Shown here: piece by piece, positions 1 to 55,271 of the stretch
How positions within the stretch are numbered: position 1 is the stretch's first letter
How the letters are laid out: every line of letters begins with the position of its first letter
Source of the DNA: a virus
Lineage: Duplodnaviria; Caudoviricetes
IMG/VR virus record: IMGVR_UViG_3300046804_000671
Location: 1 to 55,271 of that record
Length of the DNA stretch: 55,271 bases
Strand: one strand, 5' to 3'
The notes under the pieces: generated by a model
Database searches by the model: none
Told to the model about the DNA's origin: nothing
What the model saw: the letters and a program-made list of their open reading frames with translations, nothing else
Program-made: the position numbers and the translations under genes

Positions 1-3
1 GAT

Positions 4-609
4 ATGGCTACTACAGCCGCACCCTATGGCCTTCGTCCGGTCAATTTGATTGGTGGACTCCCGTATGCTGGATCTACCCGTCTCATTAAGATCGCGTCGG
101 CCTATGCTACAAACATCTTCTATGGTGACATTGTCGCCATTACCGGTGCTACCGGTACGATTGTTAAGGTTACTGCTACCGGTGCTGACGGCACGACTAA
201 CGCCTTCCCGGCGGGCGTCGTTGGCGTCTTCATGGGCTGCACTTACACCGACCCGAACCTCAAGTATAAGGTCTTCAAGCAGTACTGGCCTGCCAGCACC
301 TCCGCTTCAGACGCTTATGCGTATGTTGTTGATGACCCGAACGTTGTGTTTCAGGCTCAGGCCGATGACACGATGGCTCAGGCTACTCTGGGTGCAAACG
401 TCTGCGTTGTTCAGACCGCTGGCTCAACGACAACTGGTGACTCGGCTGTTGCGCTTGACGCTTCTTCAGCGAACACCAGCACATTCCTGCCGTTCCGAAT
501 TGTTGGTTTTGTCGATGGCCCGTTCTCGGCCGTTGGTGACACCTATACGGATTGCCTTGTTAAGTTTAACACGGGAATCCACTCATACACTTCGGCCACT
601 GGCGTTTAA
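4..609 (+). CDS. Putative capsid cement/decoration protein
   Basis: 201 aa, rich in Ala/Thr/Gly/Val, immediately upstream of the major capsid gene. Function is inferred from position. Confidence 0.55.
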   Translation: MATTAAPYGLRPVNLIGGLPYAGSTRLIKIASAYATNIFYGDIVAITGATGTIVKVTATGADGTTNAFPAGVVGVFMGCTYTDPNLKYKVFKQYWPASTSASDAYAYVVDDPNVVFQAQADDTMAQATLGANVCVVQTAGSTTTGDSAVALDASSANTSTFLPFRIVGFVDGPFSAVGDTYTDCLVKFNTGIHSYTSATGV

Positions 610-626
610 TAGGGGAGAATAGATAA

Positions 627-1550
627 ATGGCTATTTCTCGCGCACAGCTTCTTAAGGAGCTGCTCCCCGGTCTGAACGCGCTGTTTGGACTGGAGTATAA
701 GAGATACGAGGACGAGCATTCGGAGATCTTCGAGAAGGAGACCTCAGAGCGTTCGTTCGAAGAAGAGGCCAAGCTCAGCGGATTTAACGCTGCGCCGGTC
801 AAGAACGAAGGTCAGGCGATTGCCTACGATAACGCTCAGGAAGTCTGGTCGGCTCGTTATACACACGAGACCATCGCCATGGGCTTCTCGATCACTGAGG
901 AGGCCATGGAGGATAACCTCTATGATTCTCTGTCAGCGCGTTATACCAAGGCTCTGGCTCGCGCCATGGCGTACACCAAGGAAGTGAAGGGCGCTTCGAT
1001 CCTGAACAACGGATTCGATGCGAACTACACCTACGGTGACGGACAGACGCTGTTCAGCACATCTCACCCGCTGGTGAGCGGTGGCACGAACAGCAACCGT
1101 CCGGCGTCAGGCGTTGACCTGAACGAGACCTCGCTTGAGGCTGCGGTCATTCAGATCGCCGCGTTCACTGACGAGCGTGGTCTGCTTATCGCGGCTCGCC
1201 CGACTAAGCTGATCGTTCCCCCGGCGCTGATGTTCGTTGCTACGCGTCTGTTGGAGACTGAGCTTCGCGTTGCGTCAACTGGCGACACTTACGCCAAGAA
1301 CGACGTGAACGCCCTGAAGTCAATGTCTTCAATTCCGGAAGGCTTCGCGGTCAACCACTATCTGACGGACACGAACGGCTGGTTCCTCAAGACCGACGTT
1401 CCGAACGGCCTGAAGATGTTTGAGCGTGTTGCCCTTCAGACGGGCATGGACGGCGACTTCGATACGGGTAACGTGCGCTACAAGGCGCGTGAGCGTTATT
1501 CATTCGGCGTTAGCGATCCTCTGGGCATCTACGGATCTCCGGGCGCTTAA
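627..1550 (+). CDS. Major capsid protein (Mu gpT-like, HK97 fold)
   Basis: MAISRAQLLKELLPGLNALFGLEY N-terminus and RYKARERYSFGVSDP C-terminus are typical of this MCP family. Strong RBS (GGGGAG), biased codons and a downstream terminator. Confidence 0.9.
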   Translation: MAISRAQLLKELLPGLNALFGLEYKRYEDEHSEIFEKETSERSFEEEAKLSGFNAAPVKNEGQAIAYDNAQEVWSARYTHETIAMGFSITEEAMEDNLYDSLSARYTKALARAMAYTKEVKGASILNNGFDANYTYGDGQTLFSTSHPLVSGGTNSNRPASGVDLNETSLEAAVIQIAAFTDERGLLIAARPTKLIVPPALMFVATRLLETELRVASTGDTYAKNDVNALKSMSSIPEGFAVNHYLTDTNGWFLKTDVPNGLKMFERVALQTGMDGDFDTGNVRYKARERYSFGVSDPLGIYGSPGA

Positions 1551-1557
1551 TGGATTT

Positions 1558-1589
1558 GGAGGGGGAGAAATCCCCCTCCCTTTCTTTTT
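1558..1589 (+). terminator. Rho-independent terminator after MCP
   Basis: GGAGGGGGA-GAAA-TCCCCCTCC hairpin followed by CTTTCTTTTT. Confidence 0.85.
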
Positions 1590-1601
1590 ATGGAGAGATC
1601 C

Positions 1602-1817
1602 ATGAGCGAAGAAAAAGATTACATCCATAGAGATATGGGAAGAATGGAGTCGGAGATCAAGTCTCTTCAAATTACCCTTGAGGAAGTCAGAAAAGACCTG
1701 AAGGCGGTCAAGCAGTCCTTCGATGAATTAAGAGGCGGGACCAAGTTCCTGATGTCCGCAGCCGCCGCGTGTGGCGCGATGATTGCGATTGCAATCGAAT
1801 GGTTATCAAAGAAATAA
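1602..1817 (+). CDS. Small coiled-coil protein with C-terminal TM helix (XhlA/holin-like)
   Basis: GGAGAG RBS before ATG 1602. Heptad-like N-terminal part plus hydrophobic FLMSAAAACGAMIAIAIEWL. Confidence 0.55.
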   Translation: MSEEKDYIHRDMGRMESEIKSLQITLEEVRKDLKAVKQSFDELRGGTKFLMSAAAACGAMIAIAIEWLSKK

Positions 1818-1826
1818 GGATTTAAC

Positions 1827-2108
1827 ATGAGTATGGAATCAGACGTCAAAGCCGTAACAATTACAGGCACAGGTGTAGCCGTTAGCAGACGAGCGCGCGT
1901 TAGAGGTATCTTTTGTCACAATGGCGCTGGTGTTGGAACGCTGACATTTAAGGACGGATCAGATACAACTGTCGATATTACACTTACCCTCAACTCCAAT
2001 ACTCAAAATTACCTGCTGCTTCCGGGCAGGGGTGTGCTGTTTGAGACAAACATTAACTGCACGGCTTTCACAAATCTTACATCCGTGACCCTGTTCTACG
2101 AGGGTTAA
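1827..2108 (+). CDS. Hypothetical virion-associated protein
   Basis: 93-aa beta-rich ORF with RBS in the structural operon. Confidence 0.55.
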   Translation: MSMESDVKAVTITGTGVAVSRRARVRGIFCHNGAGVGTLTFKDGSDTTVDITLTLNSNTQNYLLLPGRGVLFETNINCTAFTNLTSVTLFYEG

Positions 2109-2109
2109 T

Positions 2110-2469
2110 ATGGACAAGGTTCGTAAGGTTATGAAGGAATTCAAGTCCGGTAAGCTTCATTCAGGAAGTAAGAAGGGACCTGTTGTCAAGAACCCAAAGC
2201 AGGCTGTTGCCATTGCTATGTCGGAGGCTGGTATGAAGAAGAAGTACGCTGAAGGTGGATCAACCTCTTGGGAGGGTTCCGCCAAGGACGAGGCTCAGGA
2301 TAAGAAGCTTGCCAAGAAGTATGGCATGTCAATGGAGCAGTGGGAGAAGTCTTCCATGGACAAGAAGCATGACAGGCAGAAGTCTGCCGTTGGCCTCAAG
2401 TCTGGTGGTGCCGTCTCTCGCGGTGATGGTATTGCCTCTAAGGGCCACACCAAGGGATGCGTGTACTAA
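2110..2469 (+). CDS. Basic protein with DUF6496-like N-terminus
   Basis: KVMKEFKSGKLHSGSKKGPVVKNPKQAVAIAMSEAG motif; YAEGG and KSGG...RGDG motifs. Confidence 0.65.
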   Translation: MDKVRKVMKEFKSGKLHSGSKKGPVVKNPKQAVAIAMSEAGMKKKYAEGGSTSWEGSAKDEAQDKKLAKKYGMSMEQWEKSSMDKKHDRQKSAVGLKSGGAVSRGDGIASKGHTKGCVY

Positions 2470-2687
2470 TGCCGCGCCTTCCCAAGGCTCCGTCAGCCAA
2501 GGGCATCAACCCTAGAGCCATAATGAGCATGGCTCAGGGAGATATTCAGGAGGCTGGTCCTACAGGCGCTCCTCCGATGCCGCGCTATAACGCCCGTGCC
2601 CTGCGTCCGGGTGGAATGGCCAAGGGTGGAATGGTCCGTGGAGATGGCGCTGCTACTCGCGGCCACACCAAGGGTCGTATGGTTTAA
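2469..2687 (+). CDS. Small basic protein with MAKGG...RGDG motif
   Basis: TAATG stop/start coupling at 2467-2471; C-terminus paralogous to that of 2110..2469. Confidence 0.6.
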   Translation: MPRLPKAPSAKGINPRAIMSMAQGDIQEAGPTGAPPMPRYNARALRPGGMAKGGMVRGDGAATRGHTKGRMV

Positions 2688-2688
2688 T

Positions 2689-2777
2689 GCCATAGTTTAT
2701 CTATGGCTTATTGCGGCAGGCCCTGTCTTGTCTCGCGTTTCCCGCCACTGTCGCTGAGATAGGATAGGGCCTCCCGC
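2689..2777 (+). promoter_or_regulatory. Two hairpins in the leader of the lysis cassette
   Basis: GCCATAG-TTTAT-CTATGGC, then a ~22-bp stem GCGGCAGGCCCTGTCTTGTCTC/GAGATAGGATAGGGCCTCCCGC with several G-U pairs. Confidence 0.55.
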
Positions 2778-2790
2778 CTTTAGGTGATAT

Positions 2791-3369
2791 ATGCCCCCGT
2801 TTCTGATTCCTCTGCTACTAGGATTGGCTCCCAAGGTTGCTGAATGGGTGGCTGGCAAGCCTGCTGCTCAGGTAGTTGAACAGGTCAGTCAAGTCGCCAA
2901 GGATACTCTAGGCATTGAGAATATCAATGACCTTGAGTCAGCTATTGCCAAGGACCCAGAGAAGGCTTTGCAGTTCAAGTTGGCGATGATCAATGCCGCC
3001 AACGAAGCCAGCAAGAGAGAACATGAAGCCGAGATGGCCGTTCTTCAGGCCAACATTGACGAGATCAAGACAAGACTGAACGACGTTCAGAGCGCCAGAA
3101 ACCAGACAATCGAACTGGCGAAGTCTAAGTCACCTATTGCTTGGGGTGCTGTCGTAGTTTCGTTTCTGGTTCTGGTCTCATTTGGTGCCATGATGTACAT
3201 CACCGCCAAGTTTGACATTCCAGTCTCCCAAAAAGATAACATGAATGGTCTGCTATGGACGCTAAATACTCTGGCGGTTTCTGTAGTTTCATACTGGGTC
3301 GGATCTTCGGCAAGCTCCGCTCAAAAGACATCAGTAATGGAAATGATGGCAAAGGGAAAGTCGTTGTGA
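2791..3369 (+). CDS. Holin (3TM/GTA-holin-like)
   Basis: Hydrophobic N-terminus, coiled coil, two C-terminal TM helices ending VSYWVGSS; overlaps the endolysin start. Confidence 0.75.
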   Translation: MPPFLIPLLLGLAPKVAEWVAGKPAAQVVEQVSQVAKDTLGIENINDLESAIAKDPEKALQFKLAMINAANEASKREHEAEMAVLQANIDEIKTRLNDVQSARNQTIELAKSKSPIAWGAVVVSFLVLVSFGAMMYITAKFDIPVSQKDNMNGLLWTLNTLAVSVVSYWVGSSASSAQKTSVMEMMAKGKSL

Positions 3370-3893
3370 GAAGTAATTTTGATGCGTGTCTTAATGTGAT
3401 TCTTGAGCGTGAGGGTGGGTATGTATACCATCCTCGCGATCCGGGTTCTTATACAAACATGGGCATCACAATCTATACTCTTTCAGAGTACAGAAAGAAG
3501 GAATGCACGCCAGAAGATGTTAAGAATCTCACAGTTGAAGAGGCTGGTAAAATCTACCATGAGAACTACTGGGAACCTCTGTCTTGCGATGATCTTCCTG
3601 CTGGTGTTGACCTCTCCGTTTTTGACATGGGCGTTAATGCCGGGGTTCTTAGAGGGGCCAAGATTCTACAGAATATCGTTGGAGCGCGTCCAGATGGAGT
3701 CATTGGCTCACAGACACTCCTTGCGGTGAACGAATATATCAAGGCAAATGGAACGGAAAAGCTGCTTGACGCATATCGAGACGCCCGCCTTGCTTTTTAT
3801 CGCACGCTCTCAAACTATGACGTCTTCGGTGGCGGTTGGACAAATAGAGCCAACATCATTTACATCGAGTCACTGGAACTTACCAAGGGATAA
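3366..3893 (+). CDS. Endolysin, glycoside hydrolase family 108 with PG-binding domain
   Basis: EGGYVYHPRDPGSYTNMGIT catalytic motif, FDMGVNAG, FGGGWTNR. GTG start overlaps the holin stop (GTGA). Confidence 0.9.
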   Translation: MRSNFDACLNVILEREGGYVYHPRDPGSYTNMGITIYTLSEYRKKECTPEDVKNLTVEEAGKIYHENYWEPLSCDDLPAGVDLSVFDMGVNAGVLRGAKILQNIVGARPDGVIGSQTLLAVNEYIKANGTEKLLDAYRDARLAFYRTLSNYDVFGGGWTNRANIIYIESLELTKG

Positions 3894-3895
3894 TA

Positions 3896-4579
3896 ATGAC
3901 TACATCCGGCACAACCAACTTCAATCCGCAGCTTACTGAGATCATTCAGGAAGCCTACGACCGTGCCGGTATTGTTATGCGTTCTGGTTACGAATACAGA
4001 AGTGCCAGACGAAGCATCGACATCATGATGCAGGAGTGGGCGAACAGGGGAATCAATCTCTGGACGGTTGAGGAAGGCACTCAGGTTCTTACATCCGGAA
4101 CAGCCACCTACAACCTTCCATCTGACACTGTTGATCTGATTGACCATGTAATCAGAACTGGTAGTGGTACGTCTCAGTCGGACCTGACAATTAACAGAAT
4201 GTCAGTGTCAAATTACTCCACCATCCCCAACAAGACAGCTACGGGCCGCCCTATTCGCATCTACGTCGACAGGCAGATTACCCCTAGTTTCACTGTCTGG
4301 CCGGTTCCTGACGCGTCTCAGACCTATACTCTGGTGTACTGGAGACTGCGTAGGATCGAAGATGCTGGCCAGCCCGGAACGAATACCATGGACATGCCGT
4401 TCCGGTTCATGCCCGCCCTTATTGCCGGTCTGGCATACAATCTGGCGCTGAAGAACCCCGGCTCTGAGGCCAGAATTCCCATGCTGGAAGCCGCCTATGA
4501 GAAGCAGTGGCAGCTTGCCTCGGATGAAGATAGAAGCCGTGCCTCGGTAAGATTTATTCCATTCGTGGCTATTAGATGA
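3896..4579 (+). CDS. Putative head-tail connector/adaptor protein
   Basis: WANRGINLWT, VWPVPD and GLAYNLA motifs of adaptor-like phage proteins; position in operon. Confidence 0.6.
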   Translation: MTTSGTTNFNPQLTEIIQEAYDRAGIVMRSGYEYRSARRSIDIMMQEWANRGINLWTVEEGTQVLTSGTATYNLPSDTVDLIDHVIRTGSGTSQSDLTINRMSVSNYSTIPNKTATGRPIRIYVDRQITPSFTVWPVPDASQTYTLVYWRLRRIEDAGQPGTNTMDMPFRFMPALIAGLAYNLALKNPGSEARIPMLEAAYEKQWQLASDEDRSRASVRFIPFVAIR

Positions 4580-4893
4580 GCGTTCTGTACGCAAGAGGCA
4601 AACACGCCTTTGGATTCTGTGATAGGTGCGGATTCAGGGCTGACTTGTCTGAGATGAAGCACCAGATCTACGATCAGAGAGATATCAATCTTCTGGTCTG
4701 TGATACCTGCTGGGATGAAGACCAGCCTCAGCTTCAGATTGGCAGGACGCCCATCAACGATCCTCAGGCGCTGTACAATCCGAGACCTGATATTGCTCAG
4801 GGGGCCAGCAGAAGACTGTTTGGCTGGAACCCAGTGGGCAATCCAGCCATCCAGATTACCTCATATTTGGGTACAGTTAAAGTTATTACTTGA
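4576..4893 (+). CDS. Hypothetical zinc-ribbon protein
   Basis: CDRC...CDTC; ATGA overlap with the previous gene. Confidence 0.6.
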   Translation: MSVLYARGKHAFGFCDRCGFRADLSEMKHQIYDQRDINLLVCDTCWDEDQPQLQIGRTPINDPQALYNPRPDIAQGASRRLFGWNPVGNPAIQITSYLGTVKVIT

Positions 4894-4918
4894 CAAAATT
4901 TGTTATGTAGTACATAGT
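4890..4918 (+). promoter_or_regulatory. Candidate sigma70 promoter
   Basis: TTGACA-N17-CATAGT in an AT-rich gap. Confidence 0.45.
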
Positions 4919-4954
4919 GTATACTCGTCTTAACTGTGACGAGTAGAGGAAAGT

Positions 4955-5227
4955 ATGATTGAAAAGAGTGGCGAAAAGTTCGCCGGTTACAACAAGCCTA
5001 AGCGCACACCAAGTCACCCTAAGAAGTCACACGCCGTCCTTGCCAAGGAGGGTTCTAAGGTCAAGCTGATTCGATTCGGTCAGCAGGGTGTTAGTGGCTC
5101 ACCTAAGAAGGCTGGAGAATCGGAGTCTTACCGAAAGCGCCGTGAATCCTTCAAGGCAAGACACGCCTCTAATATCCAACGTGGTAAAATGAGTGCGGCC
5201 TACTGGGCTGACAAGGTTAAGTGGTAG
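4955..5227 (+). CDS. Conserved basic phage hypothetical protein
   Basis: KLIRFGQQG...RRESFKARH...SAAYWADKVKW; RBS GAGGA. Confidence 0.65.
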   Translation: MIEKSGEKFAGYNKPKRTPSHPKKSHAVLAKEGSKVKLIRFGQQGVSGSPKKAGESESYRKRRESFKARHASNIQRGKMSAAYWADKVKW

Positions 5228-5240
5228 AAAGGATTTAGAA

Positions 5241-5456
5241 ATGGCTATGAAGAAGCAGAAGACCGCCAAGATCGTCAAGATGGCGAAGGGCGGTGCTACA
5301 AACAAGGACATGGGAGCTATGGGTCGCAATCTGGCTCGCGCCAAGACTCAGGAGTCGCCTATGTCAAAGACCAAGATGAAGTTCGCCTCTGGCGGCGTTA
5401 TGCGTGGTGCTGGCGCTGCGACCAAGGGAACCAAGATTTCATCAAAGATGGGGTAA
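5241..5456 (+). CDS. Small basic protein with MAKGG/FASGG...RGAG motifs
   Basis: AAGGA RBS, ATG 5241; shares motif with the 2110 and 2469 genes. Confidence 0.6.
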   Translation: MAMKKQKTAKIVKMAKGGATNKDMGAMGRNLARAKTQESPMSKTKMKFASGGVMRGAGAATKGTKISSKMG

Positions 5457-5460
5457 TAGA

Positions 5461-6102
5461 ATGGCGTTGACATATACGCAGCTTTCGCAGGCTATTCAAG
5501 ATTATTGTGAGTCAACGGAAACTTCGTTTGTCAACAACATTCCCCTTTTTGTCAAGCAGGCAGAGGATCGAATCAATAGATCGGTCGTTCTGCCTGCTTA
5601 CATTAAGAATGTTTCTGGTACTCTTACCGCTGGGAACAGATACCTTTCTACACCTAGCGACTTCCTTGCTCAGTTTTCTCTGACTGTCCTTGATAGTAGT
5701 GGACAGTATGTCAACCTAAACGAAGTTGACACAGCCTTTATCCGTGAGGCTTACGACGATATCACGGAACAAGATATTCCTCAGTATTATTCTCTTTTTA
5801 ATAATATTTCTTTCATTCTGGGTCCGACTCCGGATCAGAGCTATACAGTTAATCTAGAGTATTACTACGAGCCCGCCTCTATTTCCGTAACTGGAACAAG
5901 CTGGCTTGGCGATCATGCCGAAAGCTGCCTTCTGTACGCATGTCTTATTGAGGCTTACACATATTTAAAGGGTGAGCCTAATTTGCTCCAGTTGTACGAT
6001 ACAAAGTACAAGGAGAACCTTGCCAGACTTAAGAATCTTGGTGAAGGTTACAACAATAGAGACAACTTCCGCAGAAGGGACTTCAGCGTACCTGTTACAT
6101 GA
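5461..6102 (+). CDS. Putative head-tail adaptor / tail tubular protein A-like
   Basis: TYTQLSQAIQDY, LGPTPD and LLYACLIEAYTYLK motifs; start at MALTY. Confidence 0.65.
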   Translation: MALTYTQLSQAIQDYCESTETSFVNNIPLFVKQAEDRINRSVVLPAYIKNVSGTLTAGNRYLSTPSDFLAQFSLTVLDSSGQYVNLNEVDTAFIREAYDDITEQDIPQYYSLFNNISFILGPTPDQSYTVNLEYYYEPASISVTGTSWLGDHAESCLLYACLIEAYTYLKGEPNLLQLYDTKYKENLARLKNLGEGYNNRDNFRRRDFSVPVT

Positions 6103-6377
6103 TCACACCAATCATCGGAAATATTAAGGTCTATACGACCAACAATCGTGGTCACAATGCTCAGGAGCTTACAGAAATGCTTCTGGACAAGATCATCTCG
6201 GTGTCTGACACCGCACCGCAGCCTATCAGAGATCAGGCTGTCCAGTACAAGGATATGATAGGAAAGATCATTCTCTGGTACATGGAAACTGCAATTAGAA
6301 ATGACAGAGAAACAGTCTGTCAGAAGCTGGTTGCTGTAGGCCAAACAGAAGCTGCATCCCTAATCAAGAAGATTTAA
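6099..6377 (+). CDS. Hypothetical protein
   Basis: ATGA overlap; followed by a terminator. Confidence 0.6.
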   Translation: MITPIIGNIKVYTTNNRGHNAQELTEMLLDKIISVSDTAPQPIRDQAVQYKDMIGKIILWYMETAIRNDRETVCQKLVAVGQTEAASLIKKI

Positions 6378-6380
6378 TAC

Positions 6381-6407
6381 AAGCCGCCTTCGGGCGGCTT
6401 TTTATTT
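6381..6407 (+). terminator. Rho-independent terminator
   Basis: AAGCCGCC-TTCG-GGCGGCTT followed by TTTATTT. Confidence 0.85.
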
Positions 6408-6417
6408 GGAGAACAAA

Positions 6418-6855
6418 ATGGCAATTACTCAAGCTATGTGTACCTCTTTTAAGAAGCAGCTTATGGAGGCAGAGCATAACTTCAAGTCAACGGGTGGAAG
6501 CACATTCAAGATCGCGCTGTACACTTCATCCGCCACACTTGATTCATCAACGACCGCCTACACCACCTCAAATGAGGTTGTTGGTACTGGATATACTGCT
6601 GGCGGAAATACGCTAACAAATATCTCGCCTACATCAAGCGGAACAACAGCGTTTGTAGATTTTAATGATGTCACATGGACAACCGCCACAATCACTGCTC
6701 GCGGTGCCATGATTTACAATTCAAGTTCTACAAACTACACAAATCCTTCTGTTTGCATCCTTGACTTTGGAACAGACAAGTCATCGTCGTCAGGTAATTT
6801 TACAATTCAGTTCCCAACGCCGGATGCTTCTAACGCAATTATCAGGATTGCTTAA
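6418..6855 (+). CDS. Tail-associated structural protein
   Basis: MAITQAMCTSFK...FKIALYTS...LDFG; GGAGA RBS; directly upstream of the fibre gene. Confidence 0.6.
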   Translation: MAITQAMCTSFKKQLMEAEHNFKSTGGSTFKIALYTSSATLDSSTTAYTTSNEVVGTGYTAGGNTLTNISPTSSGTTAFVDFNDVTWTTATITARGAMIYNSSSTNYTNPSVCILDFGTDKSSSSGNFTIQFPTPDASNAIIRIA

Positions 6856-9530
6856 TGTCTCTTGTTCTTGCCGACAGAGTACTTGAAACATCAGCTACAA
6901 CAGGAACCGGCAGCTTTACGCTTGCTGGTCCTGTAACTGGTTTTCAGTCGTTTAATACTGCAATCGGCAATGGGAACACAACTTACTATACTATTGAATG
7001 TCCCGCAACTGGAGAGTGGGAGGTTGGTCTTGGAACTTTCACCTCCCCCTCCACCCTTGCTAGAACGCAAGTATATTCCTCTTCAAACGCAGGTTCCGCT
7101 GTAAATTTCTCCGCTGGAGGAAAAAACGTCTTTGTTGATATGTCTGCAACAAAGTGGTCTGGCGGTAAGCTTGCGCTTGCAAATGGTGGTACAAACGCAG
7201 ACCTTTCTTCAACAGGCGGAACCTCTCAGGTTCTTCAGCAGTCAAGTGCTGGAGCGGCAATTACAGTCGGGCAGCTTTCTGCAAGCAATCTAAGCAACGG
7301 CACCACAGGATCTGGGTCGGTGGTTCTGTCCACCAGCCCGACTTTGACGACGCCTAACTTCAGCAGCATCGTCAATACCGGCACGCTCACCCTGCCAACG
7401 TCCACCGATACGCTTGTCGGTCGCGCAACTAGCGACACGCTGACCAACAAGTCGATCAGTGGCAGCACCAACACGCTGACCAACATCGGTAACTCCTCGC
7501 TAACCAATTCGTCTGTCACGATCAACGGATCGAGCGTCTCGCTCGGCGGCAGCGTCACGGTGACCGCTGCCGCGTCGTCAATCACGGTCGGCACGACCAC
7601 AGTTGGCAGCGGAACCAGCGGCTACATCCTCTACAACAACGGCGGGACGCTCGGGAACCTGTCTACCACCGGCACAGCAGGATCGGTGGTGCTGTCGGCG
7701 TCTCCGACGTTGAGCGGAACCGTAGGCGGCGCACTGACCTTTAGCGGCGCTCTTACGCTTTCAAGCGCCCTCACCTACGGCGGCGTCACCCTGTCCAACT
7801 CGGTGACCGGCACCGGGAGCATGGTGCTGAGTGCATCGCCGACGCTCACCGGCACCCTCACCGTGACGAGCGCAGCGGTCTATGGCTTCCCGCTGGTCGT
7901 CTCCAAGGGAGCCTATGGCGGCGGCATCCGCATCACCACGACCACGAGCAACAATTCCGAATTTCAGATGTACGACACCACGGCGGGTGGTTTCGGGTTC
8001 TTTGCTGATAGCGCGGCAAGCGGGAGGTTCAATCTTTATGGCGTGAGCAGCGGCGGTGCCTATGTGGCTACATGGCTGACGGCCAGTGCCTCGGGCATGA
8101 CACTGCCGAACGCCCTGACCTACGGCGGCGTAACGCTGGCGAACAGCGTAACCGGCACTGGGAGCATGGTGCTGTCCACCAGTCCGTCGTTCGGCGGGAC
8201 TGTCGTGTTTAGCTCGATGACCGGCAGCAATCTCTACACGACCGCTGGCGTCATGCAGATGAGCCGCGATAGCTCGACGGGCGGCGGCCTGCTGTTCATC
8301 GACTCGGCGGCGGGCGGACAGAACTGGCAGGCTGGCCCCGGCTCGGGCACGGGCAACAAGGATTACTGGGGCCTCTACAACTTCGGCACGACCACGACCG
8401 TGCTGAACATTGGCAAGACCGGCGATGTGAACGCGGGGTCTTCGTTCGTTGCCCCGTACTTTAGCGCCAGCAGTGCATACCAATTTAGCGGTGCCAATGT
8501 GCTGCTGCGGACCAGCGGCTACACGGTCCTGTACGACGGCTCGACGCGCCAGAACCTGTTCCTCGGCAACACCAGTGATCCGACCAACTACTACCGGAAC
8601 ACCACCCACTTCTTCCAGACCGTGGGCGGCGCGGCCAACATCCTGAGCATGACAGGCACGTTGGCGACGTTCGCGGTGCCTCTCAACTACGGCGGCGTCA
8701 CCCTCGCCAACAGTGTCACCGGCACTGGGAGCATGGTGCTGTCGGCGTCTCCGACGCTGACGGGGACATTAGTAACATCACATACACAAGCCACCGGCAC
8801 AGGTAACGATTTTTATAACTGTGGATTTGAAACAATAGGCAATGGTGTCACAAATACTGTATATCCCGGAGTTGGATTCCATCAGCCCGGAGTCTTTGCC
8901 TCAAGTATTCAATTGCGCGGTGGAGGAGATTTTAGATTCTACTCGCAGGGCGCTGCATCATATGCAAACATTACTGCTGCGGCGGGTACATTTACCAGCA
9001 CTCTAACTTCCAATTCGTATGTGTATAGCAACACCGGAACTGGCGCGATGGCGCGCTTTGTGTTGCAGAATACAAACCGCAGTTGGTCGATTTCGAATTA
9101 CGGGACGACATACACGCCCAATGGCGCGTTCGTTATAGCCGACGAGACGGCGGGCGCTGTCCGCATGACCATCGACACCAGCGGCAACTTTATCTTCGGT
9201 TCTGCCACTCTTGCCGCGCCTTCCACAGCAGCCCCGCTGGCAATGGCGCGCTGCTGGGTCAATTTCAACGGCTCGTCGGGCGCGGTCACCAGTTCGTTGA
9301 ACGTGTCCAGCGTTACACGCTCTGGTTCGGGTCTATACACCGTCAACATGACGACTGCCGCGCCAAACACCACATACGCGCGATTTGCTTCAGCATATGG
9401 TGGTCCCGGCGTGTTTTCCGGCGTTGACTGGAGCGGAGCATCTACGTCAGCGTTCAACGTTTATACAGCAAACACAGTAACTCAAGCATATCAAGACGCC
9501 AACCCAGTATACGCACTAGCATTTTGGTGA
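6855..9530 (+). CDS. Tail fibre protein 1 (modular)
   Basis: 891 aa, S/T/G-rich; LADRVLETSATTGTG N-terminal anchor, YGGVTLxNSVTGTGSMVLS repeats, ARCWVNFNG C-terminal tip domain. Confidence 0.85.
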   Translation: MSLVLADRVLETSATTGTGSFTLAGPVTGFQSFNTAIGNGNTTYYTIECPATGEWEVGLGTFTSPSTLARTQVYSSSNAGSAVNFSAGGKNVFVDMSATKWSGGKLALANGGTNADLSSTGGTSQVLQQSSAGAAITVGQLSASNLSNGTTGSGSVVLSTSPTLTTPNFSSIVNTGTLTLPTSTDTLVGRATSDTLTNKSISGSTNTLTNIGNSSLTNSSVTINGSSVSLGGSVTVTAAASSITVGTTTVGSGTSGYILYNNGGTLGNLSTTGTAGSVVLSASPTLSGTVGGALTFSGALTLSSALTYGGVTLSNSVTGTGSMVLSASPTLTGTLTVTSAAVYGFPLVVSKGAYGGGIRITTTTSNNSEFQMYDTTAGGFGFFADSAASGRFNLYGVSSGGAYVATWLTASASGMTLPNALTYGGVTLANSVTGTGSMVLSTSPSFGGTVVFSSMTGSNLYTTAGVMQMSRDSSTGGGLLFIDSAAGGQNWQAGPGSGTGNKDYWGLYNFGTTTTVLNIGKTGDVNAGSSFVAPYFSASSAYQFSGANVLLRTSGYTVLYDGSTRQNLFLGNTSDPTNYYRNTTHFFQTVGGAANILSMTGTLATFAVPLNYGGVTLANSVTGTGSMVLSASPTLTGTLVTSHTQATGTGNDFYNCGFETIGNGVTNTVYPGVGFHQPGVFASSIQLRGGGDFRFYSQGAASYANITAAAGTFTSTLTSNSYVYSNTGTGAMARFVLQNTNRSWSISNYGTTYTPNGAFVIADETAGAVRMTIDTSGNFIFGSATLAAPSTAAPLAMARCWVNFNGSSGAVTSSLNVSSVTRSGSGLYTVNMTTAAPNTTYARFASAYGGPGVFSGVDWSGASTSAFNVYTANTVTQAYQDANPVYALAFW

Positions 9531-9534
9531 GAAT

Positions 9535-9930
9535 ATGAAGATTATTATTTGGCCACAAGACAACGGTCCTATTGCAGTTTGTATTCCTTCTGGAGAAATT
9601 TCGCTTGAAGAAGTAATTGCAAAGGACGTTCCCAAAAACGTATCATACAAAGTAATTAATGTTGAAGACTTGCCACTTCAGATGGGGGATGAATTCTTTG
9701 ATGCGGTTAGGATTGAGAATGAATCTATTGTTGTAAGTCTAGAGGCGGCAAAGGCTTTGGTCTTGGTAAAAATCAATAACAATGCAAGAATTGAGGCTAG
9801 AACAAGACAGGAAAACACAAACATTGGCATTCCAAATACACCGGATGACCAGACTTGGATTTCAAATTTGAACAACAAGAGATCATCCGTCAACAGTGCA
9901 ACTACAATTGAAGAGCTTAGGAATATATAA
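9535..9930 (+). CDS. Putative tail fibre assembly chaperone
   Basis: Follows the fibre gene; IAKDVP...ATTIEELR pattern. Confidence 0.5.
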   Translation: MKIIIWPQDNGPIAVCIPSGEISLEEVIAKDVPKNVSYKVINVEDLPLQMGDEFFDAVRIENESIVVSLEAAKALVLVKINNNARIEARTRQENTNIGIPNTPDDQTWISNLNNKRSSVNSATTIEELRNI

Positions 9931-10275
9931 ATGTCTATTTCATACTCGCTGAAGATTACACAGATGGATGTAGAGCCTCATGCTGAAGATCAGGTGAATG
10001 TTGTTGTTTGCGCTCACTGGGCCTACACGGGAACAGAGAACAACAAGTCTGCCGGTTATGGTGGCAAGACATATTTCACATATACATCAGGCGATCCGTT
10101 TACGCCCTATGATCAGCTTACAGAAGATCAGGTTTCTGGATGGGTTCTGGGGGCTTGGACACCTGATCAGAAGTCAATCTACGAGTCAGCTATCTCGGCC
10201 TCTCTTGCGTCTCAGGCAGAGCCTCTCCCTTGGGGTGGGAAAAATACTATTGCAAATCCTGTTAAGGAAGATTAA
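9931..10275 (+). CDS. Conserved tail-region hypothetical protein
   Basis: VVVCAHW...FTPYDQLTEDQVSGWV...LPW pattern. Confidence 0.6.
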   Translation: MSISYSLKITQMDVEPHAEDQVNVVVCAHWAYTGTENNKSAGYGGKTYFTYTSGDPFTPYDQLTEDQVSGWVLGAWTPDQKSIYESAISASLASQAEPLPWGGKNTIANPVKED

Positions 10276-10301
10276 TATCCTCTTCCTGAAAGGAGCAAAT
10301 A

Positions 10302-10454
10302 ATGTCTGAAGCCAAGTCAATTAAGTTCGATGTGACCACAGAGGAAGCCAACTACATCCTCATCTCGTTGAGCCAGCGTCCTTATAACGAGGTTGCCGCT
10401 CTGCTGATGAAGCTGAAGGCTCAGGCTGACGCTCAGGTCAAGTCGGAAAATTAA
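10302..10454 (+). CDS. Small hypothetical protein (50 aa, not in ORF track)
   Basis: AAGGAG RBS; MSEAKSIKFDVTTEEANYILISLSQRPYNEVAALLMKLKAQ. Confidence 0.7.
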   Translation: MSEAKSIKFDVTTEEANYILISLSQRPYNEVAALLMKLKAQADAQVKSEN

Positions 10455-10474
10455 ACAAACTGAGAGTAAATATG

Positions 10475-10522
10475 GAAGCTACGTCAAACAAGGCTATTAA
10501 ATGTTTGGCGTAGCTTCTTTTT
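10475..10522 (+). promoter_or_regulatory. 16-bp hairpin overlapping the start codon of the next gene, followed by a U-tract
   Basis: GAAGCTACGTCAAACA (10475-10490) pairs with TGTTTGGCGTAGCTTC (10502-10517), then TTTTT. Confidence 0.65.
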
Positions 10523-11265
10523 CTTCAAGACCATACAGCACGTATGTATTACCACTAAGTCAGACATTCTCTGTAAATGGAGTATCTGCAAGTGGGGGTG
10601 AAGGTTCTGTAAATGTAGTCTTTGGCTCCAGTGTTATTCCGACTGGAGTTCAATCGACAGGATACATAAATAGTGTATCTATTATCGGTTCTGCCACAGT
10701 ACAGACAACTGGAAATTCTTCGTCTGTAAGCGTTGGCAATGTCTCTATTTCCGCATCGGCAAATGTTTACCCAACTGGAGTCAACGGAAGCGTACTACAG
10801 GGAACTGTAGTTGTAAAATTTGGATCTACTGTATTCCCAACTGGAGTAAGCTCCACAGGATATACTGGAAGCGTAACTGTAAAGGGTTACGCAAATGTAT
10901 TTCCAACTGGAAATGTTTCCACTGGCAGCATAGGAAACGTTTCAATCATTGGCAAAGCCAATGTTTTCCCAACTGGCGTAAACTCAAATGTTTCAGTTGG
11001 AACTGTATCAGTATCTGCTTCTGCAAATGTATACCCATCCGGAACAAGTGCAACAACCGGCCAGGGTTCAGTTTCAGTAACTGGAACTGCAAACGTATTC
11101 CCTGTTAGCGCGACAGGATATGGAATGATTGGCAGGCCAAATATTTGGGGCCTCATCAACACCGACCAAAACCCTGACTGGAATACAATTAATTCTTCCC
11201 AGACTGCGGGATGGAATACCATAAATGATTCACAAACACCTGATTGGCAGGTTATCCCTACATAG
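10501..11265 (+). CDS. Repetitive beta-rich structural protein
   Basis: ~22-aa repeats V(F/Y)PTGVxSTGxxGxVSI; C-terminal WNTINxSQT repeats. Confidence 0.7.
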   Translation: MFGVASFSSRPYSTYVLPLSQTFSVNGVSASGGEGSVNVVFGSSVIPTGVQSTGYINSVSIIGSATVQTTGNSSSVSVGNVSISASANVYPTGVNGSVLQGTVVVKFGSTVFPTGVSSTGYTGSVTVKGYANVFPTGNVSTGSIGNVSIIGKANVFPTGVNSNVSVGTVSVSASANVYPSGTSATTGQGSVSVTGTANVFPVSATGYGMIGRPNIWGLINTDQNPDWNTINSSQTAGWNTINDSQTPDWQVIPT

Positions 11266-11273
11266 AGGTATGA

Positions 11274-13487
11274 ATGCCTAGTACATATTCAACAAATCTA
11301 AAGATCGAGCTTATCTCAACTGGCGAACAGTCAGGCACTTGGGGAACAACAACAAACACAAACCTTGGAACACTGCTTGAGGAGGCGATCTGTGGCGTTG
11401 GCGCTGTCACTATGCTTGATGCTGACACCACCATCACTATTTCAAATGGAGCCTCATCAACAGCAAGAAAGGTTATTCTGACAGTAACTGGCACTCTAAC
11501 GGCCAACAGAAACCTTATTGTTCCTTCCATCAATAAAACATATATCGTTTATAACAATACAACTGGCGGGTATGCTGTTACTGTTAAGACATCTGCCGGA
11601 ACAGGAATCTCTGTCCCTAATGGGCAGAAGAGAATGGTTTACGGAGATAGCACAAATATCAACGAGGCAGTAAACAGCGTTGGAAGTTTCTGGGTTAACG
11701 GAACGCTTACTTCTACTGGCGCAGGAACATTTACCGGTGCCTTGACTTCAAACAATTATGTTTATAGCAATACAGGCACAGCCGCAATGGCTCGGTTTGT
11801 TTTGCAAAATACAAACCGCACATGGTCAATCTCCAATTACGGAACATCATATTCCCCTAATGGTAGATTCACAATTGCTGATGAAACCGCTGGCACAACT
11901 TGGTTTTCAATTGATGTTGGTGGACTGACATCAATTAATGGAGCGCTGAACTACGGCGGCGTGACATTGGCAAATGCCGTTACTGGTACAGGCAACATGG
12001 TGCTGTCGGCCAGCCCGACGCTGACCGGCACCGTGAACCTCACGACCGCGCGCGGGAGTTACTTCATTTCGCCCGCTGACGCGACCACGGACGTCGTCAC
12101 CTACGGCTTCAACAATTCAAACGGACCCACTCTTGTGGCGTGGGGATCAGGTAGCGGTGGAGCCGGGCAATTCCAGATCTATACCGGCGGCAACAGCCGC
12201 ATGGTCATTAGCTCGACTGGCACGACCACTTTCACCGGAGCCCTCAACTACGGCGGCGTGACCCTGAACAACAGCGTGACAGGCACCGGCTCGATGGTGT
12301 TGTCGAACACGCCGACGATCACCAGCTATGCCGACATCGCTGGCATTCGCTACGGTGCGTACACCACTGGCGCTTCGTTTGGAGGCGACGGTTCCAACAT
12401 TGCAATTCGTCCTTATGCATCCGGCAGTACGTACTTTCAAAGTTCTTCCGGGTCTACATGGGCGTTCATTAGCAGCACTGTTTTTAATTGCAGTGTACCT
12501 CTGGCTTACGGCGGCGTCACCTTGTCTAACAGCGTCACCGGAACTGGGTCGATGGTGTTGTCGAACGCGCCGACGTTTACCGGCACTGTCAACATTCCGA
12601 CGCTCAACGTCACTTCCAGTATTAGCTGGGCTGGTTCGACATGGATGCTACAGACCAGCGGATATTCTGTTTTCTATGACGGCTCTGCTCGTCAGAACCT
12701 GTTCCTCGGCGGAACGGGCGATCCGACTAACTATTACCGAAACAGCACTCACTTCTTCCAGACCGTGGGCGGCTCGGCCAACATCCTTAGCATGACAGGC
12801 TCGTTGGCAACATTCTCGGTGCCTATCAACTACGGCGGTGTTACTCTCAGCAATGCTGTCACTGGAACTGGGTCGATGGTGCTGTCAAATGCGCCTACAT
12901 TCACAGGAACAGTTTCTGGGTCAACATATAACTTTACAACTGCCGATACTGCCGTTGGTGGTCGCATCAGCGGAGCATCTGGAAAGATCAGGCTGTGGGG
13001 GTATTTTTCTGGCGCTTCGACAATCGATGCTGCTGTTCCCGGTGAGTCTACTTATGGCCCGCTTCGCCTTACAGGAAACTCTCTGTACCTTAATGGAAAT
13101 GGTGTAGATGTTGTTACAGTAACATCGTCAAGAGTTACTACTTCTGTACAGGCTAGATTTGGTTCTGCGGACATGGATGTTCCGTCAGGGTCCGCCCCGC
13201 TTGCCATGGCTCGCGCTTGGGCCAACTGGACAGGAGGAACCACAACAATTAATACCTCTATGAATGTGTCAAGCATCACTAGAATATCTGCTGGTGTATA
13301 TTACGCTAACTTCACAACATCAGCTCCTCACGCAACTTATGCTACTGTTGTTTCCGGTCAAGGTGGTCCGGGTATTTTTACAGGATCACAACCTGATGAC
13401 GCAACAAAGGCTCTTGTTATAAGCGCAAATACCCTTTCGCAATCATATCAAGATGTTTCTGTGTATTCATTTGTTGCTTACTGGTAA
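11274..13487 (+). CDS. Tail fibre protein 2 (modular, paralogous modules to fibre 1)
   Basis: MPSTYSTNLKIELISTGEQSGTWGTTTN anchor; four YGGVTL repeats; ARAWANW tip domain. Confidence 0.85.
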   Translation: MPSTYSTNLKIELISTGEQSGTWGTTTNTNLGTLLEEAICGVGAVTMLDADTTITISNGASSTARKVILTVTGTLTANRNLIVPSINKTYIVYNNTTGGYAVTVKTSAGTGISVPNGQKRMVYGDSTNINEAVNSVGSFWVNGTLTSTGAGTFTGALTSNNYVYSNTGTAAMARFVLQNTNRTWSISNYGTSYSPNGRFTIADETAGTTWFSIDVGGLTSINGALNYGGVTLANAVTGTGNMVLSASPTLTGTVNLTTARGSYFISPADATTDVVTYGFNNSNGPTLVAWGSGSGGAGQFQIYTGGNSRMVISSTGTTTFTGALNYGGVTLNNSVTGTGSMVLSNTPTITSYADIAGIRYGAYTTGASFGGDGSNIAIRPYASGSTYFQSSSGSTWAFISSTVFNCSVPLAYGGVTLSNSVTGTGSMVLSNAPTFTGTVNIPTLNVTSSISWAGSTWMLQTSGYSVFYDGSARQNLFLGGTGDPTNYYRNSTHFFQTVGGSANILSMTGSLATFSVPINYGGVTLSNAVTGTGSMVLSNAPTFTGTVSGSTYNFTTADTAVGGRISGASGKIRLWGYFSGASTIDAAVPGESTYGPLRLTGNSLYLNGNGVDVVTVTSSRVTTSVQARFGSADMDVPSGSAPLAMARAWANWTGGTTTINTSMNVSSITRISAGVYYANFTTSAPHATYATVVSGQGGPGIFTGSQPDDATKALVISANTLSQSYQDVSVYSFVAYW

Positions 13488-13495
13488 AATATACA

Positions 13496-15346
13496 ATGAC
13501 ACCTGAACTCCTTCCTATTCAGATCAAACCGGGAATCGTAAGAGATTCGACTCATTATGCAAACAAAGGAGGATGGTGGGATTGTAATTGGGTCAGGTTC
13601 AGAAATGGTTTTCCAGAGAAGATGGGTGGATGGACAACAGACCTTCATGAAACATTTCAGGGTGCATGCCGCTCTCTAATCAACTGGACTACAAACAACG
13701 GGCTTAACCGTACAGGATTTGGAACAAACCTCAAGTACTATATTCTGACAGGCGGAAACTACCAAGACATCACGCCAATCAGACGCACTGTTACACTTAC
13801 AAATCCATTCACCACAAACGGCACAACTACAGTTGTTGTGACTGATGCATCTCACGGATGTGTTGTGAATGACTTTGTGACATTCTCTGGCGCGTCTGCT
13901 GTTGGAGGAATACCGGCTGACGATCTAAACCAAGAACACCAGATTACAGAAATTGTAGATACAAACAACTACAAGATTGTAGTCAGCACTGCGGCAACAT
14001 CGTCAACGACTGGCGGCGGAACTGTCACCGCAGAATATCAGGTCAACACAGGACTTGATACATACGTCCCCGGCGTTGGTTGGGGTGCGGGGACTTGGGG
14101 AAGAAACGGATGGGGAACAGCCGCAGGCACTCCTACGGTTGGAACCCAGATTGGTCTTTGGTCTAATGCTCTGTTTGGAGAAGACCTTCTGATCAACCAG
14201 AGAAATGGTGGAATCTATTATTGGAGCGCAAGCACACCAAACGACAGGGCCATCAATATTACCGCCCTTCCATACGCTTCTGATGCTCCGACAATTGCAA
14301 CTGAAGTTCTTGTATCTGACGTAGACCGCCATGTCATCGCGCTAGGCTGCAACCAAATTGGAGATGCAGATCAGGACTTTATGAATGTCAGATGGTCCGA
14401 CACTGAAAGCTCCTCAAATTGGACGCCTCAGTCAACAAACACTGCTGGTGGATTCAGACTGTCAAACGGTTCAAAGATTGTAACAGGACTCAGAACCCGT
14501 CAGGAAATCCTTATTTGGACTGACAGTGCGATCTACTCAATGCAGTATATCGGCGCTCCATACGTGTTCAACCTTAACCTTCTTTCTGGATATACAAATA
14601 TCTCAGGGCCAAAGGCAAAGATTGTGGTCAATGATGTTGTATACTGGATGGGAAGGGATCAGTTCTATATCTACAACGGTAGAGTCAGTACGCTTCCATG
14701 TCCTGTAAGAGATTATATCTTTAGCAGACTGAATACAGATCAGATTGAAAAGGTGTATGCTGGATCTAATATTGCATACAATGAAATCATTTGGCTGTAT
14801 CCATCGACAAATTCAAATGAGAATGATTCTTACGTTGTATTTAATTACGTAGAAAATGTGTGGTATTTTGGTTCTATCTCAAGAACCGCTTGGCTTGACA
14901 AGACATTCGGACAGTATCCTACCGCTACAGATACTAATGGGAATTATTATTATCATGAATTTGGATTCGACGATGGTTCGACGAACCCGCCGTCTGCTAT
15001 TGACGCGTACATTGAGAGTAGTCCGATTGAAATTGGCACGGGCAATGACTTCATGTTCGTTCGACACGCAATCCCAGACCTTACGTTCAGGTCATCGACG
15101 GCTACTAGCCCTACTGTAACCTTCATCATGGAGGCACAGCAGCAGCCCGGAGGTCCGTATTCTGGAGAGCAGGATAAGAATGTTATAAAAACAGGTTCTT
15201 ATCCTGTTGACCAATTTACAGAAAAGCTGTATACTAGGATAAGGTGCCGTTCTCTTATCTTCAAGGTTGAGTCCAACCAGACTGGCGTAGGCTGGCGAGT
15301 TGGCACTCCCCGTATTATGGCCTCTACAGATGGTCTTAGAGGATGA
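13496..15346 (+). CDS. Tail tubular/nozzle protein (P22 gp10 / T7 gp12-like)
   Basis: 616-aa beta-propeller-like protein with VRFRNGFPEKMGGW and VRWSD motifs; position before the ejection proteins. Confidence 0.7.
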   Translation: MTPELLPIQIKPGIVRDSTHYANKGGWWDCNWVRFRNGFPEKMGGWTTDLHETFQGACRSLINWTTNNGLNRTGFGTNLKYYILTGGNYQDITPIRRTVTLTNPFTTNGTTTVVVTDASHGCVVNDFVTFSGASAVGGIPADDLNQEHQITEIVDTNNYKIVVSTAATSSTTGGGTVTAEYQVNTGLDTYVPGVGWGAGTWGRNGWGTAAGTPTVGTQIGLWSNALFGEDLLINQRNGGIYYWSASTPNDRAINITALPYASDAPTIATEVLVSDVDRHVIALGCNQIGDADQDFMNVRWSDTESSSNWTPQSTNTAGGFRLSNGSKIVTGLRTRQEILIWTDSAIYSMQYIGAPYVFNLNLLSGYTNISGPKAKIVVNDVVYWMGRDQFYIYNGRVSTLPCPVRDYIFSRLNTDQIEKVYAGSNIAYNEIIWLYPSTNSNENDSYVVFNYVENVWYFGSISRTAWLDKTFGQYPTATDTNGNYYYHEFGFDDGSTNPPSAIDAYIESSPIEIGTGNDFMFVRHAIPDLTFRSSTATSPTVTFIMEAQQQPGGPYSGEQDKNVIKTGSYPVDQFTEKLYTRIRCRSLIFKVESNQTGVGWRVGTPRIMASTDGLRG

Positions 15347-15666
15347 ACAGGCTGCCAGCCTTCCCGGCCACCTATGATCAGGCATGGGGAAACACATACA
15401 CAAGAACGCTGGAAATCAACTTTAACCAGCTATCTCAGCCTATCTCTACCGGTTGGTATGTCAGCGTAACAAGTCCAACCAGAACATTGCAGCCTACATC
15501 AGCGGTAGGTCAGGTAGGCAATGTAGCAGTTTCCATTAACGGAAGCGCCAACATTTCCATTCCTGTCACCGGGGTCGGTGGCTCCTATAACGGAACATTG
15601 CAAAGCACTAACGATGTCCTAGAGACTCTAATCTCGGACATGAAGACAAGAGGTCTGCTCGCATGA
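15343..15666 (+). CDS. Hypothetical protein
   Basis: ATGA-coupled on both sides. Confidence 0.55.
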   Translation: MNRLPAFPATYDQAWGNTYTRTLEINFNQLSQPISTGWYVSVTSPTRTLQPTSAVGQVGNVAVSINGSANISIPVTGVGGSYNGTLQSTNDVLETLISDMKTRGLLA

Positions 15667-17576
15667 ACATGAACGATATCGCCAACTACTTGGCTCCTCC
15701 AGCGGTTAAGAATATGATGGCCGCTCAGTCTGCTCCTGCCGCTCCTGCCGCTGGCGCACGCCCTAACATGGCACTGGATGGCAGCGAGATTAGCAAGGGT
15801 CCTAATCAGTATATCGGCGCTCAGAGCAACTCAGTCACAAGACCTATTGGAGTTGACTACGGTATCTTTCAGGGTAGCGCTGATGGTGCTACAGGGGCTG
15901 CTGGAGTTGGAGGAGTTGGCGCAGGAGTTGGCACTGGAGAGGGTGTCGCCGGTGTAGATGCGGGAAGTGTCGGACCATCCAGCGCTGATGCTGCTGACTA
16001 TGCGAGGGGTGGGGTTGTTAGATCCAGATACTATGCTGGTGGAGGAAACGTAAACGCTCCTTCAGCCAGCGCGGCGACCGCTGCCTCTACCCCTGAGGAG
16101 GCTATGCGTAAGTATAGGGAAATCTATGGAGACCCTCAGTCTGACTCAACACAAACAACACAGCCTCAGTCTGGTGGCAATCCTAATGATTACATTGGGC
16201 AGTGGGCGTATGACATTGGTCAGGGCAACATTGGCGGAATCCTGAAGGGTCCGGGTATGCGTGCGCTTGAGAAGGGAGACATTGTCTCTGCTCTTTCTCC
16301 TGCTGCCATGGTCATCAAGGGTCTTGCCGAGGGCGGTCCTGTTCAGGCCAACCAGCAGATGGCTCAGCATCTTGCGTCTCAGGGCACAAACAACGACAGC
16401 ATGCTTGTGCATATGACACCAAGAGAGGTTCAGGGTCTTGGCTCGCTGCACCCATCAGGTCGTATGCCAATCAATCCGAGAACCGGCCTGCCAGAGGCTG
16501 ACTTCCTTACAGACATCCTTCCGGGTATTGCAGGTACTGTTATCGGCTCTGTCGTTGGCATGCCTTGGCTTGGTGCTGCCGTTGGTGGTCTTGGAACATG
16601 GGCGGCGACAGGTAATCTTGGCAAGGGTATCCTTTCAGGATTGATGTCGTTTGGGTTGGGATCTCTTGGCGGGATGCTTGGGGAAGCTGGTGCTGGCGCT
16701 GCCGAGGGAATCACAGGCACGGCGGCAAAGAGTGCGGCTGGCGCGCTAGATCCATCAAAGATGGTTTCAACTTCAGCAATTGACAGGGCAATCGATCCAT
16801 CTATTGGCTCCATTGCTGGTGATGCTACGGCACCGACAACTAGCGCAACAACATTGGCGGCACCAGCGAAGCAATCGCTAGGATTCTTTGATAAGATTTC
16901 TTCTGGATTCCAGAACGCTCCTCAGACTTTCCAGAACATTGGAACTGGTATTGTAAATCCACAGAACTGGAGCAGCAAGATGTTTTTGCCTGCTGCTATG
17001 ACTTTGGGCAGTGCTTACGGTCTAGCTCAGGGCAGCCAGCAGCCTCCATCTGCTCCACAACCCATGATGCCGCAGCAGGGTCAGGCTCCCACCCTCACTA
17101 CCGCAGCCAACCCTCCTAGAATTCCAACTGGCGGTGTTGTTCCTCCGGGTTACGACCCTAAAACATATAGGGGTGAGCTTTCATATTTCCAGCCTAATCC
17201 TGCTTGGGGCGGGTATCCTTCCTACGCCGCCACTGGAGGCCAGCAGCACGCCTACATTCAGCCTGACGGCACACCCTATGAACTTGCTGGTGGAGGAGTA
17301 GCTCAGCTTCCCTCTGGTATGATCAGGGGTCCGGGTGCTGGTATGGATGACAAAATCAAGGGAACCATCGACGGGCGTAGGGATGTCTACCTGAGTGATG
17401 GTGAGTATGTTGTCGATGCCCAGACTATCTCTGCCCTTGGGGATGGGTCAAGCAAGGCGGGCGCTCAGAGGATGAAGAAGATTGTCGAGGAGATTCGACA
17501 CAAGAAGTTCGGCTCCAAGAAGCAGCCGCCAAAGATGGCAGAGACAGGAGGCCTTGCTTCTTTGAGGTCTGTCTGA
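15663..17576 (+). CDS. Internal virion/ejection protein
   Basis: Gly/Ala-rich with a hydrophobic glycine-zipper segment; MLVHMTPREV, INPRTGLPE and LSDGEYVV motifs. Confidence 0.65.
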   Translation: MNMNDIANYLAPPAVKNMMAAQSAPAAPAAGARPNMALDGSEISKGPNQYIGAQSNSVTRPIGVDYGIFQGSADGATGAAGVGGVGAGVGTGEGVAGVDAGSVGPSSADAADYARGGVVRSRYYAGGGNVNAPSASAATAASTPEEAMRKYREIYGDPQSDSTQTTQPQSGGNPNDYIGQWAYDIGQGNIGGILKGPGMRALEKGDIVSALSPAAMVIKGLAEGGPVQANQQMAQHLASQGTNNDSMLVHMTPREVQGLGSLHPSGRMPINPRTGLPEADFLTDILPGIAGTVIGSVVGMPWLGAAVGGLGTWAATGNLGKGILSGLMSFGLGSLGGMLGEAGAGAAEGITGTAAKSAAGALDPSKMVSTSAIDRAIDPSIGSIAGDATAPTTSATTLAAPAKQSLGFFDKISSGFQNAPQTFQNIGTGIVNPQNWSSKMFLPAAMTLGSAYGLAQGSQQPPSAPQPMMPQQGQAPTLTTAANPPRIPTGGVVPPGYDPKTYRGELSYFQPNPAWGGYPSYAATGGQQHAYIQPDGTPYELAGGGVAQLPSGMIRGPGAGMDDKIKGTIDGRRDVYLSDGEYVVDAQTISALGDGSSKAGAQRMKKIVEEIRHKKFGSKKQPPKMAETGGLASLRSV

Positions 17577-17587
17577 TATAATCAGGA

Positions 17588-18010
17588 ATGCATATTAAAC
17601 AAGTTCCTTCTCAGTATGTATCACTGGTCTGGCCGGTGATCAAGGCATTTGTAGATAAGTCAGCAAAGTACTCTGGAGACAGAACAGAGTCAGAAGATAT
17701 CAGGCAAGACTGTGAAAATGGAACAGTCTTTCTCTGGGTTGCCCATGATGACAATCATGATACCCATGGATTTGTTACAGGTCAATTTCTTGACTATCCG
17801 GGAATGAAGGTTCTCGCCCTCCAGTTCACAGGAGGAAGAAGATTGCGTGAGTGGTCTTCAGATATGTGGAACACATTGGAATCATTTGCTCGCGACAACG
17901 GTTGCTCAAAGATTGAGGGCGCTGGCCGAATTGGTTGGTTGCGCTTCATGAAGCAATTTGGATGCACGCCAGCATTCTATATATATGAAAAGGATTTAAG
18001 AGATGGGTAA
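17588..18010 (+). CDS. GNAT-fold protein in the ejection-gene cluster
   Basis: FARDNGCSKIEGAGRIGW motif; position matches the acetyltransferase-like gene in podovirus internal-protein clusters. Confidence 0.6.
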   Translation: MHIKQVPSQYVSLVWPVIKAFVDKSAKYSGDRTESEDIRQDCENGTVFLWVAHDDNHDTHGFVTGQFLDYPGMKVLALQFTGGRRLREWSSDMWNTLESFARDNGCSKIEGAGRIGWLRFMKQFGCTPAFYIYEKDLRDG

Positions 18011-19535
18011 AGGTGGACAGCAGCAACAGCAGCCGCAGCCTACAAGCTCTACGGTTACACAGTCAAACATTCCTGAGTACGCGCGTCCGTATTTCGAAAA
18101 CCTGCTCCAGAGAGCGCAGGCTACAAGCGAGCAGCCATATACTCCTTATACAGAACAGAGGATTGCAGACCTAGCGCCGCAGACAACTAAAGCCATCAGC
18201 AATATCTCAGCCAGCCAAGGCATCGCCACACCATATATTAACGCCGCTGGAGGCGCTCTTGGGAATGCCTCAGCAAGCATCAATAATGCTGCTGGGTATC
18301 AGGCACCGACAATCGAGAGTCAGTATCAAGCTTCGCCAATTACATCAAGCTATCAGCCGGGGCAGATTGGAAGCAACTACACTCCCGGAATTATCAGCAG
18401 CACGTATCAGGCTCCAAATATCCAAAATACGTATAACGCCGGAAACATTAGCTCACAGTATCAGGCTGGCAGCTATACGCCTACGTCAGGAATTATGCAG
18501 CCTGCTCAGATGTGGAATCAGCAGCAGGCCCAGCAGTATATGAGTCCGTACCAGCAGTCTGTTACAGATGTCGCCAAGAGAGAGGCGGCCAGACAGTCGG
18601 CTATTGGTGGACTTGGAGAGCAGGCTCAGGCCACTCAGGCTGGAGGATACGGCGGCTACAGACACGGACTTGTTGAAGCAGAGAGAGCCAGAAACCTTAG
18701 CCAGCTTCAGAACCAGATTCAGGTTCAGGGAGATCAGGCAGCGTATAATCAGGCGGCTCAGCAGTTTGGAGCAGATAGAGCCGCCCAGCTTGCGGCAGCG
18801 CAGGCGGCGCAGAACGCTTCCCAGTTCCAGTATGGAGCGACCCAGCAGGCACAGCAGACACAGGGCGCGCAGAGCCTTCAGGCACAGCTTGCCGCAGAAC
18901 AGGCCAGACAGACTCAGGGAGGTATGTCTCTGCAAGCTCAGCAGGCGATGGCACAGGCTCTACAGGCTCAAGGAGCGCAGAGTCTACAGGCTCAACAGGC
19001 CACAGAACAGGCAAGACAGACTGGAGGAGCGCAGTATCTTCAGGGTCAGCAGCTTGCAGAACAGGCTGGTCAGGCCGCAGGAGCGCAGGGAATTCAGGCG
19101 CAACAGGCCACGCAGCAGGCTCTACAGAATCAGGGCCTACAGTCATTGCAGGCGCAGCAGGCCAATGCTCAGGCTCAGCAGCAGGCCGCCAATCTTTGGC
19201 TCGGCGCTGGGCAGGCTGGTCTTGGACTAGCTCAAGGCTTGGGTTCACTTGGCACCACCGCTCAGAAAGCCGGTGCGTTCGATACCAGTCAACTTCTCAC
19301 TGCTGGCAATATTCAGCAGCAGGCACAGCAGGCGCAGCTTAATCAGAAATATCAGGACTTTCTATCTCAACAGTACTACCCGATGCAGCAGGAACAGTTC
19401 CTCAGTTCAATCCTCAGAGGACAGGTCATTCAGCCCAGCACTCTTCAGGCTACATACCAGCAGCCGTATGATCCTGTGTCTCAGGCTCTTGCTCTGGGCA
19501 TTGGTGGCGCTGGCCTTGCTAGGGCTTTCGGATAA
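18003..19535 (+). CDS. Gln/Ala-rich DNA ejection (pilot) protein
   Basis: MGKGG N-terminus, IPEYARPY, YMSPYQQSV and GGYGGYR motifs; internal 9-aa and 18-aa repeats. Confidence 0.7.
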   Translation: MGKGGQQQQQPQPTSSTVTQSNIPEYARPYFENLLQRAQATSEQPYTPYTEQRIADLAPQTTKAISNISASQGIATPYINAAGGALGNASASINNAAGYQAPTIESQYQASPITSSYQPGQIGSNYTPGIISSTYQAPNIQNTYNAGNISSQYQAGSYTPTSGIMQPAQMWNQQQAQQYMSPYQQSVTDVAKREAARQSAIGGLGEQAQATQAGGYGGYRHGLVEAERARNLSQLQNQIQVQGDQAAYNQAAQQFGADRAAQLAAAQAAQNASQFQYGATQQAQQTQGAQSLQAQLAAEQARQTQGGMSLQAQQAMAQALQAQGAQSLQAQQATEQARQTGGAQYLQGQQLAEQAGQAAGAQGIQAQQATQQALQNQGLQSLQAQQANAQAQQQAANLWLGAGQAGLGLAQGLGSLGTTAQKAGAFDTSQLLTAGNIQQQAQQAQLNQKYQDFLSQQYYPMQQEQFLSSILRGQVIQPSTLQATYQQPYDPVSQALALGIGGAGLARAFG

Positions 19536-19545
19536 GGAAATAAAA

Positions 19546-22341
19546 ATGGCTCTTTCACTTAATCAGGCTCAGGCCATTGTTCAGAAGCTCTCAAACGAAC
19601 AGCTTATGCAGGCCTATACAAGCGGAACCATTCCACAGTTTGTGGTCTTCTCAGAGATGCAGAGAAGACAGAACATGGCGAACTCTCAGGCCAAGGCACC
19701 AACACAGACTGTTGCCGAGAAGATGATTGGCAGCGAGGAGCCAGAAGGCATTGCCTCAATGCAGCCGCCACAAATGGCAGCCAAGGGCGGAATCACAAAG
19801 GTTTCGCCTCTCTCAATGGGTTATTCAGAAGAACTCCCCAGAGAAGCATTGAAGATTATTGAAATGCGCCGAAAGCAGATGCAGGATCTGGAGGAACCCG
19901 ATTACAATCCTCCTCAGTATGCTGCTGAGGGTGGCGCTCTCAGGCTTGCTGGTGGCTCCGATGGAGATTACGTGTACTCAGGAGACACAGAAATTGCAGA
20001 GGCACCAGTTTCTAGAACTGACATTCCGTCTCCAAGCCCACCTCCAGTTGTTTCTAAGGGTGATTTTAATCCTTCAGGTATTGTTTCTCCTGAATATATT
20101 TTCAACAAGTTTAAGCAGCTTGGATATTCGGATCAGGCTGCCGCCGCGCTTGCCGGTAATGCTCAGCATGAAAGCTATGGAAACCCTAGACAGAAGCAGA
20201 TCAAAGGACCCGGAATGGGTCTCATGCAGTGGAGTCCTGACAGATTCAACAGCTTGATTGATTATGCCAATTCGAAAAACATCAACCCATATGATGTAGA
20301 TACACAGATTGATTTCATTCATAATGAACTTGGTGGAAAAGAGGCATCAAGCGGAAAGAAGCTCAGATCAGCAAGCAGCCTGAATGACGCGAATAACGCA
20401 GTTCTTTCTTATCTTAGGCCAAAGAATTATTCCGCAAAAGACCCGACAAAGACAATTCATTATAATGACAGATACAGGAACGCGGCACAAATTCTTGGAA
20501 TTGGTTCAGAGCCTCCCAGAGTTAGGCCAGAGGGAGCTGATACATATGTTCCGCAAAGGCAGGGAGCCATCAATCCCACTCAGGGAGGAGATGTATATTA
20601 TTCTAGATTTATGTACCCAGAAAAGAAAAAAGAACAGACAGATTCAGAAAGAGGTCTCGCTGCGTTGAGGGCCGCCCAGATTGTTCAGTCAATTGGCAGA
20701 CCTCCAATGAACAGAAACAATGGTGGTCCTATTTATCTTAATGAAAGTTCAGACGGAACACCTGTTAGCTCTGGAGAAGTAAAGAAAACTCCTTTTGGAA
20801 ATATGCTTACACTATCAAATGGAGAAGAAGTTATCATTCCTCCGGGCATGAGTGTAGATGACGCAAAAAGAATTTTCTCAAGAACTCCAACATCTACTCC
20901 GGGTGTAAACCCTCAGGCTGCTCCTGTGCATACAGATTCTGGATCAGTCCCTCAGAAGATTTACGAAGGAACAAAGGGTCTGATCGGGAGAATGTGGGAT
21001 GCTGTCCCGTCTAGGGAGGAAGCTGGTCAGGCTGTCGACAGATTTGGATCTGGCATCAAGAGTATCTACGAAGGTGCCACGGCTGGAAAGCGCAGACTTG
21101 AGAGTGCCAGAACTGCTACTCCCGGCGCTCCTTATACAGCCACTGGAATTGGACTTCCCGGTATCGGAGACGATGAGGCTTATCAGGAGGAGGCTCCCAA
21201 GTCTTCTATTGCCGGTCGCTGGCTTGATGAATCAACCAGCGGACTAAGCACTTGGCTGAAAGGAAACCCGCTTTCTCACGAACTTCAGGCTCTCATTGAT
21301 GAGAGAGAGAAGTATGAAACAGGCCTCTTTGAGGAGCTTACTGACAAGCAGAGAGAAGAGAGAGCTAAGAAAATTTCTCAGATCGATACACAGATTGCTG
21401 CTGTCCGCGCAAGAATGAAGGAAGGCTTCGAAGACCCAAGCACCAATAGATCTATGCAGCCTAAGCCTGACGGCACTACTTTTCCTAGGTCTGTTGATGG
21501 CGGTGGACCGGCTGGGACTGAGCCTCCTGTTCCTCCTCAGGGTATTCCGGGCGCTCCGAGGGCCAGACCTCCTGTTGGAGGAGATAAGGGTATTCCTACC
21601 GCTGGTTCTGCTCAAGGTGGTGTCGGAGGAGTTGGTGGCTCTGGTGCTGGCGCTCCGGGTGGTGCTGGAGAAGATCAGTCATTCTCTCAGGTTCTCAAGC
21701 AGGTCAAGGATGCCATTGGATCAAGTGTTCCTGACGAAATGAAGGAACAGATGAAGCAGCATCAGAATGCTCTGCGAGAGATGGGCAATAATAAGTTTAT
21801 TGACGCCATGCTTTCTGCCGCGAAGACACTTGCCGGTCAGAGAAAGGGTAGCGTCAACTTTGCCGACGCGGTTGCAAACGCTGGACTTGCTGCTCAGGTT
21901 GCCAAGGAAAAAGAAAGAAAAGCTGAAGATGACATGCGTAAGTATAGAATTGAGGCAATCAAGCTTGAGCAGGAGGGCAACAAGACCGCCGCTACTCAGG
22001 CCATGAACTATGTCATTCAGGCTAACCATGACAAGAGAGCGCTCCAGACTGCGATGATGCAGACATCAAAGATGATTCAGGCTCAGGAAGCTTCCGACAG
22101 AAGAGCAAATATTGCCGCTTCTACAAAGGAACTTGTTGCGGCAGAATCAAAGCTTGCTGATCTCAATAGAATGATTCTCAATCCTCAATCATTTGGCATC
22201 ACCGATACGAAGGCTCTTGAGATTGAGAGAGACAGACTTAATCAGCAGATCCAAGGCGCTGAAGCGGCCCTAAAGTACTGGCAGACAGGAACCAACTATG
22301 ATGCGGTTCGTGCCGAAGCCAAAAGAAGAGGACTTATTTAG
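19546..22341 (+). CDS. Internal virion protein with phage-tail-lysozyme domain
   Basis: AAGGA RBS at MALSL; GYSDQAAAALAGNAQHES...GLMQW...QIDFI lysozyme motif at ~20100-20490. Confidence 0.75.
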   Translation: MALSLNQAQAIVQKLSNEQLMQAYTSGTIPQFVVFSEMQRRQNMANSQAKAPTQTVAEKMIGSEEPEGIASMQPPQMAAKGGITKVSPLSMGYSEELPREALKIIEMRRKQMQDLEEPDYNPPQYAAEGGALRLAGGSDGDYVYSGDTEIAEAPVSRTDIPSPSPPPVVSKGDFNPSGIVSPEYIFNKFKQLGYSDQAAAALAGNAQHESYGNPRQKQIKGPGMGLMQWSPDRFNSLIDYANSKNINPYDVDTQIDFIHNELGGKEASSGKKLRSASSLNDANNAVLSYLRPKNYSAKDPTKTIHYNDRYRNAAQILGIGSEPPRVRPEGADTYVPQRQGAINPTQGGDVYYSRFMYPEKKKEQTDSERGLAALRAAQIVQSIGRPPMNRNNGGPIYLNESSDGTPVSSGEVKKTPFGNMLTLSNGEEVIIPPGMSVDDAKRIFSRTPTSTPGVNPQAAPVHTDSGSVPQKIYEGTKGLIGRMWDAVPSREEAGQAVDRFGSGIKSIYEGATAGKRRLESARTATPGAPYTATGIGLPGIGDDEAYQEEAPKSSIAGRWLDESTSGLSTWLKGNPLSHELQALIDEREKYETGLFEELTDKQREERAKKISQIDTQIAAVRARMKEGFEDPSTNRSMQPKPDGTTFPRSVDGGGPAGTEPPVPPQGIPGAPRARPPVGGDKGIPTAGSAQGGVGGVGGSGAGAPGGAGEDQSFSQVLKQVKDAIGSSVPDEMKEQMKQHQNALREMGNNKFIDAMLSAAKTLAGQRKGSVNFADAVANAGLAAQVAKEKERKAEDDMRKYRIEAIKLEQEGNKTAATQAMNYVIQANHDKRALQTAMMQTSKMIQAQEASDRRANIAASTKELVAAESKLADLNRMILNPQSFGITDTKALEIERDRLNQQIQGAEAALKYWQTGTNYDAVRAEAKRRGLI

Positions 22342-22343
22342 TA

Positions 22344-25300
22344 ATGGACCTTTCATCTCTCTCTGACGAAGAACTGATGCATCTGTATAACAGCGGAGGC
22401 AAGAAGTCAAAAGATCTTTCGTCTATGTCTGACCAGCAGCTTATGGATTTGTATGGAAGGCTTTCTCCACCAAAGCCTCCCGCTACCAGAGCAGAAGAGA
22501 AGAAGGCACAGGAAGAGCCGGGAGTATTTGGTAGGCTTGGCAAAGAGTTTAGTCGCCAGACAGAAAGCCTTATCTCTTCAGGCAGAACAGCATACGAGAC
22601 TCTCACAGAAGAAGACAAGGCTGCTGTTGCTCATAGAGCAGAAGAGAGACAGAAGAAGATTGCGGAGAAGTATGGGCCGGAGAGAGGCCTTGCTGAAGTT
22701 CAGAAGGCATACGAAGAGAAGGGAATTCTTCCTGCCGCTGGAGAAGTTCTGTATCAGGTTCCGGGTGCCATTGGTTCTATTCTTCCGACAATGGCTGGTG
22801 GTATTGTTGGCGGATTGGTTGGAGGCCCCGCTGGTGCCGCTATTGGCATGGGTGCTGTTTCTGGCGCTACACAGTTGGGAACAAATCTAGAGCGTCAGTT
22901 TGAGAAGCAGGCAAATGAAGGGAAGCCAATCGACCCGGATGTAGGAGCCGCTGCCATTGGCGCTCTTGCTCAGGCTGGACTTGATACCGCTGGCTTCATG
23001 ATTCCATTCGGTAAGGCAATCATTGCTCCATTCTCAAAGGTTGCATCCAAGAGCGGGACTGCTGCCGCTGAGAAGCTTGCCGCCGAGTCAATCACCAAGA
23101 CCCTTGCAAAGGGTACTGCTGTTGGAATGATCGCTGAAGTTCCGACAGAAGTCGCACAGCAGATGATCGAAAGATATCAGGCTGGATTGGATCTGTTCTC
23201 GGATGATGCTCTAAAGGAATATGCAGAGATTGCATATAAGACTTCAATCAGCGTTGCTCCTCTTGGCGGCCCCGGAAGGATGATTGAGAAATCAGGAGCC
23301 AAGGCTCAGGTTGCAAAAGCAGCCGCCGACGAGGAAGAGAAGAAGCGTCTTGCCGCAGAGGAGACGCAGTACGTTGGTCAGAGACAGCAGGAATTCATTC
23401 AGGCTGATGAGGCCAGACGACAGCAGGAGCAGGCTCAGTCTGAAGAGGCTGCTAAAGCTGCTGGAATGGGATATGTTCCCAAGCTTGAAGCTCCACCAAA
23501 GAGAGCAGAGGATAGTGCCCCCGCTCCAGAAGAGAGAACATACCCAGAACTCAGGGGTGACAATTTTGTAATTGTTGGAGAGAAGAGCGGAAACCCTGTT
23601 CAGGGTGGCTTCAGAACAATGGAAGAGGCAAAGGCTGCTTCAGATAAATTCAATTCATTGTTTGAAGAATCGGAAGGTAGGGCAGAAGAAGAAGAACTTA
23701 AGTCTATTCGCAAACAGCACGGCGATCTTCTTAAGGCTCTTGCAAACCCAGACTATATTCCAATTGACAAGTCTAAGCTTAAGGGGTCTGACGGTTGGCT
23801 CGCGCTTAAAATCAATGAACATAGAAGAAACCGTGGCGCTGACGACCGCACAATTGCATCTAACATTACATATCCTGCTGAAATTGCAGAACTGAATATT
23901 CACAACCCGAAGGAACTGTCTGACAGACTTATTGAAGAGCAGTACCCCGGAGTAAAGGCAAAGGGTCTAACAATCCCCGCGCTTGGTGCTACGGCAAGAG
24001 GTGAAGCTCTAATTAATAAGCATGATACAATCGATTCAATTCCGAAGAGAATGACCAAAGATCTAAAGGTCATCGCTGCCGAAAATGGAATTGAAGTAAA
24101 TGCAGGAACAAAGCCTCTAGATGTAATCAACAACCTTAGAAAGATTTCTGGAAGAGATGCTCTTGTTAAGGAAGAAGAGCAGCTTGGAAAAAATAGACCT
24201 GCAATTGTTAGCGCCCAGCCAGATAGCATAACTAGGCAGGCCAGAGAGCAGCAGATCGCTGAAGAGAGAGCCTCTAAAGATTGGGAGAACAGCCCTGTCC
24301 GTCCGTTTTCTGAGGCTGTTGAGAAGCAGCAGGATAGAGTAAACAAGCTTACAGAAGCTGCCGAAAAAGCCAAAAACAACAAGGCCAAGGTCGCTCTACA
24401 GAAGCGTATCGACAAGGCTCAGGAACAGCTTAATGAGGCCCAGAATAATCTTAACGAGGCCAAGAAGAAGTACGGAGTAACAGAAGGACCGTACCGCCCA
24501 GCGGAAGTAATCGGCCAGCAGAAGGTTCAGGAACAGTCCAAGATGAAGGCTGCCCTGAAGACCGCATTCGACAGGATGGGTCTGACCAAGCAGGGCATCT
24601 CGCCTCAGGTCGTGGACTATCTGGCCAATGAACAGGGTCAGGCACAGAGAGGTGCCGGTGCTGTAGAGGCCGAGTACAATCCTCAGGCCAAGACAATTAC
24701 CTTCGCCTCAGATATCTACGATCCAAACCTTTCTGTTGACCAGATCGTTGACAAAATGATGGACGTTCTCAACCATGAGATCATCCATTCCCTGAAGGCC
24801 GCTGGTCTTTTCACCAAGCCTGAATGGAACATCCTTGAGAACTTCGTGAAGAGCGGAGAAGGCAAGAGATTCCTTGAGCGTGCCAAGATTGTCTATCCAG
24901 ACTTGTCCACAGAGGCACAGATCGAAGAGGCTGTTGCGGAGGCTGCCCGTGCCTTCAAGGCTGGCGACTTCAAGCCTGTTGGAAAGCCAAGAAGTCTTTT
25001 CGAACGCATCATCAACTTCTTCAAGAGTATCTTTTCAACAGCCAAGACAAACAACACCACACCTGACGCCATCTTCAATGCAATAAGAACTGGAGAGATT
25101 GGTGGTCGCAAGGCCACGCAGGATGCCGCCAAGACGCAGCCTATGCAGTCAAGGGTTGGCGACAATGGAGGCCCTCCACTGGAGGAAAAGAAGAACTGGA
25201 TCAACGTTCCTAGACTTCTCCAGTTCCTTGGCAGTCAGATGTACAAGAATGACATTGGTCAGGTTGCTTCGAAGGAGCTTATTCAGAATGCCTTTGACTC

Positions 25301-28300
25301 AGTGAAGATGGCTCAAGCTCAGGGCGTGTTGCTTGGGCCGGGAAAGATTATCTATGATTATCATTCCAAAGAAAACATCATGAAGGTGTCCGATAACGGT
25401 ATCGGAATGGACGAAGATGTTCTTCGCAAGGCGTTCTTTACTGTATTCGGAAGCGACAAGAAGGGACTTGATCCAAAGGAAAGATCAGGTGGATTTGGTC
25501 TTGCAAAACTTGCTTATCTTCTTGCGGCTGAAGACATCAAAATCAAAACTACAAAGGATGGAGTAACGTATAGAATTCATACTTCTGGTGAAGCCATCAA
25601 GAAGATGTATGAAGATGGAACTGACATTAAGATTGACAAGGAGTCAACTCCCAGCGCGCCAAATGGAACTTCTGTCGAGGTTAAAATTCCCAAGGAATCT
25701 GTCGACAGAATGTCTGGGAATAAAGTTGAGAATTCAGTTTTGTATCCTCGTGTTCTTCATGGACGTAATAGAAAGTTCATCGGCAACGCCAAGTTCTACG
25801 AAAGAGCTTACTGGCAAAGAGATGAAGAGCCTGAAGAGATCAAAGAACTTACAGACCTAAGTGAGTTTGATCCTCCTCAAACAAAAAAGTTTTCATGGGG
25901 AGAAGTTGACGTATATCTTGGCAGGAAGCTTGAAGAAGGCAGCGAACGCGCTCAGGTTTTGAGCGCTGGAGTTTATCAGTTCAATTATTCTATTATGGAT
26001 AATTTTAAGTCTCCAAAGATTAAGTCGATATTCAATGTAAAGCCATACAACACTCCAGCCCCAATTGATCTTGAGGAGTACATCGGAGAAGGAAAGAAAG
26101 AAGGAACATCAACAGCATATCCGTTTACACCTGATAGAGAGAACTTCTCTGAGTTTGTCAAGGGAGACTTGGGGACACTTGAAGCAATTGTCTGGAAGAG
26201 GCATAACGATTTGGTTATGCAGAGCCAAGTCAAGGCGATGTCATCGTTTTATAAGATGAAGCAGTCTAGTGGAGAGTCTGGCGGTGGATTTAGATTCAAG
26301 AGCATTAGCAGCCCAACAAATACCTCAGGCAAGTCAACCCAGTTTGAGAAGGTTGATGTCGGTCTTAGCGACATAGACATTAAAAACAATGTTTTTACTG
26401 GAGACAAGAGTAAATTTCCTTCTTTTGAGCCTTACTTCCACAACAATCTTGACATTGACATTGTAGAAAAGGCCGCTAGCGAACACGGCATCCAGCCAGA
26501 AAGAGCAAGGCAGTTCTTCTTTGAGCTTGGCAAGGTTGTTCATGATTTTTCGTTTAAGAATATTGCTGCTGTTGCTGAGGTAAATCCTGATTATAAGTCA
26601 TATCTCCCCGGAGCGGAAGAAAGAATTGCTGGAATATCACTGGATAAGGATTACGCTGGAGTCAATGCAAGATTCCCACTTTCCGGCATGTACCTAAATC
26701 CTTTCTACACTGAATTCTTTTCATCTAGAAATATCAAACTTACTCCGTCAATAATGGGTCCGTACTGGCTCAGAGTAATGAAACACGAAGCAGCTCATGA
26801 AGTTGCAAGAGGACATAACAATGATTTCTGCGTAGAAGAGGTTGTGCTTGACACACTTCTTCACGACACCGATGGTAAAGCTGGACCAACCATGTCAAAC
26901 CTCATGAAGAGGTTTGAAAAAATCTATTCAGATTATCTAACAGAATATGAGGCGATGAAAGATGTCTACGACAGAGATGATACGAAAAACAATTCTACTT
27001 CCCTCGATGACCAAAGGCTCAGCGAAGGACCCGAACTGGAAGAAGACTCTGGAAGAAAGGCTGTTCGGTCTAGAGATGAGTATGTTTCTGGTAGAGAAAG
27101 ACAAGAGGTCGCGTCCGGAAGACAAGAAGGAAGCGAAGGAGGTTTCTTTGTTCCTAAAGGAATGTCTATCGAAGCTGAAAGCGTCACCGACCAAGGAAGT
27201 GTTCGCCAAAAGAATGGGCCTGTAAAGCAGGCAAGAGTTGGTCCTTCCAATCCTGTGAATATTAATCTTAATACACCTACGCAGGTTGGAAGAAGCAACC
27301 AGATCAACCAGCTTATCATTAACAACAATAGATATCTTTCTCAGCTTACCGCTGAAGAGGGCACTCGCACTTCCCAAACCTACAAAGACTATATCAAGGA
27401 AGTGATTGACCCATTCCATATGCTTGGTAAGGGTGCTGACAAGTTCCGCATTGCTAGGGCGCTTCTTGTCGGAAACATTGCCGAGATGACCAGAAAGGTC
27501 AATGACTACGTCAAGGCTATCGGTGATGCCAAGGGAGACAAGAAGGCTATCTACGATTACCTGACAACAAGAGGTGCCCTGCCTGACCGTATTGGTAATG
27601 CTGAAGCAAGAAGGGCGGCGGTCGCCGTCAAGGATATCATCAACGATATCGGAGACGAGCTTGTCAGGCAGAATCTGATCAGCCAGAACGAAAGAAACCG
27701 CTTCCTTGATTCGTATCTGCCCAGAGTATATCTGGCTTATATCGATAAGAAGCATGTCAGGGGAGGCATCAAGCCTTCTTACCAGTACTACCTTGAGCAT
27801 CGTCAAGACTTGACTGAGGAGGAGAGAACCCGCCTCGGAGAGATTGACGATCCTGCATTCCTTGTTCAGGAAGCTCTGTTCTCTCCGCTCCGTGATCTTG
27901 CCATTCTAAACTTCTTCAAGAAGATCAATGACATTGGACAGGGTCAATGGATCATTGGGATGGATGCAATCAGATATACAAACCCTTCAGGGCATACATA
28001 CCAGAAGTCACTGCCTGAACTGAAGATGTTCAAGCATAGACTTGAAAGCATGATCTCTGATGGAACGGTTGAGCCTTCAAGGGCTGCTGTTGCAAACGAC
28101 GAGCTTGCTCATCTCACTTCGTTCATCAATAACGTCGAGAGCCAGCTTGACGCCAACGTTGACAAGGGAAGATACATTAAGGTTGCCAAGGACCCGAAGA
28201 GATTCGGTCCTTTGGCTGGAGTGTGGCTTGCTCGCCCAATCTACAGAGACATCATGGGAATGGGTTCATTCGTTCCAAACGACATGAGCGCCGTTGCTGC

Positions 28301-29771
28301 CGCGTTCTCTGATGGTGGCCTAATGGCCAAGGCTACCCGCCACTTCAAGGTGGCAAAGGTCGCCATGAATCCTCCTACCATTGTCACAAACATTATCTCC
28401 AATACACTTATGATGCATTTCGCTGATGTGCCAATGCGTCTAATCTTCCCTAGGGTTGCCAGCGTGTTCAAGGAGATTGTTGTAGACAAGAGAGGAAGAT
28501 ACTACGATCTCGTCCATAAGTACGGACTCAAGGAAACAACACTGTCTGAGGTTGAGCTTCACCGTCTGTACGATGAACTCCGCAATAGACAGATTGGTTC
28601 ATCTGGACTCGGCAATGTCATGGGCATGTTCAATGCACTTGGCAGAGCATATGGAAATCTTGAAGACAAGGCCAGCAATATGTACGGCTCAATCGAGACC
28701 GTCTTCAAGGCGGCCGTCATCAAGGATGCCATCGAGCGTCAGGGTCTGTCTGAGGAGCAGGCTGTACTCAAGGCAAACAAGTACCTGTTCGATTACAGCG
28801 AGGTTCATGACTCAGTTAAGGCTCTCAGAAACGTTCCGTTCGGAGCGCCGTTCTTGACTTGGTCCTACAAAATGACTCCGCTGCTCATCGAGACGGCTCT
28901 TACAAAGCCTTGGAAGTTCGCCCCATATGCCATGCTGTTCGCTGGCGTGTCAATGTACGCCTCTGCTGCAATGACTGATGCTGGCGGCGATCCTGAAGAC
29001 AAGGACAAGATGAAAAAGTTCATCTCGCTCAAGGCTGCACAGAACCCAATGCTTCTTGCATACAGCCCAACAGATGCGTTCGATTTCGGCAAGTACATGC
29101 CTTTCAACAACATCTATAAGTTTGCCGACGCTCTTCTTAAGGGTGACTTTGTTGAGGCGTTCAAGGCGTTCGGATTCTTCGGAGGACCAATCGCTGATCT
29201 TGGTGTGGCGTTGCTTGCCAAGAAGGACCCATTCACTGGTAACGATATCTTCCCGAAGGGAGCATCATACGACGAGAAGGTTGCCCTGTCATTCAACTAC
29301 CTTCTCAACTCCTTCACTCCTTCATTCATGAAGGATATGCCTAGGTTCATTGCTGGGCACGGCATCAGCGATACTGAGCTTATCGCTGGCGCTGAGTCTC
29401 CGGTTGTCAACCTGTTGAAGAAGGTGTTTGAAGATCCAACTGGCAAGAAGCCCGGAATGCCTACAAAGGATTACGGTGAAATCTTTGCCAACATCTTTGG
29501 GTTCAATATCTACCATCCGTCATTCGCTCAGTATGCAATGAACCTAAACAAGTTCAACAGAGAGATCGATGACATCAAGACTGGTAGAAGAAACGCATTG
29601 ATGGACCCCACCCTGTCAAAGGGTGAGATCGAAAGCATCAACAAGAAGTATACAAAAATGCTTGAGGAGAAATCCAAGGAACTCCGAGACTTTGTCAAGG
29701 ACTCCAAGATTTCTCCACAAGTTATGGAAGTCATCAGGCAGAGCGTTGAGGGTACAGCGAGGAGCAAATGA
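22344..29771 (+). CDS. Large polyvalent ejection protein with two HExxH metallopeptidase-like motifs and a GHKL ATPase domain
   Basis: 2475 aa; HEIIH (~24774), ELIQNAFD/DNGIGM/GGFGLAK/NGTSV (~25270-25680), HEAAH (~26784). Confidence 0.75.
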   Translation: MDLSSLSDEELMHLYNSGGKKSKDLSSMSDQQLMDLYGRLSPPKPPATRAEEKKAQEEPGVFGRLGKEFSRQTESLISSGRTAYETLTEEDKAAVAHRAEERQKKIAEKYGPERGLAEVQKAYEEKGILPAAGEVLYQVPGAIGSILPTMAGGIVGGLVGGPAGAAIGMGAVSGATQLGTNLERQFEKQANEGKPIDPDVGAAAIGALAQAGLDTAGFMIPFGKAIIAPFSKVASKSGTAAAEKLAAESITKTLAKGTAVGMIAEVPTEVAQQMIERYQAGLDLFSDDALKEYAEIAYKTSISVAPLGGPGRMIEKSGAKAQVAKAAADEEEKKRLAAEETQYVGQRQQEFIQADEARRQQEQAQSEEAAKAAGMGYVPKLEAPPKRAEDSAPAPEERTYPELRGDNFVIVGEKSGNPVQGGFRTMEEAKAASDKFNSLFEESEGRAEEEELKSIRKQHGDLLKALANPDYIPIDKSKLKGSDGWLALKINEHRRNRGADDRTIASNITYPAEIAELNIHNPKELSDRLIEEQYPGVKAKGLTIPALGATARGEALINKHDTIDSIPKRMTKDLKVIAAENGIEVNAGTKPLDVINNLRKISGRDALVKEEEQLGKNRPAIVSAQPDSITRQAREQQIAEERASKDWENSPVRPFSEAVEKQQDRVNKLTEAAEKAKNNKAKVALQKRIDKAQEQLNEAQNNLNEAKKKYGVTEGPYRPAEVIGQQKVQEQSKMKAALKTAFDRMGLTKQGISPQVVDYLANEQGQAQRGAGAVEAEYNPQAKTITFASDIYDPNLSVDQIVDKMMDVLNHEIIHSLKAAGLFTKPEWNILENFVKSGEGKRFLERAKIVYPDLSTEAQIEEAVAEAARAFKAGDFKPVGKPRSLFERIINFFKSIFSTAKTNNTTPDAIFNAIRTGEIGGRKATQDAAKTQPMQSRVGDNGGPPLEEKKNWINVPRLLQFLGSQMYKNDIGQVASKELIQNAFDSVKMAQAQGVLLGPGKIIYDYHSKENIMKVSDNGIGMDEDVLRKAFFTVFGSDKKGLDPKERSGGFGLAKLAYLLAAEDIKIKTTKDGVTYRIHTSGEAIKKMYEDGTDIKIDKESTPSAPNGTSVEVKIPKESVDRMSGNKVENSVLYPRVLHGRNRKFIGNAKFYERAYWQRDEEPEEIKELTDLSEFDPPQTKKFSWGEVDVYLGRKLEEGSERAQVLSAGVYQFNYSIMDNFKSPKIKSIFNVKPYNTPAPIDLEEYIGEGKKEGTSTAYPFTPDRENFSEFVKGDLGTLEAIVWKRHNDLVMQSQVKAMSSFYKMKQSSGESGGGFRFKSISSPTNTSGKSTQFEKVDVGLSDIDIKNNVFTGDKSKFPSFEPYFHNNLDIDIVEKAASEHGIQPERARQFFFELGKVVHDFSFKNIAAVAEVNPDYKSYLPGAEERIAGISLDKDYAGVNARFPLSGMYLNPFYTEFFSSRNIKLTPSIMGPYWLRVMKHEAAHEVARGHNNDFCVEEVVLDTLLHDTDGKAGPTMSNLMKRFEKIYSDYLTEYEAMKDVYDRDDTKNNSTSLDDQRLSEGPELEEDSGRKAVRSRDEYVSGRERQEVASGRQEGSEGGFFVPKGMSIEAESVTDQGSVRQKNGPVKQARVGPSNPVNINLNTPTQVGRSNQINQLIINNNRYLSQLTAEEGTRTSQTYKDYIKEVIDPFHMLGKGADKFRIARALLVGNIAEMTRKVNDYVKAIGDAKGDKKAIYDYLTTRGALPDRIGNAEARRAAVAVKDIINDIGDELVRQNLISQNERNRFLDSYLPRVYLAYIDKKHVRGGIKPSYQYYLEHRQDLTEEERTRLGEIDDPAFLVQEALFSPLRDLAILNFFKKINDIGQGQWIIGMDAIRYTNPSGHTYQKSLPELKMFKHRLESMISDGTVEPSRAAVANDELAHLTSFINNVESQLDANVDKGRYIKVAKDPKRFGPLAGVWLARPIYRDIMGMGSFVPNDMSAVAAAFSDGGLMAKATRHFKVAKVAMNPPTIVTNIISNTLMMHFADVPMRLIFPRVASVFKEIVVDKRGRYYDLVHKYGLKETTLSEVELHRLYDELRNRQIGSSGLGNVMGMFNALGRAYGNLEDKASNMYGSIETVFKAAVIKDAIERQGLSEEQAVLKANKYLFDYSEVHDSVKALRNVPFGAPFLTWSYKMTPLLIETALTKPWKFAPYAMLFAGVSMYASAAMTDAGGDPEDKDKMKKFISLKAAQNPMLLAYSPTDAFDFGKYMPFNNIYKFADALLKGDFVEAFKAFGFFGGPIADLGVALLAKKDPFTGNDIFPKGASYDEKVALSFNYLLNSFTPSFMKDMPRFIAGHGISDTELIAGAESPVVNLLKKVFEDPTGKKPGMPTKDYGEIFANIFGFNIYHPSFAQYAMNLNKFNREIDDIKTGRRNALMDPTLSKGEIESINKKYTKMLEEKSKELRDFVKDSKISPQVMEVIRQSVEGTARSK

Positions 29772-30028
29772 CAGACTTCTCGGATAGATACCAACTGGTA
29801 GACAGGCTTGCATATCAGTTGGGAGACAGAGAAAAGGCTATCAAAATCTTGCAGAGTCGCGGACACCTGATGCCTGATGGAAAGACACTGACTCCAAGCG
29901 GACATGCAAGAAACATGATGACAGCAGAAGAGAGAGCCATTGACAGGGGCGCGAGAAAGTTAAGCACAGACCCATCAAGGCTCATCTACAACAAGAACAA
30001 CAACAGGGTTTACGTCAGGAAGAAGTAA
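29768..30028 (+). CDS. Hypothetical protein
   Basis: ATGA overlap; last gene of the + operon. Confidence 0.6.
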   Translation: MTDFSDRYQLVDRLAYQLGDREKAIKILQSRGHLMPDGKTLTPSGHARNMMTAEERAIDRGARKLSTDPSRLIYNKNNNRVYVRKK

Positions 30029-30190
30029 CTACAGTTTCTTGTAGGCTCCTGTCTTGTCCCTGACGACAACCTCGCAGCAGTTGACGCAGAACGTCAACTC
30101 TGACCTTCTATCATCCGGCGCATGGAACACATCTGTCTCGCAGAAGTGATCCGTGTGCCGCTTCTTACGCAGCCAGAAAGACCTTTCCAC
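30029..30190 (-). CDS. Small Cys/His-rich hypothetical protein
   Basis: HFC...CVNCC; GTG start uncertain. Confidence 0.35.
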   Translation of the reverse strand: MERSFWLRKKRHTDHFCETDVFHAPDDRRSELTFCVNCCEVVVRDKTGAYKKL

Positions 30191-31253
30191 TTGCCTTGGA
30201 CTTGGTTTCGTCGCAGTAGATTGGCCAGTGGTTCGTGATGCCGTTGTCTTGATGGACAAACCAGAGCGCCTGAATTGGGCGTTCAGGCTTCGCACGTAGC
30301 TTGAGGTGGGCATACTCATCAAATCCTTTCAGGCTTCCGTTGATAATGATCTTCGGAGTAGGGAAGTAGGTGTGCCAGTGACCAAGCACCAGCACATCAT
30401 ACGGCATACCAATAGCAGACTGCGCGTTCCTGATCTTGAAGTCACCGCGCATCACCGGACCAATCAGTCCGATAATACCGTCACCACCGTTGACACCAAG
30501 GTTATCACCATGTGTCAGCAGGAACTTGGTATTATACACAGAGAACATCGCATCGGCCCCATCAGGGATCAAGAACTGGATGTTCGCATTCCCCTTATAA
30601 TGAGTCCTCAGAAGCTGGTACACGATCCAGTCGTAGTTCGTGTACTGCCTGTTCTTGAAGCGCGGCTTCTTGTTTGTGCGTCCATGATTGCCAGCAACGC
30701 CAACAACCCATACCTTGCCAAACTTCGCCAGAAACTTATCAATACCAGCAATAAGATTCTCTAGCAGATCAATAAGAACAGGGCCAGCAGGGACCTCGTT
30801 CGTGATCTCAAGTTCATCATGGATGTCTCCTGACACCATGTCACCACCCAGCATCAGGATAATACCCGGATACTTGGGGTTGACCATGTGTTCGTAGCAC
30901 AGGCTGATGGTCTTATCCACCAGACGGTGGAGACGCTGGCGTGCGATGGTCAGGTTGAACGAGTTCAGGCCATGCACCTGATTGCTCTTCACCACCTCAC
31001 CCCAATGGAAGTCAGACCAGATGGTCATGGGAATGCCGGGAGAGCCAGCATGGGCGGGCTTGGATGTCCAGACCGGAGGCACAGGCTTCCTGTCCTTGAC
31101 GCCAAGGATCAGTTCCTTGACCTTGTCCTCGGACAGAAGACGACCGTGCAAGGAATCAACCTCCTTGGCATAGTCGCGCACAGCAATGCGAAGCTGCTTG
31201 TTCTCAGCAGCCAGCACATTCTCAGCCGACAGGACTTCCTTCACGTTCTTCAC
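30165..31253 (-). CDS. Calcineurin-like metallophosphoesterase
   Basis: SDFHWG, GGDMVSG, GNHG, THGD and GHWH motifs. Confidence 0.85.
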   Translation of the reverse strand: MKNVKEVLSAENVLAAENKQLRIAVRDYAKEVDSLHGRLLSEDKVKELILGVKDRKPVPPVWTSKPAHAGSPGIPMTIWSDFHWGEVVKSNQVHGLNSFNLTIARQRLHRLVDKTISLCYEHMVNPKYPGIILMLGGDMVSGDIHDELEITNEVPAGPVLIDLLENLIAGIDKFLAKFGKVWVVGVAGNHGRTNKKPRFKNRQYTNYDWIVYQLLRTHYKGNANIQFLIPDGADAMFSVYNTKFLLTHGDNLGVNGGDGIIGLIGPVMRGDFKIRNAQSAIGMPYDVLVLGHWHTYFPTPKIIINGSLKGFDEYAHLKLRAKPERPIQALWFVHQDNGITNHWPIYCDETKSKASGKVFLAA

Positions 31254-31302
31254 TTAAGCTTCTCCAGTGCTGCTAGGCCGATGGCTTTAGTAATGGCCTT
31301 GT

Positions 31303-31599
31303 TTAAGCGCCAAGTCTTTTAAGAGTTTCTTTCTTTATTAGGTTCTTTAAGGCAGCTTCAAGCGTCTTACCCTTTGGCATTGCAGGAACAGTTGCTTCAT
31401 AGCAAGGATCATCCTTTGTCATAGAAAGATCTGTGATGGGATCATTGTATGGGGTCCCAAAACACGCACGCCAGTTAGTGGTAAACTTCATGATTGTGAA
31501 GTGACCATCATGATCTCTATCTGCAACTTCTTCTATTTTCTTCAGGAGTTCAAGAATTTTCTTTTCATTCTTGAATGTATCTTTTGTCCTAGGTGCCAA
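31303..31599 (-). CDS. Hypothetical protein
   Basis: AGGAG RBS before a TTG start; DGHFTIMKFTTNWRACFGT. Confidence 0.6.
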   Translation of the reverse strand: MAPRTKDTFKNEKKILELLKKIEEVADRDHDGHFTIMKFTTNWRACFGTPYNDPITDLSMTKDDPCYEATVPAMPKGKTLEAALKNLIKKETLKRLGA

Positions 31600-31618
31600 G
31601 AGACTTCTCCTTGTTTGT

Positions 31619-31786
31619 TCCGGTTACGACATCCGGAGTAGGCATTCGCCCCTACCGCTTTAATGTGCGTCCTGTGGTAGCCACACAGGATTAGCCTTGT
31701 GATTGTGGGCTAGTCTCTAGACGTAAGCATGCATGTCCGTGGTCTAACTAGCAGCATCCACGTAGCCGTTCCACAATCACAAAGAC
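31619..31786 (-). ncRNA. Candidate structured ncRNA / 5' leader (unassigned family)
   Basis: Long nested stem (31694-31708 with 31771-31786) plus three adjacent hairpins; non-coding; candidate promoter directly upstream. Confidence 0.55.
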
Positions 31787-31814
31787 ACTCTACACTAGAT
31801 CGAACTAACGTCAA
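31787..31814 (-). promoter_or_regulatory. Candidate sigma70 promoter
   Basis: TTGACG-N16-TAGAGT on the minus strand, just 3' of tRNA-Pro. Confidence 0.45.
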
Positions 31815-31822
31815 GAAGAAAA

Positions 31823-31899
31823 TGGTCGGAGTAGCAGGATTCGAACCTACGACCCTCTGCTCCCAAAGCAGATGCTCTACCAAGCTGAGCTACACTCCG
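31823..31899 (-). tRNA. tRNA-Pro(UGG)
   Basis: Full cloverleaf, TTCGAAT T-loop, anticodon loop TTTGGGA, encoded CCA. Confidence 0.95.
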
Positions 31900-31912
31900 T
31901 GCCATTTAGTCT

Positions 31913-33820
31913 TTAAGTGAGGTCCACGACCTCGCATACTCCTGCGGAACACGCAAGGTCTTGCGAACCTGTCGTTCTGTCTCCCTGTTCAAACTTCCCA
32001 AGCTCTCTCCAATCAATAGCCGTAGGCATAGAACTGAGAAGCTTCTCGTAAGTCTCCTTATCGCATTCCTCATAGGGGGCCTGTCTGTATGAGTGGTCTG
32101 AGTGAGGCAGGAACGAGATGCCTGACACTTCATCGAAGTGCTTCCAGACCCACGCACCAACCTCAACCCATTCATGTTCCTTCACCGTCACAGTGATTGA
32201 CGGCTTGTGTTCGCACCAATGACGCTGAATCTTGAGCCAAAGTTCAAGCTGCTCGATGGCACTGAGATCGTTCCGCGTGATGCTTCCTTCCGGAGCCTTG
32301 ATCGGGAAGGAGAACACGGCGGTCGCCTCAGGTTTCATCACATCATCTTCAACCGGGATATTAGCCAGCGACATAAATGTAGTAATTGGGTCCTTCTTGT
32401 CCCCGCGAACGCGCCGAATATAATAAGGGCTGTGACGTGCATGAATACCACTAGCACTATCAACAAGCTGGCTAACCGTACCAGAAGGCTTGACGCAAGT
32501 GACGGCAGTCGATTGATTGATGCCAAGCTTCTCCGAAAGCTTCTTGTTAACAAAGACAGCATGATCTCTCCACGCCTCAAGATGTTCAGCAGGAGCGTCA
32601 TACACAAACTTGCTATCAAGGATGCCAGTCAGCGAGACTCCAAGCAGCCGCTCTTCCTCAGTGTTCTTCTTCCAGATACGACGAAGATAACGGAAGTCAG
32701 TCATGGTTGACTGGATTGTGCCAAGAATAGCGGCGACCTCGACCTTACGCATCATATCGTTATGGTCATCACCGGCACGGCACACCAGTTCAGTCAGGTT
32801 ACAGAACTGGTAAGGACGCAGGATGATCTCGGAGCAGGGGTTGGTTCCCCACTCATGACCACCCTCGCGACGACCGTTCTTTACAGCCTGCTTCTCGGAA
32901 GCTACTCTGTTAAAAATACCACGCTCTCCTGACTTGCTTTGGTAAAGAGCCAGCCATTCCTGCATGAAACTCCCAGTGTCGGGTCTTTCGGTATAACACA
33001 CAGAGTTATTTGCGAGAGCGCGTTGGGGTTCTGTTTCCCACCAAGCTCCTGACTTTGCTTGGCGCATTCTGTCATCGCTAAGGTTAGAAAGAGAAATAAG
33101 AGCAGAACGACGAACCCCGCCCACGACCACAACTTCCGCAACCTTGCAAGCAAGGTCATGGCACTCGATACTTGTGAGTTTTCTTCCCTTTGCATTCTGG
33201 AACAACCTTACTGCAAACTTAAACAAATCAACAAGAGGCTCAGGACCTGAGGCACGACCTCCGAAAGTCTTGAGGCGAGCGCCAGCAGGACGTACCTTAG
33301 ACACATCCCACTTGGGAATGCGACCACCGTACAGCATTGATACAAGTTCGCGGAACGCCTTTGCCCAGCCTTCCTTGCTATCCTCAACTACAATTGTAGT
33401 AGATGATTCATCGAACTGGTCCGAGATCACAGGGAGTTCGTTAACAAATTGACGCTCAACGCTAAACCCAACCCCAGTGCCACACATAAGGATATATAGC
33501 AACTCGTCAAACGCTCGCTGATCATCAATAGGAAGGTAGCTACAATTATACCCAGCCACATTGCAACGCTCCAGAGCAGGGCCAGCCGTCATCATGGCGC
33601 GCATAGACGGCATAACATCAAGGTTGATGATCGATGTGCGAATCTTGTTGAGGGTCTTGGCATCAAAGGAGAAGTCAAAGTTCTCCTTCAGATGATTTGT
33701 AAAGAAACTAATATATCTATCTACAGTCTCCTCCCATGTCTCTCTGCGTTGCTTATCATCAAGATATCGTGCATATCTTGATGCATGGATGAAAGACTGG
33801 TAATCTGTAGGTAGTGACAT
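31913..33820 (-). CDS. nrdJ: Class II (adenosylcobalamin-dependent) ribonucleotide reductase, RTPR-type
   Basis: MPSMR, YNCSY, GGVRRSA, TNPCSE, QFCNL, VKPSGTVS and C-terminal ACSAGVCE; no beta subunit gene nearby. Confidence 0.92.
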   Translation of the reverse strand: MSLPTDYQSFIHASRYARYLDDKQRRETWEETVDRYISFFTNHLKENFDFSFDAKTLNKIRTSIINLDVMPSMRAMMTAGPALERCNVAGYNCSYLPIDDQRAFDELLYILMCGTGVGFSVERQFVNELPVISDQFDESSTTIVVEDSKEGWAKAFRELVSMLYGGRIPKWDVSKVRPAGARLKTFGGRASGPEPLVDLFKFAVRLFQNAKGRKLTSIECHDLACKVAEVVVVGGVRRSALISLSNLSDDRMRQAKSGAWWETEPQRALANNSVCYTERPDTGSFMQEWLALYQSKSGERGIFNRVASEKQAVKNGRREGGHEWGTNPCSEIILRPYQFCNLTELVCRAGDDHNDMMRKVEVAAILGTIQSTMTDFRYLRRIWKKNTEEERLLGVSLTGILDSKFVYDAPAEHLEAWRDHAVFVNKKLSEKLGINQSTAVTCVKPSGTVSQLVDSASGIHARHSPYYIRRVRGDKKDPITTFMSLANIPVEDDVMKPEATAVFSFPIKAPEGSITRNDLSAIEQLELWLKIQRHWCEHKPSITVTVKEHEWVEVGAWVWKHFDEVSGISFLPHSDHSYRQAPYEECDKETYEKLLSSMPTAIDWRELGKFEQGDRTTGSQDLACSAGVCEVVDLT

Positions 33821-33863
33821 ATTGATCTCCAAAACCCCCATTATACTAGATGTAGCTTAAATG

Positions 33864-34322
33864 TCAAGCCACATCGAATGCGCGTGTGCCAGTTGATCCG
33901 AACCCACCAGCGCCACGGTCAGTTTCGTCTAGCAGACCATCAACAAACTGGACCCGTTCGTATCTGGCGATTACCATCTGAGCGATGCGGTCGCCCTGAT
34001 TGATGGGGAACGGCTCGGTGCCAAAGTTCATGAGGATGACGCTGATCTCACCACGGTAGTCAGAGTCGATGGTGCCGGGGCTGTTCAGGACCATGACGCC
34101 CTTCTTGGCAGCAAGGCCTGAGCGTGACCGAATCTGGGCCTCAAGACCCACAGGAAGGCCAAGCTTGACGCCAGTAGGAACCATGACGCGCTGCCCCGGA
34201 AGCAGCACGATAACGTCCCTAGAGGCAGACACAAGGTCATACCCAGCAGACCCAGCGGTGGCACGCTCCGGGTTGGGAGGGAGCCATCCGTCTCGCTCAA
34301 TCTTCTCAATCTTTGCAAACAT
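33864..34322 (-). CDS. dut: Trimeric dUTPase
   Basis: [25 protein letters not shown] and [10 protein letters not shown] motifs. Confidence 0.95.
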
Positions 34323-34334
34323 ATCTCACCTATC

Positions 34335-34408
34335 TGGAGCGGGCAAAGGGATTCGAACCCTTCTCTTCAGCTTGGAAGGCTGAGGCACAGCCCCTATACC
34401 ATGCCCGC
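34335..34408 (-). tRNA. tRNA-Gly(UCC)
   Basis: GCGGGCA acceptor stem, loop CTTCCAA, TTCGAAT, TCCA end. Confidence 0.93.
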
Positions 34409-34412
34409 TGTG

Positions 34413-34529
34413 TTACATACAGAACCGAATGTGTGACAGATAGTAGAGGCCACCAATCACACACATTGCAAACAGGATGGCCGCACTAAAGATAGACCAA
34501 GCCACAATCTTTGTGATTAAGTCTTTCAT
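34413..34529 (-). CDS. Small membrane protein (38 aa)
   Basis: MKDLITKIVAWSIFSAAILFAMCVIGGLYY; fills the gap in the operon. Confidence 0.45.
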   Translation of the reverse strand: MKDLITKIVAWSIFSAAILFAMCVIGGLYYLSHIRFCM

Positions 34530-34531
34530 AT

Positions 34532-34774
34532 CTACCCCTGAAAGTTAGGACGAGTAGCCAGACCACAATACCCATGAGTCTCTGACTCAATGTAGGGAGG
34601 CGGGTCAGTGCGGTAGTCACGACCATCCTCAATGATCATCATGTCATGCTTAGGATTCCAGTCAGGATTCAACTCAGGCTTCCACCTCCACATGGCGCAA
34701 CCAGAGCCAAGGCAAACATCCTTGTGAACTGGGCACGAATATGATTTAGACCTCATATCGATGATATACATCAC
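34532..34774 (-). CDS. Cys-rich hypothetical protein
   Basis: CP...CLGSGCAMWRW...GYCGLA. Confidence 0.6.
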   Translation of the reverse strand: MMYIIDMRSKSYSCPVHKDVCLGSGCAMWRWKPELNPDWNPKHDMMIIEDGRDYRTDPPPYIESETHGYCGLATRPNFQG

Positions 34775-35103
34775 TTGTTCCCCTTCATGATATGCTCAGG
34801 CATCTGCATGAAACCCTTCATGGCTTCCTTCCAGATGCCCTCGATGTACGGAAGTTCCTTGTCCTGCATTACCTGAGCCATAGCCATGACGGCCTGCCTG
34901 TGGTGGGCAAGGAGAAGGTCTGTCGTGCCACGCAGGGTCTTGAGGTAGGTGTCGACGGGCTGGCCGCCCTTCTTCTCCTGCTCCTTGTAGGCGCACAGTT
35001 GCTTCCAAGTTAGGCCATCAGGCACATACTCGGACGGCTCGACGGCATACACCAGATTGCTAAGCCGCTCTACTTCCTTCTCAAGTTCTTCAATCTTGCT
35101 CAT
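34771..35103 (-). CDS. Hypothetical protein
   Basis: AGGTG RBS; coupled to the next ORF. Confidence 0.6.
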   Translation of the reverse strand: MSKIEELEKEVERLSNLVYAVEPSEYVPDGLTWKQLCAYKEQEKKGGQPVDTYLKTLRGTTDLLLAHHRQAVMAMAQVMQDKELPYIEGIWKEAMKGFMQMPEHIMKGNK

Positions 35104-35117
35104 GCTTCACCTGTAGT

Positions 35118-35207
35118 TGGCGGAAGGGGCGCGATTCGAACGCGCGGTGCAGTTTCCCACACGCTAGTTTTCAAGACTAGAGCCTTAAACCACTCGGCCA
35201 CCCTTCC
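35118..35207 (-). tRNA. tRNA-Ser(UGA)
   Basis: 90 nt with long variable arm, loop CTTGAAA, GCCA end. Confidence 0.93.
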
Positions 35208-35452
35208 TAGTTGCAAATGAATCCGTTGCCAATCTTGGCGCAGGACTTACGCTCACCCAGAAAATACACACCACCAAAGTTAGTGATGCTCTCTCCGGTT
35301 GTATAAGTACTCGTCGTGGTTCCATCAGTGGTCACGCCACTCGGGAATGTCGGTGAGTAGATCGGATACTCCTGCCCTCTAACTTCCCTGAATGTAATCA
35401 GTGAAATCATAAGGACAATAAACCCGAACACAAGCCAGCTAAACCAGTTCAT
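35207..35452 (-). CDS. Hypothetical protein with N-terminal TM/signal
   Basis: MNWFSWLVFGFIVLMISLI. Confidence 0.5.
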   Translation of the reverse strand: MNWFSWLVFGFIVLMISLITFREVRGQEYPIYSPTFPSGVTTDGTTTSTYTTGESITNFGGVYFLGERKSCAKIGNGFICN

Positions 35453-35592
35453 GTGTCTTCTTCTTTCTGTAGAGCCAAGTGGTATGCAGGGCACGCACAC
35501 TTGTATGTGTATAGAAAGGTTCAGGCATGTACATCGGAGGCATGTACTGGTTCAACAGTACTGCCTCGATGAACTTGGCTGGAGTGATGTCC

Positions 35593-35811
35593 TTAAGACG
35601 CACTGAACTGGTCCTTGTAGACATGACCTCCAGCAATCAGAAGCATCTGGAAGACGTTGCCATGTGACTCGGAGTTGATGGAGTACGCCATCTCACCATC
35701 CTTTGTCAAGGCAATAACAACGAACTCCTCGTATTCTTCCTTCAGCCTGTCGATAACACTGGAGGGAATCTTGCCAGACTTCTTGCTCATCTTAACAACG
35801 TTGTCGCTCAC
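35593..35811 (-). CDS. Hypothetical protein
   Basis: GGAGG RBS before GTG. Confidence 0.55.
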   Translation of the reverse strand: MSDNVVKMSKKSGKIPSSVIDRLKEEYEEFVVIALTKDGEMAYSINSESHGNVFQMLLIAGGHVYKDQFSAS

Positions 35812-35812
35812 A

Positions 35813-36052
35813 TCACCCTCCAAGTTTCTTTTGTACAAGCCAAGCTATCTTATCTAGGCACAGCTTGCCAAGTCTTTCCTTTGTGTATCCAGAATAACCA
35901 TAATCATCACTGGTGTCTATAGTATGAGGATACACATTAATTCTCCAACCTTCTTGCTTAGAATATGATACATCTACAAGATCATAATCTTTTGAGGTTT
36001 TTACGAGATTAAGAAGTTTGTCAAGCTGTTCAGTGTCGTCTTTACTAAGCAT
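35813..36052 (-). CDS. Hypothetical protein
   Basis: GGAG RBS; AT-rich. Confidence 0.55.
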   Translation of the reverse strand: MLSKDDTEQLDKLLNLVKTSKDYDLVDVSYSKQEGWRINVYPHTIDTSDDYGYSGYTKERLGKLCLDKIAWLVQKKLGG

Positions 36053-36068
36053 GTCAGACTCCAGCAAT

Positions 36069-36145
36069 TGGCGTGCCCGACTGGACTTGAACCAGTAACC
36101 CTCAGCTTAGAAGGCTGATGCTCTTTCCAGTTGAGCTACGGGCAC
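36069..36145 (-). tRNA. tRNA-Arg(UCU)
   Basis: Cloverleaf, loop CTTCTAA, GCCA end. Confidence 0.93.
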
Positions 36146-36153
36146 TAGACAAT

Positions 36154-36228
36154 TGGTGCTGGGTGAGGGATTCGAACCCCCAACCTTGGCCTTACAAAGA
36201 CCCTGCACTACCGTTGTGCTAACCCAGC
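36154..36228 (-). tRNA. tRNA-Thr(UGU)
   Basis: GCTGGGT/ACCCAGC acceptor, loop TTTGTAA, ACCA end; weak anticodon stem (G-A mismatch, U-G pair). Confidence 0.85.
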
Positions 36229-36626
36229 GAATCAGAACCATTTGGATATCCAAGCATGGCCTTGGATTCAAGTTCTTTCCTCTTCTCCTCATCCATTTTA
36301 TATCTGAGGAACATATTCTTTTGATCAATCCACGCCTGATGTGCTGTGGCAGCAGTAATGGAGAACGGAGAAGCGTCAGCCTGATTCTTGCCATCGAGAG
36401 CGTTGGCAACCTTGGAGGCGATGCGGGCTTCCTCCTTCTCGATGGCCTTCTTCAAATACCAAGAGGCCTTCTTCAAGTCCTCAAGATGGCTTCCCTTGTA
36501 CGGTGCGCGAGCAACATACTTAATGACATTACCGCAAGCGAAGTCAAGGTTCCATGCTTCGATGAAGTCATAGACCTCGATGCTGCCAGCGGTGTAGTGT
36601 CTAGGATGGTTGATCTTGTCAGACAT
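36219..36626 (-). CDS. DUF3310 (T7 gp1.7-like nucleotide kinase family) protein
   Basis: INHPRHY...IEVYDFI...GNVIKYVARAPYKG...EDLKKASWYL. Confidence 0.85.
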   Translation of the reverse strand: MSDKINHPRHYTAGSIEVYDFIEAWNLDFACGNVIKYVARAPYKGSHLEDLKKASWYLKKAIEKEEARIASKVANALDGKNQADASPFSITAATAHQAWIDQKNMFLRYKMDEEKRKELESKAMLGYPNGSDSLG

Positions 36627-36953
36627 GATAGCACCTAAAGAATAGCGCAGACGAAAATGCCAAGGCAGAACGCGGTGATGCAGTTGGAGATAGTGTTGGA
36701 GACTTCAGCCTTCCAACCAATCTTGTCGTAATCCTTCATGCGGCACCTTGCTGTTCGTTGCAAGCCAAGAAATACATATCGATGATGTCAATCATCTTCT
36801 GTCTCCTGAACGTGACATTGCTGTCAGGCATCAATGAATCATACAGCCTGACGAAGTAAGACAGGCCCATCGTAGACACGTTGTCCTTGTTGAGTCCGAC
36901 CAGCAAACCATTGGTCACGGCATGCGACAGTCCACCAAGCATAACGTTCATGG

Positions 36954-37397
36954 CTATATCAGCCCAGTTCGTATTGACTCCCTGAAGTCCGAACGAATCT
37001 GTTCGAACTTCATTATAGCCTTCTGGTTTGTCTTCAATTCTGACCGGCTCTTTACTCCGCAGAACTTTCTTACCGCCTTTGCCGCTTCGTCCTCGGACTG
37101 CCCGCTTGACAGTTTTTCTTTCACGAGCCATTGTTGAAACCTTTCATTCCTGCATAGGGCGGCTGCCGATCTGTGTGCCCGCTCACCCATCTCCATTAGG
37201 TAAGGTTTCTGCACAGAGCCATCGTCAGACATCTGGACTGCTGCGACCATGAAGATACCACCGATCTTCATATCAAGCAGGATATCAGTCACATCATCGG
37301 GTGCTACAACAAGCGTGATCTTTGCGGTCTTGTCAGCGTTAGGCTCAATCGAAGTTAGTAGTGCTTCGAATCGGTAAGCTGATTCCGAAATGCTCAT
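36954..37397 (-). CDS. Hypothetical protein
   Basis: GGAGG RBS; LCRNERFQQWL...CGVKSRSEL. Confidence 0.6.
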   Translation of the reverse strand: MSISESAYRFEALLTSIEPNADKTAKITLVVAPDDVTDILLDMKIGGIFMVAAVQMSDDGSVQKPYLMEMGERAHRSAAALCRNERFQQWLVKEKLSSGQSEDEAAKAVRKFCGVKSRSELKTNQKAIMKFEQIRSDFRESIRTGLI

Positions 37398-37650
37398 TGA
37401 GAAAATCCTCCGGGTTGACACCCTGAAGTTCCCACCATAGACGCTCATCTCCATTAGCATGCAGATCCATATGGTGCGTGCGGCACAGCGGAACTGTATA
37501 CTTGTCGTCAACCTTCATTGCCATTGCCTTGGGTTGAGCGAACGTGAGGTGATGAGCGTCTACGGTGGTAGTTCTACATATGAGACAGGGAAAGCTACGC
37601 ACCCGCCTCATATGTAGTTTGCTTCTAGACCGACGATCTTTCCTTATCAA
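37345..37650 (-). CDS. DUF968-like Zn/HNH-type protein
   Basis: PCLIC...DAHH...TVPLCRTHH..LH; typically next to ERF genes. Confidence 0.7.
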   Translation of the reverse strand: MIRKDRRSRSKLHMRRVRSFPCLICRTTTVDAHHLTFAQPKAMAMKVDDKYTVPLCRTHHMDLHANGDERLWWELQGVNPEDFLNEHFGISLPIRSTTNFD

Positions 37651-37904
37651 AATGGAACGTCATCGTCGTTGGTAGAAGCACGCTGCCCGCCACTGTTGTT
37701 GCTCTTCTCATAGGGGGCAGACACACGAAGGCTGATGTACTTGCTACCAGCCTTCGAAGTCTTGAGCCAGCCAGCAAGCTGAATCTTCTCAGCCCCGCTC
37801 TGGACAAGATCGATCAGTTCCTTGTCAACGTCAATGTTCCCGTTGTAGTCGGGAGCCTTGTCGTTGCGCTTTTGCTTAACCTTGAACAATGCACCAAACG
37901 GCAT
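37647..37904 (-). CDS. Putative single-stranded DNA-binding protein
   Basis: KAPDYNG, AGWLK and YISL motifs; acidic DDDVPF C-terminal tail. Confidence 0.7.
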   Translation of the reverse strand: MPFGALFKVKQKRNDKAPDYNGNIDVDKELIDLVQSGAEKIQLAGWLKTSKAGSKYISLRVSAPYEKSNNSGGQRASTNDDDVPF

Positions 37905-37913
37905 ATCAATCTC

Positions 37914-38639
37914 CTAGAGTTCGCTCTTACGCTTCTTGAGGTACTCAAGAGCCTCGTTGAACAAGGCTTCGTTATTATTCTTCAGGTAGTCGATGGCCTT
38001 CTTGTTGTTGGCCTCTCGATACCAATCGTTCAATTCATCCTTGGACCGCGCCATGTCGGCGCACATCTTGACTGCCTTGAGAAGAACCTCGCACGACTTC
38101 TCTTGCGTGTCAAGCTTCGGAAGCGGCGGAAGCTCATCATCTTCCTGCTTCTTGGCATGCTTGTGGTTCTCGTCCTTCTCAGGATCGTCGCCAGTGGCAA
38201 GGCTGAACAGCTTGAGTAGTGCGTACTTTGACGCACCAGTCATAGCCTTGTAGATACCCTTGTCACCAACGCCGTTGCGGTTCTTGTCATTCCCTGCGGC
38301 AGCGACATTGAACTCGATGAAGTCACCGCTGACATGATACAGGCGGTAGTTCACGATGATGTTCGTGTTGCCGTGCTGATCCTGATTCACAGTGTCAACA
38401 TGAGGAATAAGCATAAGTCCATTCGCAACCATGTGGGGACGAACGGATTCAACAACATCAGCCTCAGTAGCATAGTCGTAACCATGGAAATCGTTACGGC
38501 CAGTCTTCGCCACCATCCCCGTCGCCTTCATGACGTTGAGGATCGCCTGAAATAGAGGCTTGGTACTGGGAGCAGAACTGGGAAACTGAACAGTAGTTCC
38601 CTTCGCATCTGACGTTTCGTCCGTGACGGAGTTGGACAT
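37914..38639 (-). CDS. erf: ERF-family single-strand annealing protein
   Basis: KTGRNDFHGYDYA and DKGIYKAMTGASKYALLKLF..DDPE motifs. Confidence 0.85.
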   Translation of the reverse strand: MSNSVTDETSDAKGTTVQFPSSAPSTKPLFQAILNVMKATGMVAKTGRNDFHGYDYATEADVVESVRPHMVANGLMLIPHVDTVNQDQHGNTNIIVNYRLYHVSGDFIEFNVAAAGNDKNRNGVGDKGIYKAMTGASKYALLKLFSLATGDDPEKDENHKHAKKQEDDELPPLPKLDTQEKSCEVLLKAVKMCADMARSKDELNDWYREANNKKAIDYLKNNNEALFNEALEYLKKRKSEL

Positions 38640-39387
38640 AGCTTCCTGCTTTCGACTCGCTGACATCTTCAGCTTCCTTTCTGCTGTTACAAAGCTTTAT
38701 AGCACGCTTGTACTTTGGATGCAATACTGCATACTTGGTTTCTGTACTCCACATATCCTCCGCTGTACAGAGGTAGTTCTCTGTGGCAATGGTATGGAAT
38801 GCAACTCTACGCTTGATGTACTCATCTCTAGTCTCAAAAGACCAGAGAGTAATTGGAATCTTTACTATAGGAGCCTTAGGATAGTTGTACTCACCAACCT
38901 TCCTGCGGTTCCAGTCCCTGACTATAGCATAAATCTCAAGTCCGTCAACAGTCACGCCCTTCTCTTTTTCAACAAGCCAAGCGTAACAATTGAGTTGACG
39001 TTCCCATTCCTTCTTGCCTGCCATGACAGAGTATGCCGAGGTGAACTTGTAGTCACCAATGACATTCCTGCCATCGCTAGTGCGCTGCATGTCGATGCCG
39101 CCGCTGATGGTGATGTCTCCAACACGGGAGAATACTCGCTCTTCAGCACGCTCGGTGCCGTCCGTGTGTGTCTCTGCAATAAGATGCAGCGCAGATCCGA
39201 CGAGCCTCCAGATTTCTTCCGACAAGTCTGTGGTGATTTCATCTGCATGCTTCTCTTTCAGCTTGACAATCCTAGGACTATCTATAAGCTGCGTGATGGA
39301 CATATCAGACTTTCCACGGCTATAAGAAAACCGCTTCACGGCGTTCATAAGAGACTGTGGCAAGTCATACTTGTTGGTGATCGGCAT
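38494..39387 (-). CDS. PD-(D/E)XK exonuclease, Cas4/RecB-like
   Basis: GSALH, GGID, GDYK and QLNCY motifs; C-terminal RCEGNYC...FC cluster; start at MPITNK. Confidence 0.8.
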   Translation of the reverse strand: MPITNKYDLPQSLMNAVKRFSYSRGKSDMSITQLIDSPRIVKLKEKHADEITTDLSEEIWRLVGSALHLIAETHTDGTERAEERVFSRVGDITISGGIDMQRTSDGRNVIGDYKFTSAYSVMAGKKEWERQLNCYAWLVEKEKGVTVDGLEIYAIVRDWNRRKVGEYNYPKAPIVKIPITLWSFETRDEYIKRRVAFHTIATENYLCTAEDMWSTETKYAVLHPKYKRAIKLCNSRKEAEDVSESKAGSYVQLRHGRNVRCEGNYCSVSQFCSQYQASISGDPQRHEGDGDGGEDWP

Positions 39388-39871
39388 GTCATACACTCTC
39401 ACGAAAAAGGACGGACTGTCAACAGTCTCGTTTGAAATTCTTGGAGAGCCTGCATCGAAGGCAAACAGCAGGCGTCTCGTATACTTCGGTAAGCGACCAG
39501 CCTTCATCAAGTCCAACAAGGCAAGATCATACACTGAATCGTTCAGGAGTCAATGTCCAAATCTGGACATTCCAATATCCGGGGATGTAATAGTTACAAT
39601 AAATATCTGGTACGCATCACGCCGCCCGGACTTGGATGAATCAATTATCCTAGATGCAATGCAAGGTCTTATCTATGTCAACGACAGACAAGTCAAAGTC
39701 AAGCACATCTACTGGCATCTCGACAAGGACAACCCGAGATCGCAGATTTGCGTACAGGAAATTTGTTCAGTCACTCCTGATAGGAAGCGTCGAGGACATG
39801 AAGAAGAACAAGAAGATGGAAATAGAAGCGGTAAAGTGGTTGGCAGGAGAAAGCGCGGGAGAGATACTTGA
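39386..39871 (+). CDS. rusA: RusA-like Holliday junction resolvase
   Basis: GEPASKAN, RPDLD..ILDAMQG..YVNDRQV, DKDNPR. Confidence 0.85.
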   Translation: MSYTLTKKDGLSTVSFEILGEPASKANSRRLVYFGKRPAFIKSNKARSYTESFRSQCPNLDIPISGDVIVTINIWYASRRPDLDESIILDAMQGLIYVNDRQVKVKHIYWHLDKDNPRSQICVQEICSVTPDRKRRGHEEEQEDGNRSGKVVGRRKRGRDT

Positions 39872-40010
39872 TGACGTAGAGATTAACAGGAAGGAAGTAT
39901 TGACGATCCTGAAATCAATCGTCACCAAGGATGGATTAGAGAAAAGATTCTATATTAGCAAACTAGAAAAGCTTATCAATGAAACACTTGAGGATCGCGA
40001 AGATGTCTGA
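39798..40010 (+). CDS. Hypothetical protein
   Basis: GAGG RBS; overlaps the rusA 3' end. Confidence 0.45.
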   Translation: MKKNKKMEIEAVKWLAGESAGEILDDVEINRKEVLTILKSIVTKDGLEKRFYISKLEKLINETLEDREDV

Positions 40011-40224
40011 CAAGAACTCATACCCGCCTAGAGTTCCCACTAGAGATATGATCAAGCACGGCATGAAGCACTGGGATAAGGTTAAGGGTCTATCTACAGA
40101 AGTTAATATGCTACAGGCATGGATCGCCATGCATGACTACTGGATGAGGGTCGAGCAGTTCAGAGTCAAGGAACAAGAACTTGCGGAACTGGACGGTCGT
40201 AGACCCCCATATGTAGTACGTTGA
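40003..40224 (+). CDS. Hypothetical protein
   Basis: PRVPTRDMI...WIAM pattern. Confidence 0.55.
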   Translation: MSDKNSYPPRVPTRDMIKHGMKHWDKVKGLSTEVNMLQAWIAMHDYWMRVEQFRVKEQELAELDGRRPPYVVR

Positions 40225-40249
40225 TTCCTAGCGTCAAATCAGTTACAAT
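40221..40249 (+). promoter_or_regulatory. Candidate sigma70 promoter
   Basis: TTGATT-N17-TACAAT ahead of a 390-nt non-coding stretch. Confidence 0.5.
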
Positions 40250-40637
40250 GTACTCTTGTTGTTGAGGGTGGTTGGCTTGCTTCCCTCATTAGATTGATTG
40301 CAGGCCCCCGGTCTTGGGTGTTCTCCCGTGCCAAGAACATCAAACAACAGCGGCTCTGGTGTGCCATTCCATCCGCGACCTATACGATGCCGGGATATCC
40401 CGGTCATGGTGACGAACAGATATTCATTCCATCAGGTGTGACTGCCTGACTATTGAGTGTTTGCCTACAGCCTAAAAAATGTAGGGGTGGTTGCCAGTTT
40501 GGTAGACTGGCAAGGACGTAAGTCCGAAGGATAACAAGTACCCGGAGCATTGCTCTCCCCCTAGTCAGGGGCTTCTGGTTGGTCCCAATGACCATATCGG
40601 AAGGTGGGAAAGGCGATAGCTATGTCTGGAGAGTTGC

Positions 40638-41279
40638 ATGGCAAGAATTCTAGTAGCCTGTGAGATAAGCGGGAAAGTCAGGGATGCGTTCAGGGTTGCA
40701 GGCCACGATGCTTGGTCATGCGATATTGCTGCCATTCAAGATAATGAAGCAGCTAAACAAAAGTTCCCTGAGTTTCATCACGTTTGTGATGCTTCTTCTA
40801 TCCTAGACGATGGATGGGATGCGCTGATTGCTTTCCCTCCATGTACTTATTTGTCTGTGTCTGGGATGCACTGGACGGCAAGAGGACTGAGGGATTCGAA
40901 GCTTACGGATCAGGCGCTCGATCTTGTTAAGACGTTTATGTTTGCTGATATAAAGTATATAGCAATCGAGAATCCAGTTGGTGTGATTGGCACAAGGATC
41001 AGGAAGCCAGACCAAACTATCCAACCGTATATGTTTGGCCACGATGCATCTAAAAGAACTTGCCTATGGCTTAAGAATTTACCAAAGCTTAAAGCAACTT
41101 CTTTTGTCCAGCCTAGGATAGTGAAGAAAGGTTCAACTGATCTAAAGAGATGGAGCAATCAGACTGACTCAGGCCAAAACAAACTAGGACCCAGCGAAAG
41201 CAGGGCGGCAAAAAGGGCTGAGACATACGATGGAATTGCTGCCGCAATGGCGGATCAATGGGGTTGTGTGATAAGATAA
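40638..41279 (+). CDS. Phage-type C5 DNA cytosine methyltransferase
   Basis: ILVACE..G.VRDAF, WSCD, catalytic FPPC, IENP, KRTCLW. Confidence 0.8.
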   Translation: MARILVACEISGKVRDAFRVAGHDAWSCDIAAIQDNEAAKQKFPEFHHVCDASSILDDGWDALIAFPPCTYLSVSGMHWTARGLRDSKLTDQALDLVKTFMFADIKYIAIENPVGVIGTRIRKPDQTIQPYMFGHDASKRTCLWLKNLPKLKATSFVQPRIVKKGSTDLKRWSNQTDSGQNKLGPSESRAAKRAETYDGIAAAMADQWGCVIR

Positions 41280-41310
41280 ATCATACTTCCCAACTGTTGG
41301 GAGACGCAGA

Positions 41311-41475
41311 ATGAAGCAAAGTGCTGAGGCTATCCAGAAGCGGATTGACTTTCTCAGGAACTCTGGTAGACCAGTACCTCTTATCCTTGAGACTAGGCTA
41401 TTCAGGATTAATTCTGGGAAGAAGCTGAAGCTTCCTTCCTTCTCAAGGAAAGGTTTCGTAAAGGATAAAAGATGA
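41311..41475 (+). CDS. Small basic hypothetical protein
   Basis: 54 aa, GGAG RBS, ATGA-coupled to the next ORF. Confidence 0.45.
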   Translation: MKQSAEAIQKRIDFLRNSGRPVPLILETRLFRINSGKKLKLPSFSRKGFVKDKR

Positions 41476-41654
41476 ACCGTAGAAGCTTGTTCAGGATGAT
41501 CCCTGTTGCTCCGGTCGTTGGCGCATCAGCTATTATGTCAAGCGTCAAGCCGAAGCTTGATGTTAAGCTGCCTCAGGTTGGAGAGATGAACTGGGGTCAG
41601 ACTATCAACAAGGCCATCAGGGATATTCAGGAAGAGATCAACAAGAGGGGATGA
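41472..41654 (+). CDS. Hypothetical protein with twin-arginine-like N-terminus
   Basis: MNRRSLF + hydrophobic stretch. Confidence 0.5.
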   Translation: MNRRSLFRMIPVAPVVGASAIMSSVKPKLDVKLPQVGEMNWGQTINKAIRDIQEEINKRG

Positions 41655-43366
41655 TGAATTCTATTTCATCCCTGTTCAGGAGATACGGAAACAAGATACA
41701 GTTCAAGACTGTATGCCCGTTCTGTTCCGAACTAAGGAAGCCATCGAATAGGAAAGCTGCCTGCATGTCAGTGAGACAGGAGGCAGATCACTGGGTTTAC
41801 AATTGCTGGCACTGCTCAGCAAAGGGAAGAGAGGAAAAAATGGAAGCTGCTGCTGTCGTTGCACCGGTCAAGACTTCAAGCCTTGAGGACAAGCATTATG
41901 ATTTCTTTAAGTCTCGCGGCATCACACGCGATACTGTTGATAACTATTCTGTTACTGCATCCACTCAATGGATTCGGAGCGTTAACGGCAATACTGATTG
42001 CGTTGGCTTTGCATATCGCAACAATGGGGTACCTTATGCATATAAGTGGAGAGCTGTCGAAGCTAAGGGCTTCACCTGCTCTGCTGCTCCTCAGCACTTC
42101 TATCTTCATGATCGAGTGTCTGTTGGCAGTGATGTTGTGATCTGCGAGGGAGAGATCGACGCCCTGTCTCTCCGTCAAGCTGGTATCGAGAACGCCATCT
42201 CTGTTCCCAATGGCGCACCTATGAAGGTGTCAGAGGGTAAGGTTTCCCCTGAGGAAGACCGCAAGTTTGCCTACGTCTGGAACAGCCGGAACGTACTGAA
42301 CGCAGCGAAGAAGGTATACCTTGCCATCGACAACGACGATCCGGGTATGGCGCTTGGCGAGGAACTGAGCCGTCGCATCGGGCGCGCCAAGTGCTGGCTG
42401 GTGAAGTGGCCGGAAGGCTGCAAGGATGCCAACGATGTGCTGGTGAAGCACGGTCCTGAAGCCATTAAGGCTGCGCTGGAAGCGTCTGAACCGTGGCCGG
42501 TGGCTGGCCTGTTCGAAGCCAAGCACTACACCGAGAAGGTGGGAACCCTTTGGGAGAAGGGCAACGCCAAGGGTATGTCGGCTGGTTACGATGAGGTCGA
42601 TGAGATTTATTCTGTCGTGCCGGGACAGATGACAATCGTTACTGGCATCCCGTCTTCGGGTAAGTCAGAGTTCATCGATCAGGTTATGGTTAACCTTGCC
42701 CTGAAGAACGATCTCAAGTTTGCTATCTGTTCGTTTGAGAATCCGCCTGAAGCGCACATCGTCAAGCTGATTGAGAAGAAGGTTGGCAAGCCATTCTTCG
42801 CTGGACCCAAGCCTCGCATGACTGAACTGGAAAGAGACGGCGCATTGCAGTGGGTGAACAACCACTTCTCATTCATTGATACCAGTGATGGTGAACCGTC
42901 AACAATCGACTCGATCCTTGACAGAGCAAGTTCTGCTGTCATGCGTATGGGTATTCGTGGTCTGATCATCGACCCGTATAACTTCATCGAGCGTGACTTC
43001 AAGAACAGCGAGACTGATTACATCAGCGCCATGCTTACCAAGGTTCGTAACTGGGCGCGTGGTAACGAGGCGCATGTCTGGTTTGTTGCACACCCTGCCA
43101 AGATGATGCGTACTGATGGTAAGGTTCCCGTTCCGGGTGGCTACGACATCAGCGGATCGGCTGCTTGGTTCGCCAAGGCTGACTTCGGAATGACCGTTGA
43201 CCGACAGAAGGGGCCGCCTGAAGTCCACATCTGGAAGTGCCGGTTCAAGTGGGCGGGGAAGATGGGTAATGCCGTACTTAATTATGATCCTGCATCAGGC
43301 CGCTACATGTCTCCTAAGGATGTTCCGATTGAGGACTTCGGAAGCATCGATGAAGACGGCTTCTAA
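41651..43366 (+). CDS. Primase-helicase (T7 gp4/Twinkle-like)
   Basis: CPFC/CWHC Zn ribbon, TOPRIM EGEIDA/DND/KDAND, Walker A GIPSSGKS, IIDPYN, VAHP. Confidence 0.93.
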   Translation: MMNSISSLFRRYGNKIQFKTVCPFCSELRKPSNRKAACMSVRQEADHWVYNCWHCSAKGREEKMEAAAVVAPVKTSSLEDKHYDFFKSRGITRDTVDNYSVTASTQWIRSVNGNTDCVGFAYRNNGVPYAYKWRAVEAKGFTCSAAPQHFYLHDRVSVGSDVVICEGEIDALSLRQAGIENAISVPNGAPMKVSEGKVSPEEDRKFAYVWNSRNVLNAAKKVYLAIDNDDPGMALGEELSRRIGRAKCWLVKWPEGCKDANDVLVKHGPEAIKAALEASEPWPVAGLFEAKHYTEKVGTLWEKGNAKGMSAGYDEVDEIYSVVPGQMTIVTGIPSSGKSEFIDQVMVNLALKNDLKFAICSFENPPEAHIVKLIEKKVGKPFFAGPKPRMTELERDGALQWVNNHFSFIDTSDGEPSTIDSILDRASSAVMRMGIRGLIIDPYNFIERDFKNSETDYISAMLTKVRNWARGNEAHVWFVAHPAKMMRTDGKVPVPGGYDISGSAAWFAKADFGMTVDRQKGPPEVHIWKCRFKWAGKMGNAVLNYDPASGRYMSPKDVPIEDFGSIDEDGF

Positions 43367-43482
43367 GCTAACGCCTATGGTGTCTAGGGTCCTGTATGTA
43401 CACAGGAACCTAGGCCCCGGCTTCACCCATTTCGATAGCATGGATTGTCCATGCAGTCCAGTTCCTATTGATAGAGATTACA

Positions 43483-43938
43483 ATGAAGAAGAATACAATC
43501 GATACCGGAACACCGGAGGGAATGAAGCACAAGAAGATGGTGGCGGTCCCCGCTCCGGGGCGGCCGGGGAAGATTCATCTGAGGGTGGTGGATCAGATTG
43601 AACTGGACCGCATGCTTGACAGGGGACAGATCACGCAGGACGAGTGGTCCTCTGGCGAGCAAGTCTACCGACTGCTCTACAAGGCAGGCATGCTCGGCGC
43701 TTCCAAGTCAACGCTCAATGTGTCGGGGAATAGTGGTGATCCTCAGCATATATCAGAGAAGAAGTCAGACTCTATTCTCATGCTGAGCCAGTTGATTGAT
43801 CACCTTGATATGTCTTGTGGGCGTGCTGCCCGCCGTGTCTTCATCGACATGCTGATGCTTGACCGGCCCGTCAAGACTGACGAACAGGTCAAGCAAGTGA
43901 AGCGTGCGTTGTCTGAGGTTGATAACGCATTCGGTTAA
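43483..43938 (+). CDS. Putative late transcription regulator (DUF6456-like)
   Basis: LDRMLDRGQITQDE motif; last gene of the replication operon. Role is inferred. Confidence 0.45.
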   Translation: MKKNTIDTGTPEGMKHKKMVAVPAPGRPGKIHLRVVDQIELDRMLDRGQITQDEWSSGEQVYRLLYKAGMLGASKSTLNVSGNSGDPQHISEKKSDSILMLSQLIDHLDMSCGRAARRVFIDMLMLDRPVKTDEQVKQVKRALSEVDNAFG

Positions 43939-44177
43939 AGCTTATCCATCACCAGCCTAGTGATCAGCCTGCGTGCCTGATCCCTATATCCAGCACCAAG
44001 TTCCTCATCATTTGCCATGTCAGTGATGAGGTTCCTTGCTTCAAGGAAAAACTCGTAATCTTTGTACGATATAACCTTTTGTGTAAGTTGTGCCTGATTC
44101 GCTGAGGTTAATGTGAATGTTCCTGAATTAGGAACGCTTATAGTATTTTGATACGGCTTGACGGCAGTCATCTTCAT
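43935..44177 (-). CDS. Hypothetical protein
   Basis: AAGGA RBS; convergent overlap with the previous gene. Confidence 0.5.
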   Translation of the reverse strand: MKMTAVKPYQNTISVPNSGTFTLTSANQAQLTQKVISYKDYEFFLEARNLITDMANDEELGAGYRDQARRLITRLVMDKL

Positions 44178-44710
44178 GCTTCCTTTCTTTGGTTGTTGTG
44201 GTCCCATTCCCATGACCATACTCCCTTCTTCGCGGCATCAACCAATCGCCTAATCTTTTCGTTCTCCATGTACTTGGCGAACGCTTCGCTTTCAGCTTCG
44301 TATCTGCTGAATGACTTCAGCATGTACATACATGACGTATGATCCTTGTTTAGCAAGGAAGCAATATCGGGAAACGACCTCTTGTTAAGAGTTCGCTCAA
44401 GATATGTGAAGATGGAACGCGCAACAGCCATGCTGTGGTACCTCTTGTGGGGCACGCGGAGATCATCAAGATTAAATCCGCTAGCCTCATTGATTGACTT
44501 TAGTATGTGCAAAGTAAGCTTGTAGTCTGCCCTGTCTTTCCATCTAGACATGAAGCTATCAGGATGGTGAGCAGTTCCCACAAACTTCTTGAGATTGATC
44601 ATCTTAGACATATCAATCTCATTGATTGACATCTTCTTATAAGAAGATCCAATATAATCTTGCTGGGTCTTTGAAAGCTTTCTAACAAGCACAGGATCAA
44701 GTGGCTCCAT
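44174..44710 (-). CDS. Protein with DnaA C-terminal (domain IV) HTH
   Basis: ARSIFTYL...SFPDIASLLNKDHTSCMY matches the DnaA-IV RQIAMYL...SLPEIG..RDHTTV pattern. Confidence 0.75.
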   Translation of the reverse strand: MEPLDPVLVRKLSKTQQDYIGSSYKKMSINEIDMSKMINLKKFVGTAHHPDSFMSRWKDRADYKLTLHILKSINEASGFNLDDLRVPHKRYHSMAVARSIFTYLERTLNKRSFPDIASLLNKDHTSCMYMLKSFSRYEAESEAFAKYMENEKIRRLVDAAKKGVWSWEWDHNNQRKEA

Positions 44711-45155
44711 CGTGCTTCTCCTTCCACTTCTTTGCTCTATTGAGCGCATGTTTTGTTACGGGCCAAGACGGCCTATCTAAGTAGGCCAGTGCAATGTGCC
44801 TCAAATAATGAAGCTCTGCAAACTTATCGTTTCCTCTTTTCCTCCAGTAATCATACCTCATGTATGACCTTTTTATTTTTACCTCAATCCCAAAAGGAAA
44901 GTCCCTCCAATATGGAACGTGATCAGAAAGCCCCATCCCGTTTTCCATACTATCCAAATACAAAACATCTATATTGTATTTTTTCATTATGATGTCTGTT
45001 TCTTCCTTGGCCGCTGCCATATACTTATTAAGTCTCTTCCTTATTCCATCATGATATTCAGAAGATCGGTATAAATATACTCTGTATATATTGTACCAAT
45101 TAAAAGATTTTTTTACAGAATCAAGAGAGTCTATCTCTTTGTAAGCGTCTTTCAT
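44697..45155 (-). CDS. Hypothetical protein (AT-rich)
   Basis: GGAG RBS; 152 aa. Confidence 0.6.
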   Translation of the reverse strand: MKDAYKEIDSLDSVKKSFNWYNIYRVYLYRSSEYHDGIRKRLNKYMAAAKEETDIIMKKYNIDVLYLDSMENGMGLSDHVPYWRDFPFGIEVKIKRSYMRYDYWRKRGNDKFAELHYLRHIALAYLDRPSWPVTKHALNRAKKWKEKHDGAT

Positions 45156-45176
45156 AATTGATCTCCTGTATAACAG

Positions 45177-45644
45177 TTATACATTCCACCAGTCAGGTTG
45201 TCCGTTCTTCCAAGTAGCAAATCCAGTCTTTTCCCCAAGGTAGTAGTTCCTATACGCAACAACTGCATCTTTGTTCTTGTATTCATCAGGCATAGCCTGA
45301 GCAAACGGGGTTAGTCCAACATCAGGCATACGCTTTACAGCATGCCATGCTGCATTGATACCAATATCCACGCTCTTGTGTACCTTGCCATACCGTGCAG
45401 TATACTCCCTTCCAAGGGCAACAAGCAACGCAGCAAGCCATCGTGTGTTGGCGGCAGACTGCCTGACCCATACAGAACATGGGTGGTTGATGTGCGTTGT
45501 CTTGTAACCAACACGATCATTAAGCACGCCGTTTGCTGTAGTAGATAATAGCTGAGCGTACTCAAGACACATCTTAACAACATGCTTGTCGCAGTGGTAC
45601 GCGGCAGCCTTGTTGATGTCTTTGTCTAGAACAAAGATGTTCAT
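45177..45644 (-). CDS. Pyrimidine-dimer DNA glycosylase/endonuclease V-like protein
   Basis: MNIFVLD...HCDKHVVKM..EYAQLL, HINHPCSVW, FAQAMPDEY, AYRNYY. Confidence 0.75.
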   Translation of the reverse strand: MNIFVLDKDINKAAAYHCDKHVVKMCLEYAQLLSTTANGVLNDRVGYKTTHINHPCSVWVRQSAANTRWLAALLVALGREYTARYGKVHKSVDIGINAAWHAVKRMPDVGLTPFAQAMPDEYKNKDAVVAYRNYYLGEKTGFATWKNGQPDWWNV

Positions 45645-45653
45645 ATATACCTC

Positions 45654-46109
45654 CTACAACTTCTTCTTGAAGAACACAGCAGCCTTCTCACTAGTCTCAA
45701 CAGTGGGCCACTCATCCTTTCCACAAACACTGTATCCACAGGCGATCAGGTTATTCATGGAATAGTGGTTGTTAACGTGTGCTGTAGTAACCGAGATAAG
45801 AACACCTCGATCCTTCATGTTGCGTTCGCGGAAGCGGATCATGTGTCGCTGGAACTCCATGCCCCTCCACTTGGGAAGAACGCCAGCCCTGCACAGTTCA
45901 CCAACCTGACCGTTGACGTTGCGCCATCCAGAATATCCTACATACTTACCATCGTATTCCAATAGATACCAGTTTGCACCTTCGAATTCGAACGGTTCGT
46001 ATTCAGGAAAGCAGATGGCATCCATCCACCTTAACCAGCGTCCACCATCGGAATCATGTTCATGTACTGATTCCATGTATTTGAGATCGCCGTCCTCATT
46101 AATGCTCAT
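45654..46109 (-). CDS. GNAT acetyltransferase
   Basis: RAGVLPKWRG acetyl-CoA loop; NHYSMNNLIACGY. Confidence 0.75.
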   Translation of the reverse strand: MSINEDGDLKYMESVHEHDSDGGRWLRWMDAICFPEYEPFEFEGANWYLLEYDGKYVGYSGWRNVNGQVGELCRAGVLPKWRGMEFQRHMIRFRERNMKDRGVLISVTTAHVNNHYSMNNLIACGYSVCGKDEWPTVETSEKAAVFFKKKL

Positions 46110-46743
46110 GATAGTTCACTCCTTTGATCTTGTTGTTCCAGCACTGGTCACAGCCAAGGCATTTGTTGCCTTGGTCTGGAGCCTTACATTGCTTAAGCCA
46201 CTTACTCTTTGCGTCTACAGTGGAGAACGGAAGACGGTGTGTCTTCTTGAATGTAGCACCAACCATTGGATTAGATTGGCGTACAGTAAGATTGAATGAG
46301 AAGTCTCCGTGCTTCTTCATCCATGCTGCAACGATGCCTGCCTCCTTGGTAGGAAGCCAGTGACGTACAGTCGGTGTTGCCTTTGCTATGTTGTTGATCT
46401 TGGTCAGGTGTTCTTCAGACTGAATGTCTCCGCTGTCAAACCACCTGAACCTGTTCTCTCCTTCCTTGCTCCTCGCCCATAGATCAGTAAGTACAACAAT
46501 GAAAGCATCCTCAAACCTTGGATCATCCATTGCCTTGAGCCTGCGATCAAGAGCCTTGCGTACAACAGGCATGTTGTAGAAACCCTTGAGTGCATAACAG
46601 TTATGGCAGACAGTTCCGTGAGTCTGAGCCAACACAGATCCCGTCTTGCATGCGGTGGCGGGAATTGAGTAGGACCACCAAGGCATCTTGGATGGCTTAC
46701 TCAATCCGCCAATAAGTTCCCATGCTTCCTTGAATTGCATCAC
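46099..46743 (-). CDS. Gp88-family (radical-SAM-like) protein
   Basis: GGLSKPSKMP, C..VCHNCYA, FRWFDSGD, HWLPT, C..CLGCDQCW. Confidence 0.75.
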   Translation of the reverse strand: MMQFKEAWELIGGLSKPSKMPWWSYSIPATACKTGSVLAQTHGTVCHNCYALKGFYNMPVVRKALDRRLKAMDDPRFEDAFIVVLTDLWARSKEGENRFRWFDSGDIQSEEHLTKINNIAKATPTVRHWLPTKEAGIVAAWMKKHGDFSFNLTVRQSNPMVGATFKKTHRLPFSTVDAKSKWLKQCKAPDQGNKCLGCDQCWNNKIKGVNYHEH

Positions 46744-47441
46744 GAACCTCCAATCCTAGACGCAATCTTGCGACCGATAGCACGCCGCATACCGTTAGCA
46801 CACAGCCTGTAGTCTGTATGGTAATAGGTGATGCCGCTGTTGCTATCCTTCATGATGTAGCAGTCCATACTCTTGTACTTCTTCGACCCATTGTTATAGG
46901 AGTAGGTGAAGTAACAAGCGGACCAGCACTTGTATGTGTCGTGATGGTGCGTCCTAGACCAAACAAGAACCTTGTTGGTACCGAGAGAGCCAATCTCCTT
47001 GATGTGATTGCTGTACATCATTGGCACAACAAACTTCTTCAGTCCTCCAGTTTCAGTATAGAAAACACCACACCCATCAGCCGTGGTGTTTACCTCTACA
47101 AGCCAAGGCGTGGAGTTGCTGATCTTGCTGTTGAGTTCTGAAAGCATAGACCTCTTGGCTTGGTTCTTCTTTGCGTCCATCTTTGATACAGACTTGCTTT
47201 CGTTAAAGATTTCACGAAGTTGAAGGACGGCATCCAAGGCGCCACACCTGTGTCCGATATACGAAGTGGTTGTTTTGCCAAGTTCATAGAACAACTTGTT
47301 CATGATGTTGGACTTGTCGGTGATGCCACGGTCACGGGCAAGCTTGAACATGCCAGACGCAGCGGCTGCAATCTTGCGTGCCTCAAGCTTGAACTTCTCT
47401 TTGAAGTACTTGTCGTCTGTCTTAACCCTATTATCGGACAT
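46740..47441 (-). CDS. Hypothetical protein
   Basis: GAGG RBS; coupled to its neighbours. Confidence 0.6.
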   Translation of the reverse strand: MSDNRVKTDDKYFKEKFKLEARKIAAAASGMFKLARDRGITDKSNIMNKLFYELGKTTTSYIGHRCGALDAVLQLREIFNESKSVSKMDAKKNQAKRSMLSELNSKISNSTPWLVEVNTTADGCGVFYTETGGLKKFVVPMMYSNHIKEIGSLGTNKVLVWSRTHHHDTYKCWSACYFTYSYNNGSKKYKSMDCYIMKDSNSGITYYHTDYRLCANGMRRAIGRKIASRIGGS

Positions 47442-48576
47442 TGATAACCTCACCAAACGGAGCGGTGTTGATGTCGGAAGTGGACACCCAGATCACGGGG
47501 TAATGAGGCGGCGCGTCAGGAAACGAACCGTACATATCCGTGAAGTATACGAGAGCCTGAGGAGATACACCGTTATCCTCAGTCCACTTGAATGCGGGGC
47601 GGAAGTCAGTGCCTCCACCGCCACGGGGACGGGCGACGATCTCATCGCCAGCTTCGAATGTATCGACACCGGAAACTTCCGAGTCGATATACAGGATGTG
47701 AACCTTCTCCGGAATAACCTCCTCTGCAATTGCTGCAAGCTCTGAGAAAAACGTGGTCAGTTCCTTCTTGCCGATGGACCCGGACGTATCGATACCGACA
47801 ACGATCTCACCGGCACCTTCACGCAGGATGGACGGGGCGTAGATACCCTCACCCTCAAGGCGACGATTGAACCGACGCCAAGTGTAGTCAACGGGATACA
47901 TACCAGTGACAACGGCACGCAGCTTCTCACGCCAATCAACCTGAGGCTTGAGCAGCTTGTCGATGAAACGCTCCATGTTGGCAGGCATCTTGCCCTGTTT
48001 CTTGGCGACAGCTACCGCATTGGAAATGGTAGACTTCATGTCAGCCTCCATGACTTTCATCTCGGACTCTGACAGTTCCTGTCCGTTCTTGTCGGTCGGC
48101 TTCATTACCTGACCCCACGGACCCTTGCCTTCCTCGCCGTCACCACTGCCACCACCCTGCGGAGGAGGAGGGGGAGGGTTCTTCATAAGATCATCGTAGA
48201 TATCTTCGAAGGTCCAGTTGGCGTACTTGGGATCGTTACACCCACCAGCAGGAAGGGTATAGCGTTCGCAGATAGTGGGATTGATAGCGTAATCCATAGC
48301 AATGTTGGCGGGCAGATGCTCACGCTTACCGAGGCGCAGCATATGGAGCAACGCAACATGCATGGCTTCATGCACAATGACACCAAGCAACTCGTCGTCA
48401 GTGAGTCCTTGGACAAACTGACTATTGTAATACAAGTTGTTGCCATCAGTTGCCATCGTATCGGTATGCGCTTCGACAACCTCCCAGCGCATACAGATTA
48501 CGCCGAAGAACGGATCGTCAAGGACAAGCTTGATGCGTGCCTTGGCAATACGATCATGAACACTGAGCGTAGACAT
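47431..48576 (-). CDS. Metallopeptidase-like + VWA domain protein (DUF2201 type)
   Basis: TMATDG, HEAMH, MIDAS DTSGS, GGGGTDF, YFTD. Confidence 0.88.
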   Translation of the reverse strand: MSTLSVHDRIAKARIKLVLDDPFFGVICMRWEVVEAHTDTMATDGNNLYYNSQFVQGLTDDELLGVIVHEAMHVALLHMLRLGKREHLPANIAMDYAINPTICERYTLPAGGCNDPKYANWTFEDIYDDLMKNPPPPPPQGGGSGDGEEGKGPWGQVMKPTDKNGQELSESEMKVMEADMKSTISNAVAVAKKQGKMPANMERFIDKLLKPQVDWREKLRAVVTGMYPVDYTWRRFNRRLEGEGIYAPSILREGAGEIVVGIDTSGSIGKKELTTFFSELAAIAEEVIPEKVHILYIDSEVSGVDTFEAGDEIVARPRGGGGTDFRPAFKWTEDNGVSPQALVYFTDMYGSFPDAPPHYPVIWVSTSDINTAPFGEVINVR

Positions 48577-48982
48577 TGATGCCTCCTAACCTATAGCAAT
48601 GAAAAAGAAAGCTATCAACACAAAGAAGATAGCACCGATGATTAGTCCATCCATATCATTCTCCCTTTTTAAGAAGGGACTTCACGAACCTCCTTACTCT
48701 CTTGCGGAACCCGCGCTTGATCTTCTTGCGAGTTCCAGACTTGAACCTGAAATACTTACGCCATCCAGAGAGGGCGTCATACTCGCCGCCCCCTCTCATA
48801 GGTATCTCACCTTTCATTGGCGACTCCTGTATAGTTGTCAGCTTGTACCGTTTCACTGCCCATGACACGAACATCTAGCAATAACAGAACAGTACCTTGT
48901 ATGGCCTGCGGTGTCTGCATGTATCCAAGCAGAGTTTCCTCACCATCGCCCGTTGCTGACGCGGCTGCGGGAGGAGGCATTG

Positions 48983-49840
48983 CTAGATGTAGGCGGACAC
49001 CTTGTTCAGAATATCACGCGCAGTCTGAGCGGCGGCGATGCGGCTGCTCTGGTTCTCGCGCAGATCATCAGATGTAATGGTGGCAAGGTCATGCTTGATC
49101 TGCATGGCAATGCCGTCAATGTCAGGATTGTTGGTGATGTTAAGCTTGGGCAGAATGTCAGCGAGGTCACTGATGTTGCTCATCATGGACTCACGGATAC
49201 CCTTGCCATCGTTGGCTTCCACCTCCTTGAGACGCTTGAGCATGTGTTCCATACGCATGGACACACGCTGAAACACATCACGCACAGCGTTGTCCTGTGC
49301 CTCCGAAAGATTCTGTTCGATCTCCTGCTTGGTGGATTGGAACTCCGACTCAGACAGGGAGACACGGAAGTCATTGGAGTCAGGCAGATTGAACACACGC
49401 ACATTGAAGGCATGCTTGCGGCGGATGCTTTCCGCGCTCGGGTAATCAGACTCCTTGAACAGACCATTGAGATCGAGGCGAGCCTGCTTGACCAGAGCAT
49501 CATACTCCACAAGCAACTTCTCCACAGCCTGATTGAACTGGCTGCGGTACTCAGACATACGCTGCACATATTCCAGATAGATATCCACGGGGATGATGCG
49601 GATACCATCGTTAAGCCAAGGCAGGGTGACGCTCATGGTATAGTTACGAGCGTTGCCTGCGATGCTGGTGATATCCTTAAGAGAGATAGGGTTCACCAGA
49701 ATCTTGTTGAAGCGACCGGCGCGAGAGGCGTCGGTGCCGTGGTTCTGTGCAACTTCAGCGGTCGCATCCTTGTCGTACTTGCGCCCCGACCAAGCAGAGA
49801 TCGAGAGAGCAACGAGCATAGCCTTTTCACTGATATTCAT
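48983..49840 (-). CDS. DUF3150-like helical protein
   Basis: AMLVALSISAWSGRK, TLPW, DYPS; sits between the MoxR and VWA genes. Confidence 0.6.
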   Translation of the reverse strand: MNISEKAMLVALSISAWSGRKYDKDATAEVAQNHGTDASRAGRFNKILVNPISLKDITSIAGNARNYTMSVTLPWLNDGIRIIPVDIYLEYVQRMSEYRSQFNQAVEKLLVEYDALVKQARLDLNGLFKESDYPSAESIRRKHAFNVRVFNLPDSNDFRVSLSESEFQSTKQEIEQNLSEAQDNAVRDVFQRVSMRMEHMLKRLKEVEANDGKGIRESMMSNISDLADILPKLNITNNPDIDGIAMQIKHDLATITSDDLRENQSSRIAAAQTARDILNKVSAYI

Positions 49841-49849
49841 GACAACCTC

Positions 49850-50023
49850 CTAGATGTTACGAAACAGACCGGCCCAATACATAAGGGCGAAAGACAAGAC
49901 AGTCGAGAAGAACGACACATAGAAATTGTATCGTATCGCAGGTTTGGGTGTGTCATGCAAGATGATTACAGACACAAGGTTGACGGTCCATAGGGCGATG
50001 ATCGCCCACTCACCGTAGTTCAT
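49850..50023 (-). CDS. Small membrane protein (57 aa)
   Basis: GGAGG RBS; two hydrophobic segments. Confidence 0.55.
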   Translation of the reverse strand: MNYGEWAIIALWTVNLVSVIILHDTPKPAIRYNFYVSFFSTVLSFALMYWAGLFRNI

Positions 50024-50032
50024 GATGCCTCC

Positions 50033-51049
50033 TTACAGGATCACGTTAGAGAAGGACACGGCCAGATCGATACCAGCCTTGGTCTTCATAAGGTTGGGAT
50101 TACGAGCCTGCATTTCCTTGAGGCAGGAGACGCAGTACTCCTTCTTCTTGAACTCGTCGCTGGAGATACGATTGAGGATGCGACGAACCACATCCATGTT
50201 GCGTGGAGTGGCGTGGTTAGCGACCGCACCCATCAACGCATAGATGGTAGCAGGATCGTTGGCAATACGGACACCCTCAGGATTGTCGAAGATATCCTTG
50301 ATAAGAGGCAGACCAGACGCGATCTTCATGAAACCGTAGAACTCGTTGGTCACACCCTCGCCGTTCAGACCAGTGACCAATGCGCGCTCAGCGTACTGAG
50401 GCAGACCAATGGACAGAACGTCGGACACCTTCTCCCAAGTACGCGGAGAGGCGTTGGCGTACTGAGACGCATCGAACATAGACAGATGATCGGGACGCCA
50501 CTCAAGGTATGCGGTGATCATTGGATTGATATCCCTGCTACCGCAATACGCACGGAAGTCATCACGGTCAGCGACCATCTCGACATGGGCGAGACGATTA
50601 CGAAGATGCGTAGGCATCTCAAATGTACCGGCCTTGTGTTGACGCATGTTGCCAGACAGAACGATGGCAGTGCTATCGGGAAGCTTATGCTCACCAAGCA
50701 CACGATCATGAACGATACGAGACGCAATGTTCTGCATCATCATGACAGCCTGAGGCACCTCGTCCAGATGGAGAAGGGTAGGACGATCCGACTCCTCGAT
50801 CTTACGGATGATATCGCTACGAGACAGACGCATCTCTATACCGTCACGGTAACAATGACCGACAACATCAGGCGCCTCACGCTCAGCGAGGATGACCTGA
50901 ATATAGTTGTAACCTTCCTCCTCTGCGGACTGACCGGCGACCGCAGTCTTGCCGATACCCGGAGCGCCCCAGACCATGGGCACGATGGATTTGCGGCGCA
51001 TGGCGGCCTTGGTAATGTCCTTAATTTCGGTCGGCTTAAGCTTAAGCAT
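50033..51049 (-). CDS. MoxR-like AAA+ ATPase
   Basis: Walker A GAPGIGKT, Walker B LHLDE, SGN, LRNR, SPRTW. Confidence 0.88.
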   Translation of the reverse strand: MLKLKPTEIKDITKAAMRRKSIVPMVWGAPGIGKTAVAGQSAEEEGYNYIQVILAEREAPDVVGHCYRDGIEMRLSRSDIIRKIEESDRPTLLHLDEVPQAVMMMQNIASRIVHDRVLGEHKLPDSTAIVLSGNMRQHKAGTFEMPTHLRNRLAHVEMVADRDDFRAYCGSRDINPMITAYLEWRPDHLSMFDASQYANASPRTWEKVSDVLSIGLPQYAERALVTGLNGEGVTNEFYGFMKIASGLPLIKDIFDNPEGVRIANDPATIYALMGAVANHATPRNMDVVRRILNRISSDEFKKKEYCVSCLKEMQARNPNLMKTKAGIDLAVSFSNVIL

Positions 51050-51050
51050 G

Positions 51051-51548
51051 TCATTTGTCCTTGAAGTTGATGATGACAGGATCGTTGAGGTTTACTTCCA
51101 TCTCGTCAAGAGACTTGTAGTGGAAGTACTGCTCGATGCTACTCTGGTATACGTAGAACTCCTCTGGTTTGCATTCTAGGAATTGCTCTGGGCTGTTGTA
51201 CTTGACGCTGTACCTGTTGCCCTTCTCTCCGCTGATATACGGATCACCTACGTGTCCTTCGTTCTGAATCCTAACCATGGCTAGAGCGCCAAGGATTTTA
51301 CTGTAAACATCAACATCTTTGATGAAGTTACCAATTATGTAACCCCTCCGTATAACTAGATACGGCATCTTGTTGTTGTGCCTCATTGACCTTGCGATCT
51401 GAGCGGGAACGCCTCCTCCCTTTATGATGCCTGTCTTTGCGTAGTTATAAAGCTTTTTCTTCTGCGAAGGACCGAACGAACTTACATCGACCTCCGCGTA
51501 TAGGTTCTTGAGGTGACTCATTACAGAGTCGGAGATATTGTATGACAT
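51051..51548 (-). CDS. Hypothetical protein
   Basis: ORF packed in the early operon. Confidence 0.55.
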   Translation of the reverse strand: MSYNISDSVMSHLKNLYAEVDVSSFGPSQKKKLYNYAKTGIIKGGGVPAQIARSMRHNNKMPYLVIRRGYIIGNFIKDVDVYSKILGALAMVRIQNEGHVGDPYISGEKGNRYSVKYNSPEQFLECKPEEFYVYQSSIEQYFHYKSLDEMEVNLNDPVIINFKDK

Positions 51549-51778
51549 TACAGGCACCTCTCGATGTTGATGAGGCGGCGTGCTGCCCTGCGGTACACAC
51601 CGCCGATGAACCCACCCATGAGCGACAGTTCCTTCAGATCATCAATGATCCAGCGGAGAGCATCGCGCTCGCCCCGCTTGGCTGCCTGCCACACTCGCGG
51701 ATGTACTACACCACGGAAACGCATACGCTCAGAGTAACGTATGTCATGCTTGAAACTGCGGATGCTCTTGATCTGCAC
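51548..51778 (-). CDS. Hypothetical basic protein
   Basis: GTG start; coupled to the next ORF. Confidence 0.5.
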   Translation of the reverse strand: MQIKSIRSFKHDIRYSERMRFRGVVHPRVWQAAKRGERDALRWIIDDLKELSLMGGFIGGVYRRAARRLINIERCL

Positions 51779-51856
51779 CTCTCAACTCCTCTTCCCAACG
51801 GTTACGAACTACAACCAAAGGCACCATGTCTCTGGTCAACTTGCTAAGCATATACA

Positions 51857-51884
51857 ATTATAGCACCTCCATTCTTGGTGTCTA
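51857..51884 (-). promoter_or_regulatory. Candidate early sigma70 promoter
   Basis: TAGACA-N16-TATAAT with extended -10 (TGCTATAAT); TCCAGG just upstream and a degenerate operator-like palindrome downstream. Confidence 0.6.
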
Positions 51885-51908
51885 TAGTTCCAGGAAAATT
51901 TATCTTTA

Positions 51909-52094
51909 TCATCTCAGCTTTTGCACCACCCTTTCCGCTGTTAGTTCGTTGACCATAGTAGAAAGCCTGTCGTGGATGTTCGCCCAGTAGGCTGGTCCTT
52001 CAGGCGTTTCTTTCCAGACGAAGGCAGTCATCAGGTTGTCTCTGGTTTGAGCCAGAAGCTGAAAGCTCGCGTTTTCTCTCCACTTGTACATCAT
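51909..52094 (-). CDS. Hypothetical protein
   Basis: AFVWKETPEGPAYW motif; GGAG RBS. Confidence 0.6.
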   Translation of the reverse strand: MMYKWRENASFQLLAQTRDNLMTAFVWKETPEGPAYWANIHDRLSTMVNELTAERVVQKLR

Positions 52095-52221
52095 TTACTC
52101 CATAAACAGAGTGATCATGAAGATCAGCATCAGGAACGTGTATCCCATGCAGAGATACAGTACCAGAGTCAGGCATTCCTTGATGATATCCATATATTCC
52201 TCCTAGGTTTATGCCGTAAAC

Positions 52222-52458
52222 TCAGACGATGCGGACCTTGATGCCCTTCTGGATGCGGATAGTCACATCCGAGATGACACGCTCACGCTTGATGTGCGGA
52301 CGCTTGGACTTGATGCCGGAATCCATGTCGAGCGCGGATTCCATGACCATGCGGGTGATGCCCGCCATCGAGATTCCCGCCTTGAACGCCTCCTTACGCA
52401 GGCGATTGAACATGCGGGGAGGGAGGGTGTACCCAACGTAGCGATTGCTGTTCTTCAT
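52222..52458 (-). CDS. Putative ribbon-helix-helix DNA-binding protein
   Basis: YVGYTLPPRMFNRLRKEAFKAGISMAGITRMVMESAL fits the RHH pattern; AGGAG RBS. Confidence 0.55.
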   Translation of the reverse strand: MKNSNRYVGYTLPPRMFNRLRKEAFKAGISMAGITRMVMESALDMDSGIKSKRPHIKRERVISDVTIRIQKGIKVRIV

Positions 52459-52468
52459 GACATATCTC

Positions 52469-52669
52469 CTAGTAGTCGTAGTCGATTGGTTCGTCGGTGT
52501 AGTAGTTGTCGTCTGTGAAAATATCGGTACGAAACCTGGATTTCTTAGCCTCCTCGCACTTGTTGCAGACATATCCAATGGGGATGCCGCGAGCATCGTA
52601 TGCCAGCCATGACACCCCATCGCTCTTTCTATGAGGGAACCTTTTGTCTCCGTTGCACTTCCCAACCAT
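52469..52669 (-). CDS. Hypothetical protein
   Basis: YDARGIPIGYVCNKC; acidic C-terminus. Confidence 0.5.
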   Translation of the reverse strand: MVGKCNGDKRFPHRKSDGVSWLAYDARGIPIGYVCNKCEEAKKSRFRTDIFTDDNYYTDEPIDYDY

Positions 52670-52675
52670 TGGGAA

Positions 52676-53017
52676 CTACTCCTTTACAGGGGTTGGTTGA
52701 ATGTACGGGGTGAACGAGGTCCACTTCTTGACTCGCCACCCATGATCCTTGACCCAAAACGGAGCGCCGCCGCCGCTTCGCTTGGATTGACAGAAGGAGA
52801 ACATTGGACTGCCTCCCTTGCTGCCCTTGACGCCGAGGAACTCACGTAGAGCCTTGGCGCAGGGATCACCATACATTTCAGGGGTTTGCAGCAGAGACAC
52901 CACCATCGCGGCACCTCCCCTGCGATATGCGTGCAGGACCGTCAGCAGCGTCTTGTCATAGGCTTTGCCCATGTCAAGGCTGTAGATGTACCTGATCGCG
53001 TTAGGAACATCGCTCAT
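52676..53017 (-). CDS. Hypothetical protein
   Basis: ORF in the early operon; start uncertain. Confidence 0.45.
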   Translation of the reverse strand: MSDVPNAIRYIYSLDMGKAYDKTLLTVLHAYRRGGAAMVVSLLQTPEMYGDPCAKALREFLGVKGSKGGSPMFSFCQSKRSGGGAPFWVKDHGWRVKKWTSFTPYIQPTPVKE

Positions 53018-53236
53018 TTTAGCAATCCCAATAACAGGCGAAGTCACAGTCCACGAAGAAGAACAGGCTGATGTTGTGATCCACGTTCAGATTGGCAGCA
53101 TCATTCAGCCTGCGCCACACACTGGTATAAACCATCATGTCTCACCGCCTTCCAACTTGTGCTTCCCAACCGTTGGGAAGCTTCTCAACCGGAGCCTCGC
53201 TGCATTTGCGAGTTGCATTTCGTCCGATTGTTCTGT

Positions 53237-53265
53237 ATTATCTCATGTTTTATGGTCTTTGTATA
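53237..53265 (-). promoter_or_regulatory. Candidate early promoter divergent from terS
   Basis: TATACA-N17-GATAAT with TG extension; flanked by the inverted repeat ATGTCCAGG-N6-CCTGGACAT. Confidence 0.4.
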
Positions 53266-53343
53266 TATGTCCAGGAAAAAACCTGGACATTTTGACCATA
53301 TATTTTTTTTAACCTAGCGAACGCCTCGCTTTCAAGGTGCCAC

Positions 53344-53796
53344 ATGACCAAACACAAGATGACTATCAAGCAGGAAGACTTTGCAAGATTGGTAGGATAC
53401 GAGGGAGTATCCCAGATTGATGCCTACAGACAGGCATATAACCCAAAGACAAAGTCTCCCACTGCACTAGCCTCAATGGCATATAGATTGTCTATCCATC
53501 CCCTAGTGTCTCAGGCAATCACCAAGTACAGGGATCAGAGAGAACAGGACAAGAAGATTGATGCCGGTACGATTAGAGAACTCCTTCTGAATACCTTGAT
53601 TAGTAAGGTCAAGGAAGCCAAGACGGAATCCAATCAATTAAGGGCAGTGGAATTGCTGGGTAAGACGGAGGATATTGGATTGTTCAAGGAGAGAATTGAA
53701 ACAACGACAGTCAAGTCAAGCGATGATTTGGAAAAGGAATTGAGGGAAAAGTTACACAATCTATTTGGGAAGCCCAAGATTGTTGCAAGTAATTGA
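53344..53796 (+). CDS. terS: Terminase small subunit
   Basis: TIKQEDFAR...DAYRQAY...AYRL..HPLV..AI...RAVELLGK HTH pattern typical of TerS. Confidence 0.75.
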   Translation: MTKHKMTIKQEDFARLVGYEGVSQIDAYRQAYNPKTKSPTALASMAYRLSIHPLVSQAITKYRDQREQDKKIDAGTIRELLLNTLISKVKEAKTESNQLRAVELLGKTEDIGLFKERIETTTVKSSDDLEKELREKLHNLFGKPKIVASN

Positions 53797-54015
53797 TTTG
53801 CCTAGAGATTAGGCAGATCGAGATTATTAGGATTTGTTTTTTATATCTGGTTTGATTGTGGTTGGTTAATGCCGGGAGATTGGGGGATTTTGGTAGGGGG
53901 ATTAGGATTTTGCAGGCAAACGATTTGATTTTTTTATAAAAACCACATCTCCAGGCCTTCCCAACCGTTGGGAAACTGCTATTGAGAATCATTCTCATTC
54001 CTGGACCTAGGCAAC

Positions 54016-54048
54016 AAAAAGCCCCCTAGACCTAAGCCTAGGGGGCTT
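54016..54048 (-). terminator. Rho-independent terminator of the 54053..54676 gene
   Basis: Minus strand: GCCCCCTAG-loop-CTAGGGGGC-TTTTT. Confidence 0.8.
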
Positions 54049-54052
54049 CCTG

Positions 54053-54676
54053 TTACTTCTTAAAGGTGATCACAACCGTGCCATGCTGGGCGCTGTAGAC
54101 CGCCTCGGCCTTCGCCTCGTGGGCCTGCCACAGCAGCAACTCGACAAGCTGGCTGTGACCGCCGGTTGCGGCGGGCGTTTCGGCCAGCGTGGCAATGTGG
54201 GGCCGGTTGTAGTTCATGACCTTGTCGAGCGCCGTTCCCGGCCCCTGTCCGCCCTTGCCCTTCGCCTTGGGCTTGTCAGACTTCTTTTCGGCGGCGTTCA
54301 CTGACTTAATCGATACGCTCGCGAGCGCCTCGCCCTTGCCTTCAATGTCAATCGCCTTGCGGGCGTTCGTGACATAGTTGGAAAGATACTTCTTTGCGCC
54401 CTTCTCATCCGTGCCGCGCTTCTCGGCGACCGCGTCCAGCAACGGGCGCATGGCAAGCTCGCGCTCGCGCCCCTCAACCGTGAGCTTGAAGATCGCCATG
54501 ATGGCGGCCGTAAGCCGCTCGCCGATCTTCGTATAGACGTCGAACGCGGTCGAGTGTTCCAAGAACACTGCGATGGCCGTATCCGACGCCGCCTTGATAG
54601 CAGCGGCACGGTCGACTGGCTTGGCATCCGCAACGGGGATGACCGGAGCAACCTTAGCCTTGATAACCTTTGCCAT
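54053..54676 (-). CDS. Stand-alone early protein (Ala/Lys-rich)
   Basis: AGGAG RBS, own promoter and terminator, GC-rich codons. Confidence 0.7.
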   Translation of the reverse strand: MAKVIKAKVAPVIPVADAKPVDRAAAIKAASDTAIAVFLEHSTAFDVYTKIGERLTAAIMAIFKLTVEGRERELAMRPLLDAVAEKRGTDEKGAKKYLSNYVTNARKAIDIEGKGEALASVSIKSVNAAEKKSDKPKAKGKGGQGPGTALDKVMNYNRPHIATLAETPAATGGHSQLVELLLWQAHEAKAEAVYSAQHGTVVITFKK

Positions 54677-54794
54677 TTGACACTCCTAATGGCTCCCATG
54701 CAAAAAAAACCCGTTCCACGCGCGGGGAGCCAGCGCGGGCAGATGGGGTTTCAGACGATGCATAGAGCGGTCGGCGAATGGAACCGACACGCAC

Positions 54795-54822
54795 ACAGTA
54801 CAGGTACCAGCGGCACGGTCAA
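54795..54822 (-). promoter_or_regulatory. Candidate sigma70 promoter
   Basis: TTGACC-N16-TACTGT on the minus strand. Confidence 0.5.
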
Positions 54823-54868
54823 GGGGGGCTGTGGATTTTTTCCTTCCCAACGGTTGGGAAAAAGTTAA

Positions 54869-55098
54869 TGCGAATCATTCGCAACCTGGAGTCCAGGATG
54901 CAATTGAGAATCATTCTCACTTCCCAACGGTTGGGAAACTGCAATTGATAATCATTCGCAACTCGGCCGTTGATGCAAATGAGAATCATTCGCAACCCGT
55001 TGTCAGGTGCAATTGATAATCATTCGCATATAGATCCAAGATGCAATTGATAATCATTATCACCTGGAGATCCAGGATACGATTAAGAATCATTTGCA
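54869..55098. repeat. Periodic array of 7 Fur-box-like 7-1-7 palindromes
   Basis: TG(A/C)(G/T)AATCATT(C/A)(G/T)CA at 54869, 54905, 54946, 54980, 55014, 55048 and a degenerate copy at 55084; another copy at 53983. Confidence 0.85.
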
Positions 55099-55139
55099 AC
55101 TAGCTGCGGCTGGCTGGTCGTGGGCGCGCTCAGACCGGC

Positions 55140-55271
55140 AGGGGGGGGCGACCCCACCCACCGGCACCCCCCTGTGCGGCAGCGGGTCCCCCGGCGGCAA
55201 GCCACGCCAACTAATCCGCACACCCGGTACCCCCACATATAAAAATTAATTCCCCCAAATAAAAATTATCC
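55140..55271. other. G/C-run-rich non-coding segment, candidate packaging/terminus region
   Basis: GGGGGGG and CCCCCC runs followed by A-tracts, downstream of terS. Role is inferred. Confidence 0.35.

Follow-up and report, generated by a model that had tools for sequence, protein, structure and literature searches.

Residues 953-1556 of a giant phage protein form a single three-part unit, consisting of a GHKL ATPase, a transducer and a zincin of the HExxHx5H type. The unit is encoded within P0001, a polyvalent-type open reading frame of 2475 aa on the plus strand (22344..29771) of the window, by which we mean the whole 55,271-nucleotide stretch of viral DNA analysed. The linkage of the parts is obligate, with ATPase, transducer and zincin all present in 185 of 188 relatives; of the three exceptions, two are short, at 283 and 490 aa. 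A literature search found no paper describing this ATPase-zincin module, and for phage-delivered proteins we found no description of an Hsp90-type ATPase paired with a zinc protease. The module is a candidate for an ATP-switched weapon against the host.

The Hsp90-like GHKL (Bergerat) ATPase domain covers aa 953-1168 (25200..25847, plus strand) and is recognized by Pfam, a PDB profile, Foldseek and VIA. Its motifs are ELIQNAFD at aa 978 (nt 25275; E978, N982 and D985), DNGIGM at aa 1017 (nt 25392; D1017 and G1021), GGFGLAK at aa 1049 (nt 25488; G1049, G1050, G1052 and K1055) and (P)NGT at aa 1106-1109 (nt 25659; G1108 and T1109). Among the 188 relatives E978, N982 and K1055 are each kept in 186, D1017 in 187, and G1021 and G1052 in all 188; T1109 is found in 178, with serine at the same position in 8 more. 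A sequence-only reading of the same DNA had located the GHKL motifs, the HExxH motifs and the linkers discussed below in the 2475-aa frame, and all of them lie where it had placed them.

Pfam detects HATPase_c_3 (PF13589) at aa 974-1087, where the score of 31.3 bits exceeds the cut-off of 25. When a profile of the segment was compared with the PDB, TRAP1 and HtpG matched at an E-value of 1e-12, and all 60 matches listed were Hsp90-family chains. In an AlphaFold2 model of the module (pLDDT 82.1, pTM 0.78), VIA Z-scores over model residues 1-340 were 19.3 for GRP94, 18.3 for ParE, 17.7 for TopoVI-B, 16.3 for MutL and 16.2 for MORC2. These matches span both ATPase and transducer, the one to GRP94 with 286 residues aligned. 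Foldseek searches with the model returned Hsp90-family chains at E-values of 1e-12 to 1e-11 over ~370-450 columns. The Bergerat-fold ATPase expected from the motifs is thus real and no chance resemblance, with Pfam above its cut-off and Z-scores of 16-19 to Hsp90, ParE, MutL and MORC. From the earlier label of an Hsp90/MORC/MutL-type ATPase the Hsp90 part can be kept, but neither MORC nor MutL is nearest, the sequence being closest to Hsp90/HtpG/TRAP1. The NCBIfam model 'HSP90 family protein' scores 38.5 bits, where its cut-off is 455.

The second part, aa 1179-1295 (25878..26228, plus strand), resembles a transducer or Hsp90 middle domain and carries the loop YPFxxxRExF. R1265 of this loop is conserved in 185 of the 188 relatives, and E1266 in 142, with glutamine in 35 more. 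Judged by its position, R1265 would correspond to the catalytic arginine of Hsp90; the profiles align with Hsp90-family proteins and with rIIA over the N-terminal domain only. No dimerization domain is evident in the module.

The third part, Zn2, is a minimal zincin of the Wss1/WLM-like type at aa 1354-1573 (26403..27062, plus strand), with the motif HEAAHEVARGH at aa 1481 (nt 26784) and the residues H1481, E1482, H1485 and H1491. The first three are each kept in 183 of the 188 relatives, and position 1491 is histidine in 142 and glutamate in 41. The structural match to Wss1 is modest (VIA Z 7.1, with 114/128 residues aligned, and 6.6), and the profile matches are weak, to Wss1 at E-values of 0.0066 and 0.015 and to proabylysin at 0.017. 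The Zn2 segment of P0001 itself matched no zincin family of Pfam at E<=1; among 70 relatives, 27 matched the Pfam family WLM, 23 YgjP-like and 8 SprT-like. This downstream HExxH had been regarded as a flank of the ATPase, a view that has to be revised since HEAAHEVARGH belongs to the cassette itself and is inherited together with the ATPase in 185/188 relatives.

The upstream HExxH, HEIIH at aa 811 (nt 24774), belongs to Zn1, a separate gluzincin-type domain at aa ~797-930 (24732..25133, plus strand) with H811, E812, H815 and E862 invariant in an alignment of 17 sequences (A4). Zn1 occurs in just 16/188 module relatives, where it may precede or follow the module, and is a domain apart that moves independently. 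In P0001 it lies directly 5' of the first linker, ~15 residues upstream.

It is strongly confirmed that the module travels as a cassette, as had been proposed from the sequence. The cassette comprises aa 940-1633 (~690 residues; 25161..27242, plus strand) and is missing from near-identical relatives: P0004 and P0192 have flanks that are 98.0% and 99.2% identical and differ in length by 668 aa, which is this segment. Between P0002 and P0214, whose flanks are 87-89% identical, an unrelated insert of 181 aa replaces the module at the same site. The similar linkers noticed on both sides mark the edges exactly, with QPMQSRVG (aa 932-939; 25137..25160, plus strand) as left and PVKQARVG (aa 1626-1633; 27219..27242, plus strand) as right boundary. 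The motif Q[SA]R[VIL][GS] is present once in P0190 and P0192, which lack the cassette, and twice in the proteins that have one; the 181-aa alternative, which encodes no protease, is also flanked by it. For Q[SA][RK][VI][GS], a pattern set post hoc, P0001 has exactly 2 occurrences where 0.034 are expected from composition, and the six frames of the rest of the window have only one more, in an open frame of 122 codons. The linker motif is conserved solely in a close clade (P0001-4, P0190, P0192, P0193/P0214); beside the module in other relatives none was found, save one upstream near-match in P0117. Its retention among close kin is weak evidence that it may be a cleavage site. Composition does not set the cassette apart (GC 0.429, GC3 0.409), since aa 1-700 of the same gene are equally low in GC3 (0.41-0.44).

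The module is widespread. It is found in 745 protein clusters at E<=1e-3 (406 at E<=1e-10, 119 at E<=1e-30), mostly in polyvalent proteins of 2-7 kaa, and 157 of 201 candidate stretches of viral contigs encode a relative. Domains that accompany it in the carriers are ART-PolyVal, LPD38, LPD39, SLT, GGDEF, InPase, a PIF1-type helicase and ResIII/methylase; free-standing module genes of 533-812 aa occur as well (L060, L082, L083, L085, L086). The carrier part of P0001 also includes an N-terminal domain (aa ~50-330; 22491..23333, plus strand), which recurs N-terminally in 17/188 module-bearing proteins and has hydrophobic Gly/Ala-rich stretches at aa 141-172 and 202-220, and a conserved C-terminal backbone (aa 1640-2475; 27261..29768, plus strand), which is common to 29 giant proteins with varied cargo and is possibly related to LPD38.

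The giant gene is the final plus-strand gene of the structural block. Its upstream neighbour, listed at 1030 aa (19249..22341, plus strand), contains a Phage_lysozyme2 domain at aa 282-415 and has the look of a protein that is internal to the virion or ejected from it. The genes that precede the giant gene on related viral contigs are phrog_3287 'virion structural protein' (L003, L004, L031), phrog_4287 'DNA ejection protein' (L003, L040) or phrog_511/342 'internal virion protein' (L060). The proposal of a giant carrier is borne out in its polyvalent-type architecture and in its place at the end of the structural gene block. Judged from synteny and the polyvalent-protein concept, P0001 is probably injected along with the phage DNA.

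Our preferred reading, which we hold tentatively, is that the swappable linker-bounded cassette encodes an ATP-gated protease effector that is ejected, freed at the linkers and acts on a host client. The carrier is a polyvalent protein of the internal-virion type, and the cassette, placed between its Zn1 and its C-terminal backbone, would ride in the ATP-free capsid and leave it when the DNA is ejected. Once in the host cytoplasm, binding of ATP would close the GHKL-transducer unit, to whose ATPase the transducer may supply its conserved Arg-Glu loop, and this conformational switch would gate the attached Zn2 protease onto a bound client, most probably a host protein and possibly one that is defence-related or DNA-bound. 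Cleavage at both linkers, probably by Zn1, would free the unit from its carrier.

The ATPases of MORC, MutL and topoisomerases close on DNA. The unit might instead be an ArdC-like anti-restriction factor, closing on incoming DNA while its protease strips off bound host proteins, with restriction enzymes or nucleoid proteins as proposed targets. The Z-scores of 16-18 to ParE, TopoVI-B, MutL and MORC2, nearly those to GRP94, speak for such a clamp, as do the descriptions of Wss1 and SPRTN as DNA-dependent proteases that degrade DNA-bound proteins (bioRxiv 10.64898/2026.09.30.754977), of ArdC, which is encoded by mobile elements and contains a metalloprotease domain, as overcoming hsdRMS restriction (PMC7213743), and of anti-restriction domains as frequent in polyvalent proteins (PMC5512222). 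We nevertheless consider it unlikely: no DNA-binding domain or motif was found in the cassette, the ATPase groups in sequence with Hsp90-type ATPases that act on protein clients, and ArdC is not among the best 50 VIA matches to the module. Closer to the sequence-only reading, and in our view rather improbable, is a built-in chaperone that refolds the ejected cargo or carrier or protects the DNA, the zincins serving only to split the polyprotein. Its nearest sequence relatives are indeed the chaperones TRAP1, HtpG and Hsp90, the cassette has linkers on both sides with Zn1 shortly before the first, and autoproteolytic release by the peptidases of polyvalent proteins has been proposed (Iyer et al. 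2017, PMC5512222). A pure chaperone would, however, have no need of the zincin that its ATPase is never without in complete proteins. The close relatives P0190 and P0192 have no cassette, so the carrier can be ejected and refold without it, and the missing C-terminal dimerization domain and the low NCBIfam score set the module further apart from Hsp90.

We regard two more readings as very improbable. The module could act in the producing cell without being injected, either in assembly or maturation or in protecting against abortive infection like rIIA, and be trimmed before or during packaging. Among deposited phage genomes the GHKL proteins nearest to the module are those of rIIA, and cleavable linkers would permit removal in the prohead, but rIIA shares the ATPase part alone and no zincin, the module accompanies classic injected-effector domains such as ART-PolyVal, and the gene sits among internal-virion and ejection genes. 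Alternatively, Zn2 and the ATPase might have no host target and serve self-processing alone, as a maturation protease that depends on ATP and cuts the carrier at the QSRVG linkers in the cytoplasm. ATP would be a natural cue for arrival there. The linker copy number does double with the cassette; yet the cassette-less P0190 and P0192 keep one linker and Zn1 with no Zn2, the 181-aa alternative is motif-flanked without a protease, and the free-standing module genes have nothing to be cut from.

Compared with the Hsp90 family (HtpG, TRAP1, GRP94), to which it is ~14-16% identical, the module shares the pattern LLxxLGxxMY...KELxQNxFD of N-terminal helix and motif I as well as the conserved Arg-Glu loop of the second domain. 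Hsp90 continues into a C-terminal dimerization domain, whereas the module has a zinc protease in that place. With Wss1 it has in common HExxH, a third histidine six residues on and then an aromatic residue (tLiHELtHNvhgeHdssF versus tmiHElaHt..rnHgasF), but Zn2 is fused to a GHKL ATPase where the Wss1-type zincin partners Cdc48/p97, and SUMO- or ubiquitin-binding parts are absent. Among 50,697 deposited phage records rIIA is the sole relative of the ATPase, with tblastn matches over the first ~186 residues only. hhalign relates the module to rIIA with a probability of 96.6% (E 4.9e-10, 163 columns), and rows 5-44 of a BFVD Foldseek search are mostly rIIA, aligned over ~360 columns. The homology is confined to the ATPase, as rIIA has no zincin, and rIIA is free-standing, outside any giant structural-block protein. 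rIIA is an early protein paired with rIIB.

The polyvalent proteins described by Iyer, Burroughs, Anand, de Souza and Aravind (2017, PMC5512222) from phages and conjugative elements are, like P0001, giant and multidomain with zincin-like peptidases and mixed cargo, and the carriers of module relatives hold comparable ART-PolyVal, LPD38, LPD39, SLT, GGDEF and SNF2/methylase-type domains. The main text of that paper does not mention GHKL, HATPase, Hsp90, histidine kinase, gyrase or Bergerat, and we found in it no description of the ATPase-zincin unit or of the linker-bounded cassette site. Among antiphage systems, the PADLOC models did not match the module at E<=0.01.

The nearest parallel in the literature searched is Tiamat, an antiphage protein related to NO VEIN and SACSIN (bioRxiv 10.64898/2026.09.30.754977); the sacsin SR1 domain itself reaches a VIA Z of just 9.8 to the module. 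As described in that preprint, Tiamat has an Hsp90-like ATPase, with an arginine from the ATPase extension, and a dead Wss1-like fold in the substrate-binding position. Both proteins thus combine an Hsp90-like ATPase with a Wss1-like metalloprotease fold in a setting of phage-host conflict. The fold in Tiamat lacks HExxH and is judged inactive, whereas the module keeps the motif in 183/188 relatives; Tiamat has TPR-like folds instead of the S5-type transducer present in the module, and its effector is a PD-(D/E)xK nuclease, which the module does not have. Tiamat is directed against phages, whereas the module gene is the phage's own.

The 2475-residue giant protein encoded on the + strand at 22344-29771 (P0001 among its relatives; residue numbers refer to it) carries a GHKL ATPase that is real by sequence and by fold. 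Every motif named in the sequence-only reading was found in this ORF at the position assigned to it, and the GHKL motifs are present in order (E978-N982-D985, D1017-G1019-G1021, G1049/G1050/G1052 and G1108-T1109). Pfam recognizes the domain above its cut-off (PF13589, HATPase_c_3, 31.3 bits; cut-off 25), and a PDB profile search with the segment retrieved TRAP1, HtpG and Hsp90 at E 1e-12. An AlphaFold2 model of the module, built from a 20-sequence alignment (mean pLDDT 82.1, pTM 0.78), contains the Bergerat fold, and Foldseek places HtpG, TRAP1, Hsp90 and GRP94 first (E 1e-12 to 1e-11). The kinship with MORC and MutL that had also been proposed was not borne out: all 60 of the 60 sequence matches listed are Hsp90-family proteins, and MORC and MutL are reached by fold alone, with Z-scores of about 16. 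Neither the C-terminal endonuclease/dimerization domain of MutL nor the coiled-coil/CW parts of MORC were found by Pfam.

The first 340 residues of the model comprise the Bergerat domain and a second, transducer-type domain. Structural comparison of this part by VIA-align gave GRP94 (Z 19.3), ParE (18.3), TopoVI-B (17.7), MutL (16.3) and MORC2 (16.2), and the structural alignments run through both domains in the 43 kDa fragment of ParE (287/380 residues) and the N-terminal domain of MutL (279/333). Profile alignments of the module to an Hsp90-family protein and to rIIA end after the first domain. Among 188 relatives, gathered by two independent searches, the ATPase residues are nearly invariant, each GHKL motif being kept in 178-188 (E978 in 186, N982 in 186, D1017 in 187, G1021 in 188, G1052 in 188, K1055 in 186 and T1109 in 178), as is the arginine of the transducer loop YPFxxxRExF (R1265 in 185; E1266 in 142, with Gln in another 35). 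In its middle domain Hsp90 carries an SRE-type catalytic loop immediately ahead of a helix. The Arg-Glu loop of the module precedes helix 318-349 of the model and thus lies in the same kind of place, a likeness by position alone. Membership in the Hsp90 family proper was rejected (NCBIfam NF010683, 38.5 bits against 455; HtpG NF003555, 18.3 against 371), and where Hsp90 has its C-terminal dimerization domain the module has a zincin. The ATPase is Hsp90-like and not an Hsp90. A homodimer prediction for the ATPase and transducer, run on two copies of model residues 1-345 together with ATP and Mg, scored 0.01 against a mark of 0.42, uninformative either way.

BLAST and HMM comparison with the relatives revealed that residues 953-1556 behave as one block, made up of the GHKL domain (953-1168), the transducer (1179-1295) and a small zincin with the motif HEAAHEVARGH (Zn2, 1354-1573), which is set off from the transducer by a long helix and a linker that is modelled poorly. 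All three parts are present in 185 of the 188 proteins; two of the remaining three are short, with 283 and 490 residues. The picture of a GHKL domain set between two HExxH motifs therefore has to be redrawn: both motifs are in place, but the downstream one belongs to the unit and co-occurs with it in those 185 proteins, and the upstream HEIIH, read earlier as the other flank, lies in a separate domain (Zn1, residues ~797-930) that accompanies the module in 16 of the 188 carriers, on either side of it.

In Zn2 the putative ligands follow the pattern H1481-E1482-H1485-H1491, with the third zinc ligand six residues past the second His. H1481, E1482 and H1485 are each kept in 183 of the 188 relatives, and at position 1491 there are 142 with His and 41 with Glu. 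The predicted fold resembles Wss1 (VIA, Z 7.1 with 114/128 residues aligned, and Z 6.6). A profile of 70 sequences, consisting of the window and 69 of 80 viral loci after exclusion of 11 near-duplicates, reached Wss1 (E 0.0066 and 0.015) and proabylysin (0.017) in the PDB, and Pfam assigned WLM to 27 of these sequences (best 4.2e-6), YgjP-like to 23 and SprT-like to 8. We call Zn2 Wss1/WLM-like and not a proven member, because these matches are weak and the window's own Zn2 segment has no match to WLM, YgjP-like or SprT-like at E<=1. The two active sites look intact and are consistently found together, on a unit that travels as cargo and is able to stand alone; the unit is likely an active ATPase-protease cargo.

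In Zn1, H811, E812, H815 and E862 do not vary across 17 sequences, and in its model (pLDDT 78) helices come after two strands. Three zincins, PprI (Z 4.8), anthrax lethal factor (Z 4.6) and ArdC (Z 4.1), are among its best VIA rows and are not separated there from unrelated proteins; neither Pfam, a PDB profile search nor Foldseek at E<=0.001 gave a match. In the Atlas it hits unnamed clusters only; in the one at rank 15, LPD23 is assigned to 20% of the cluster. The idea that Zn1 is a duplicate of Zn2 was rejected, the match being insignificant and limited to the HExxH helix (independent E 0.28). An HExxH with a Glu on a helix further along is in keeping with how Iyer et al. (2017, PMC5512222) describe the peptidases of polyvalent proteins. 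Zn1 is a probable, if unproven, gluzincin.

The module sits in an exchangeable cassette, residues 940-1633 or positions 25161-27242, and here alignment with homologues amply upheld what had been suspected from the sequence. A search with the C-terminal 796 residues found 29 giant proteins with this backbone, and several of the close backbone relatives (52-57% identity) are 1740-1835 residues long and have no ATPase. Three arrangements recur: the N-terminal domain, Zn1, a single linker and the backbone (P0190, P0192); the same with linker, module and linker between Zn1 and backbone (P0001-P0004); and Zn1 followed by linker, an unrelated 181-residue insert, linker and backbone (P0193, P0214). 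P0004 and P0192 are 98.0% identical over residues 1-910 and 99.2% over the last 858, and differ by exactly 668 residues. Similarly, P0002 and P0214, the latter a full-length cluster mate of P0193 with 1945 residues found on 14 contigs, have flanks that are 87-89% identical around an exchanged cassette. The alternative insert (P0214 residues 921-1101, P0193 residues 352-532) occupies the same site as window 25161-27242 and is mostly helical-looking; it is flanked on both sides by QSRVG and has no Pfam match.

The two similar linkers noticed earlier, QPMQSRVG (932-939) and PVKQARVG (1626-1633), are true cassette boundaries, because the junction of P0192, which reads ...GGTMQSRVSAPRL..., fuses what lies to the left of linker 1 in P0004 to what lies to the right of linker 2. 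Linker copies outnumber cassettes by one. The linker was rejected as a flanking element of the module in general: it is seen in the close clade only, with one upstream near-match in P0117. Two close relatives that lack Zn1, P0189 and P0191, also lack the linker motif, a pattern that fits a protease and its site and that counts as weak evidence because the two proteins are kin. The giant gene is a mosaic in GC3 (0.41-0.44 over residues 1-700, 0.61 in Zn1, 0.41 in the cassette and 0.57 in the C-terminal backbone), which suggests that it was put together from parts of different origin. Whether the cassette is compositionally foreign is not decided by these values, since it lies below its immediate flanks (0.57-0.61) and equals residues 1-700. 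The backbone reached an Atlas score of 0.98 to LPD38 clusters, and hhalign against LPD38-bearing proteins gave a probability of 87.7% (E 3.4e-6) over 145 columns lying outside the Pfam LPD38 stretch; a relationship of the backbone to LPD38 is a lead only.

The window is a single contig of 55,271 bp, and its phage identity is clear from a major capsid protein, two SU10-type adaptor paralogues, tail-fibre-like proteins and an endolysin, all on the + strand; most of the replication and nucleotide-metabolism genes are on the - strand, among them that of a 191-residue protein with a DnaA C-terminal helix-turn-helix domain (44174-44749, -; PF08299, E 1.6e-9). The adaptor paralogues (Pfam SU10_adaptor; 3896-4579, +, E 7.7e-15, and 5404-6102, +, E 2.9e-25) suggest a podovirus whose neck is SU10/phiEco32-like. 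Among the scanned window ORFs of at least 150 residues neither a terminase nor a portal was recognized, and at its 5' end the first ORF is open. Because the same giant protein is also recorded from a contig of 62,601 bp, the window probably represents only part of its genome.

The giant gene is the last of the structural block and is directly preceded by the gene of a 1030-residue protein with a Phage_lysozyme2 domain (19249-22341, +). The listed TTG start of that ORF is overlapped by a 510-residue ORF (18003-19535) over 287 nt, and its real start is probably further downstream. Neighbourhood annotation, which covered 10 of the 12 related viral loci and 63 of their 84 ORFs, placed a 'virion structural protein' (phrog_3287), also encoded in the window at 13496-15346, upstream of the giant gene in L003, L004 and L031, a 'DNA ejection protein' (phrog_4287) in L003 and L040 and an 'internal virion protein' (phrog_511/342) in L060; replication genes follow downstream on the opposite strand. 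The giant protein's N-terminal domain has Gly/Ala-rich hydrophobic stretches, and a PHROGs search with the protein gave just three weak families, none of known function. Synteny with internal-virion, ejection and lysozyme genes makes it reasonably likely that the giant protein and its cargo are delivered in the virion.

The module is widespread. A HMMER search of 1.84 billion representatives found 745 clusters at E<=1e-3, of which 406 reach <=1e-10 and 119 reach <=1e-30. Most are proteins of 2000-7000 residues, and the module's position in them varies. The carriers also hold ART-PolyVal, LPD38, LPD39, SLT, GGDEF, InPase, PIF1-type helicase or ResIII/methylase domains, which is the vocabulary of polyvalent proteins. 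An alignment-based scan of IMG/VR showed a relative encoded in 157 of 201 candidate stretches, and a single-sequence scan of viral contigs found no close relatives. Across prokaryotic genomes, one per species, the module occurs in six loci (L081-L086), all on MAG contigs. The bacterial scan yielded 89 relatives among 178 stretches, with a near-full-length match for L081, L084 and L085 alone; L082, L083 and L086 have separate genes containing the whole module, and the other bacterial matches are different GHKL proteins. The 24 ORFs scanned from 77 bacterial loci are mostly HD-CE plus GHKL proteins (~1000-1130 residues) or Hsp90-family proteins (~600 residues). The former (L092, L093, L095, L099, L103, L114, L116, L124, L130 and similar loci) have an N-terminal HD-CE domain (PF24391) and, ~360 residues in, an Hsp90-like GHKL domain with the shared KELxQNxFD motif; this large bacterial family looks like a conflict system and is distinct from the phage module.

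At the sensitivities used, the unit is absent from deposited phage genomes: across 50,697 records nothing spans more than 31% of the module, and the partial matches are rIIA. By tblastn the whole giant protein found one record, through its C-terminal part alone, the module found 4 and its free-standing relative P0049 found 21, all of rIIA-type N-terminal regions, and no match with module or P0049 reached 80% of the query. In BFVD there is one full-length structural match, A0A516L4L2 (E 2.3e-37, 633 columns, 25% identity), with rIIA, giant-virus Hsp90 and topoisomerases below it. Its entry, A0A516L4L2_1, is a UniProt viral protein fragment of 1404 residues.

GHKL ATPases with a transducer change conformation upon ATP binding, and the capsid is free of ATP. 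Because of this, the fusion of ATPase and protease is most simply understood as a switch. The ATPase would keep the attached protease quiet until the cytoplasm is reached and then close it on a client. That ATP gates proteolysis of a host target is a conceivable outcome that we regard with some doubt. Release of the unit by cleavage at the linkers, as the sequence-only reading had proposed, is possible at somewhat less than even chances, and should the linkers be cleaved, it would be a coin toss whether Zn1 is the protease.

Several rival readings were considered. The unit could be a DNA clamp whose Wss1-like protease clears proteins from DNA in an ArdC-like manner. A built-in chaperone would account for the Hsp90-like half. 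An rIIA-like action inside the producing cell can appeal to the ATPase, the one part that rIIA and the module have in common (hhalign probability 96.6% over 163 columns). Self-processing only would keep the protease to its own carrier; against it stand the modules encoded as genes of their own (533-812 residues; L060, L082, L083, L085, L086), which keep the HExxH, with a slightly longer spacer in two. At L060:6885-15156, on a 63.5-kb viral contig, three adjacent ORFs of 899, 812 and 970 residues take the place of the giant gene; the second of them consists of the ATPase-zincin module and nothing else, and the third has matches to C-termini in two giant PHROG families, 14770 and 616.

The switch reading in its fullest form describes an ATP-dependent protease of a new kind. 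An Hsp90-type GHKL clamp would grip a client and gate a Wss1-type zinc protease; the injected effector would be silent in the ATP-free capsid and turned on by cytoplasmic ATP; and the Q-S-R-V-G linkers would serve both as joints for recombination that swaps cargo and as cleavage sites for the carrier's own zincin, Zn1. The protease would then be the catalytically live counterpart of the dead protease fold in the Tiamat, NO VEIN and SACSIN lineage. All of this holding together is unlikely.

Polyvalent proteins are thought to be a phage's first weapons in a cell, and to our knowledge hardly any of the cargo has been put to the test. A widespread, sharply bounded and apparently active ATPase-protease unit is now defined. 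Near-identical carriers that have the cassette, lack it or bear another in its place are natural controls, so that its contribution to infection is directly testable, and the linker-delimited insertion site offers a simple rule for locating further cargo domains. All ATP-dependent proteases we know of are AAA+-based; if ATP gating is true, a GHKL-based design would be added to them, and Tiamat, NO VEIN and SACSIN, with their inactive Wss1-like fold, would gain a functional reference.

With Zn1, the module and the C-terminal backbone in one 2475-residue ORF, we class the giant protein as polyvalent, because a zincin-like peptidase and unrelated domains are joined in it and relatives carry ART-PolyVal, LPD38 and LPD39. 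The main text of Iyer et al. (2017, PMC5512222) contains no GHKL, HATPase, Hsp90, histidine kinase, gyrase or Bergerat, and its supplementary tables may bear on this. In the accessible part of a jumbo-phage survey GHKL is mentioned for topoisomerase and rIIA alone, and a full-text literature search found no ATPase-zincin unit of this kind described for phage proteins. The antiphage protein Tiamat (2026 preprint, bioRxiv 10.64898/2026.09.30.754977) is reported to have an Hsp90-like ATPase with an arginine supplied from an ATPase extension, and a Wss1-like fold, lacking HExxH and presumably inactive, in the substrate-binding position. The module itself is not Tiamat, as PADLOC gave no match at E<=0.01 and Pfam neither the DUF3684 middle region nor the PD-(D/E)xK nuclease NOV_C; where Tiamat has TPR-like folds the module has a transducer, and a nuclease is missing from it. 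Within polyvalent-protein cargo, the module is an obligate unit of Hsp90-like ATPase and Wss1-like zincin, widespread in uncultured phages. Tiamat is its nearest parallel, on the host side, and the phage module has the same pairing with the protease apparently alive.

What the first reader, a model, noticed from the sequence alone, without database searches (positions are those of the whole stretch)
51889..55076. CCWGG is nearly absent from the window but concentrated as inverted TCCAGG pairs around terS, early promoters and the putative genome end
Seen: reading by eye I found one CCWGG in the first ~51.8 kb (11061), where tens would be expected by chance. Ten occur in the last 3.4 kb: 51890, 52535, 53271, 53282, 53951, 54000, 54885, 54893, 55063 and 55072. 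All ten are the hexamer TCCAGG/CCTGGA. Most are intergenic and in inverted pairs, e.g. ATGTCCAGG-N6-CCTGGACAT at 53267-53290 and CCTGGAGTCCAGG at 54885-54897. Known: CCWGG is the Dcm/EcoRII/class II DISARM site, and P1 gates packaging through clustered Dam-methylated sites at pac. Inference: the phage avoids a CCWGG-directed host system but keeps these sites for a function. Options are a cytosine-methylation switch for packaging or early transcription (possibly written by its own C5 MTase at 40638..41279), a decoy on the first-injected DNA, or TerS-binding sites.
Basis: partly seen in the sequence, partly recalled or inferred. Interest (0 to 1): 0.88.

Follow-up and report, generated by a model that had tools for sequence, protein, structure and literature searches.

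The report
CCWGG-purged phage keeps regulatory TCCAGG cluster
A freshwater phage has removed nearly every copy of the restriction-enzyme site CCWGG from its genome, and the ten copies left sit in strain-specific gene-control DNA beside the packaging gene, where close relatives use other sequences, so being CCWGG looks incidental, not a switch.

Summary
CCWGG occurs 11 times against about 117-134 expected. That is 1 against 124 in 1-51800 and 10 against 8-11 in the last 3.4 kb. All ten are TCCAGG and 9 of 10 are intergenic. The tail is not enriched; it is only not purged. It still lacks the 14 six-base palindromes missing from the whole window (0 against 8-13 expected).

The purge is common in the clade. 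55 of 81 related loci and 3 of 5 fetched relatives' records have no CCWGG.

The cluster is not conserved. The nearest relative, L003, has no CCWGG across the syntenic terS-terL region and carries other palindromes there. A second relative, from another study, mutates or replaces six of the sites (two replaced, two more skipped with good support). At the terS dyad a compensatory G>A/C>T change keeps the dyad and destroys both sites.

Three sites lie exactly 4 nt upstream of promoter -35 hexamers. Six flank Fur-box-like repeats.

The window end is a contig break before terL, not a genome end. The small methyltransferase has a C5-MTase fold but shows no link to CCWGG statistics.

Best reading: inherited restriction avoidance, plus a recent strain-specific regulatory motif that happens to contain CCWGG.

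The parts
1..51800 (.). Genome body purged of CCWGG (1 site against 124 expected). It also lacks 14 six-base palindromes and GAGCAC.
11061..11065 (.). The only CCWGG outside the tail. Its context is GCCAGGG, not TCCAGG, and it lies inside ORF 10501-11265.
51857..51894 (-). Leftward promoter-like module P_L2: CCTGGA (51894-51889), 4 nt, TAGACA, 16 nt, TATAAT.
   Evidence: (11 of 12 hexamer matches)
51792..51808 (.). P1-like palindrome (2 mismatches) between P_L2 and the Shine-Dalgarno sequence of ORF 51548-51778.
52469..52669 (-). Strain-specific 66-aa Cys-rich ORF, absent from L003. It holds the only coding TCCAGG (52535-52540). A P1 variant (52659-52675) overlaps its start codon.
53163..53179 (.). 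Perfect P1 palindrome TTCCCAACCGTTGGGAA in the leader downstream of P_L1.
53237..53275 (-). Leftward promoter-like module P_L1: CCTGGA (53275-53270), 4 nt, TATACA, 17 nt, GATAAT.
53267..53290 (.). Dyad ATGTCCAGG-A6-CCTGGACAT. I read it as the back-to-back upstream elements of the divergent P_L1 and P_terS promoters. In the run-X4 relative, 53274 G>A together with 53283 C>T keeps the dyad and removes both CCWGG sites.
53282..53318 (+). Rightward terS promoter-like module: CCTGGA, 4 nt, TTGACC, then CCTAGC 16 nt after TTGAC.
   Evidence: The TTGAC-16-CCTANA consensus is quoted in a passage of PMC2724300.
53344..53796 (+). Small terminase subunit (150 aa).
   Evidence: Pfam Terminase_2 E 6.5e-5, 24 bits, below the 26.1 cut-off. 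phrog_51 1.5e-8. 79% identical to the L003 homologue, with the divergence concentrated in the first 60 residues.
53950..54005 (.). Composite element TCCAGG - P1 - Fur-box-like R2a - TCCTGGA, downstream of terS. It is replaced by 80 other letters in the run-X4 relative and by three other palindromes in L003.
54019..54048 (.). Terminator-like hairpin between the convergent terS and the 207-aa gene. It is conserved in L003.
54053..54676 (-). 207-aa protein of no known family. L003 has a different protein at this position. Only 5 homologues were found, counting its own record.
54843..55099 (.). Control array, in order: P1, R2b, palindrome CCTGGAGTCCAGG (54885-54897), R2c, P1, R2d-R2g at a 34-bp period, palindrome CCTGGAGATCCAGG (55063-55076), R2h.
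55126..55245 (.). Conserved GC-rich element, 88% identical to L003 2357-2475. In L003 it lies upstream of a tRNA, an sRNA and terL.
40638..41279 (+). 213-aa minimal methyltransferase with a C5-cytosine MTase fold. Specificity is unknown, and a P1 variant follows its stop codon.

Best explanation
Two separate things are superimposed.

(1) The phage belongs to a clade of aquatic podovirus-like phages, related through terL to the HTVC023P-type pelagiphages. Many members of that clade have purged CCWGG completely, together with many six-base palindromes. This is classical restriction-site avoidance. It was inherited from an ancestor with no sites, and it is gained and lost repeatedly on the terL tree.

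(2) The ten surviving sites are copies of one hexamer, TCCAGG. This is a cis-regulatory half-site belonging to this strain's own control cassettes around terS.
- Three copies sit exactly 4 nt upstream of the -35 hexamer of three sigma-70-like promoters. Two of those promoters are divergent and back to back, which creates the 'inverted pair' upstream of terS.
- Six copies abut Fur-box-like operator repeats. Four form two palindromic spacers that bracket a 34-bp-phased array in the control region between the 207-aa gene and the late (terL) operon. Two bracket a P1-R2 unit downstream of terS.
- One copy lies in a strain-specific small ORF.

I infer that a phage-encoded DNA-binding protein reads the motif. 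Candidates are the co-varying 207-aa protein, the 66-aa Cys-rich protein and the DnaA-domain-IV-like protein.

Being CCWGG is incidental, because relatives use TCCAAG/CTTGGA or unrelated palindromes at the same places. Avoidance only pays when it is nearly complete, so the cluster must post-date the purge. It most likely came in by cassette exchange or duplication, in a lineage whose present host does not cut CCWGG, or else the sites are shielded.

Shown: the counts, the spread in the clade, the non-conservation, the compensatory change and the promoter geometry. Inferred: that the sites bind protein, which protein it is, and why they are tolerated.
For: Purge:
- 1 against 124 expected in 1-51800.
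- 0 against 783 expected in 55 of the 81 related loci, 480,745 bp in all.
- Fetched relatives' records: G001, G002 and G003 have 0 against 81, 116 and 36; G004 has 29 against 108; G005 has 31 against 57.
- The more distant HTVC023P and 023Pt_psg01 are not depleted, at 65 against 74 and 81 against 83 in their first 50 kb.
- On an 83-row TerL tree the zero state needs 13 changes, at least 9 of them forced by starred branches. The shuffled mean is 23.5, and 0 of 500 shuffles are as low.
- The enriched one-step neighbours are CCTGA (1.59) and ACTGG (1.52). The deamination products are not enriched, at 1.09-1.23.

Cluster:
- All ten sites are T-flanked and 9 of 10 are intergenic.
- The regex CCTGGA-N4-T[TA][GT]AC finds only the three promoter sites in 55 kb. 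Two of these coincide with the promoter-like sites.
- A 20-nt repeat links 51879-51898 with 53260-53279 (family D6).
- TCCAGG abuts R2 cores at 54000, 54885, 54892, 55063 and 55071.

Non-conservation:
- All 9 sites in the span comparable with L003 lie in the 1628 bp without homology, and none lies in the 1155 homologous bp (P about 0.008).
- L003 has no CCWGG, P1 or R2, and has other palindromes at the same positions.
- The run-X4 contig is about 92% identical over 53212-53932. It carries 53274 G>A together with 53283 C>T, which form a base pair of the dyad. It also replaces 53932-54008 with 80 other letters.
- Co-occurring variants in runs X1 and X2 keep the R2 boxes but have other spacers (loose ends at 54883, 54978 and 55065).
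- The tail still avoids the 14 zero-count palindromes, at 0 against 8.0-13.3 expected. It is therefore not simply unselected DNA.
Against: - No binding protein is identified. The 207-aa protein has no family or fold match (model pLDDT only 65.9).
- The half-sites occur in three different geometries: N1-2 head to head, N6 tail to tail, and N44. One dimeric regulator cannot read all of them.
- Promoter-like hits as such are not above chance in this region, at 3 found against 3.6 in shuffles. No transcription start is mapped.
- The array spacers vary among co-occurring strains, so the two palindromic spacers may be unconstrained.
- With about 1841 one-step neighbours and only one regained site, at 11061, selection against CCWGG elsewhere looks current or only just relaxed. 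That sits awkwardly beside ten tolerated sites unless they are shielded or very recent.
- Only two relatives could be compared. Two of the run-X4 joints have short sides (22-23 letters), which the tool flags as unreliable.
- The host and its restriction systems are unknown.
Confidence: 0.5

Rival explanations
1. No function. The ten sites are neutral passengers of imported or duplicated cassette DNA in a lineage that recently escaped CCWGG restriction. The TCCAGG uniformity then reflects common descent by duplication and dyad homogenisation, not recognition by a protein.
For: - Site density in the tail equals the composition expectation, at 10 against 8.4-11.
- All comparable sites lie in segments without homology to L003.
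- Array spacers differ among co-occurring strains.
- No relative keeps the sites.
- The two spacer palindromes and the D6 repeat look like duplicates.
Against: - The 4-nt distance to the -35 hexamer is identical at three promoters.
- In the run-X4 relative a two-sided compensatory change preserves the dyad.
- 9 of 10 sites are intergenic (P about 0.001).
- At least 4-5 independent occurrences all carry the T flank.
Confidence: 0.2
2. Packaging site. The array at 54843-55099, and perhaps the 53950-54005 element, is the pac region. TerS would bind the phased repeats, with TCCAGG forming part of what it recognises.
For: - The array lies between terS and terL.
- It holds seven to eight phased repeats at a 34-bp period.
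- TerS of the window and of L003 are identical at 82 of the last 90 residues and diverge most in the N-terminal 60, which is the usual DNA-binding part by general knowledge of this family. The repeats are wholly replaced between the two phages.
Against: - Three of the ten sites belong to promoter modules 1.6-3.0 kb from the array.
- The array also sits at the head of a divergent control region.
- No end information exists. Only assembled contigs were available, and no pile-up of molecule ends was reported (table 6).
- The run-X4 relative has a 92%-identical terS but lacks the CCWGG sites.
Confidence: 0.12
3. Replication origin. The phased repeats are iterons. TCCAGG would be a variant DnaA-box-like site read by the phage's DnaA-domain-IV-like protein (44174-44749).
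For: - The protein matches Bac_DnaA_C at 1.6e-9, above the curated cut-off, and DnaA DNA-binding domains in the PDB (3pvp, 2.5e-4).
- DnaA-type recognition is monomeric and tolerates any orientation, which fits the mixed geometries.
- TCCAGG shares the TCCA core of the DnaA box (a recalled consensus).
- This is the only non-coding tandem array in the window.
- Like the sites, the protein is strain-specific.
Against: - Canonical DnaA boxes are not enriched, at 12 against 11.2 expected.
- The D-H-T recognition residues of DnaA are kept in the alignment, which argues for canonical boxes, possibly the host's.
- The gene lies 10 kb from the array.
- There is no AT-rich unwinding element directly beside the array.
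Confidence: 0.08
4. Cytosine methylation of the clustered CCWGG sites, by a host Dcm-like enzyme or by the phage's own C5-MTase, gates packaging or early transcription as Dam methylation gates P1 pac. Alternatively, the sites act as a decoy.
For: - The motif is paired and clustered close to terS.
- Two palindromes, each holding two sites, bracket a 165-bp array. This resembles the layout of P1 pac (recalled).
- A protein with a C5-MTase fold is encoded.
- The exemption from avoidance is specific to CCWGG.
Against: - Two of two relatives lack the sites. One keeps the terS dyad through a compensatory change that abolishes CCWGG.
- The MTase is absent from 5 of 5 relatives' records, 3 of which have zero CCWGG.
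- Carrying the MTase does not predict CCWGG exclusion. Only 1 of 80 loci has none, and the overall ratio is 0.76.
- A phage able to methylate CCWGG would not need to purge it.
- TCCAGG itself is also purged from the body, with 0 copies in 1-51800.
Confidence: 0.07

Closest known systems
Restriction-site avoidance in phage genomes (Rusinov et al. 2018, PMC6286503, seen as search listing and start of abstract only; the scarcity of EcoRII sites in T7 and T3 is recalled)
   Same: There is a strong, selective deficit of a short (quasi-)palindromic site relative to Markov expectation, accompanied by deficits of many six-base palindromes.
   Different: The deficit here is absolute over hundreds of kilobases of related phages spanning 35-60% GC, and the host is unknown. 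This one genome also carries a local block at normal density made of a single hexamer.
Position-dependent avoidance: the first-injected region decides sensitivity to Type I R-M in Autographiviridae (Martinez-Cazorla et al. 2025, PMC12455610, abstract read)
   Same: Where the motifs lie in the genome matters, not only how many there are. The affected regions are variable and regulatory.
   Different: The polarity is opposite. There, only a small leading region must be motif-free. Here 94% of the genome is motif-free and a small region is not. Injection order is unknown for this phage.
P1 pac site with clustered Dam-methylated hexamers (recalled; not seen in any call)
   Same: Short methylatable motifs are clustered on both sides of a roughly 100-200 bp stretch near the small terminase gene.
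   Different: The sites are not conserved in relatives. No cognate methyltransferase specificity and no cleavage site are known. Three sites belong to promoters elsewhere.
Immunity or specificity cassettes of mosaic phages, such as lambdoid operator-repressor modules (general knowledge)
   Same: Whole sets of operator-like palindromes, together with the neighbouring small genes, are swapped between otherwise similar genomes. W and L003 show this.
   Different: No repressor family is recognisable. Three classes of element (P1, R2, TCCAGG) are interleaved. The region lies between terS and terL.
Fur box (GATAATGATAATCATTATC in a passage of PMC3788343; AATGATAATnATTATCATT in a passage of PMC1698941)
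   Same: Six of the eight R2 cores match TGATAATNATTATCA with 0-3 mismatches, and 55048-55062 matches perfectly. The window has 11 such hits against 2.2 expected.
   Different: The eight phased copies lie in a phage control region, not in front of an iron-uptake gene, and they are absent from the nearest relative. Binding by a host Fur-family protein is untested.

Membership tests
Restriction-site avoidance | Site count far below the shuffle and Markov expectations | tested here: met
   11 against 117 (shuffles) and 134 (Markov) in the window; 1 against 124 in 1-51800
Restriction-site avoidance | The deficit is shared by relatives and follows lineage, not base composition | tested here: met
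   55 of 81 loci have zero sites, over GC 0.35-0.60. 3 of 5 fetched records have zero. The trait is clustered but labile on the TerL tree.
Restriction-site avoidance | The pattern is not explained by 5mC deamination decay | tested here: met
   CTWGG/CCWAG stand at 1.09-1.23, while CCTGA stands at 1.59 and ACTGG at 1.52
Restriction-site avoidance | The host encodes a system that cuts CCWGG | not testable with these tools
   The host is unknown. The record is a freshwater metagenomic virus.
P1-pac-type methylation-gated packaging site | The motif cluster is conserved among related phages | tested here: not met
   L003 has 0 CCWGG in the syntenic 5.9 kb. In the run-X4 relative the sites are mutated, replaced or skipped.
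P1-pac-type methylation-gated packaging site | A cognate methyltransferase acts on the motif | not testable with these tools
   A protein with a C5-MTase fold is present but its specificity is unknown. Carrying it does not correlate with CCWGG statistics.
P1-pac-type methylation-gated packaging site | The packaging cut lies within the cluster | not testable with these tools
   Only assembled contigs were available, so there is no information on molecule ends
Sigma-70-type promoter with an upstream element | -35 and -10 hexamers with a 16-18 nt spacer | tested here: inconclusive
   Two sites come from the scan (11 of 12 and 9 of 12 matches) and one from reading the sequence. The region's total of 3 is not above shuffles, at 3.6. 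The shared CCTGGA-N4 geometry is unique in the window.
Fur-family operator (R2 repeats) | Match to the 7-1-7 dyad consensus | tested here: met
   6 of 8 R2 cores match at 0-3 mismatches. The window has 11 hits against 2.2 expected.
Fur-family operator (R2 repeats) | Bound by host Fur, Mur or Irr | not testable with these tools
   The host is unknown. Supplementary site tables of PMC1698941 could not be opened.
C5 cytosine DNA methyltransferase (PF00145) | Match to the Pfam model | tested here: not met
   No Pfam family at E 0.01. No PF00145 match in the genome at E 1.
C5 cytosine DNA methyltransferase (PF00145) | Catalytic fold and the Pro-Cys and Glu-Asn-x motifs | tested here: met
   The top Foldseek hits are M.HaeIII, DNMT3, DNMT1 and M.HhaI, at probability 1.0 and TM 0.42-0.59. 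FPPC at residues 66-69 and ENP at 111-113 are invariant or nearly so in 36 homologues.
C5 cytosine DNA methyltransferase (PF00145) | A target-recognition domain that defines the sequence methylated | not testable with these tools
   The protein has only 213 residues. Specificity cannot be read from the model.
Iteron-type replication origin | Phased direct repeats of about 20 bp | tested here: met
   34-bp period and 7 copies
Iteron-type replication origin | DnaA boxes or an adjacent initiator gene | tested here: not met
   DnaA boxes number 12 against 11.2 expected and none lies in the array. The DnaA-IV-like gene is 10 kb away.

The most novel reading that the evidence does not exclude
The ten TCCAGG sites are kept because their cytosine-methylation state is read by the phage's control hub. 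The writer would be a host Dcm-type or DISARM-type enzyme, or the phage's own minimal C5-methyltransferase. Methylated or unmethylated CCWGG at the -41 to -46 elements of three promoters, and in the spacers bracketing the Fur-box-like array, would set early transcription or packaging. That would give the phage an epigenetic memory of its last host, while every other CCWGG is purged to escape restriction.
Probability: 0.07. Interest if true: 0.85.

Novelty: new member of a known kind. Interest (0 to 1): 0.42.

Why it matters
- Motif counts alone can mislead predictions of restriction escape. This genome scores as 'CCWGG-avoiding', yet it carries ten clustered sites that any CCWGG enzyme could use.
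- Total exclusion of CCWGG runs through a large group of uncultured aquatic phages, with 0 of about 783 expected sites in 55 loci. This points to a widespread CCWGG-directed pressure in their hosts that could be searched for.
- The terS-terL control region of these phages exchanges whole sets of operators between close relatives. This window offers a compact, testable example: three interleaved element classes, one resembling host Fur boxes, suited to studying how regulatory specificity turns over in phages.

Tried and rejected
- blastn of the tail against 50,697 phage records found no match.
- The 207-aa protein, the 123-aa protein and the DnaA-IV-like protein were used to find relatives in IMG/VR. 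They gave none, or only L003 again.
- Metagenome scans with the alignment of the 207-aa protein, and with a conserved 26-mer, returned nothing new. The P1 palindrome in IMG/VR gave one coding hit in a distant phage.
- The 207-aa protein has no Pfam, PHROG or NCBIfam family. Its AF2 model has pLDDT 65.9, and Foldseek returned nothing at E <= 0.001. It is not significantly similar to the L003 protein at the same position (E 0.27).
- The 66-aa ORF gave only unnamed look-alike clusters.
- CcrM/GANTC idea: GANTC is neither depleted nor clustered, at 171 against 192 in the body and 12 against 15 in the tail. Rejected.
- Irr/ICE box: only 2 of 8 R2 cores match at 3 mismatches. This is weaker than the Fur consensus.
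- A phage nuclease specific for CCWGG: the PHROG label 'HNH endonuclease' on 47431-48576 is really a DUF2201 metallopeptidase plus a VWA domain. No gene's presence separated avoiders from partial avoiders.
- Sigma-54 and DnaA-box readings of the palindromes did not fit on inspection.
- No TCCAGG pairs, R2 cores or promoter modules occur together in the 2.1 Mb of other loci held, so no donor lineage was found.
- Rfam found nothing in the tail above threshold.
As a result, the 62.6-kb contig holding the identical 207-aa and MTase proteins, and the contigs of their 48-88% relatives, could not be read.
- Runs X3, X5 and X6 hold only small shares of the stretch, and I draw nothing about habitat from them.

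Full report
**Observation**

One hundred dinucleotide-preserving shuffles give 117.1 +/- 10.6, and none falls as low as 11. A maximal-order Markov model gives 134.3.

| Region | Observed | Expected |
|---|---|---|
| 1-51800 | 1 | 124.0 (maximal-order) |
| 51801-55271 | 10 | 11.0 (maximal-order) or 8.4 (first-order) |

The tail is therefore not enriched. It simply is not purged.

All ten tail sites read TCCAGG when oriented as CCAGG, and 9 of 10 lie in the 1304 intergenic bases of the 3471-bp tail. The naive probabilities are 7.5e-7 and about 0.001. Because of dyads and duplications, perhaps only four or five occurrences are independent.

CCWGG is by far the most under-represented 5-mer. It is not alone, though. 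Fourteen six-base palindromes and GAGCAC have no copy at all in the window. Those 14 palindromes are also absent from the tail, at 0 against 8.0-13.3 expected. The tail still obeys the genome's general site avoidance, and its exemption is specific to CCWGG.

**What the record is**

- The window is an entire IMG/VR virus record, classed as linear and 91% complete.
- It is held by freshwater metagenome runs.
- No named phage matches the tail at the DNA level.
- One close relative exists in IMG/VR, the 5.9-kb contig L003, whose TerS is 79% identical. L003 is syntenic with the tail. It carries the RHH gene start, the 123-aa gene, terS, a terminator, a leftward gene, a control region and a conserved GC-rich element. 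It then continues into a tRNA, an Rfam Atu_At1-type sRNA, terL and portal.
- The window therefore stops at a contig break just before terL, not at a genome end. A contig of the source sample also runs on beyond base 55271.
- By TerL, the nearest named phages are 023Pt_psg01 and the Pelagibacter phages HTVC027P and HTVC023P, at 52-59% identity. In those phages terS is likewise separated from terL by several kilobases of small genes.

**The purge is common in the clade**

- I examined 81 related loci: L003 plus the best 80 of at least 600 TerL matches. Of these, 55 have no CCWGG. Pooled, that is 0 against 783 expected in 480,745 bp, across GC contents of 0.35-0.60.
- I fetched five relatives' records in full (72-100% complete). 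G001, G002 and G003 have 0 sites against 81, 116 and 36 expected. G004 has 29 against 108 and G005 has 31 against 57.
- The more distant cultured phages show no avoidance. HTVC023P has 65 against 74 and 023Pt_psg01 has 81 against 83, each counted in the first 50 kb.
- On a FastTree TerL tree of 83 rows, the zero state needs 13 changes, at least 9 of them forced by starred branches. The shuffled mean is 23.5, and 0 of 500 shuffles are as low. The trait is inherited but labile, as expected for a pressure that varies between hosts.
- In the window, the one-step neighbours that are enriched are CCTGA (1.59) and ACTGG (1.52). The deamination products CTWGG/CCWAG stand at 1.09-1.23. The deficit is therefore due to selection, not to decay of methylated cytosines.

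**Anatomy of the tail**

Three classes of repeated element are interleaved in its intergenic DNA.

- **P1** is the 17-bp palindrome TTCCCAAC(C/G)GTTGGGAA. It has seven copies at 3 mismatches or fewer, against 0.25 expected. Six are in the tail and one follows the methyltransferase gene.
- **R2** is a roughly 21-bp unit with a 15-bp dyad core. It has eight copies, six of them in tandem at a 34-bp period. Six of the eight cores match the Fur 7-1-7 consensus with 0-3 mismatches. The window has 11 such hits against 2.2 expected, and 55048-55062 is a perfect match. The consensus comes from passages of PMC1698941 and PMC3788343.
- **TCCAGG** is the third class.
  - Three copies sit exactly 4 nt upstream of a -35-like hexamer:
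    - CCTGGA-ACTA-TAGACA-16-TATAAT, leftward, at 51894-51857.
    - CCTGGA-CATA-TATACA-17-GATAAT, leftward, at 53275-53237.
    - CCTGGA-CATT-TTGACC, rightward, upstream of terS. Here CCTAGC lies 16 nt after TTGAC, close to the TTGAC-16-CCTANA consensus quoted for Caulobacter in a passage of PMC2724300.
  - The regex for this geometry finds only these three places in the window.
  - The 'inverted pair' ATGTCCAGG-A6-CCTGGACAT is thus two divergent promoter modules back to back.
  - Both leftward modules are followed by a P1 copy just before the ribosome-binding site of the next ORF.
  - Five further copies directly abut R2 cores, at 54000, 54885, 54892, 55063 and 55071. The sixth, at 53950, abuts P1.
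  - The two palindromes CCTGGAGTCCAGG and CCTGGAGATCCAGG are two of the seven spacers of the R2 array, and they bracket it.
  - The last copy, at 52535, lies inside a 66-aa Cys-rich ORF that L003 lacks.

One caveat applies to the promoters. Promoter-like hits as such are not above shuffles in this region, at 3 against 3.6. The promoter assignments rest on the shared geometry and their position relative to genes, not on mapped starts.

**The cluster is not conserved**

- blastn of the tail against L003 leaves five segments without homology, 1628 bp in all. All 9 comparable sites lie in these segments and none lies in the 1155 homologous bases (P about 0.008).
- L003 has no CCWGG, no P1 and no R2. 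At the same places it carries a different palindrome with the same AAC(C)GTT centre, together with other dyads.
- A contig from a different study (run X4) is about 92% identical over 53212-53932.
  - It carries 53274 G>A together with 53283 C>T. These two bases pair in the dyad, so the change is compensatory. The dyad survives as TCCAAG-A6-CTTGGA and both CCWGG sites are lost.
  - It replaces 53932-54008, the TCCAGG-P1-R2-TCCTGGA unit, with 80 other letters.
  - Further X4 joints skip 51783-52199, 54802-54974 and 55028-55151, which hold five more sites. The first two of these joints have sides of only 22-23 letters, which the tool flags as unreliable.
- Minor variants in the source sample keep the R2 boxes but have other spacers where the palindromes stand (loose ends at 54883, 54978 and 55065).
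- No TCCAGG pair, R2 core or promoter module of this kind occurs together in the other 2.1 Mb of loci held.

**The methyltransferase**

ORF 40638-41279 matches phrog_757 'DNA methyltransferase' at 2.3e-56. It matches no Pfam or NCBIfam model, and PF00145 and PF01555 find nothing in the genome.

It belongs to a very large family of roughly 200-residue phage proteins, with at least 8000 members at E <= 1e-10. An AF2 model has pLDDT 86. That model matches M.HaeIII, DNMT3, DNMT1 and M.HhaI at probability 1.0 and TM 0.42-0.59. Its Pro-Cys and Glu-Asn-Pro motifs are conserved. The label 'C5 MTase' holds at the level of fold.

It is not linked to CCWGG in either direction:
- 0 of 5 relatives' records have a homologue, although 3 of them have no CCWGG at all.
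- 80 unrelated phage loci that carry a homologue have 1885 sites against 2470 expected. Only 1 of the 80 has none.

**Interpretation**

Escaping a cutting enzyme pays only when nearly all sites are gone. The ten clustered sites therefore cannot have coexisted with the selection that removed about 124 others. The ancestor was site-free, as L003 and G001-G003 are, and the cluster is derived.

All sites lie in cassette DNA that differs between close relatives. They are copies of one hexamer in fixed regulatory positions. A relative preserves the dyad while abolishing CCWGG. I therefore read TCCAGG as a strain-specific cis-regulatory half-site, with relatives using TCCAAG or other sequences, and its overlap with CCWGG as incidental.

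Which protein reads it is unknown. The candidates are:
- the 207-aa protein, which is replaced in L003 and has no family or fold match;
- the 66-aa ORF;
- the DnaA-domain-IV-like protein at 44174-44749.

Why the sites are tolerated is also an inference. Either the present host does not cut CCWGG, or the sites are shielded. A tension remains: with about 1841 one-step neighbours in the body, only one site (11061) has reappeared. Relaxation would therefore have to be very recent.

**Rivals and limits**

None is excluded.

The main limits are these:
- Only two relatives could be compared.
- No raw reads were available, so there are no termini and no methylation data.
- The host is unknown.
- Supplementary tables of Mur and Fur sites in PMC1698941 could not be opened. 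They might refine what R2 resembles.

Noticed in passing
window 53983-53997 and 54869-55098: There are eight Fur-box-like 15-bp dyads, six of them in tandem at a 34-bp period. 55048-55062 matches the 7-1-7 Fur consensus perfectly. The window has 11 hits at 3 mismatches or fewer against 2.2 expected. This may be an array of host Fur-family binding sites at the head of the late operon. It is absent from L003.
   Followed up: partly
window 41287, 51792, 52659, 53163, 53958, 54844, 54921: The 17-bp palindrome TTCCCAAC(C/G)GTTGGGAA has 7 copies against 0.25 expected. The copies lie in leaders just before ribosome-binding sites and in the control array. L003 has a different palindrome with the same AAC(C)GTT centre at the corresponding places, while the N-terminus of the adjacent RHH protein is the same in both phages.
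   Followed up: partly
window 55126-55245; L003 2357-2475: A GC-rich element is 88% identical in both phages, upstream of terL. It has two predicted hairpins and 3 two-sided changes among 31 pairs, from only two sequences. It has no Rfam match. Assembly unitigs of the source sample break inside it, at 55135-55180.
   Followed up: partly
L003 2784-2966: A tRNA gene is followed directly by a strong match to the Rhizobiales sRNA family Atu_At1 (98.9 bits against a gathering score of 60). Both lie inside a phage contig just upstream of terL. This may hint at an alphaproteobacterial host.
   Followed up: no
81 related loci (L003-L083); records G001-G005: Many uncultured aquatic relatives exclude CCWGG entirely, at 0 of about 783 expected sites in 55 loci. 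The trait switches on and off at least 9-13 times on the TerL tree.
   Followed up: yes
window 44174-44749 (-): A 191-aa phage protein carries a DnaA C-terminal (domain IV) DNA-binding domain (PF08299, 1.6e-9). The D-H-T recognition residues are kept in the alignment with solved DnaA domains. No relatives were found in IMG/VR. It may take over the host origin, or it may be a phage initiator.
   Followed up: partly
window 47431-51049 (-): A DUF2201 metallopeptidase/VWA protein, a DUF3150 protein and a MoxR-like ATPase lie in a row. The PHROG annotation 'HNH endonuclease' for the first of these is misleading. The set is shared with G001-G005 but not with HTVC023P or 023Pt_psg01.
   Followed up: partly
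whole window: Fourteen six-base palindromes (among them CTGCAG, CAGCTG, GGATCC, CCCGGG, CGATCG and GCCGGC) and the non-palindromic GAGCAC have no copy at all. GAGCAC would be expected 18 times and may mark a Type I, IIG or III target.
   Followed up: partly
window 52164-52249: Assembly unitigs of the source sample break here, around a short piece with 2-3 times the depth. The depth ratio of the flanking parts differs between two runs of the same sample: 22.3 and 33.4 in X1 against 25.4 and 21.1 in X2. This suggests a mosaic junction shared by several co-occurring strains. The record could therefore join parts of different strains.
   Followed up: no
window 40638-41279: The 213-aa methyltransferase belongs to a family of at least 8000 phage proteins of about 200 residues. 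They are 60-65% identical to one another, are covered by no Pfam model and have no visible variable target-recognition domain.
   Followed up: partly
window 31823-36228 (-): Five tRNA genes (Pro-TGG, Gly-TCC, Ser-TGA, Arg-TCT, Thr-TGT) are scattered among the nucleotide-metabolism genes.
   Followed up: no
window 53344-53796 against L003 724-1173: The two TerS proteins are identical at 82 of their last 90 residues but diverge most in the first 60. A recombination or specificity boundary may lie inside terS.
   Followed up: partly

Follow-up and report, generated by a model that had tools for sequence, protein, structure and literature searches.

A tandem array of Fur-type boxes in an accessory phage cassette, with counterparts in unrelated phages

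We found eight palindromic boxes in a 55,271-bp stretch of viral DNA (the window, meaning the whole stretch analysed), seven of which form a regular tandem array. In sequence, these boxes are operators of the Fur family, of the Fur-alpha/Mur type. Judging from this match, host Fur probably binds them, and a host binder is more likely than a phage-encoded one. The best explanation that we can offer, to which we give somewhat less than even weight, is that the eight boxes are host Fur-family (Fur-alpha/Mur) operator sites that sit in an accessory cassette and act in cis within the window; in this explanation we infer Fur binding, its metal dependence, and the direction and target of control. Arrays of this kind recur in many unrelated phages and are almost absent from bacterial chromosomes, and one lies in the injection stop region of phage T5. 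If Fur does bind, phages would read or exploit the metal status of their hosts in a way that has not been described.

A regular array of palindromic boxes

The window spans an entire IMG/VR virus record, which is classed as linear and has an estimated completeness of 91%. The public sequencing runs that hold the stretch are freshwater metagenomes, and no RNA runs are on record among those listed. The features of the region are as follows.

53344–53796, plus strand: small terminase subunit (TerS)-like gene, 150 aa (phrog_51, E = 1.5e-8)
53958–53974, unstranded: phage-specific palindrome TTCCCAACCGTTGGGAA, which pairs with the outlying box at a centre-to-centre distance of 24 bp
53983–53997, unstranded: outlying eighth Fur-type box TGAGAATCATTCTCA
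54013–54054, unstranded: terminator-like hairpin with T-runs between the convergent terS and P0001; inverted repeat, with a terminator-like site at 54019–54048
54053–54676, minus strand: P0001, a 207-aa ORF in a GC-rich region, bracketed by boxes
54795–54822, minus strand: P0001 promoter-like element, with -35-like TTGACC (54822–54817), a 16-nt spacer and -10-like TACTGT (54800–54795)
54844–54860, unstranded: phage-specific palindrome TTCCCAACGGTTGGGAA, centre 24 bp from the centre of box 1
54869–55098, unstranded: Fur-type box array of seven boxes, conserved unit of about 22 bp, TGCaAt-TGAgAATCATTCgCA-a
54921–54937, unstranded: phage-specific palindrome within the array, centre 24 bp from the centre of box 3
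55125–55230, unstranded: conserved GC-run element, common to the L240 locus and partly to Planktothrix phage Pag-Yong1

An initial annotation of this DNA had reported seven 15-bp palindromes spaced 36, 41, 34, 34, 34 and 36 bp apart and an eighth copy at 53983. We recovered all of these: the array boxes start at 54869, 54905, 54946, 54980, 55014, 55048 and 55084, with the same spacings from left to right, and TGNNAATCATTNNCA is matched exactly by the outlying box and by six of the seven array boxes, with one mismatch in the box at 55084. When up to one mismatch was allowed, TGNNAATCATTNNCA gave 18 strand matches in the 55,271-bp window against 1.50 ± 1.21 expected from 100 dinucleotide-preserving shuffles, of which the largest count was 6 and none reached 18. 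Fifteen of the 18 matches are the eight boxes on one or both strands; the other three, at 10940, 14818 and 47012, each carry a mismatch. The boxes had also been described as usually preceded by TGCAAT. This hexamer stands exactly before four of the seven array boxes, and TGCAAA precedes one further box. We take the extra hexamer upstream of each box to be the classical three-hexamer Fur-box layout, which is thought to take two dimers.

Tandem Repeats Finder reported a period of 34 bp, with 3.5 copies and 74% matches, at 54940–55058. An alignment of the eight units of the window with the nine units of its relative L240 revealed that about 22 bp are conserved and that the spacers fall to noise. 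Conservation that ends at the box of about 22 bp indicates that selection acts on the box and not on the whole repeat. The array may have arisen by duplication of a 34-bp unit of which only the box of about 22 bp was held constant. The number of units differs among close relatives, as seen in contigs of one public run. No ORF longer than 61 codons runs across the array, and an Rfam search of 53300–55271 at permissive thresholds returned nothing near any gathering score. A CCTGGAG(N)TCCAGG palindrome between the boxes, with 3 matches against 1.39 expected, is not above chance.

The array had been placed at the putative end of the phage, a placement that our data do not support. A public freshwater-run contig continues about 590 nt beyond base 55271, and a protein identical to P0001 is on record on a 62,601-bp contig. 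Together with the completeness of 91%, these longer contigs indicate that the window stops where its contig stops; some 7 kb of sequence is lacking immediately past the array. The window holds the capsid gene at 627–1550, and no large terminase or portal gene was found in it. The contigs from public runs, on whose assembled form this comparison drew, break or branch at 55141–55180.

The array lies in an accessory cassette

The array begins 1073 bp downstream of the TerS-like gene, which matches Pfam Terminase_2 with E = 6.5e-5 and 24 bits, under the 26.1-bit cut-off, and encodes a protein 85% identical to the product of the TerS-like ORF of L240. In both the window and L240, about 1.3 kb separates terS from the GC-run element, and this interval is filled by the outlying box, the hairpin terminator, P0001 on the minus strand, its promoter and leader, and the array. 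The G+C content is 58% in the 54001–55000 bin compared with 43% in the preceding bin. P0001 belongs to no Pfam or PHROG family. A large protein collection holds five such proteins including P0001 itself, the four homologues being unnamed like it, and the viral clusters that a protein atlas offered as look-alikes were all unnamed, their own model being poor (pTM 0.46). The homologue in L240 is 55% identical and sits in the same arrangement. A search of viral contigs gave no relative of P0001, tblastn at E = 1e-5 gave no match among the 119 viral loci listed from a two-box scan (described below), and P0001 shows no similarity to the ORF at the equivalent position in the L022 locus.

Among cultured phages, the most similar capsid proteins are those of Planktothrix phage Pag-Yong1 and Synechococcus phage MinM2 (72%), followed by those of DSL-LC04 (62%), Pelagibacter phages HTVC027P and HTVC023P (about 60%) and Roseobacter phage CRP-902 (54%). 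At default stringency, blastn of 53300–55271 against cultured phages found no match. The gene order of Pag-Yong1 runs from a TerS-like ORF, directly followed by the GC-run element, through other repeats, a lysis gene, TerL and portal to homologues of the window ORF 4–609 and then of the capsid gene. The interval between TerS and the GC-run element in Pag-Yong1 contains none of the cassette parts and no box, and boxes are found in none of the four whole records of Pag-Yong1, HTVC027P, CRP-902 and DSL-LC04. These absences place the array in an accessory cassette and not in the conserved packaging core. The GC-run element itself may belong to the core cis elements, for instance as a packaging site.

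The boxes match Fur-family operators

We compared the boxes with bacterial genomes and with described operators. The 21-mer TGCAATTGANAATCATTCNCA was found in at least 120 stretches of bacterial genomes, one copy in each. Among the matches listed, its carriers are mostly Alphaproteobacteria (Pelagibacteraceae, Caulobacteraceae, Hyphomonas, Sphingomonadales, Rhodobacteraceae and Mesorhizobium), together with some Gammaproteobacteria and others, and 105 of the 120 listed matches lie outside any ORF longer than 200 codons. Seven of ten neighbouring ORFs, which were picked by hand for size and taxon rather than at random and come from bacteria other than the host of the phage, are metal-uptake genes or an Rrf2 regulator: two TonB-dependent receptors, one Pelagibacteraceae solute-binding protein, two ZnuA/SitA-type proteins, one Nramp/MntH transporter and the Rrf2 protein. 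The other three are an MFS transporter, a succinyl-CoA ligase subunit and an ORF without a family. As a set, the picked neighbours are what one expects Fur and Mur to regulate.

Fur-alpha and Mur boxes are described as 19-bp palindromes that resemble each other and the classical consensus AATGATAATnATTATCATT (PMC1698941). The box at 55048–55062 had been singled out as perfect, and its core, TGATAATCATTATCA, indeed agrees letter for letter with the 15-bp core of the consensus that this source gives (PMC1698941). Predicted Fur sites of Caulobacter, part of which were validated in vitro, include ATTGAGAACCATTCTCAAA (PMC2724300); the phage unit at 54905 agrees with this site at 16 of 19 positions and differs at 3, and the phage boxes other than the one at 55048 match Caulobacter-type sites with TGAGAA/TGCGAA arms given in the same text (PMC2724300). 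We found no Fur gene in the window, and none of 44 array-bearing viral records, ten of them at least 90% complete, encodes a Fur-family protein. Sequence, the metal genes that neighbour the motif elsewhere and the lack of a phage Fur give good support to the Fur-family reading first given to these boxes; on the point of binding, that reading is a prediction.

Position of the boxes relative to the P0001 promoter

The promoter proposed in the initial annotation at 54795–54822 is conserved with L240 and reads leftwards into P0001. The homologous columns of L240 read TAGACT, 16 nt and TAGGAT, and the leader is conserved too. The element scores 8 of 12, under the 9-of-12 threshold of a sigma-70 consensus scan, which reported no promoter in 53300–55271, and the leader hairpin of P0001 folds no better than shuffled sequence (z = -1.65). 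All boxes of the array lie upstream of the P0001 -35 hexamer, the nearest ending 46 bp away from it; the overlap with the -35 and -10 elements that classical repression would lead one to expect is not seen in the window. In Caulobacter, Fur sites upstream of the -35 element go with activation, and overlapping sites go with repression (PMC2724300).

The region also carries a second, phage-specific palindrome, TTCCCAACNGTTGGGAA, of which the window has seven sites (41287, 51792, 52659, 53163, 53958, 54844 and 54921) against 0.25 expected. Four of the seven copies have no adjoining box. In the other three, the distance between the centres of palindrome and box is 24 bp in every case, and in the three pairs of L240 it is 23.5 bp in every case. 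One of the three window pairs is located beyond P0001, at the end of the gene away from the array. The L240 version of the palindrome differs, reading TTCT(T/C)AAG..TT(A/G)AGAA, and two more copies of it occur without a box, upstream of another ORF. Because L240 keeps the box and has a changed palindrome, the second palindrome behaves like the drifted operator of a phage-encoded regulator.

Two features, the location of the boxes upstream of the -35 hexamer and the fixed 24 bp between three of them and a phage operator, make it most likely that a Fur coat would act in cis. In a metal-replete host, metal-loaded Fur dimers would occupy the boxes and so coat some 230 bp of DNA directly upstream of the P0001 promoter. 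This coat would serve as a metal-dependent upstream control element for P0001 and probably also for the missing rightward lysis/terminase module. Possible modes of control include activation, anti-silencing and looping to the outlying box. Titration of Fur as the phage genome multiplies would be an expected by-product.

Arrays of Fur-type boxes are a virus-enriched architecture

We scanned viral contigs for pairs of boxes and obtained at least 119 loci. Among the 119 listed, 28 contain three or more exact boxes in a span of 450 bp; of this group, 26 lie outside any ORF of at least 80 codons. The G+C fraction per locus spans 0.16 to 0.62. Many of the two-box loci are chance pairs, and five of them (L006, L043, L061, L085 and L113) fall inside DUF3310 coding sequence. 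The two-box pattern being too loose, we relied instead on box counts and on a three-box pattern with box spacing of 32–46 bp. This pattern occurs in 33 stretches of viral contigs, 24 of which have at least three boxes of the strict Fur type, and its reversed control occurs in five. In 596 Gb of bacterial and archaeal genomes from 185,579 species the same pattern was found in 14 stretches, a comparison of raw counts and not of counts per base of collection; three of the 14 are of the strict Fur type, and the rest are perfect satellites of other sequence.

The contigs in which the box appears range from 16 to 64% G+C, and the array-bearing loci group by shared ORFs into some 17 clusters at the least. 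The commonest spacing of consecutive boxes across arrays is 32–45 bp. Where an array-bearing record is at least 90% complete, which holds for ten, its boxes all fall into one or two clusters, and the reversed pattern has no match in these ten. In L022, some 190 bp or more separate the boxes from the nearest promoter-like sequence. Because other lineages, among the 119 listed loci, have no P0001 homologue detectable by BLAST, control of P0001 is not the common role of the arrays.

The initial annotation had argued that the boxes are more than one promoter needs, and the survey agrees with it: seven to eight sites far exceed what is found at bacterial Fur promoters, and triple boxes are nearly absent from the 596 Gb. 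With only 14 bacterial or archaeal cases, three of them strict, ordinary promoter control fails to explain the design. A virus-specific architecture calls for a virus-specific explanation. A further reading, which we hold to be unlikely, is that Fur-box arrays are a widespread virus-specific cis element that lets phages employ the metal sensor of the host for structure or timing. If so, one version would be a copy-number timer, in which Fur holds down the packaging or late region until replication out-titrates it, and another would be a checkpoint on DNA entry or packaging.

Arrays near terminase genes and in T5 terminal repeats

Terminase genes are often found next to the arrays. In 8 of the 17 clusters, TerL is encoded no more than about 4.5 kb from the array, which is usually 190–450 bp upstream of a terS/terL operon, and TerL is the only protein that clusters have in common within 3 kb of the array, in only nine loci. 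The TerL proteins that adjoin arrays include members of Pfam Terminase_6N/6C, clearly so in L022, L107 and L095 and under the cut-off in L062 and L001; L047 is tied to this group through BLAST clustering only. Seven of ten further largest-neighbour ORFs are TerL proteins of phrog_15, phrog_2 or phrog_38; those that remain encode a primase/helicase, a primase/polymerase and a ribonucleotide reductase. In one cluster (L036, L263 and L265) the array stands upstream of small ORFs that are followed by a primase/helicase homologue, and no TerL was identified nearby. The TerS genes that adjoin arrays belong to at least four PHROG families (phrog_51, phrog_2538, phrog_18995 and phrog_57), which argues against a TerS-specific site.

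Cultured phages carry such boxes as well. Permissive blastn with the window array and a second array found matches in untranslated regions of T5-like and Phapecoctavirus phages of E. coli. In Salmonella phage SP01, some six boxes spaced 29–40 bp apart adjoin DnaA boxes, and Escherichia phage anhysbys has four intergenic boxes at 29-bp spacing when one to two mismatches are allowed. It had been suggested that phage termini be searched for similar arrays, and T5 (NC_005859) provides such a case: all of its exact boxes belong to the terminal repeats, where they stand at 233 (counted from the left end) and 9658 and again in the right-repeat copies, and the control pattern gives one. Five to six Fur-like boxes lie at 9554–9720, inside the annotated injection stop signal (9140–10149), where they adjoin DnaA boxes and lie at the calculated shear point of first-step transfer, 9618 (10.1101/866236). 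The available text on this region discusses the DnaA boxes, treats the responsible host protein as unsolved and makes no mention of Fur or iron (10.1101/866236). Were Fur arrays a virus-specific cis element, the T5 array would put Fur forward as the possible host factor of two-step injection, which has been sought for a long time.

Alternatives to control in cis

The reading closest to the initial annotation is a sponge that acts in trans and has no cis target: hundreds of replicated genomes, each with eight sites, would soak up metal-loaded Fur and derepress the iron or manganese uptake of the host. A precedent is the Fur titration assay, in which a multicopy Fur-box plasmid removes Fur from the chromosomal fhuF promoter (PMC3423075). 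The architecture is enriched in viruses (33 stretches against 5 for the reversed pattern), with the strict Fur type in 24 of 33 viral and 3 of 14 bacterial stretches; the common spacing of 32–45 bp would permit independent, close-packed occupancy; the number of units varies between close relatives; and the boxes lie off core promoter-like elements in both the window and L022. A sponge needs no set position, however, and yet TerL is near the arrays in 8 of 17 clusters, the exact boxes of T5 keep to its terminal repeats, and three boxes of the window stand in a fixed 24-bp register with a phage operator. T5, moreover, has an array although it degrades host DNA rapidly and early in infection (10.64898/2026.04.02.716235), so that derepression of host genes would be pointless there, and in metal-limited hosts Fur would already be off the DNA. 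The positional bias and the T5 case weigh against a sponge as the common function of the arrays, and an iron-sensing switch on the adjacent promoter fits the window at least as well. We regard the sponge as viable but unlikely.

An equally improbable account makes the array an element of packaging, of the DNA end or of entry, where Fur would help the terminase to find the packaging site, or would protect or arrest DNA near the genome end. The host protein IHF aids terminase at lambda cosB. Host DnaA has been proposed to act at the T5 injection stop signal (10.1101/866236). The bias towards terminase genes and T5 terminal repeats may point to a packaging or DNA-entry role: arrays lie 190–450 bp upstream of terS/terL operons in several lineages whose TerL families differ, the window array lies between terS and the GC-run element where assembly graphs branch, and the T5 boxes sit at the shear point, with another close to the left end. 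Against this, none of the four relatives whose whole records have a homologous packaging module holds a box, which indicates that the array is not a core packaging signal. The L036, L263 and L265 cluster, with its primase/helicase homologue downstream and no TerL identified nearby, also fits poorly, and our literature searching turned up no role for Fur in packaging or injection.

Finally, the boxes might be operators or iterons of a phage protein such as TerS, a repressor or a replication initiator, their likeness to Fur sites being a coincidence. Phage origins typically carry palindromic sites in arrays, as do the regions bound by repressors or TerS. The box is conserved in L240, where TerS is 85% identical to that of the window, and within this lineage taken alone TerS is a possible binder; an AT-rich stretch follows the array at 55232–55268; the missing 9% or so of the genome could encode a binder; and the position next to terS/terL is that of a terminase recognition site. 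Such a recognition site should co-vary with the TerS family and be kept in relatives, and the box does neither. Nor does it behave as an origin iteron, since it is not specific to one replicon and the replication genes found in the window lie about 10 kb or more from the array (a primase/helicase at 41651 and a DnaA-C-like gene at 44174). The same box recurs in at least 17 clusters whose only common nearby protein is TerL, stands beside TerS genes of four PHROG families and adjoins metal-uptake genes in bacteria, whereas a phage-specific site should drift in the way seen for the second palindrome when the window is compared with L240. These observations make a phage-encoded binder very unlikely, and host Fur acting in cis within the window remains the explanation that we prefer.

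Comparison with known systems

At lambda cosB, R sites for TerS are accompanied by a site for host IHF. The Fur arrays resemble cosB in placing repeated protein sites by the terminase genes, with a host protein taking part; they differ in that the repeat itself is of the host type, occurs across TerS families and is missing from close relatives. The phage boxes share with bacterial Fur, Fur-alpha and Mur operators the inverted repeat and its upstream hexamer extension. Bacterial promoters have one to a few such sites, often overlapping, whereas the phage array has seven in tandem at 34–41 bp, outside the core promoter. In Caulobacter, most genes have one predicted Fur site and the maximum is four (PMC2724300). 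The Fur titration assay resembles the sponge reading in that many Fur-box copies on a replicating element draw Fur off chromosomal promoters (PMC3423075), and differs in being a laboratory plasmid assay; our full-text literature searching found no natural phage element that acts in this way. Fur control of Shiga toxin production is an example of single Fur boxes on phage-borne genes. We found no description of regular, close-packed Fur-box arrays in many unrelated phages in the full-text literature, a body that mostly lies outside subscription journals.

Host transcription-factor sites in phage genomes are a known theme, and the function of the array has a real chance of being new. CtrA boxes in phages of Alphaproteobacteria likewise place several sites for a host protein in phage non-coding DNA (PMC9437464), and the DnaA-box clusters of T5 likewise offer several sites for a conserved host DNA-binding protein (10.1101/866236). 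The Fur arrays are distinguished from both cases by having a metal sensor as the factor, by their regular tandem arrangement and by their recurrence in unrelated phages.

A second palindrome and the P0001 cassette

The 17-bp palindrome TTCCCAACNGTTGGGAA is present in seven copies in the window versus 0.25 expected, and a diverged version of it is found in L240, the related viral locus that carries an array and a P0001 homologue.

41287, 51792, 52659, 53163, 53958, 54844 and 54921: the seven sites of TTCCCAACNGTTGGGAA

This palindrome is probably the operator of a phage-encoded regulator that controls the early region. We speculate that P0001, the 207-aa product encoded between terS and the Fur-box array, may bind it, because P0001, like the palindrome, diverged between the window and L240 (55% identity), whereas TerS did not (85%).

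Two further sets of features lie in or around the cassette, which comprises the outlying box, a terminator, P0001, a promoter and the array:

54677-54795, minus strand: P0001 leader, with a GC-rich hairpin and then T8 immediately 5' of the ribosome-binding site
53826-53911 and 55232-55268: imperfect inverted repeats (I4, I21) that flank the cassette, AT-rich and containing G5/C5 runs

The leader hairpin and T8 are kept in L240 and may represent an attenuator or a small-RNA 3' end; folding of the leader hairpin was no better than that of shuffled sequence (z -1.65). The AT-rich inverted-repeat flanks, similar to those in L240, fit an inserted, moron-like cassette.

A conserved element beside the array

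Alignment identified a non-coding GC-run element that is common to the window and L240 and partially matched in Pag-Yong1, a cultured Planktothrix phage lacking the boxes, where it lies directly 3' of a TerS-like ORF.

Window 55125-55230; L240 1-150; L241 5095-5260: conserved non-coding GC-run element

In contigs of public runs, breaks or branch points fall at window positions 55141-55180, with one alternative flank at lower depth. The element could be a packaging site, a repeat or an attachment core.

Other features of the window

At the start of the record, 3 nt precede the ATG that opens ORF 4-609. In MinM2, a related phage, the recorded capsid gene occupies 625-1521, versus 627-1550 in the window, and these nearly equal coordinates indicate that both records begin at nearly the same homologous place. 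Elsewhere, a 2475-aa ORF (22344-29771) whose residues 974-1087 form a GHKL-type ATPase domain (HATPase_c_3) is preceded by a 1030-aa ORF with matches to tail or lysis domains; the two products are probably ejected internal virion proteins.

Arrays in other genomes

In the complete 55.8-kb phage G007 (L279; 61% G+C), terS-terL and the leftward operon that precedes it each have a Fur-box array upstream, and the two arrays are approximately 3.5 kb apart. In its relative G042, a lone box lies 3.4 kb away from the array. Two bacterial contigs, from Bacteroidales and Rikenellaceae genomes (L256 and L258), contain tandem T(G/A)(A/G)GAATGATTATCA arrays with a 17-bp period and 10-11 copies each.

L279 (G007) 1019-1214 and 4660-4900: two Fur-box arrays
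Escherichia phage anhysbys (L281; Phapecoctavirus) 2483-2584: Fur-box array, untranslated region
Salmonella phage SP01 (L282; T5-like) about 500-700: Fur-box array, untranslated region
T5 (L283, NC_005859) 233-247: single exact box, near the left end
T5 (L283, NC_005859) 9554-9720: five to six Fur-like boxes

A pattern scan of NC_005859 found no exact box in the unique ~100 kb of T5, and the accessible part of a preprint analysing the T5 injection stop region (10.1101/866236) makes no mention of Fur. Boxes are spaced 29-40 bp apart in the anhysbys and SP01 arrays, the latter of which adjoins DnaA boxes, and the five to six boxes of T5 lie inside its annotated injection stop signal.
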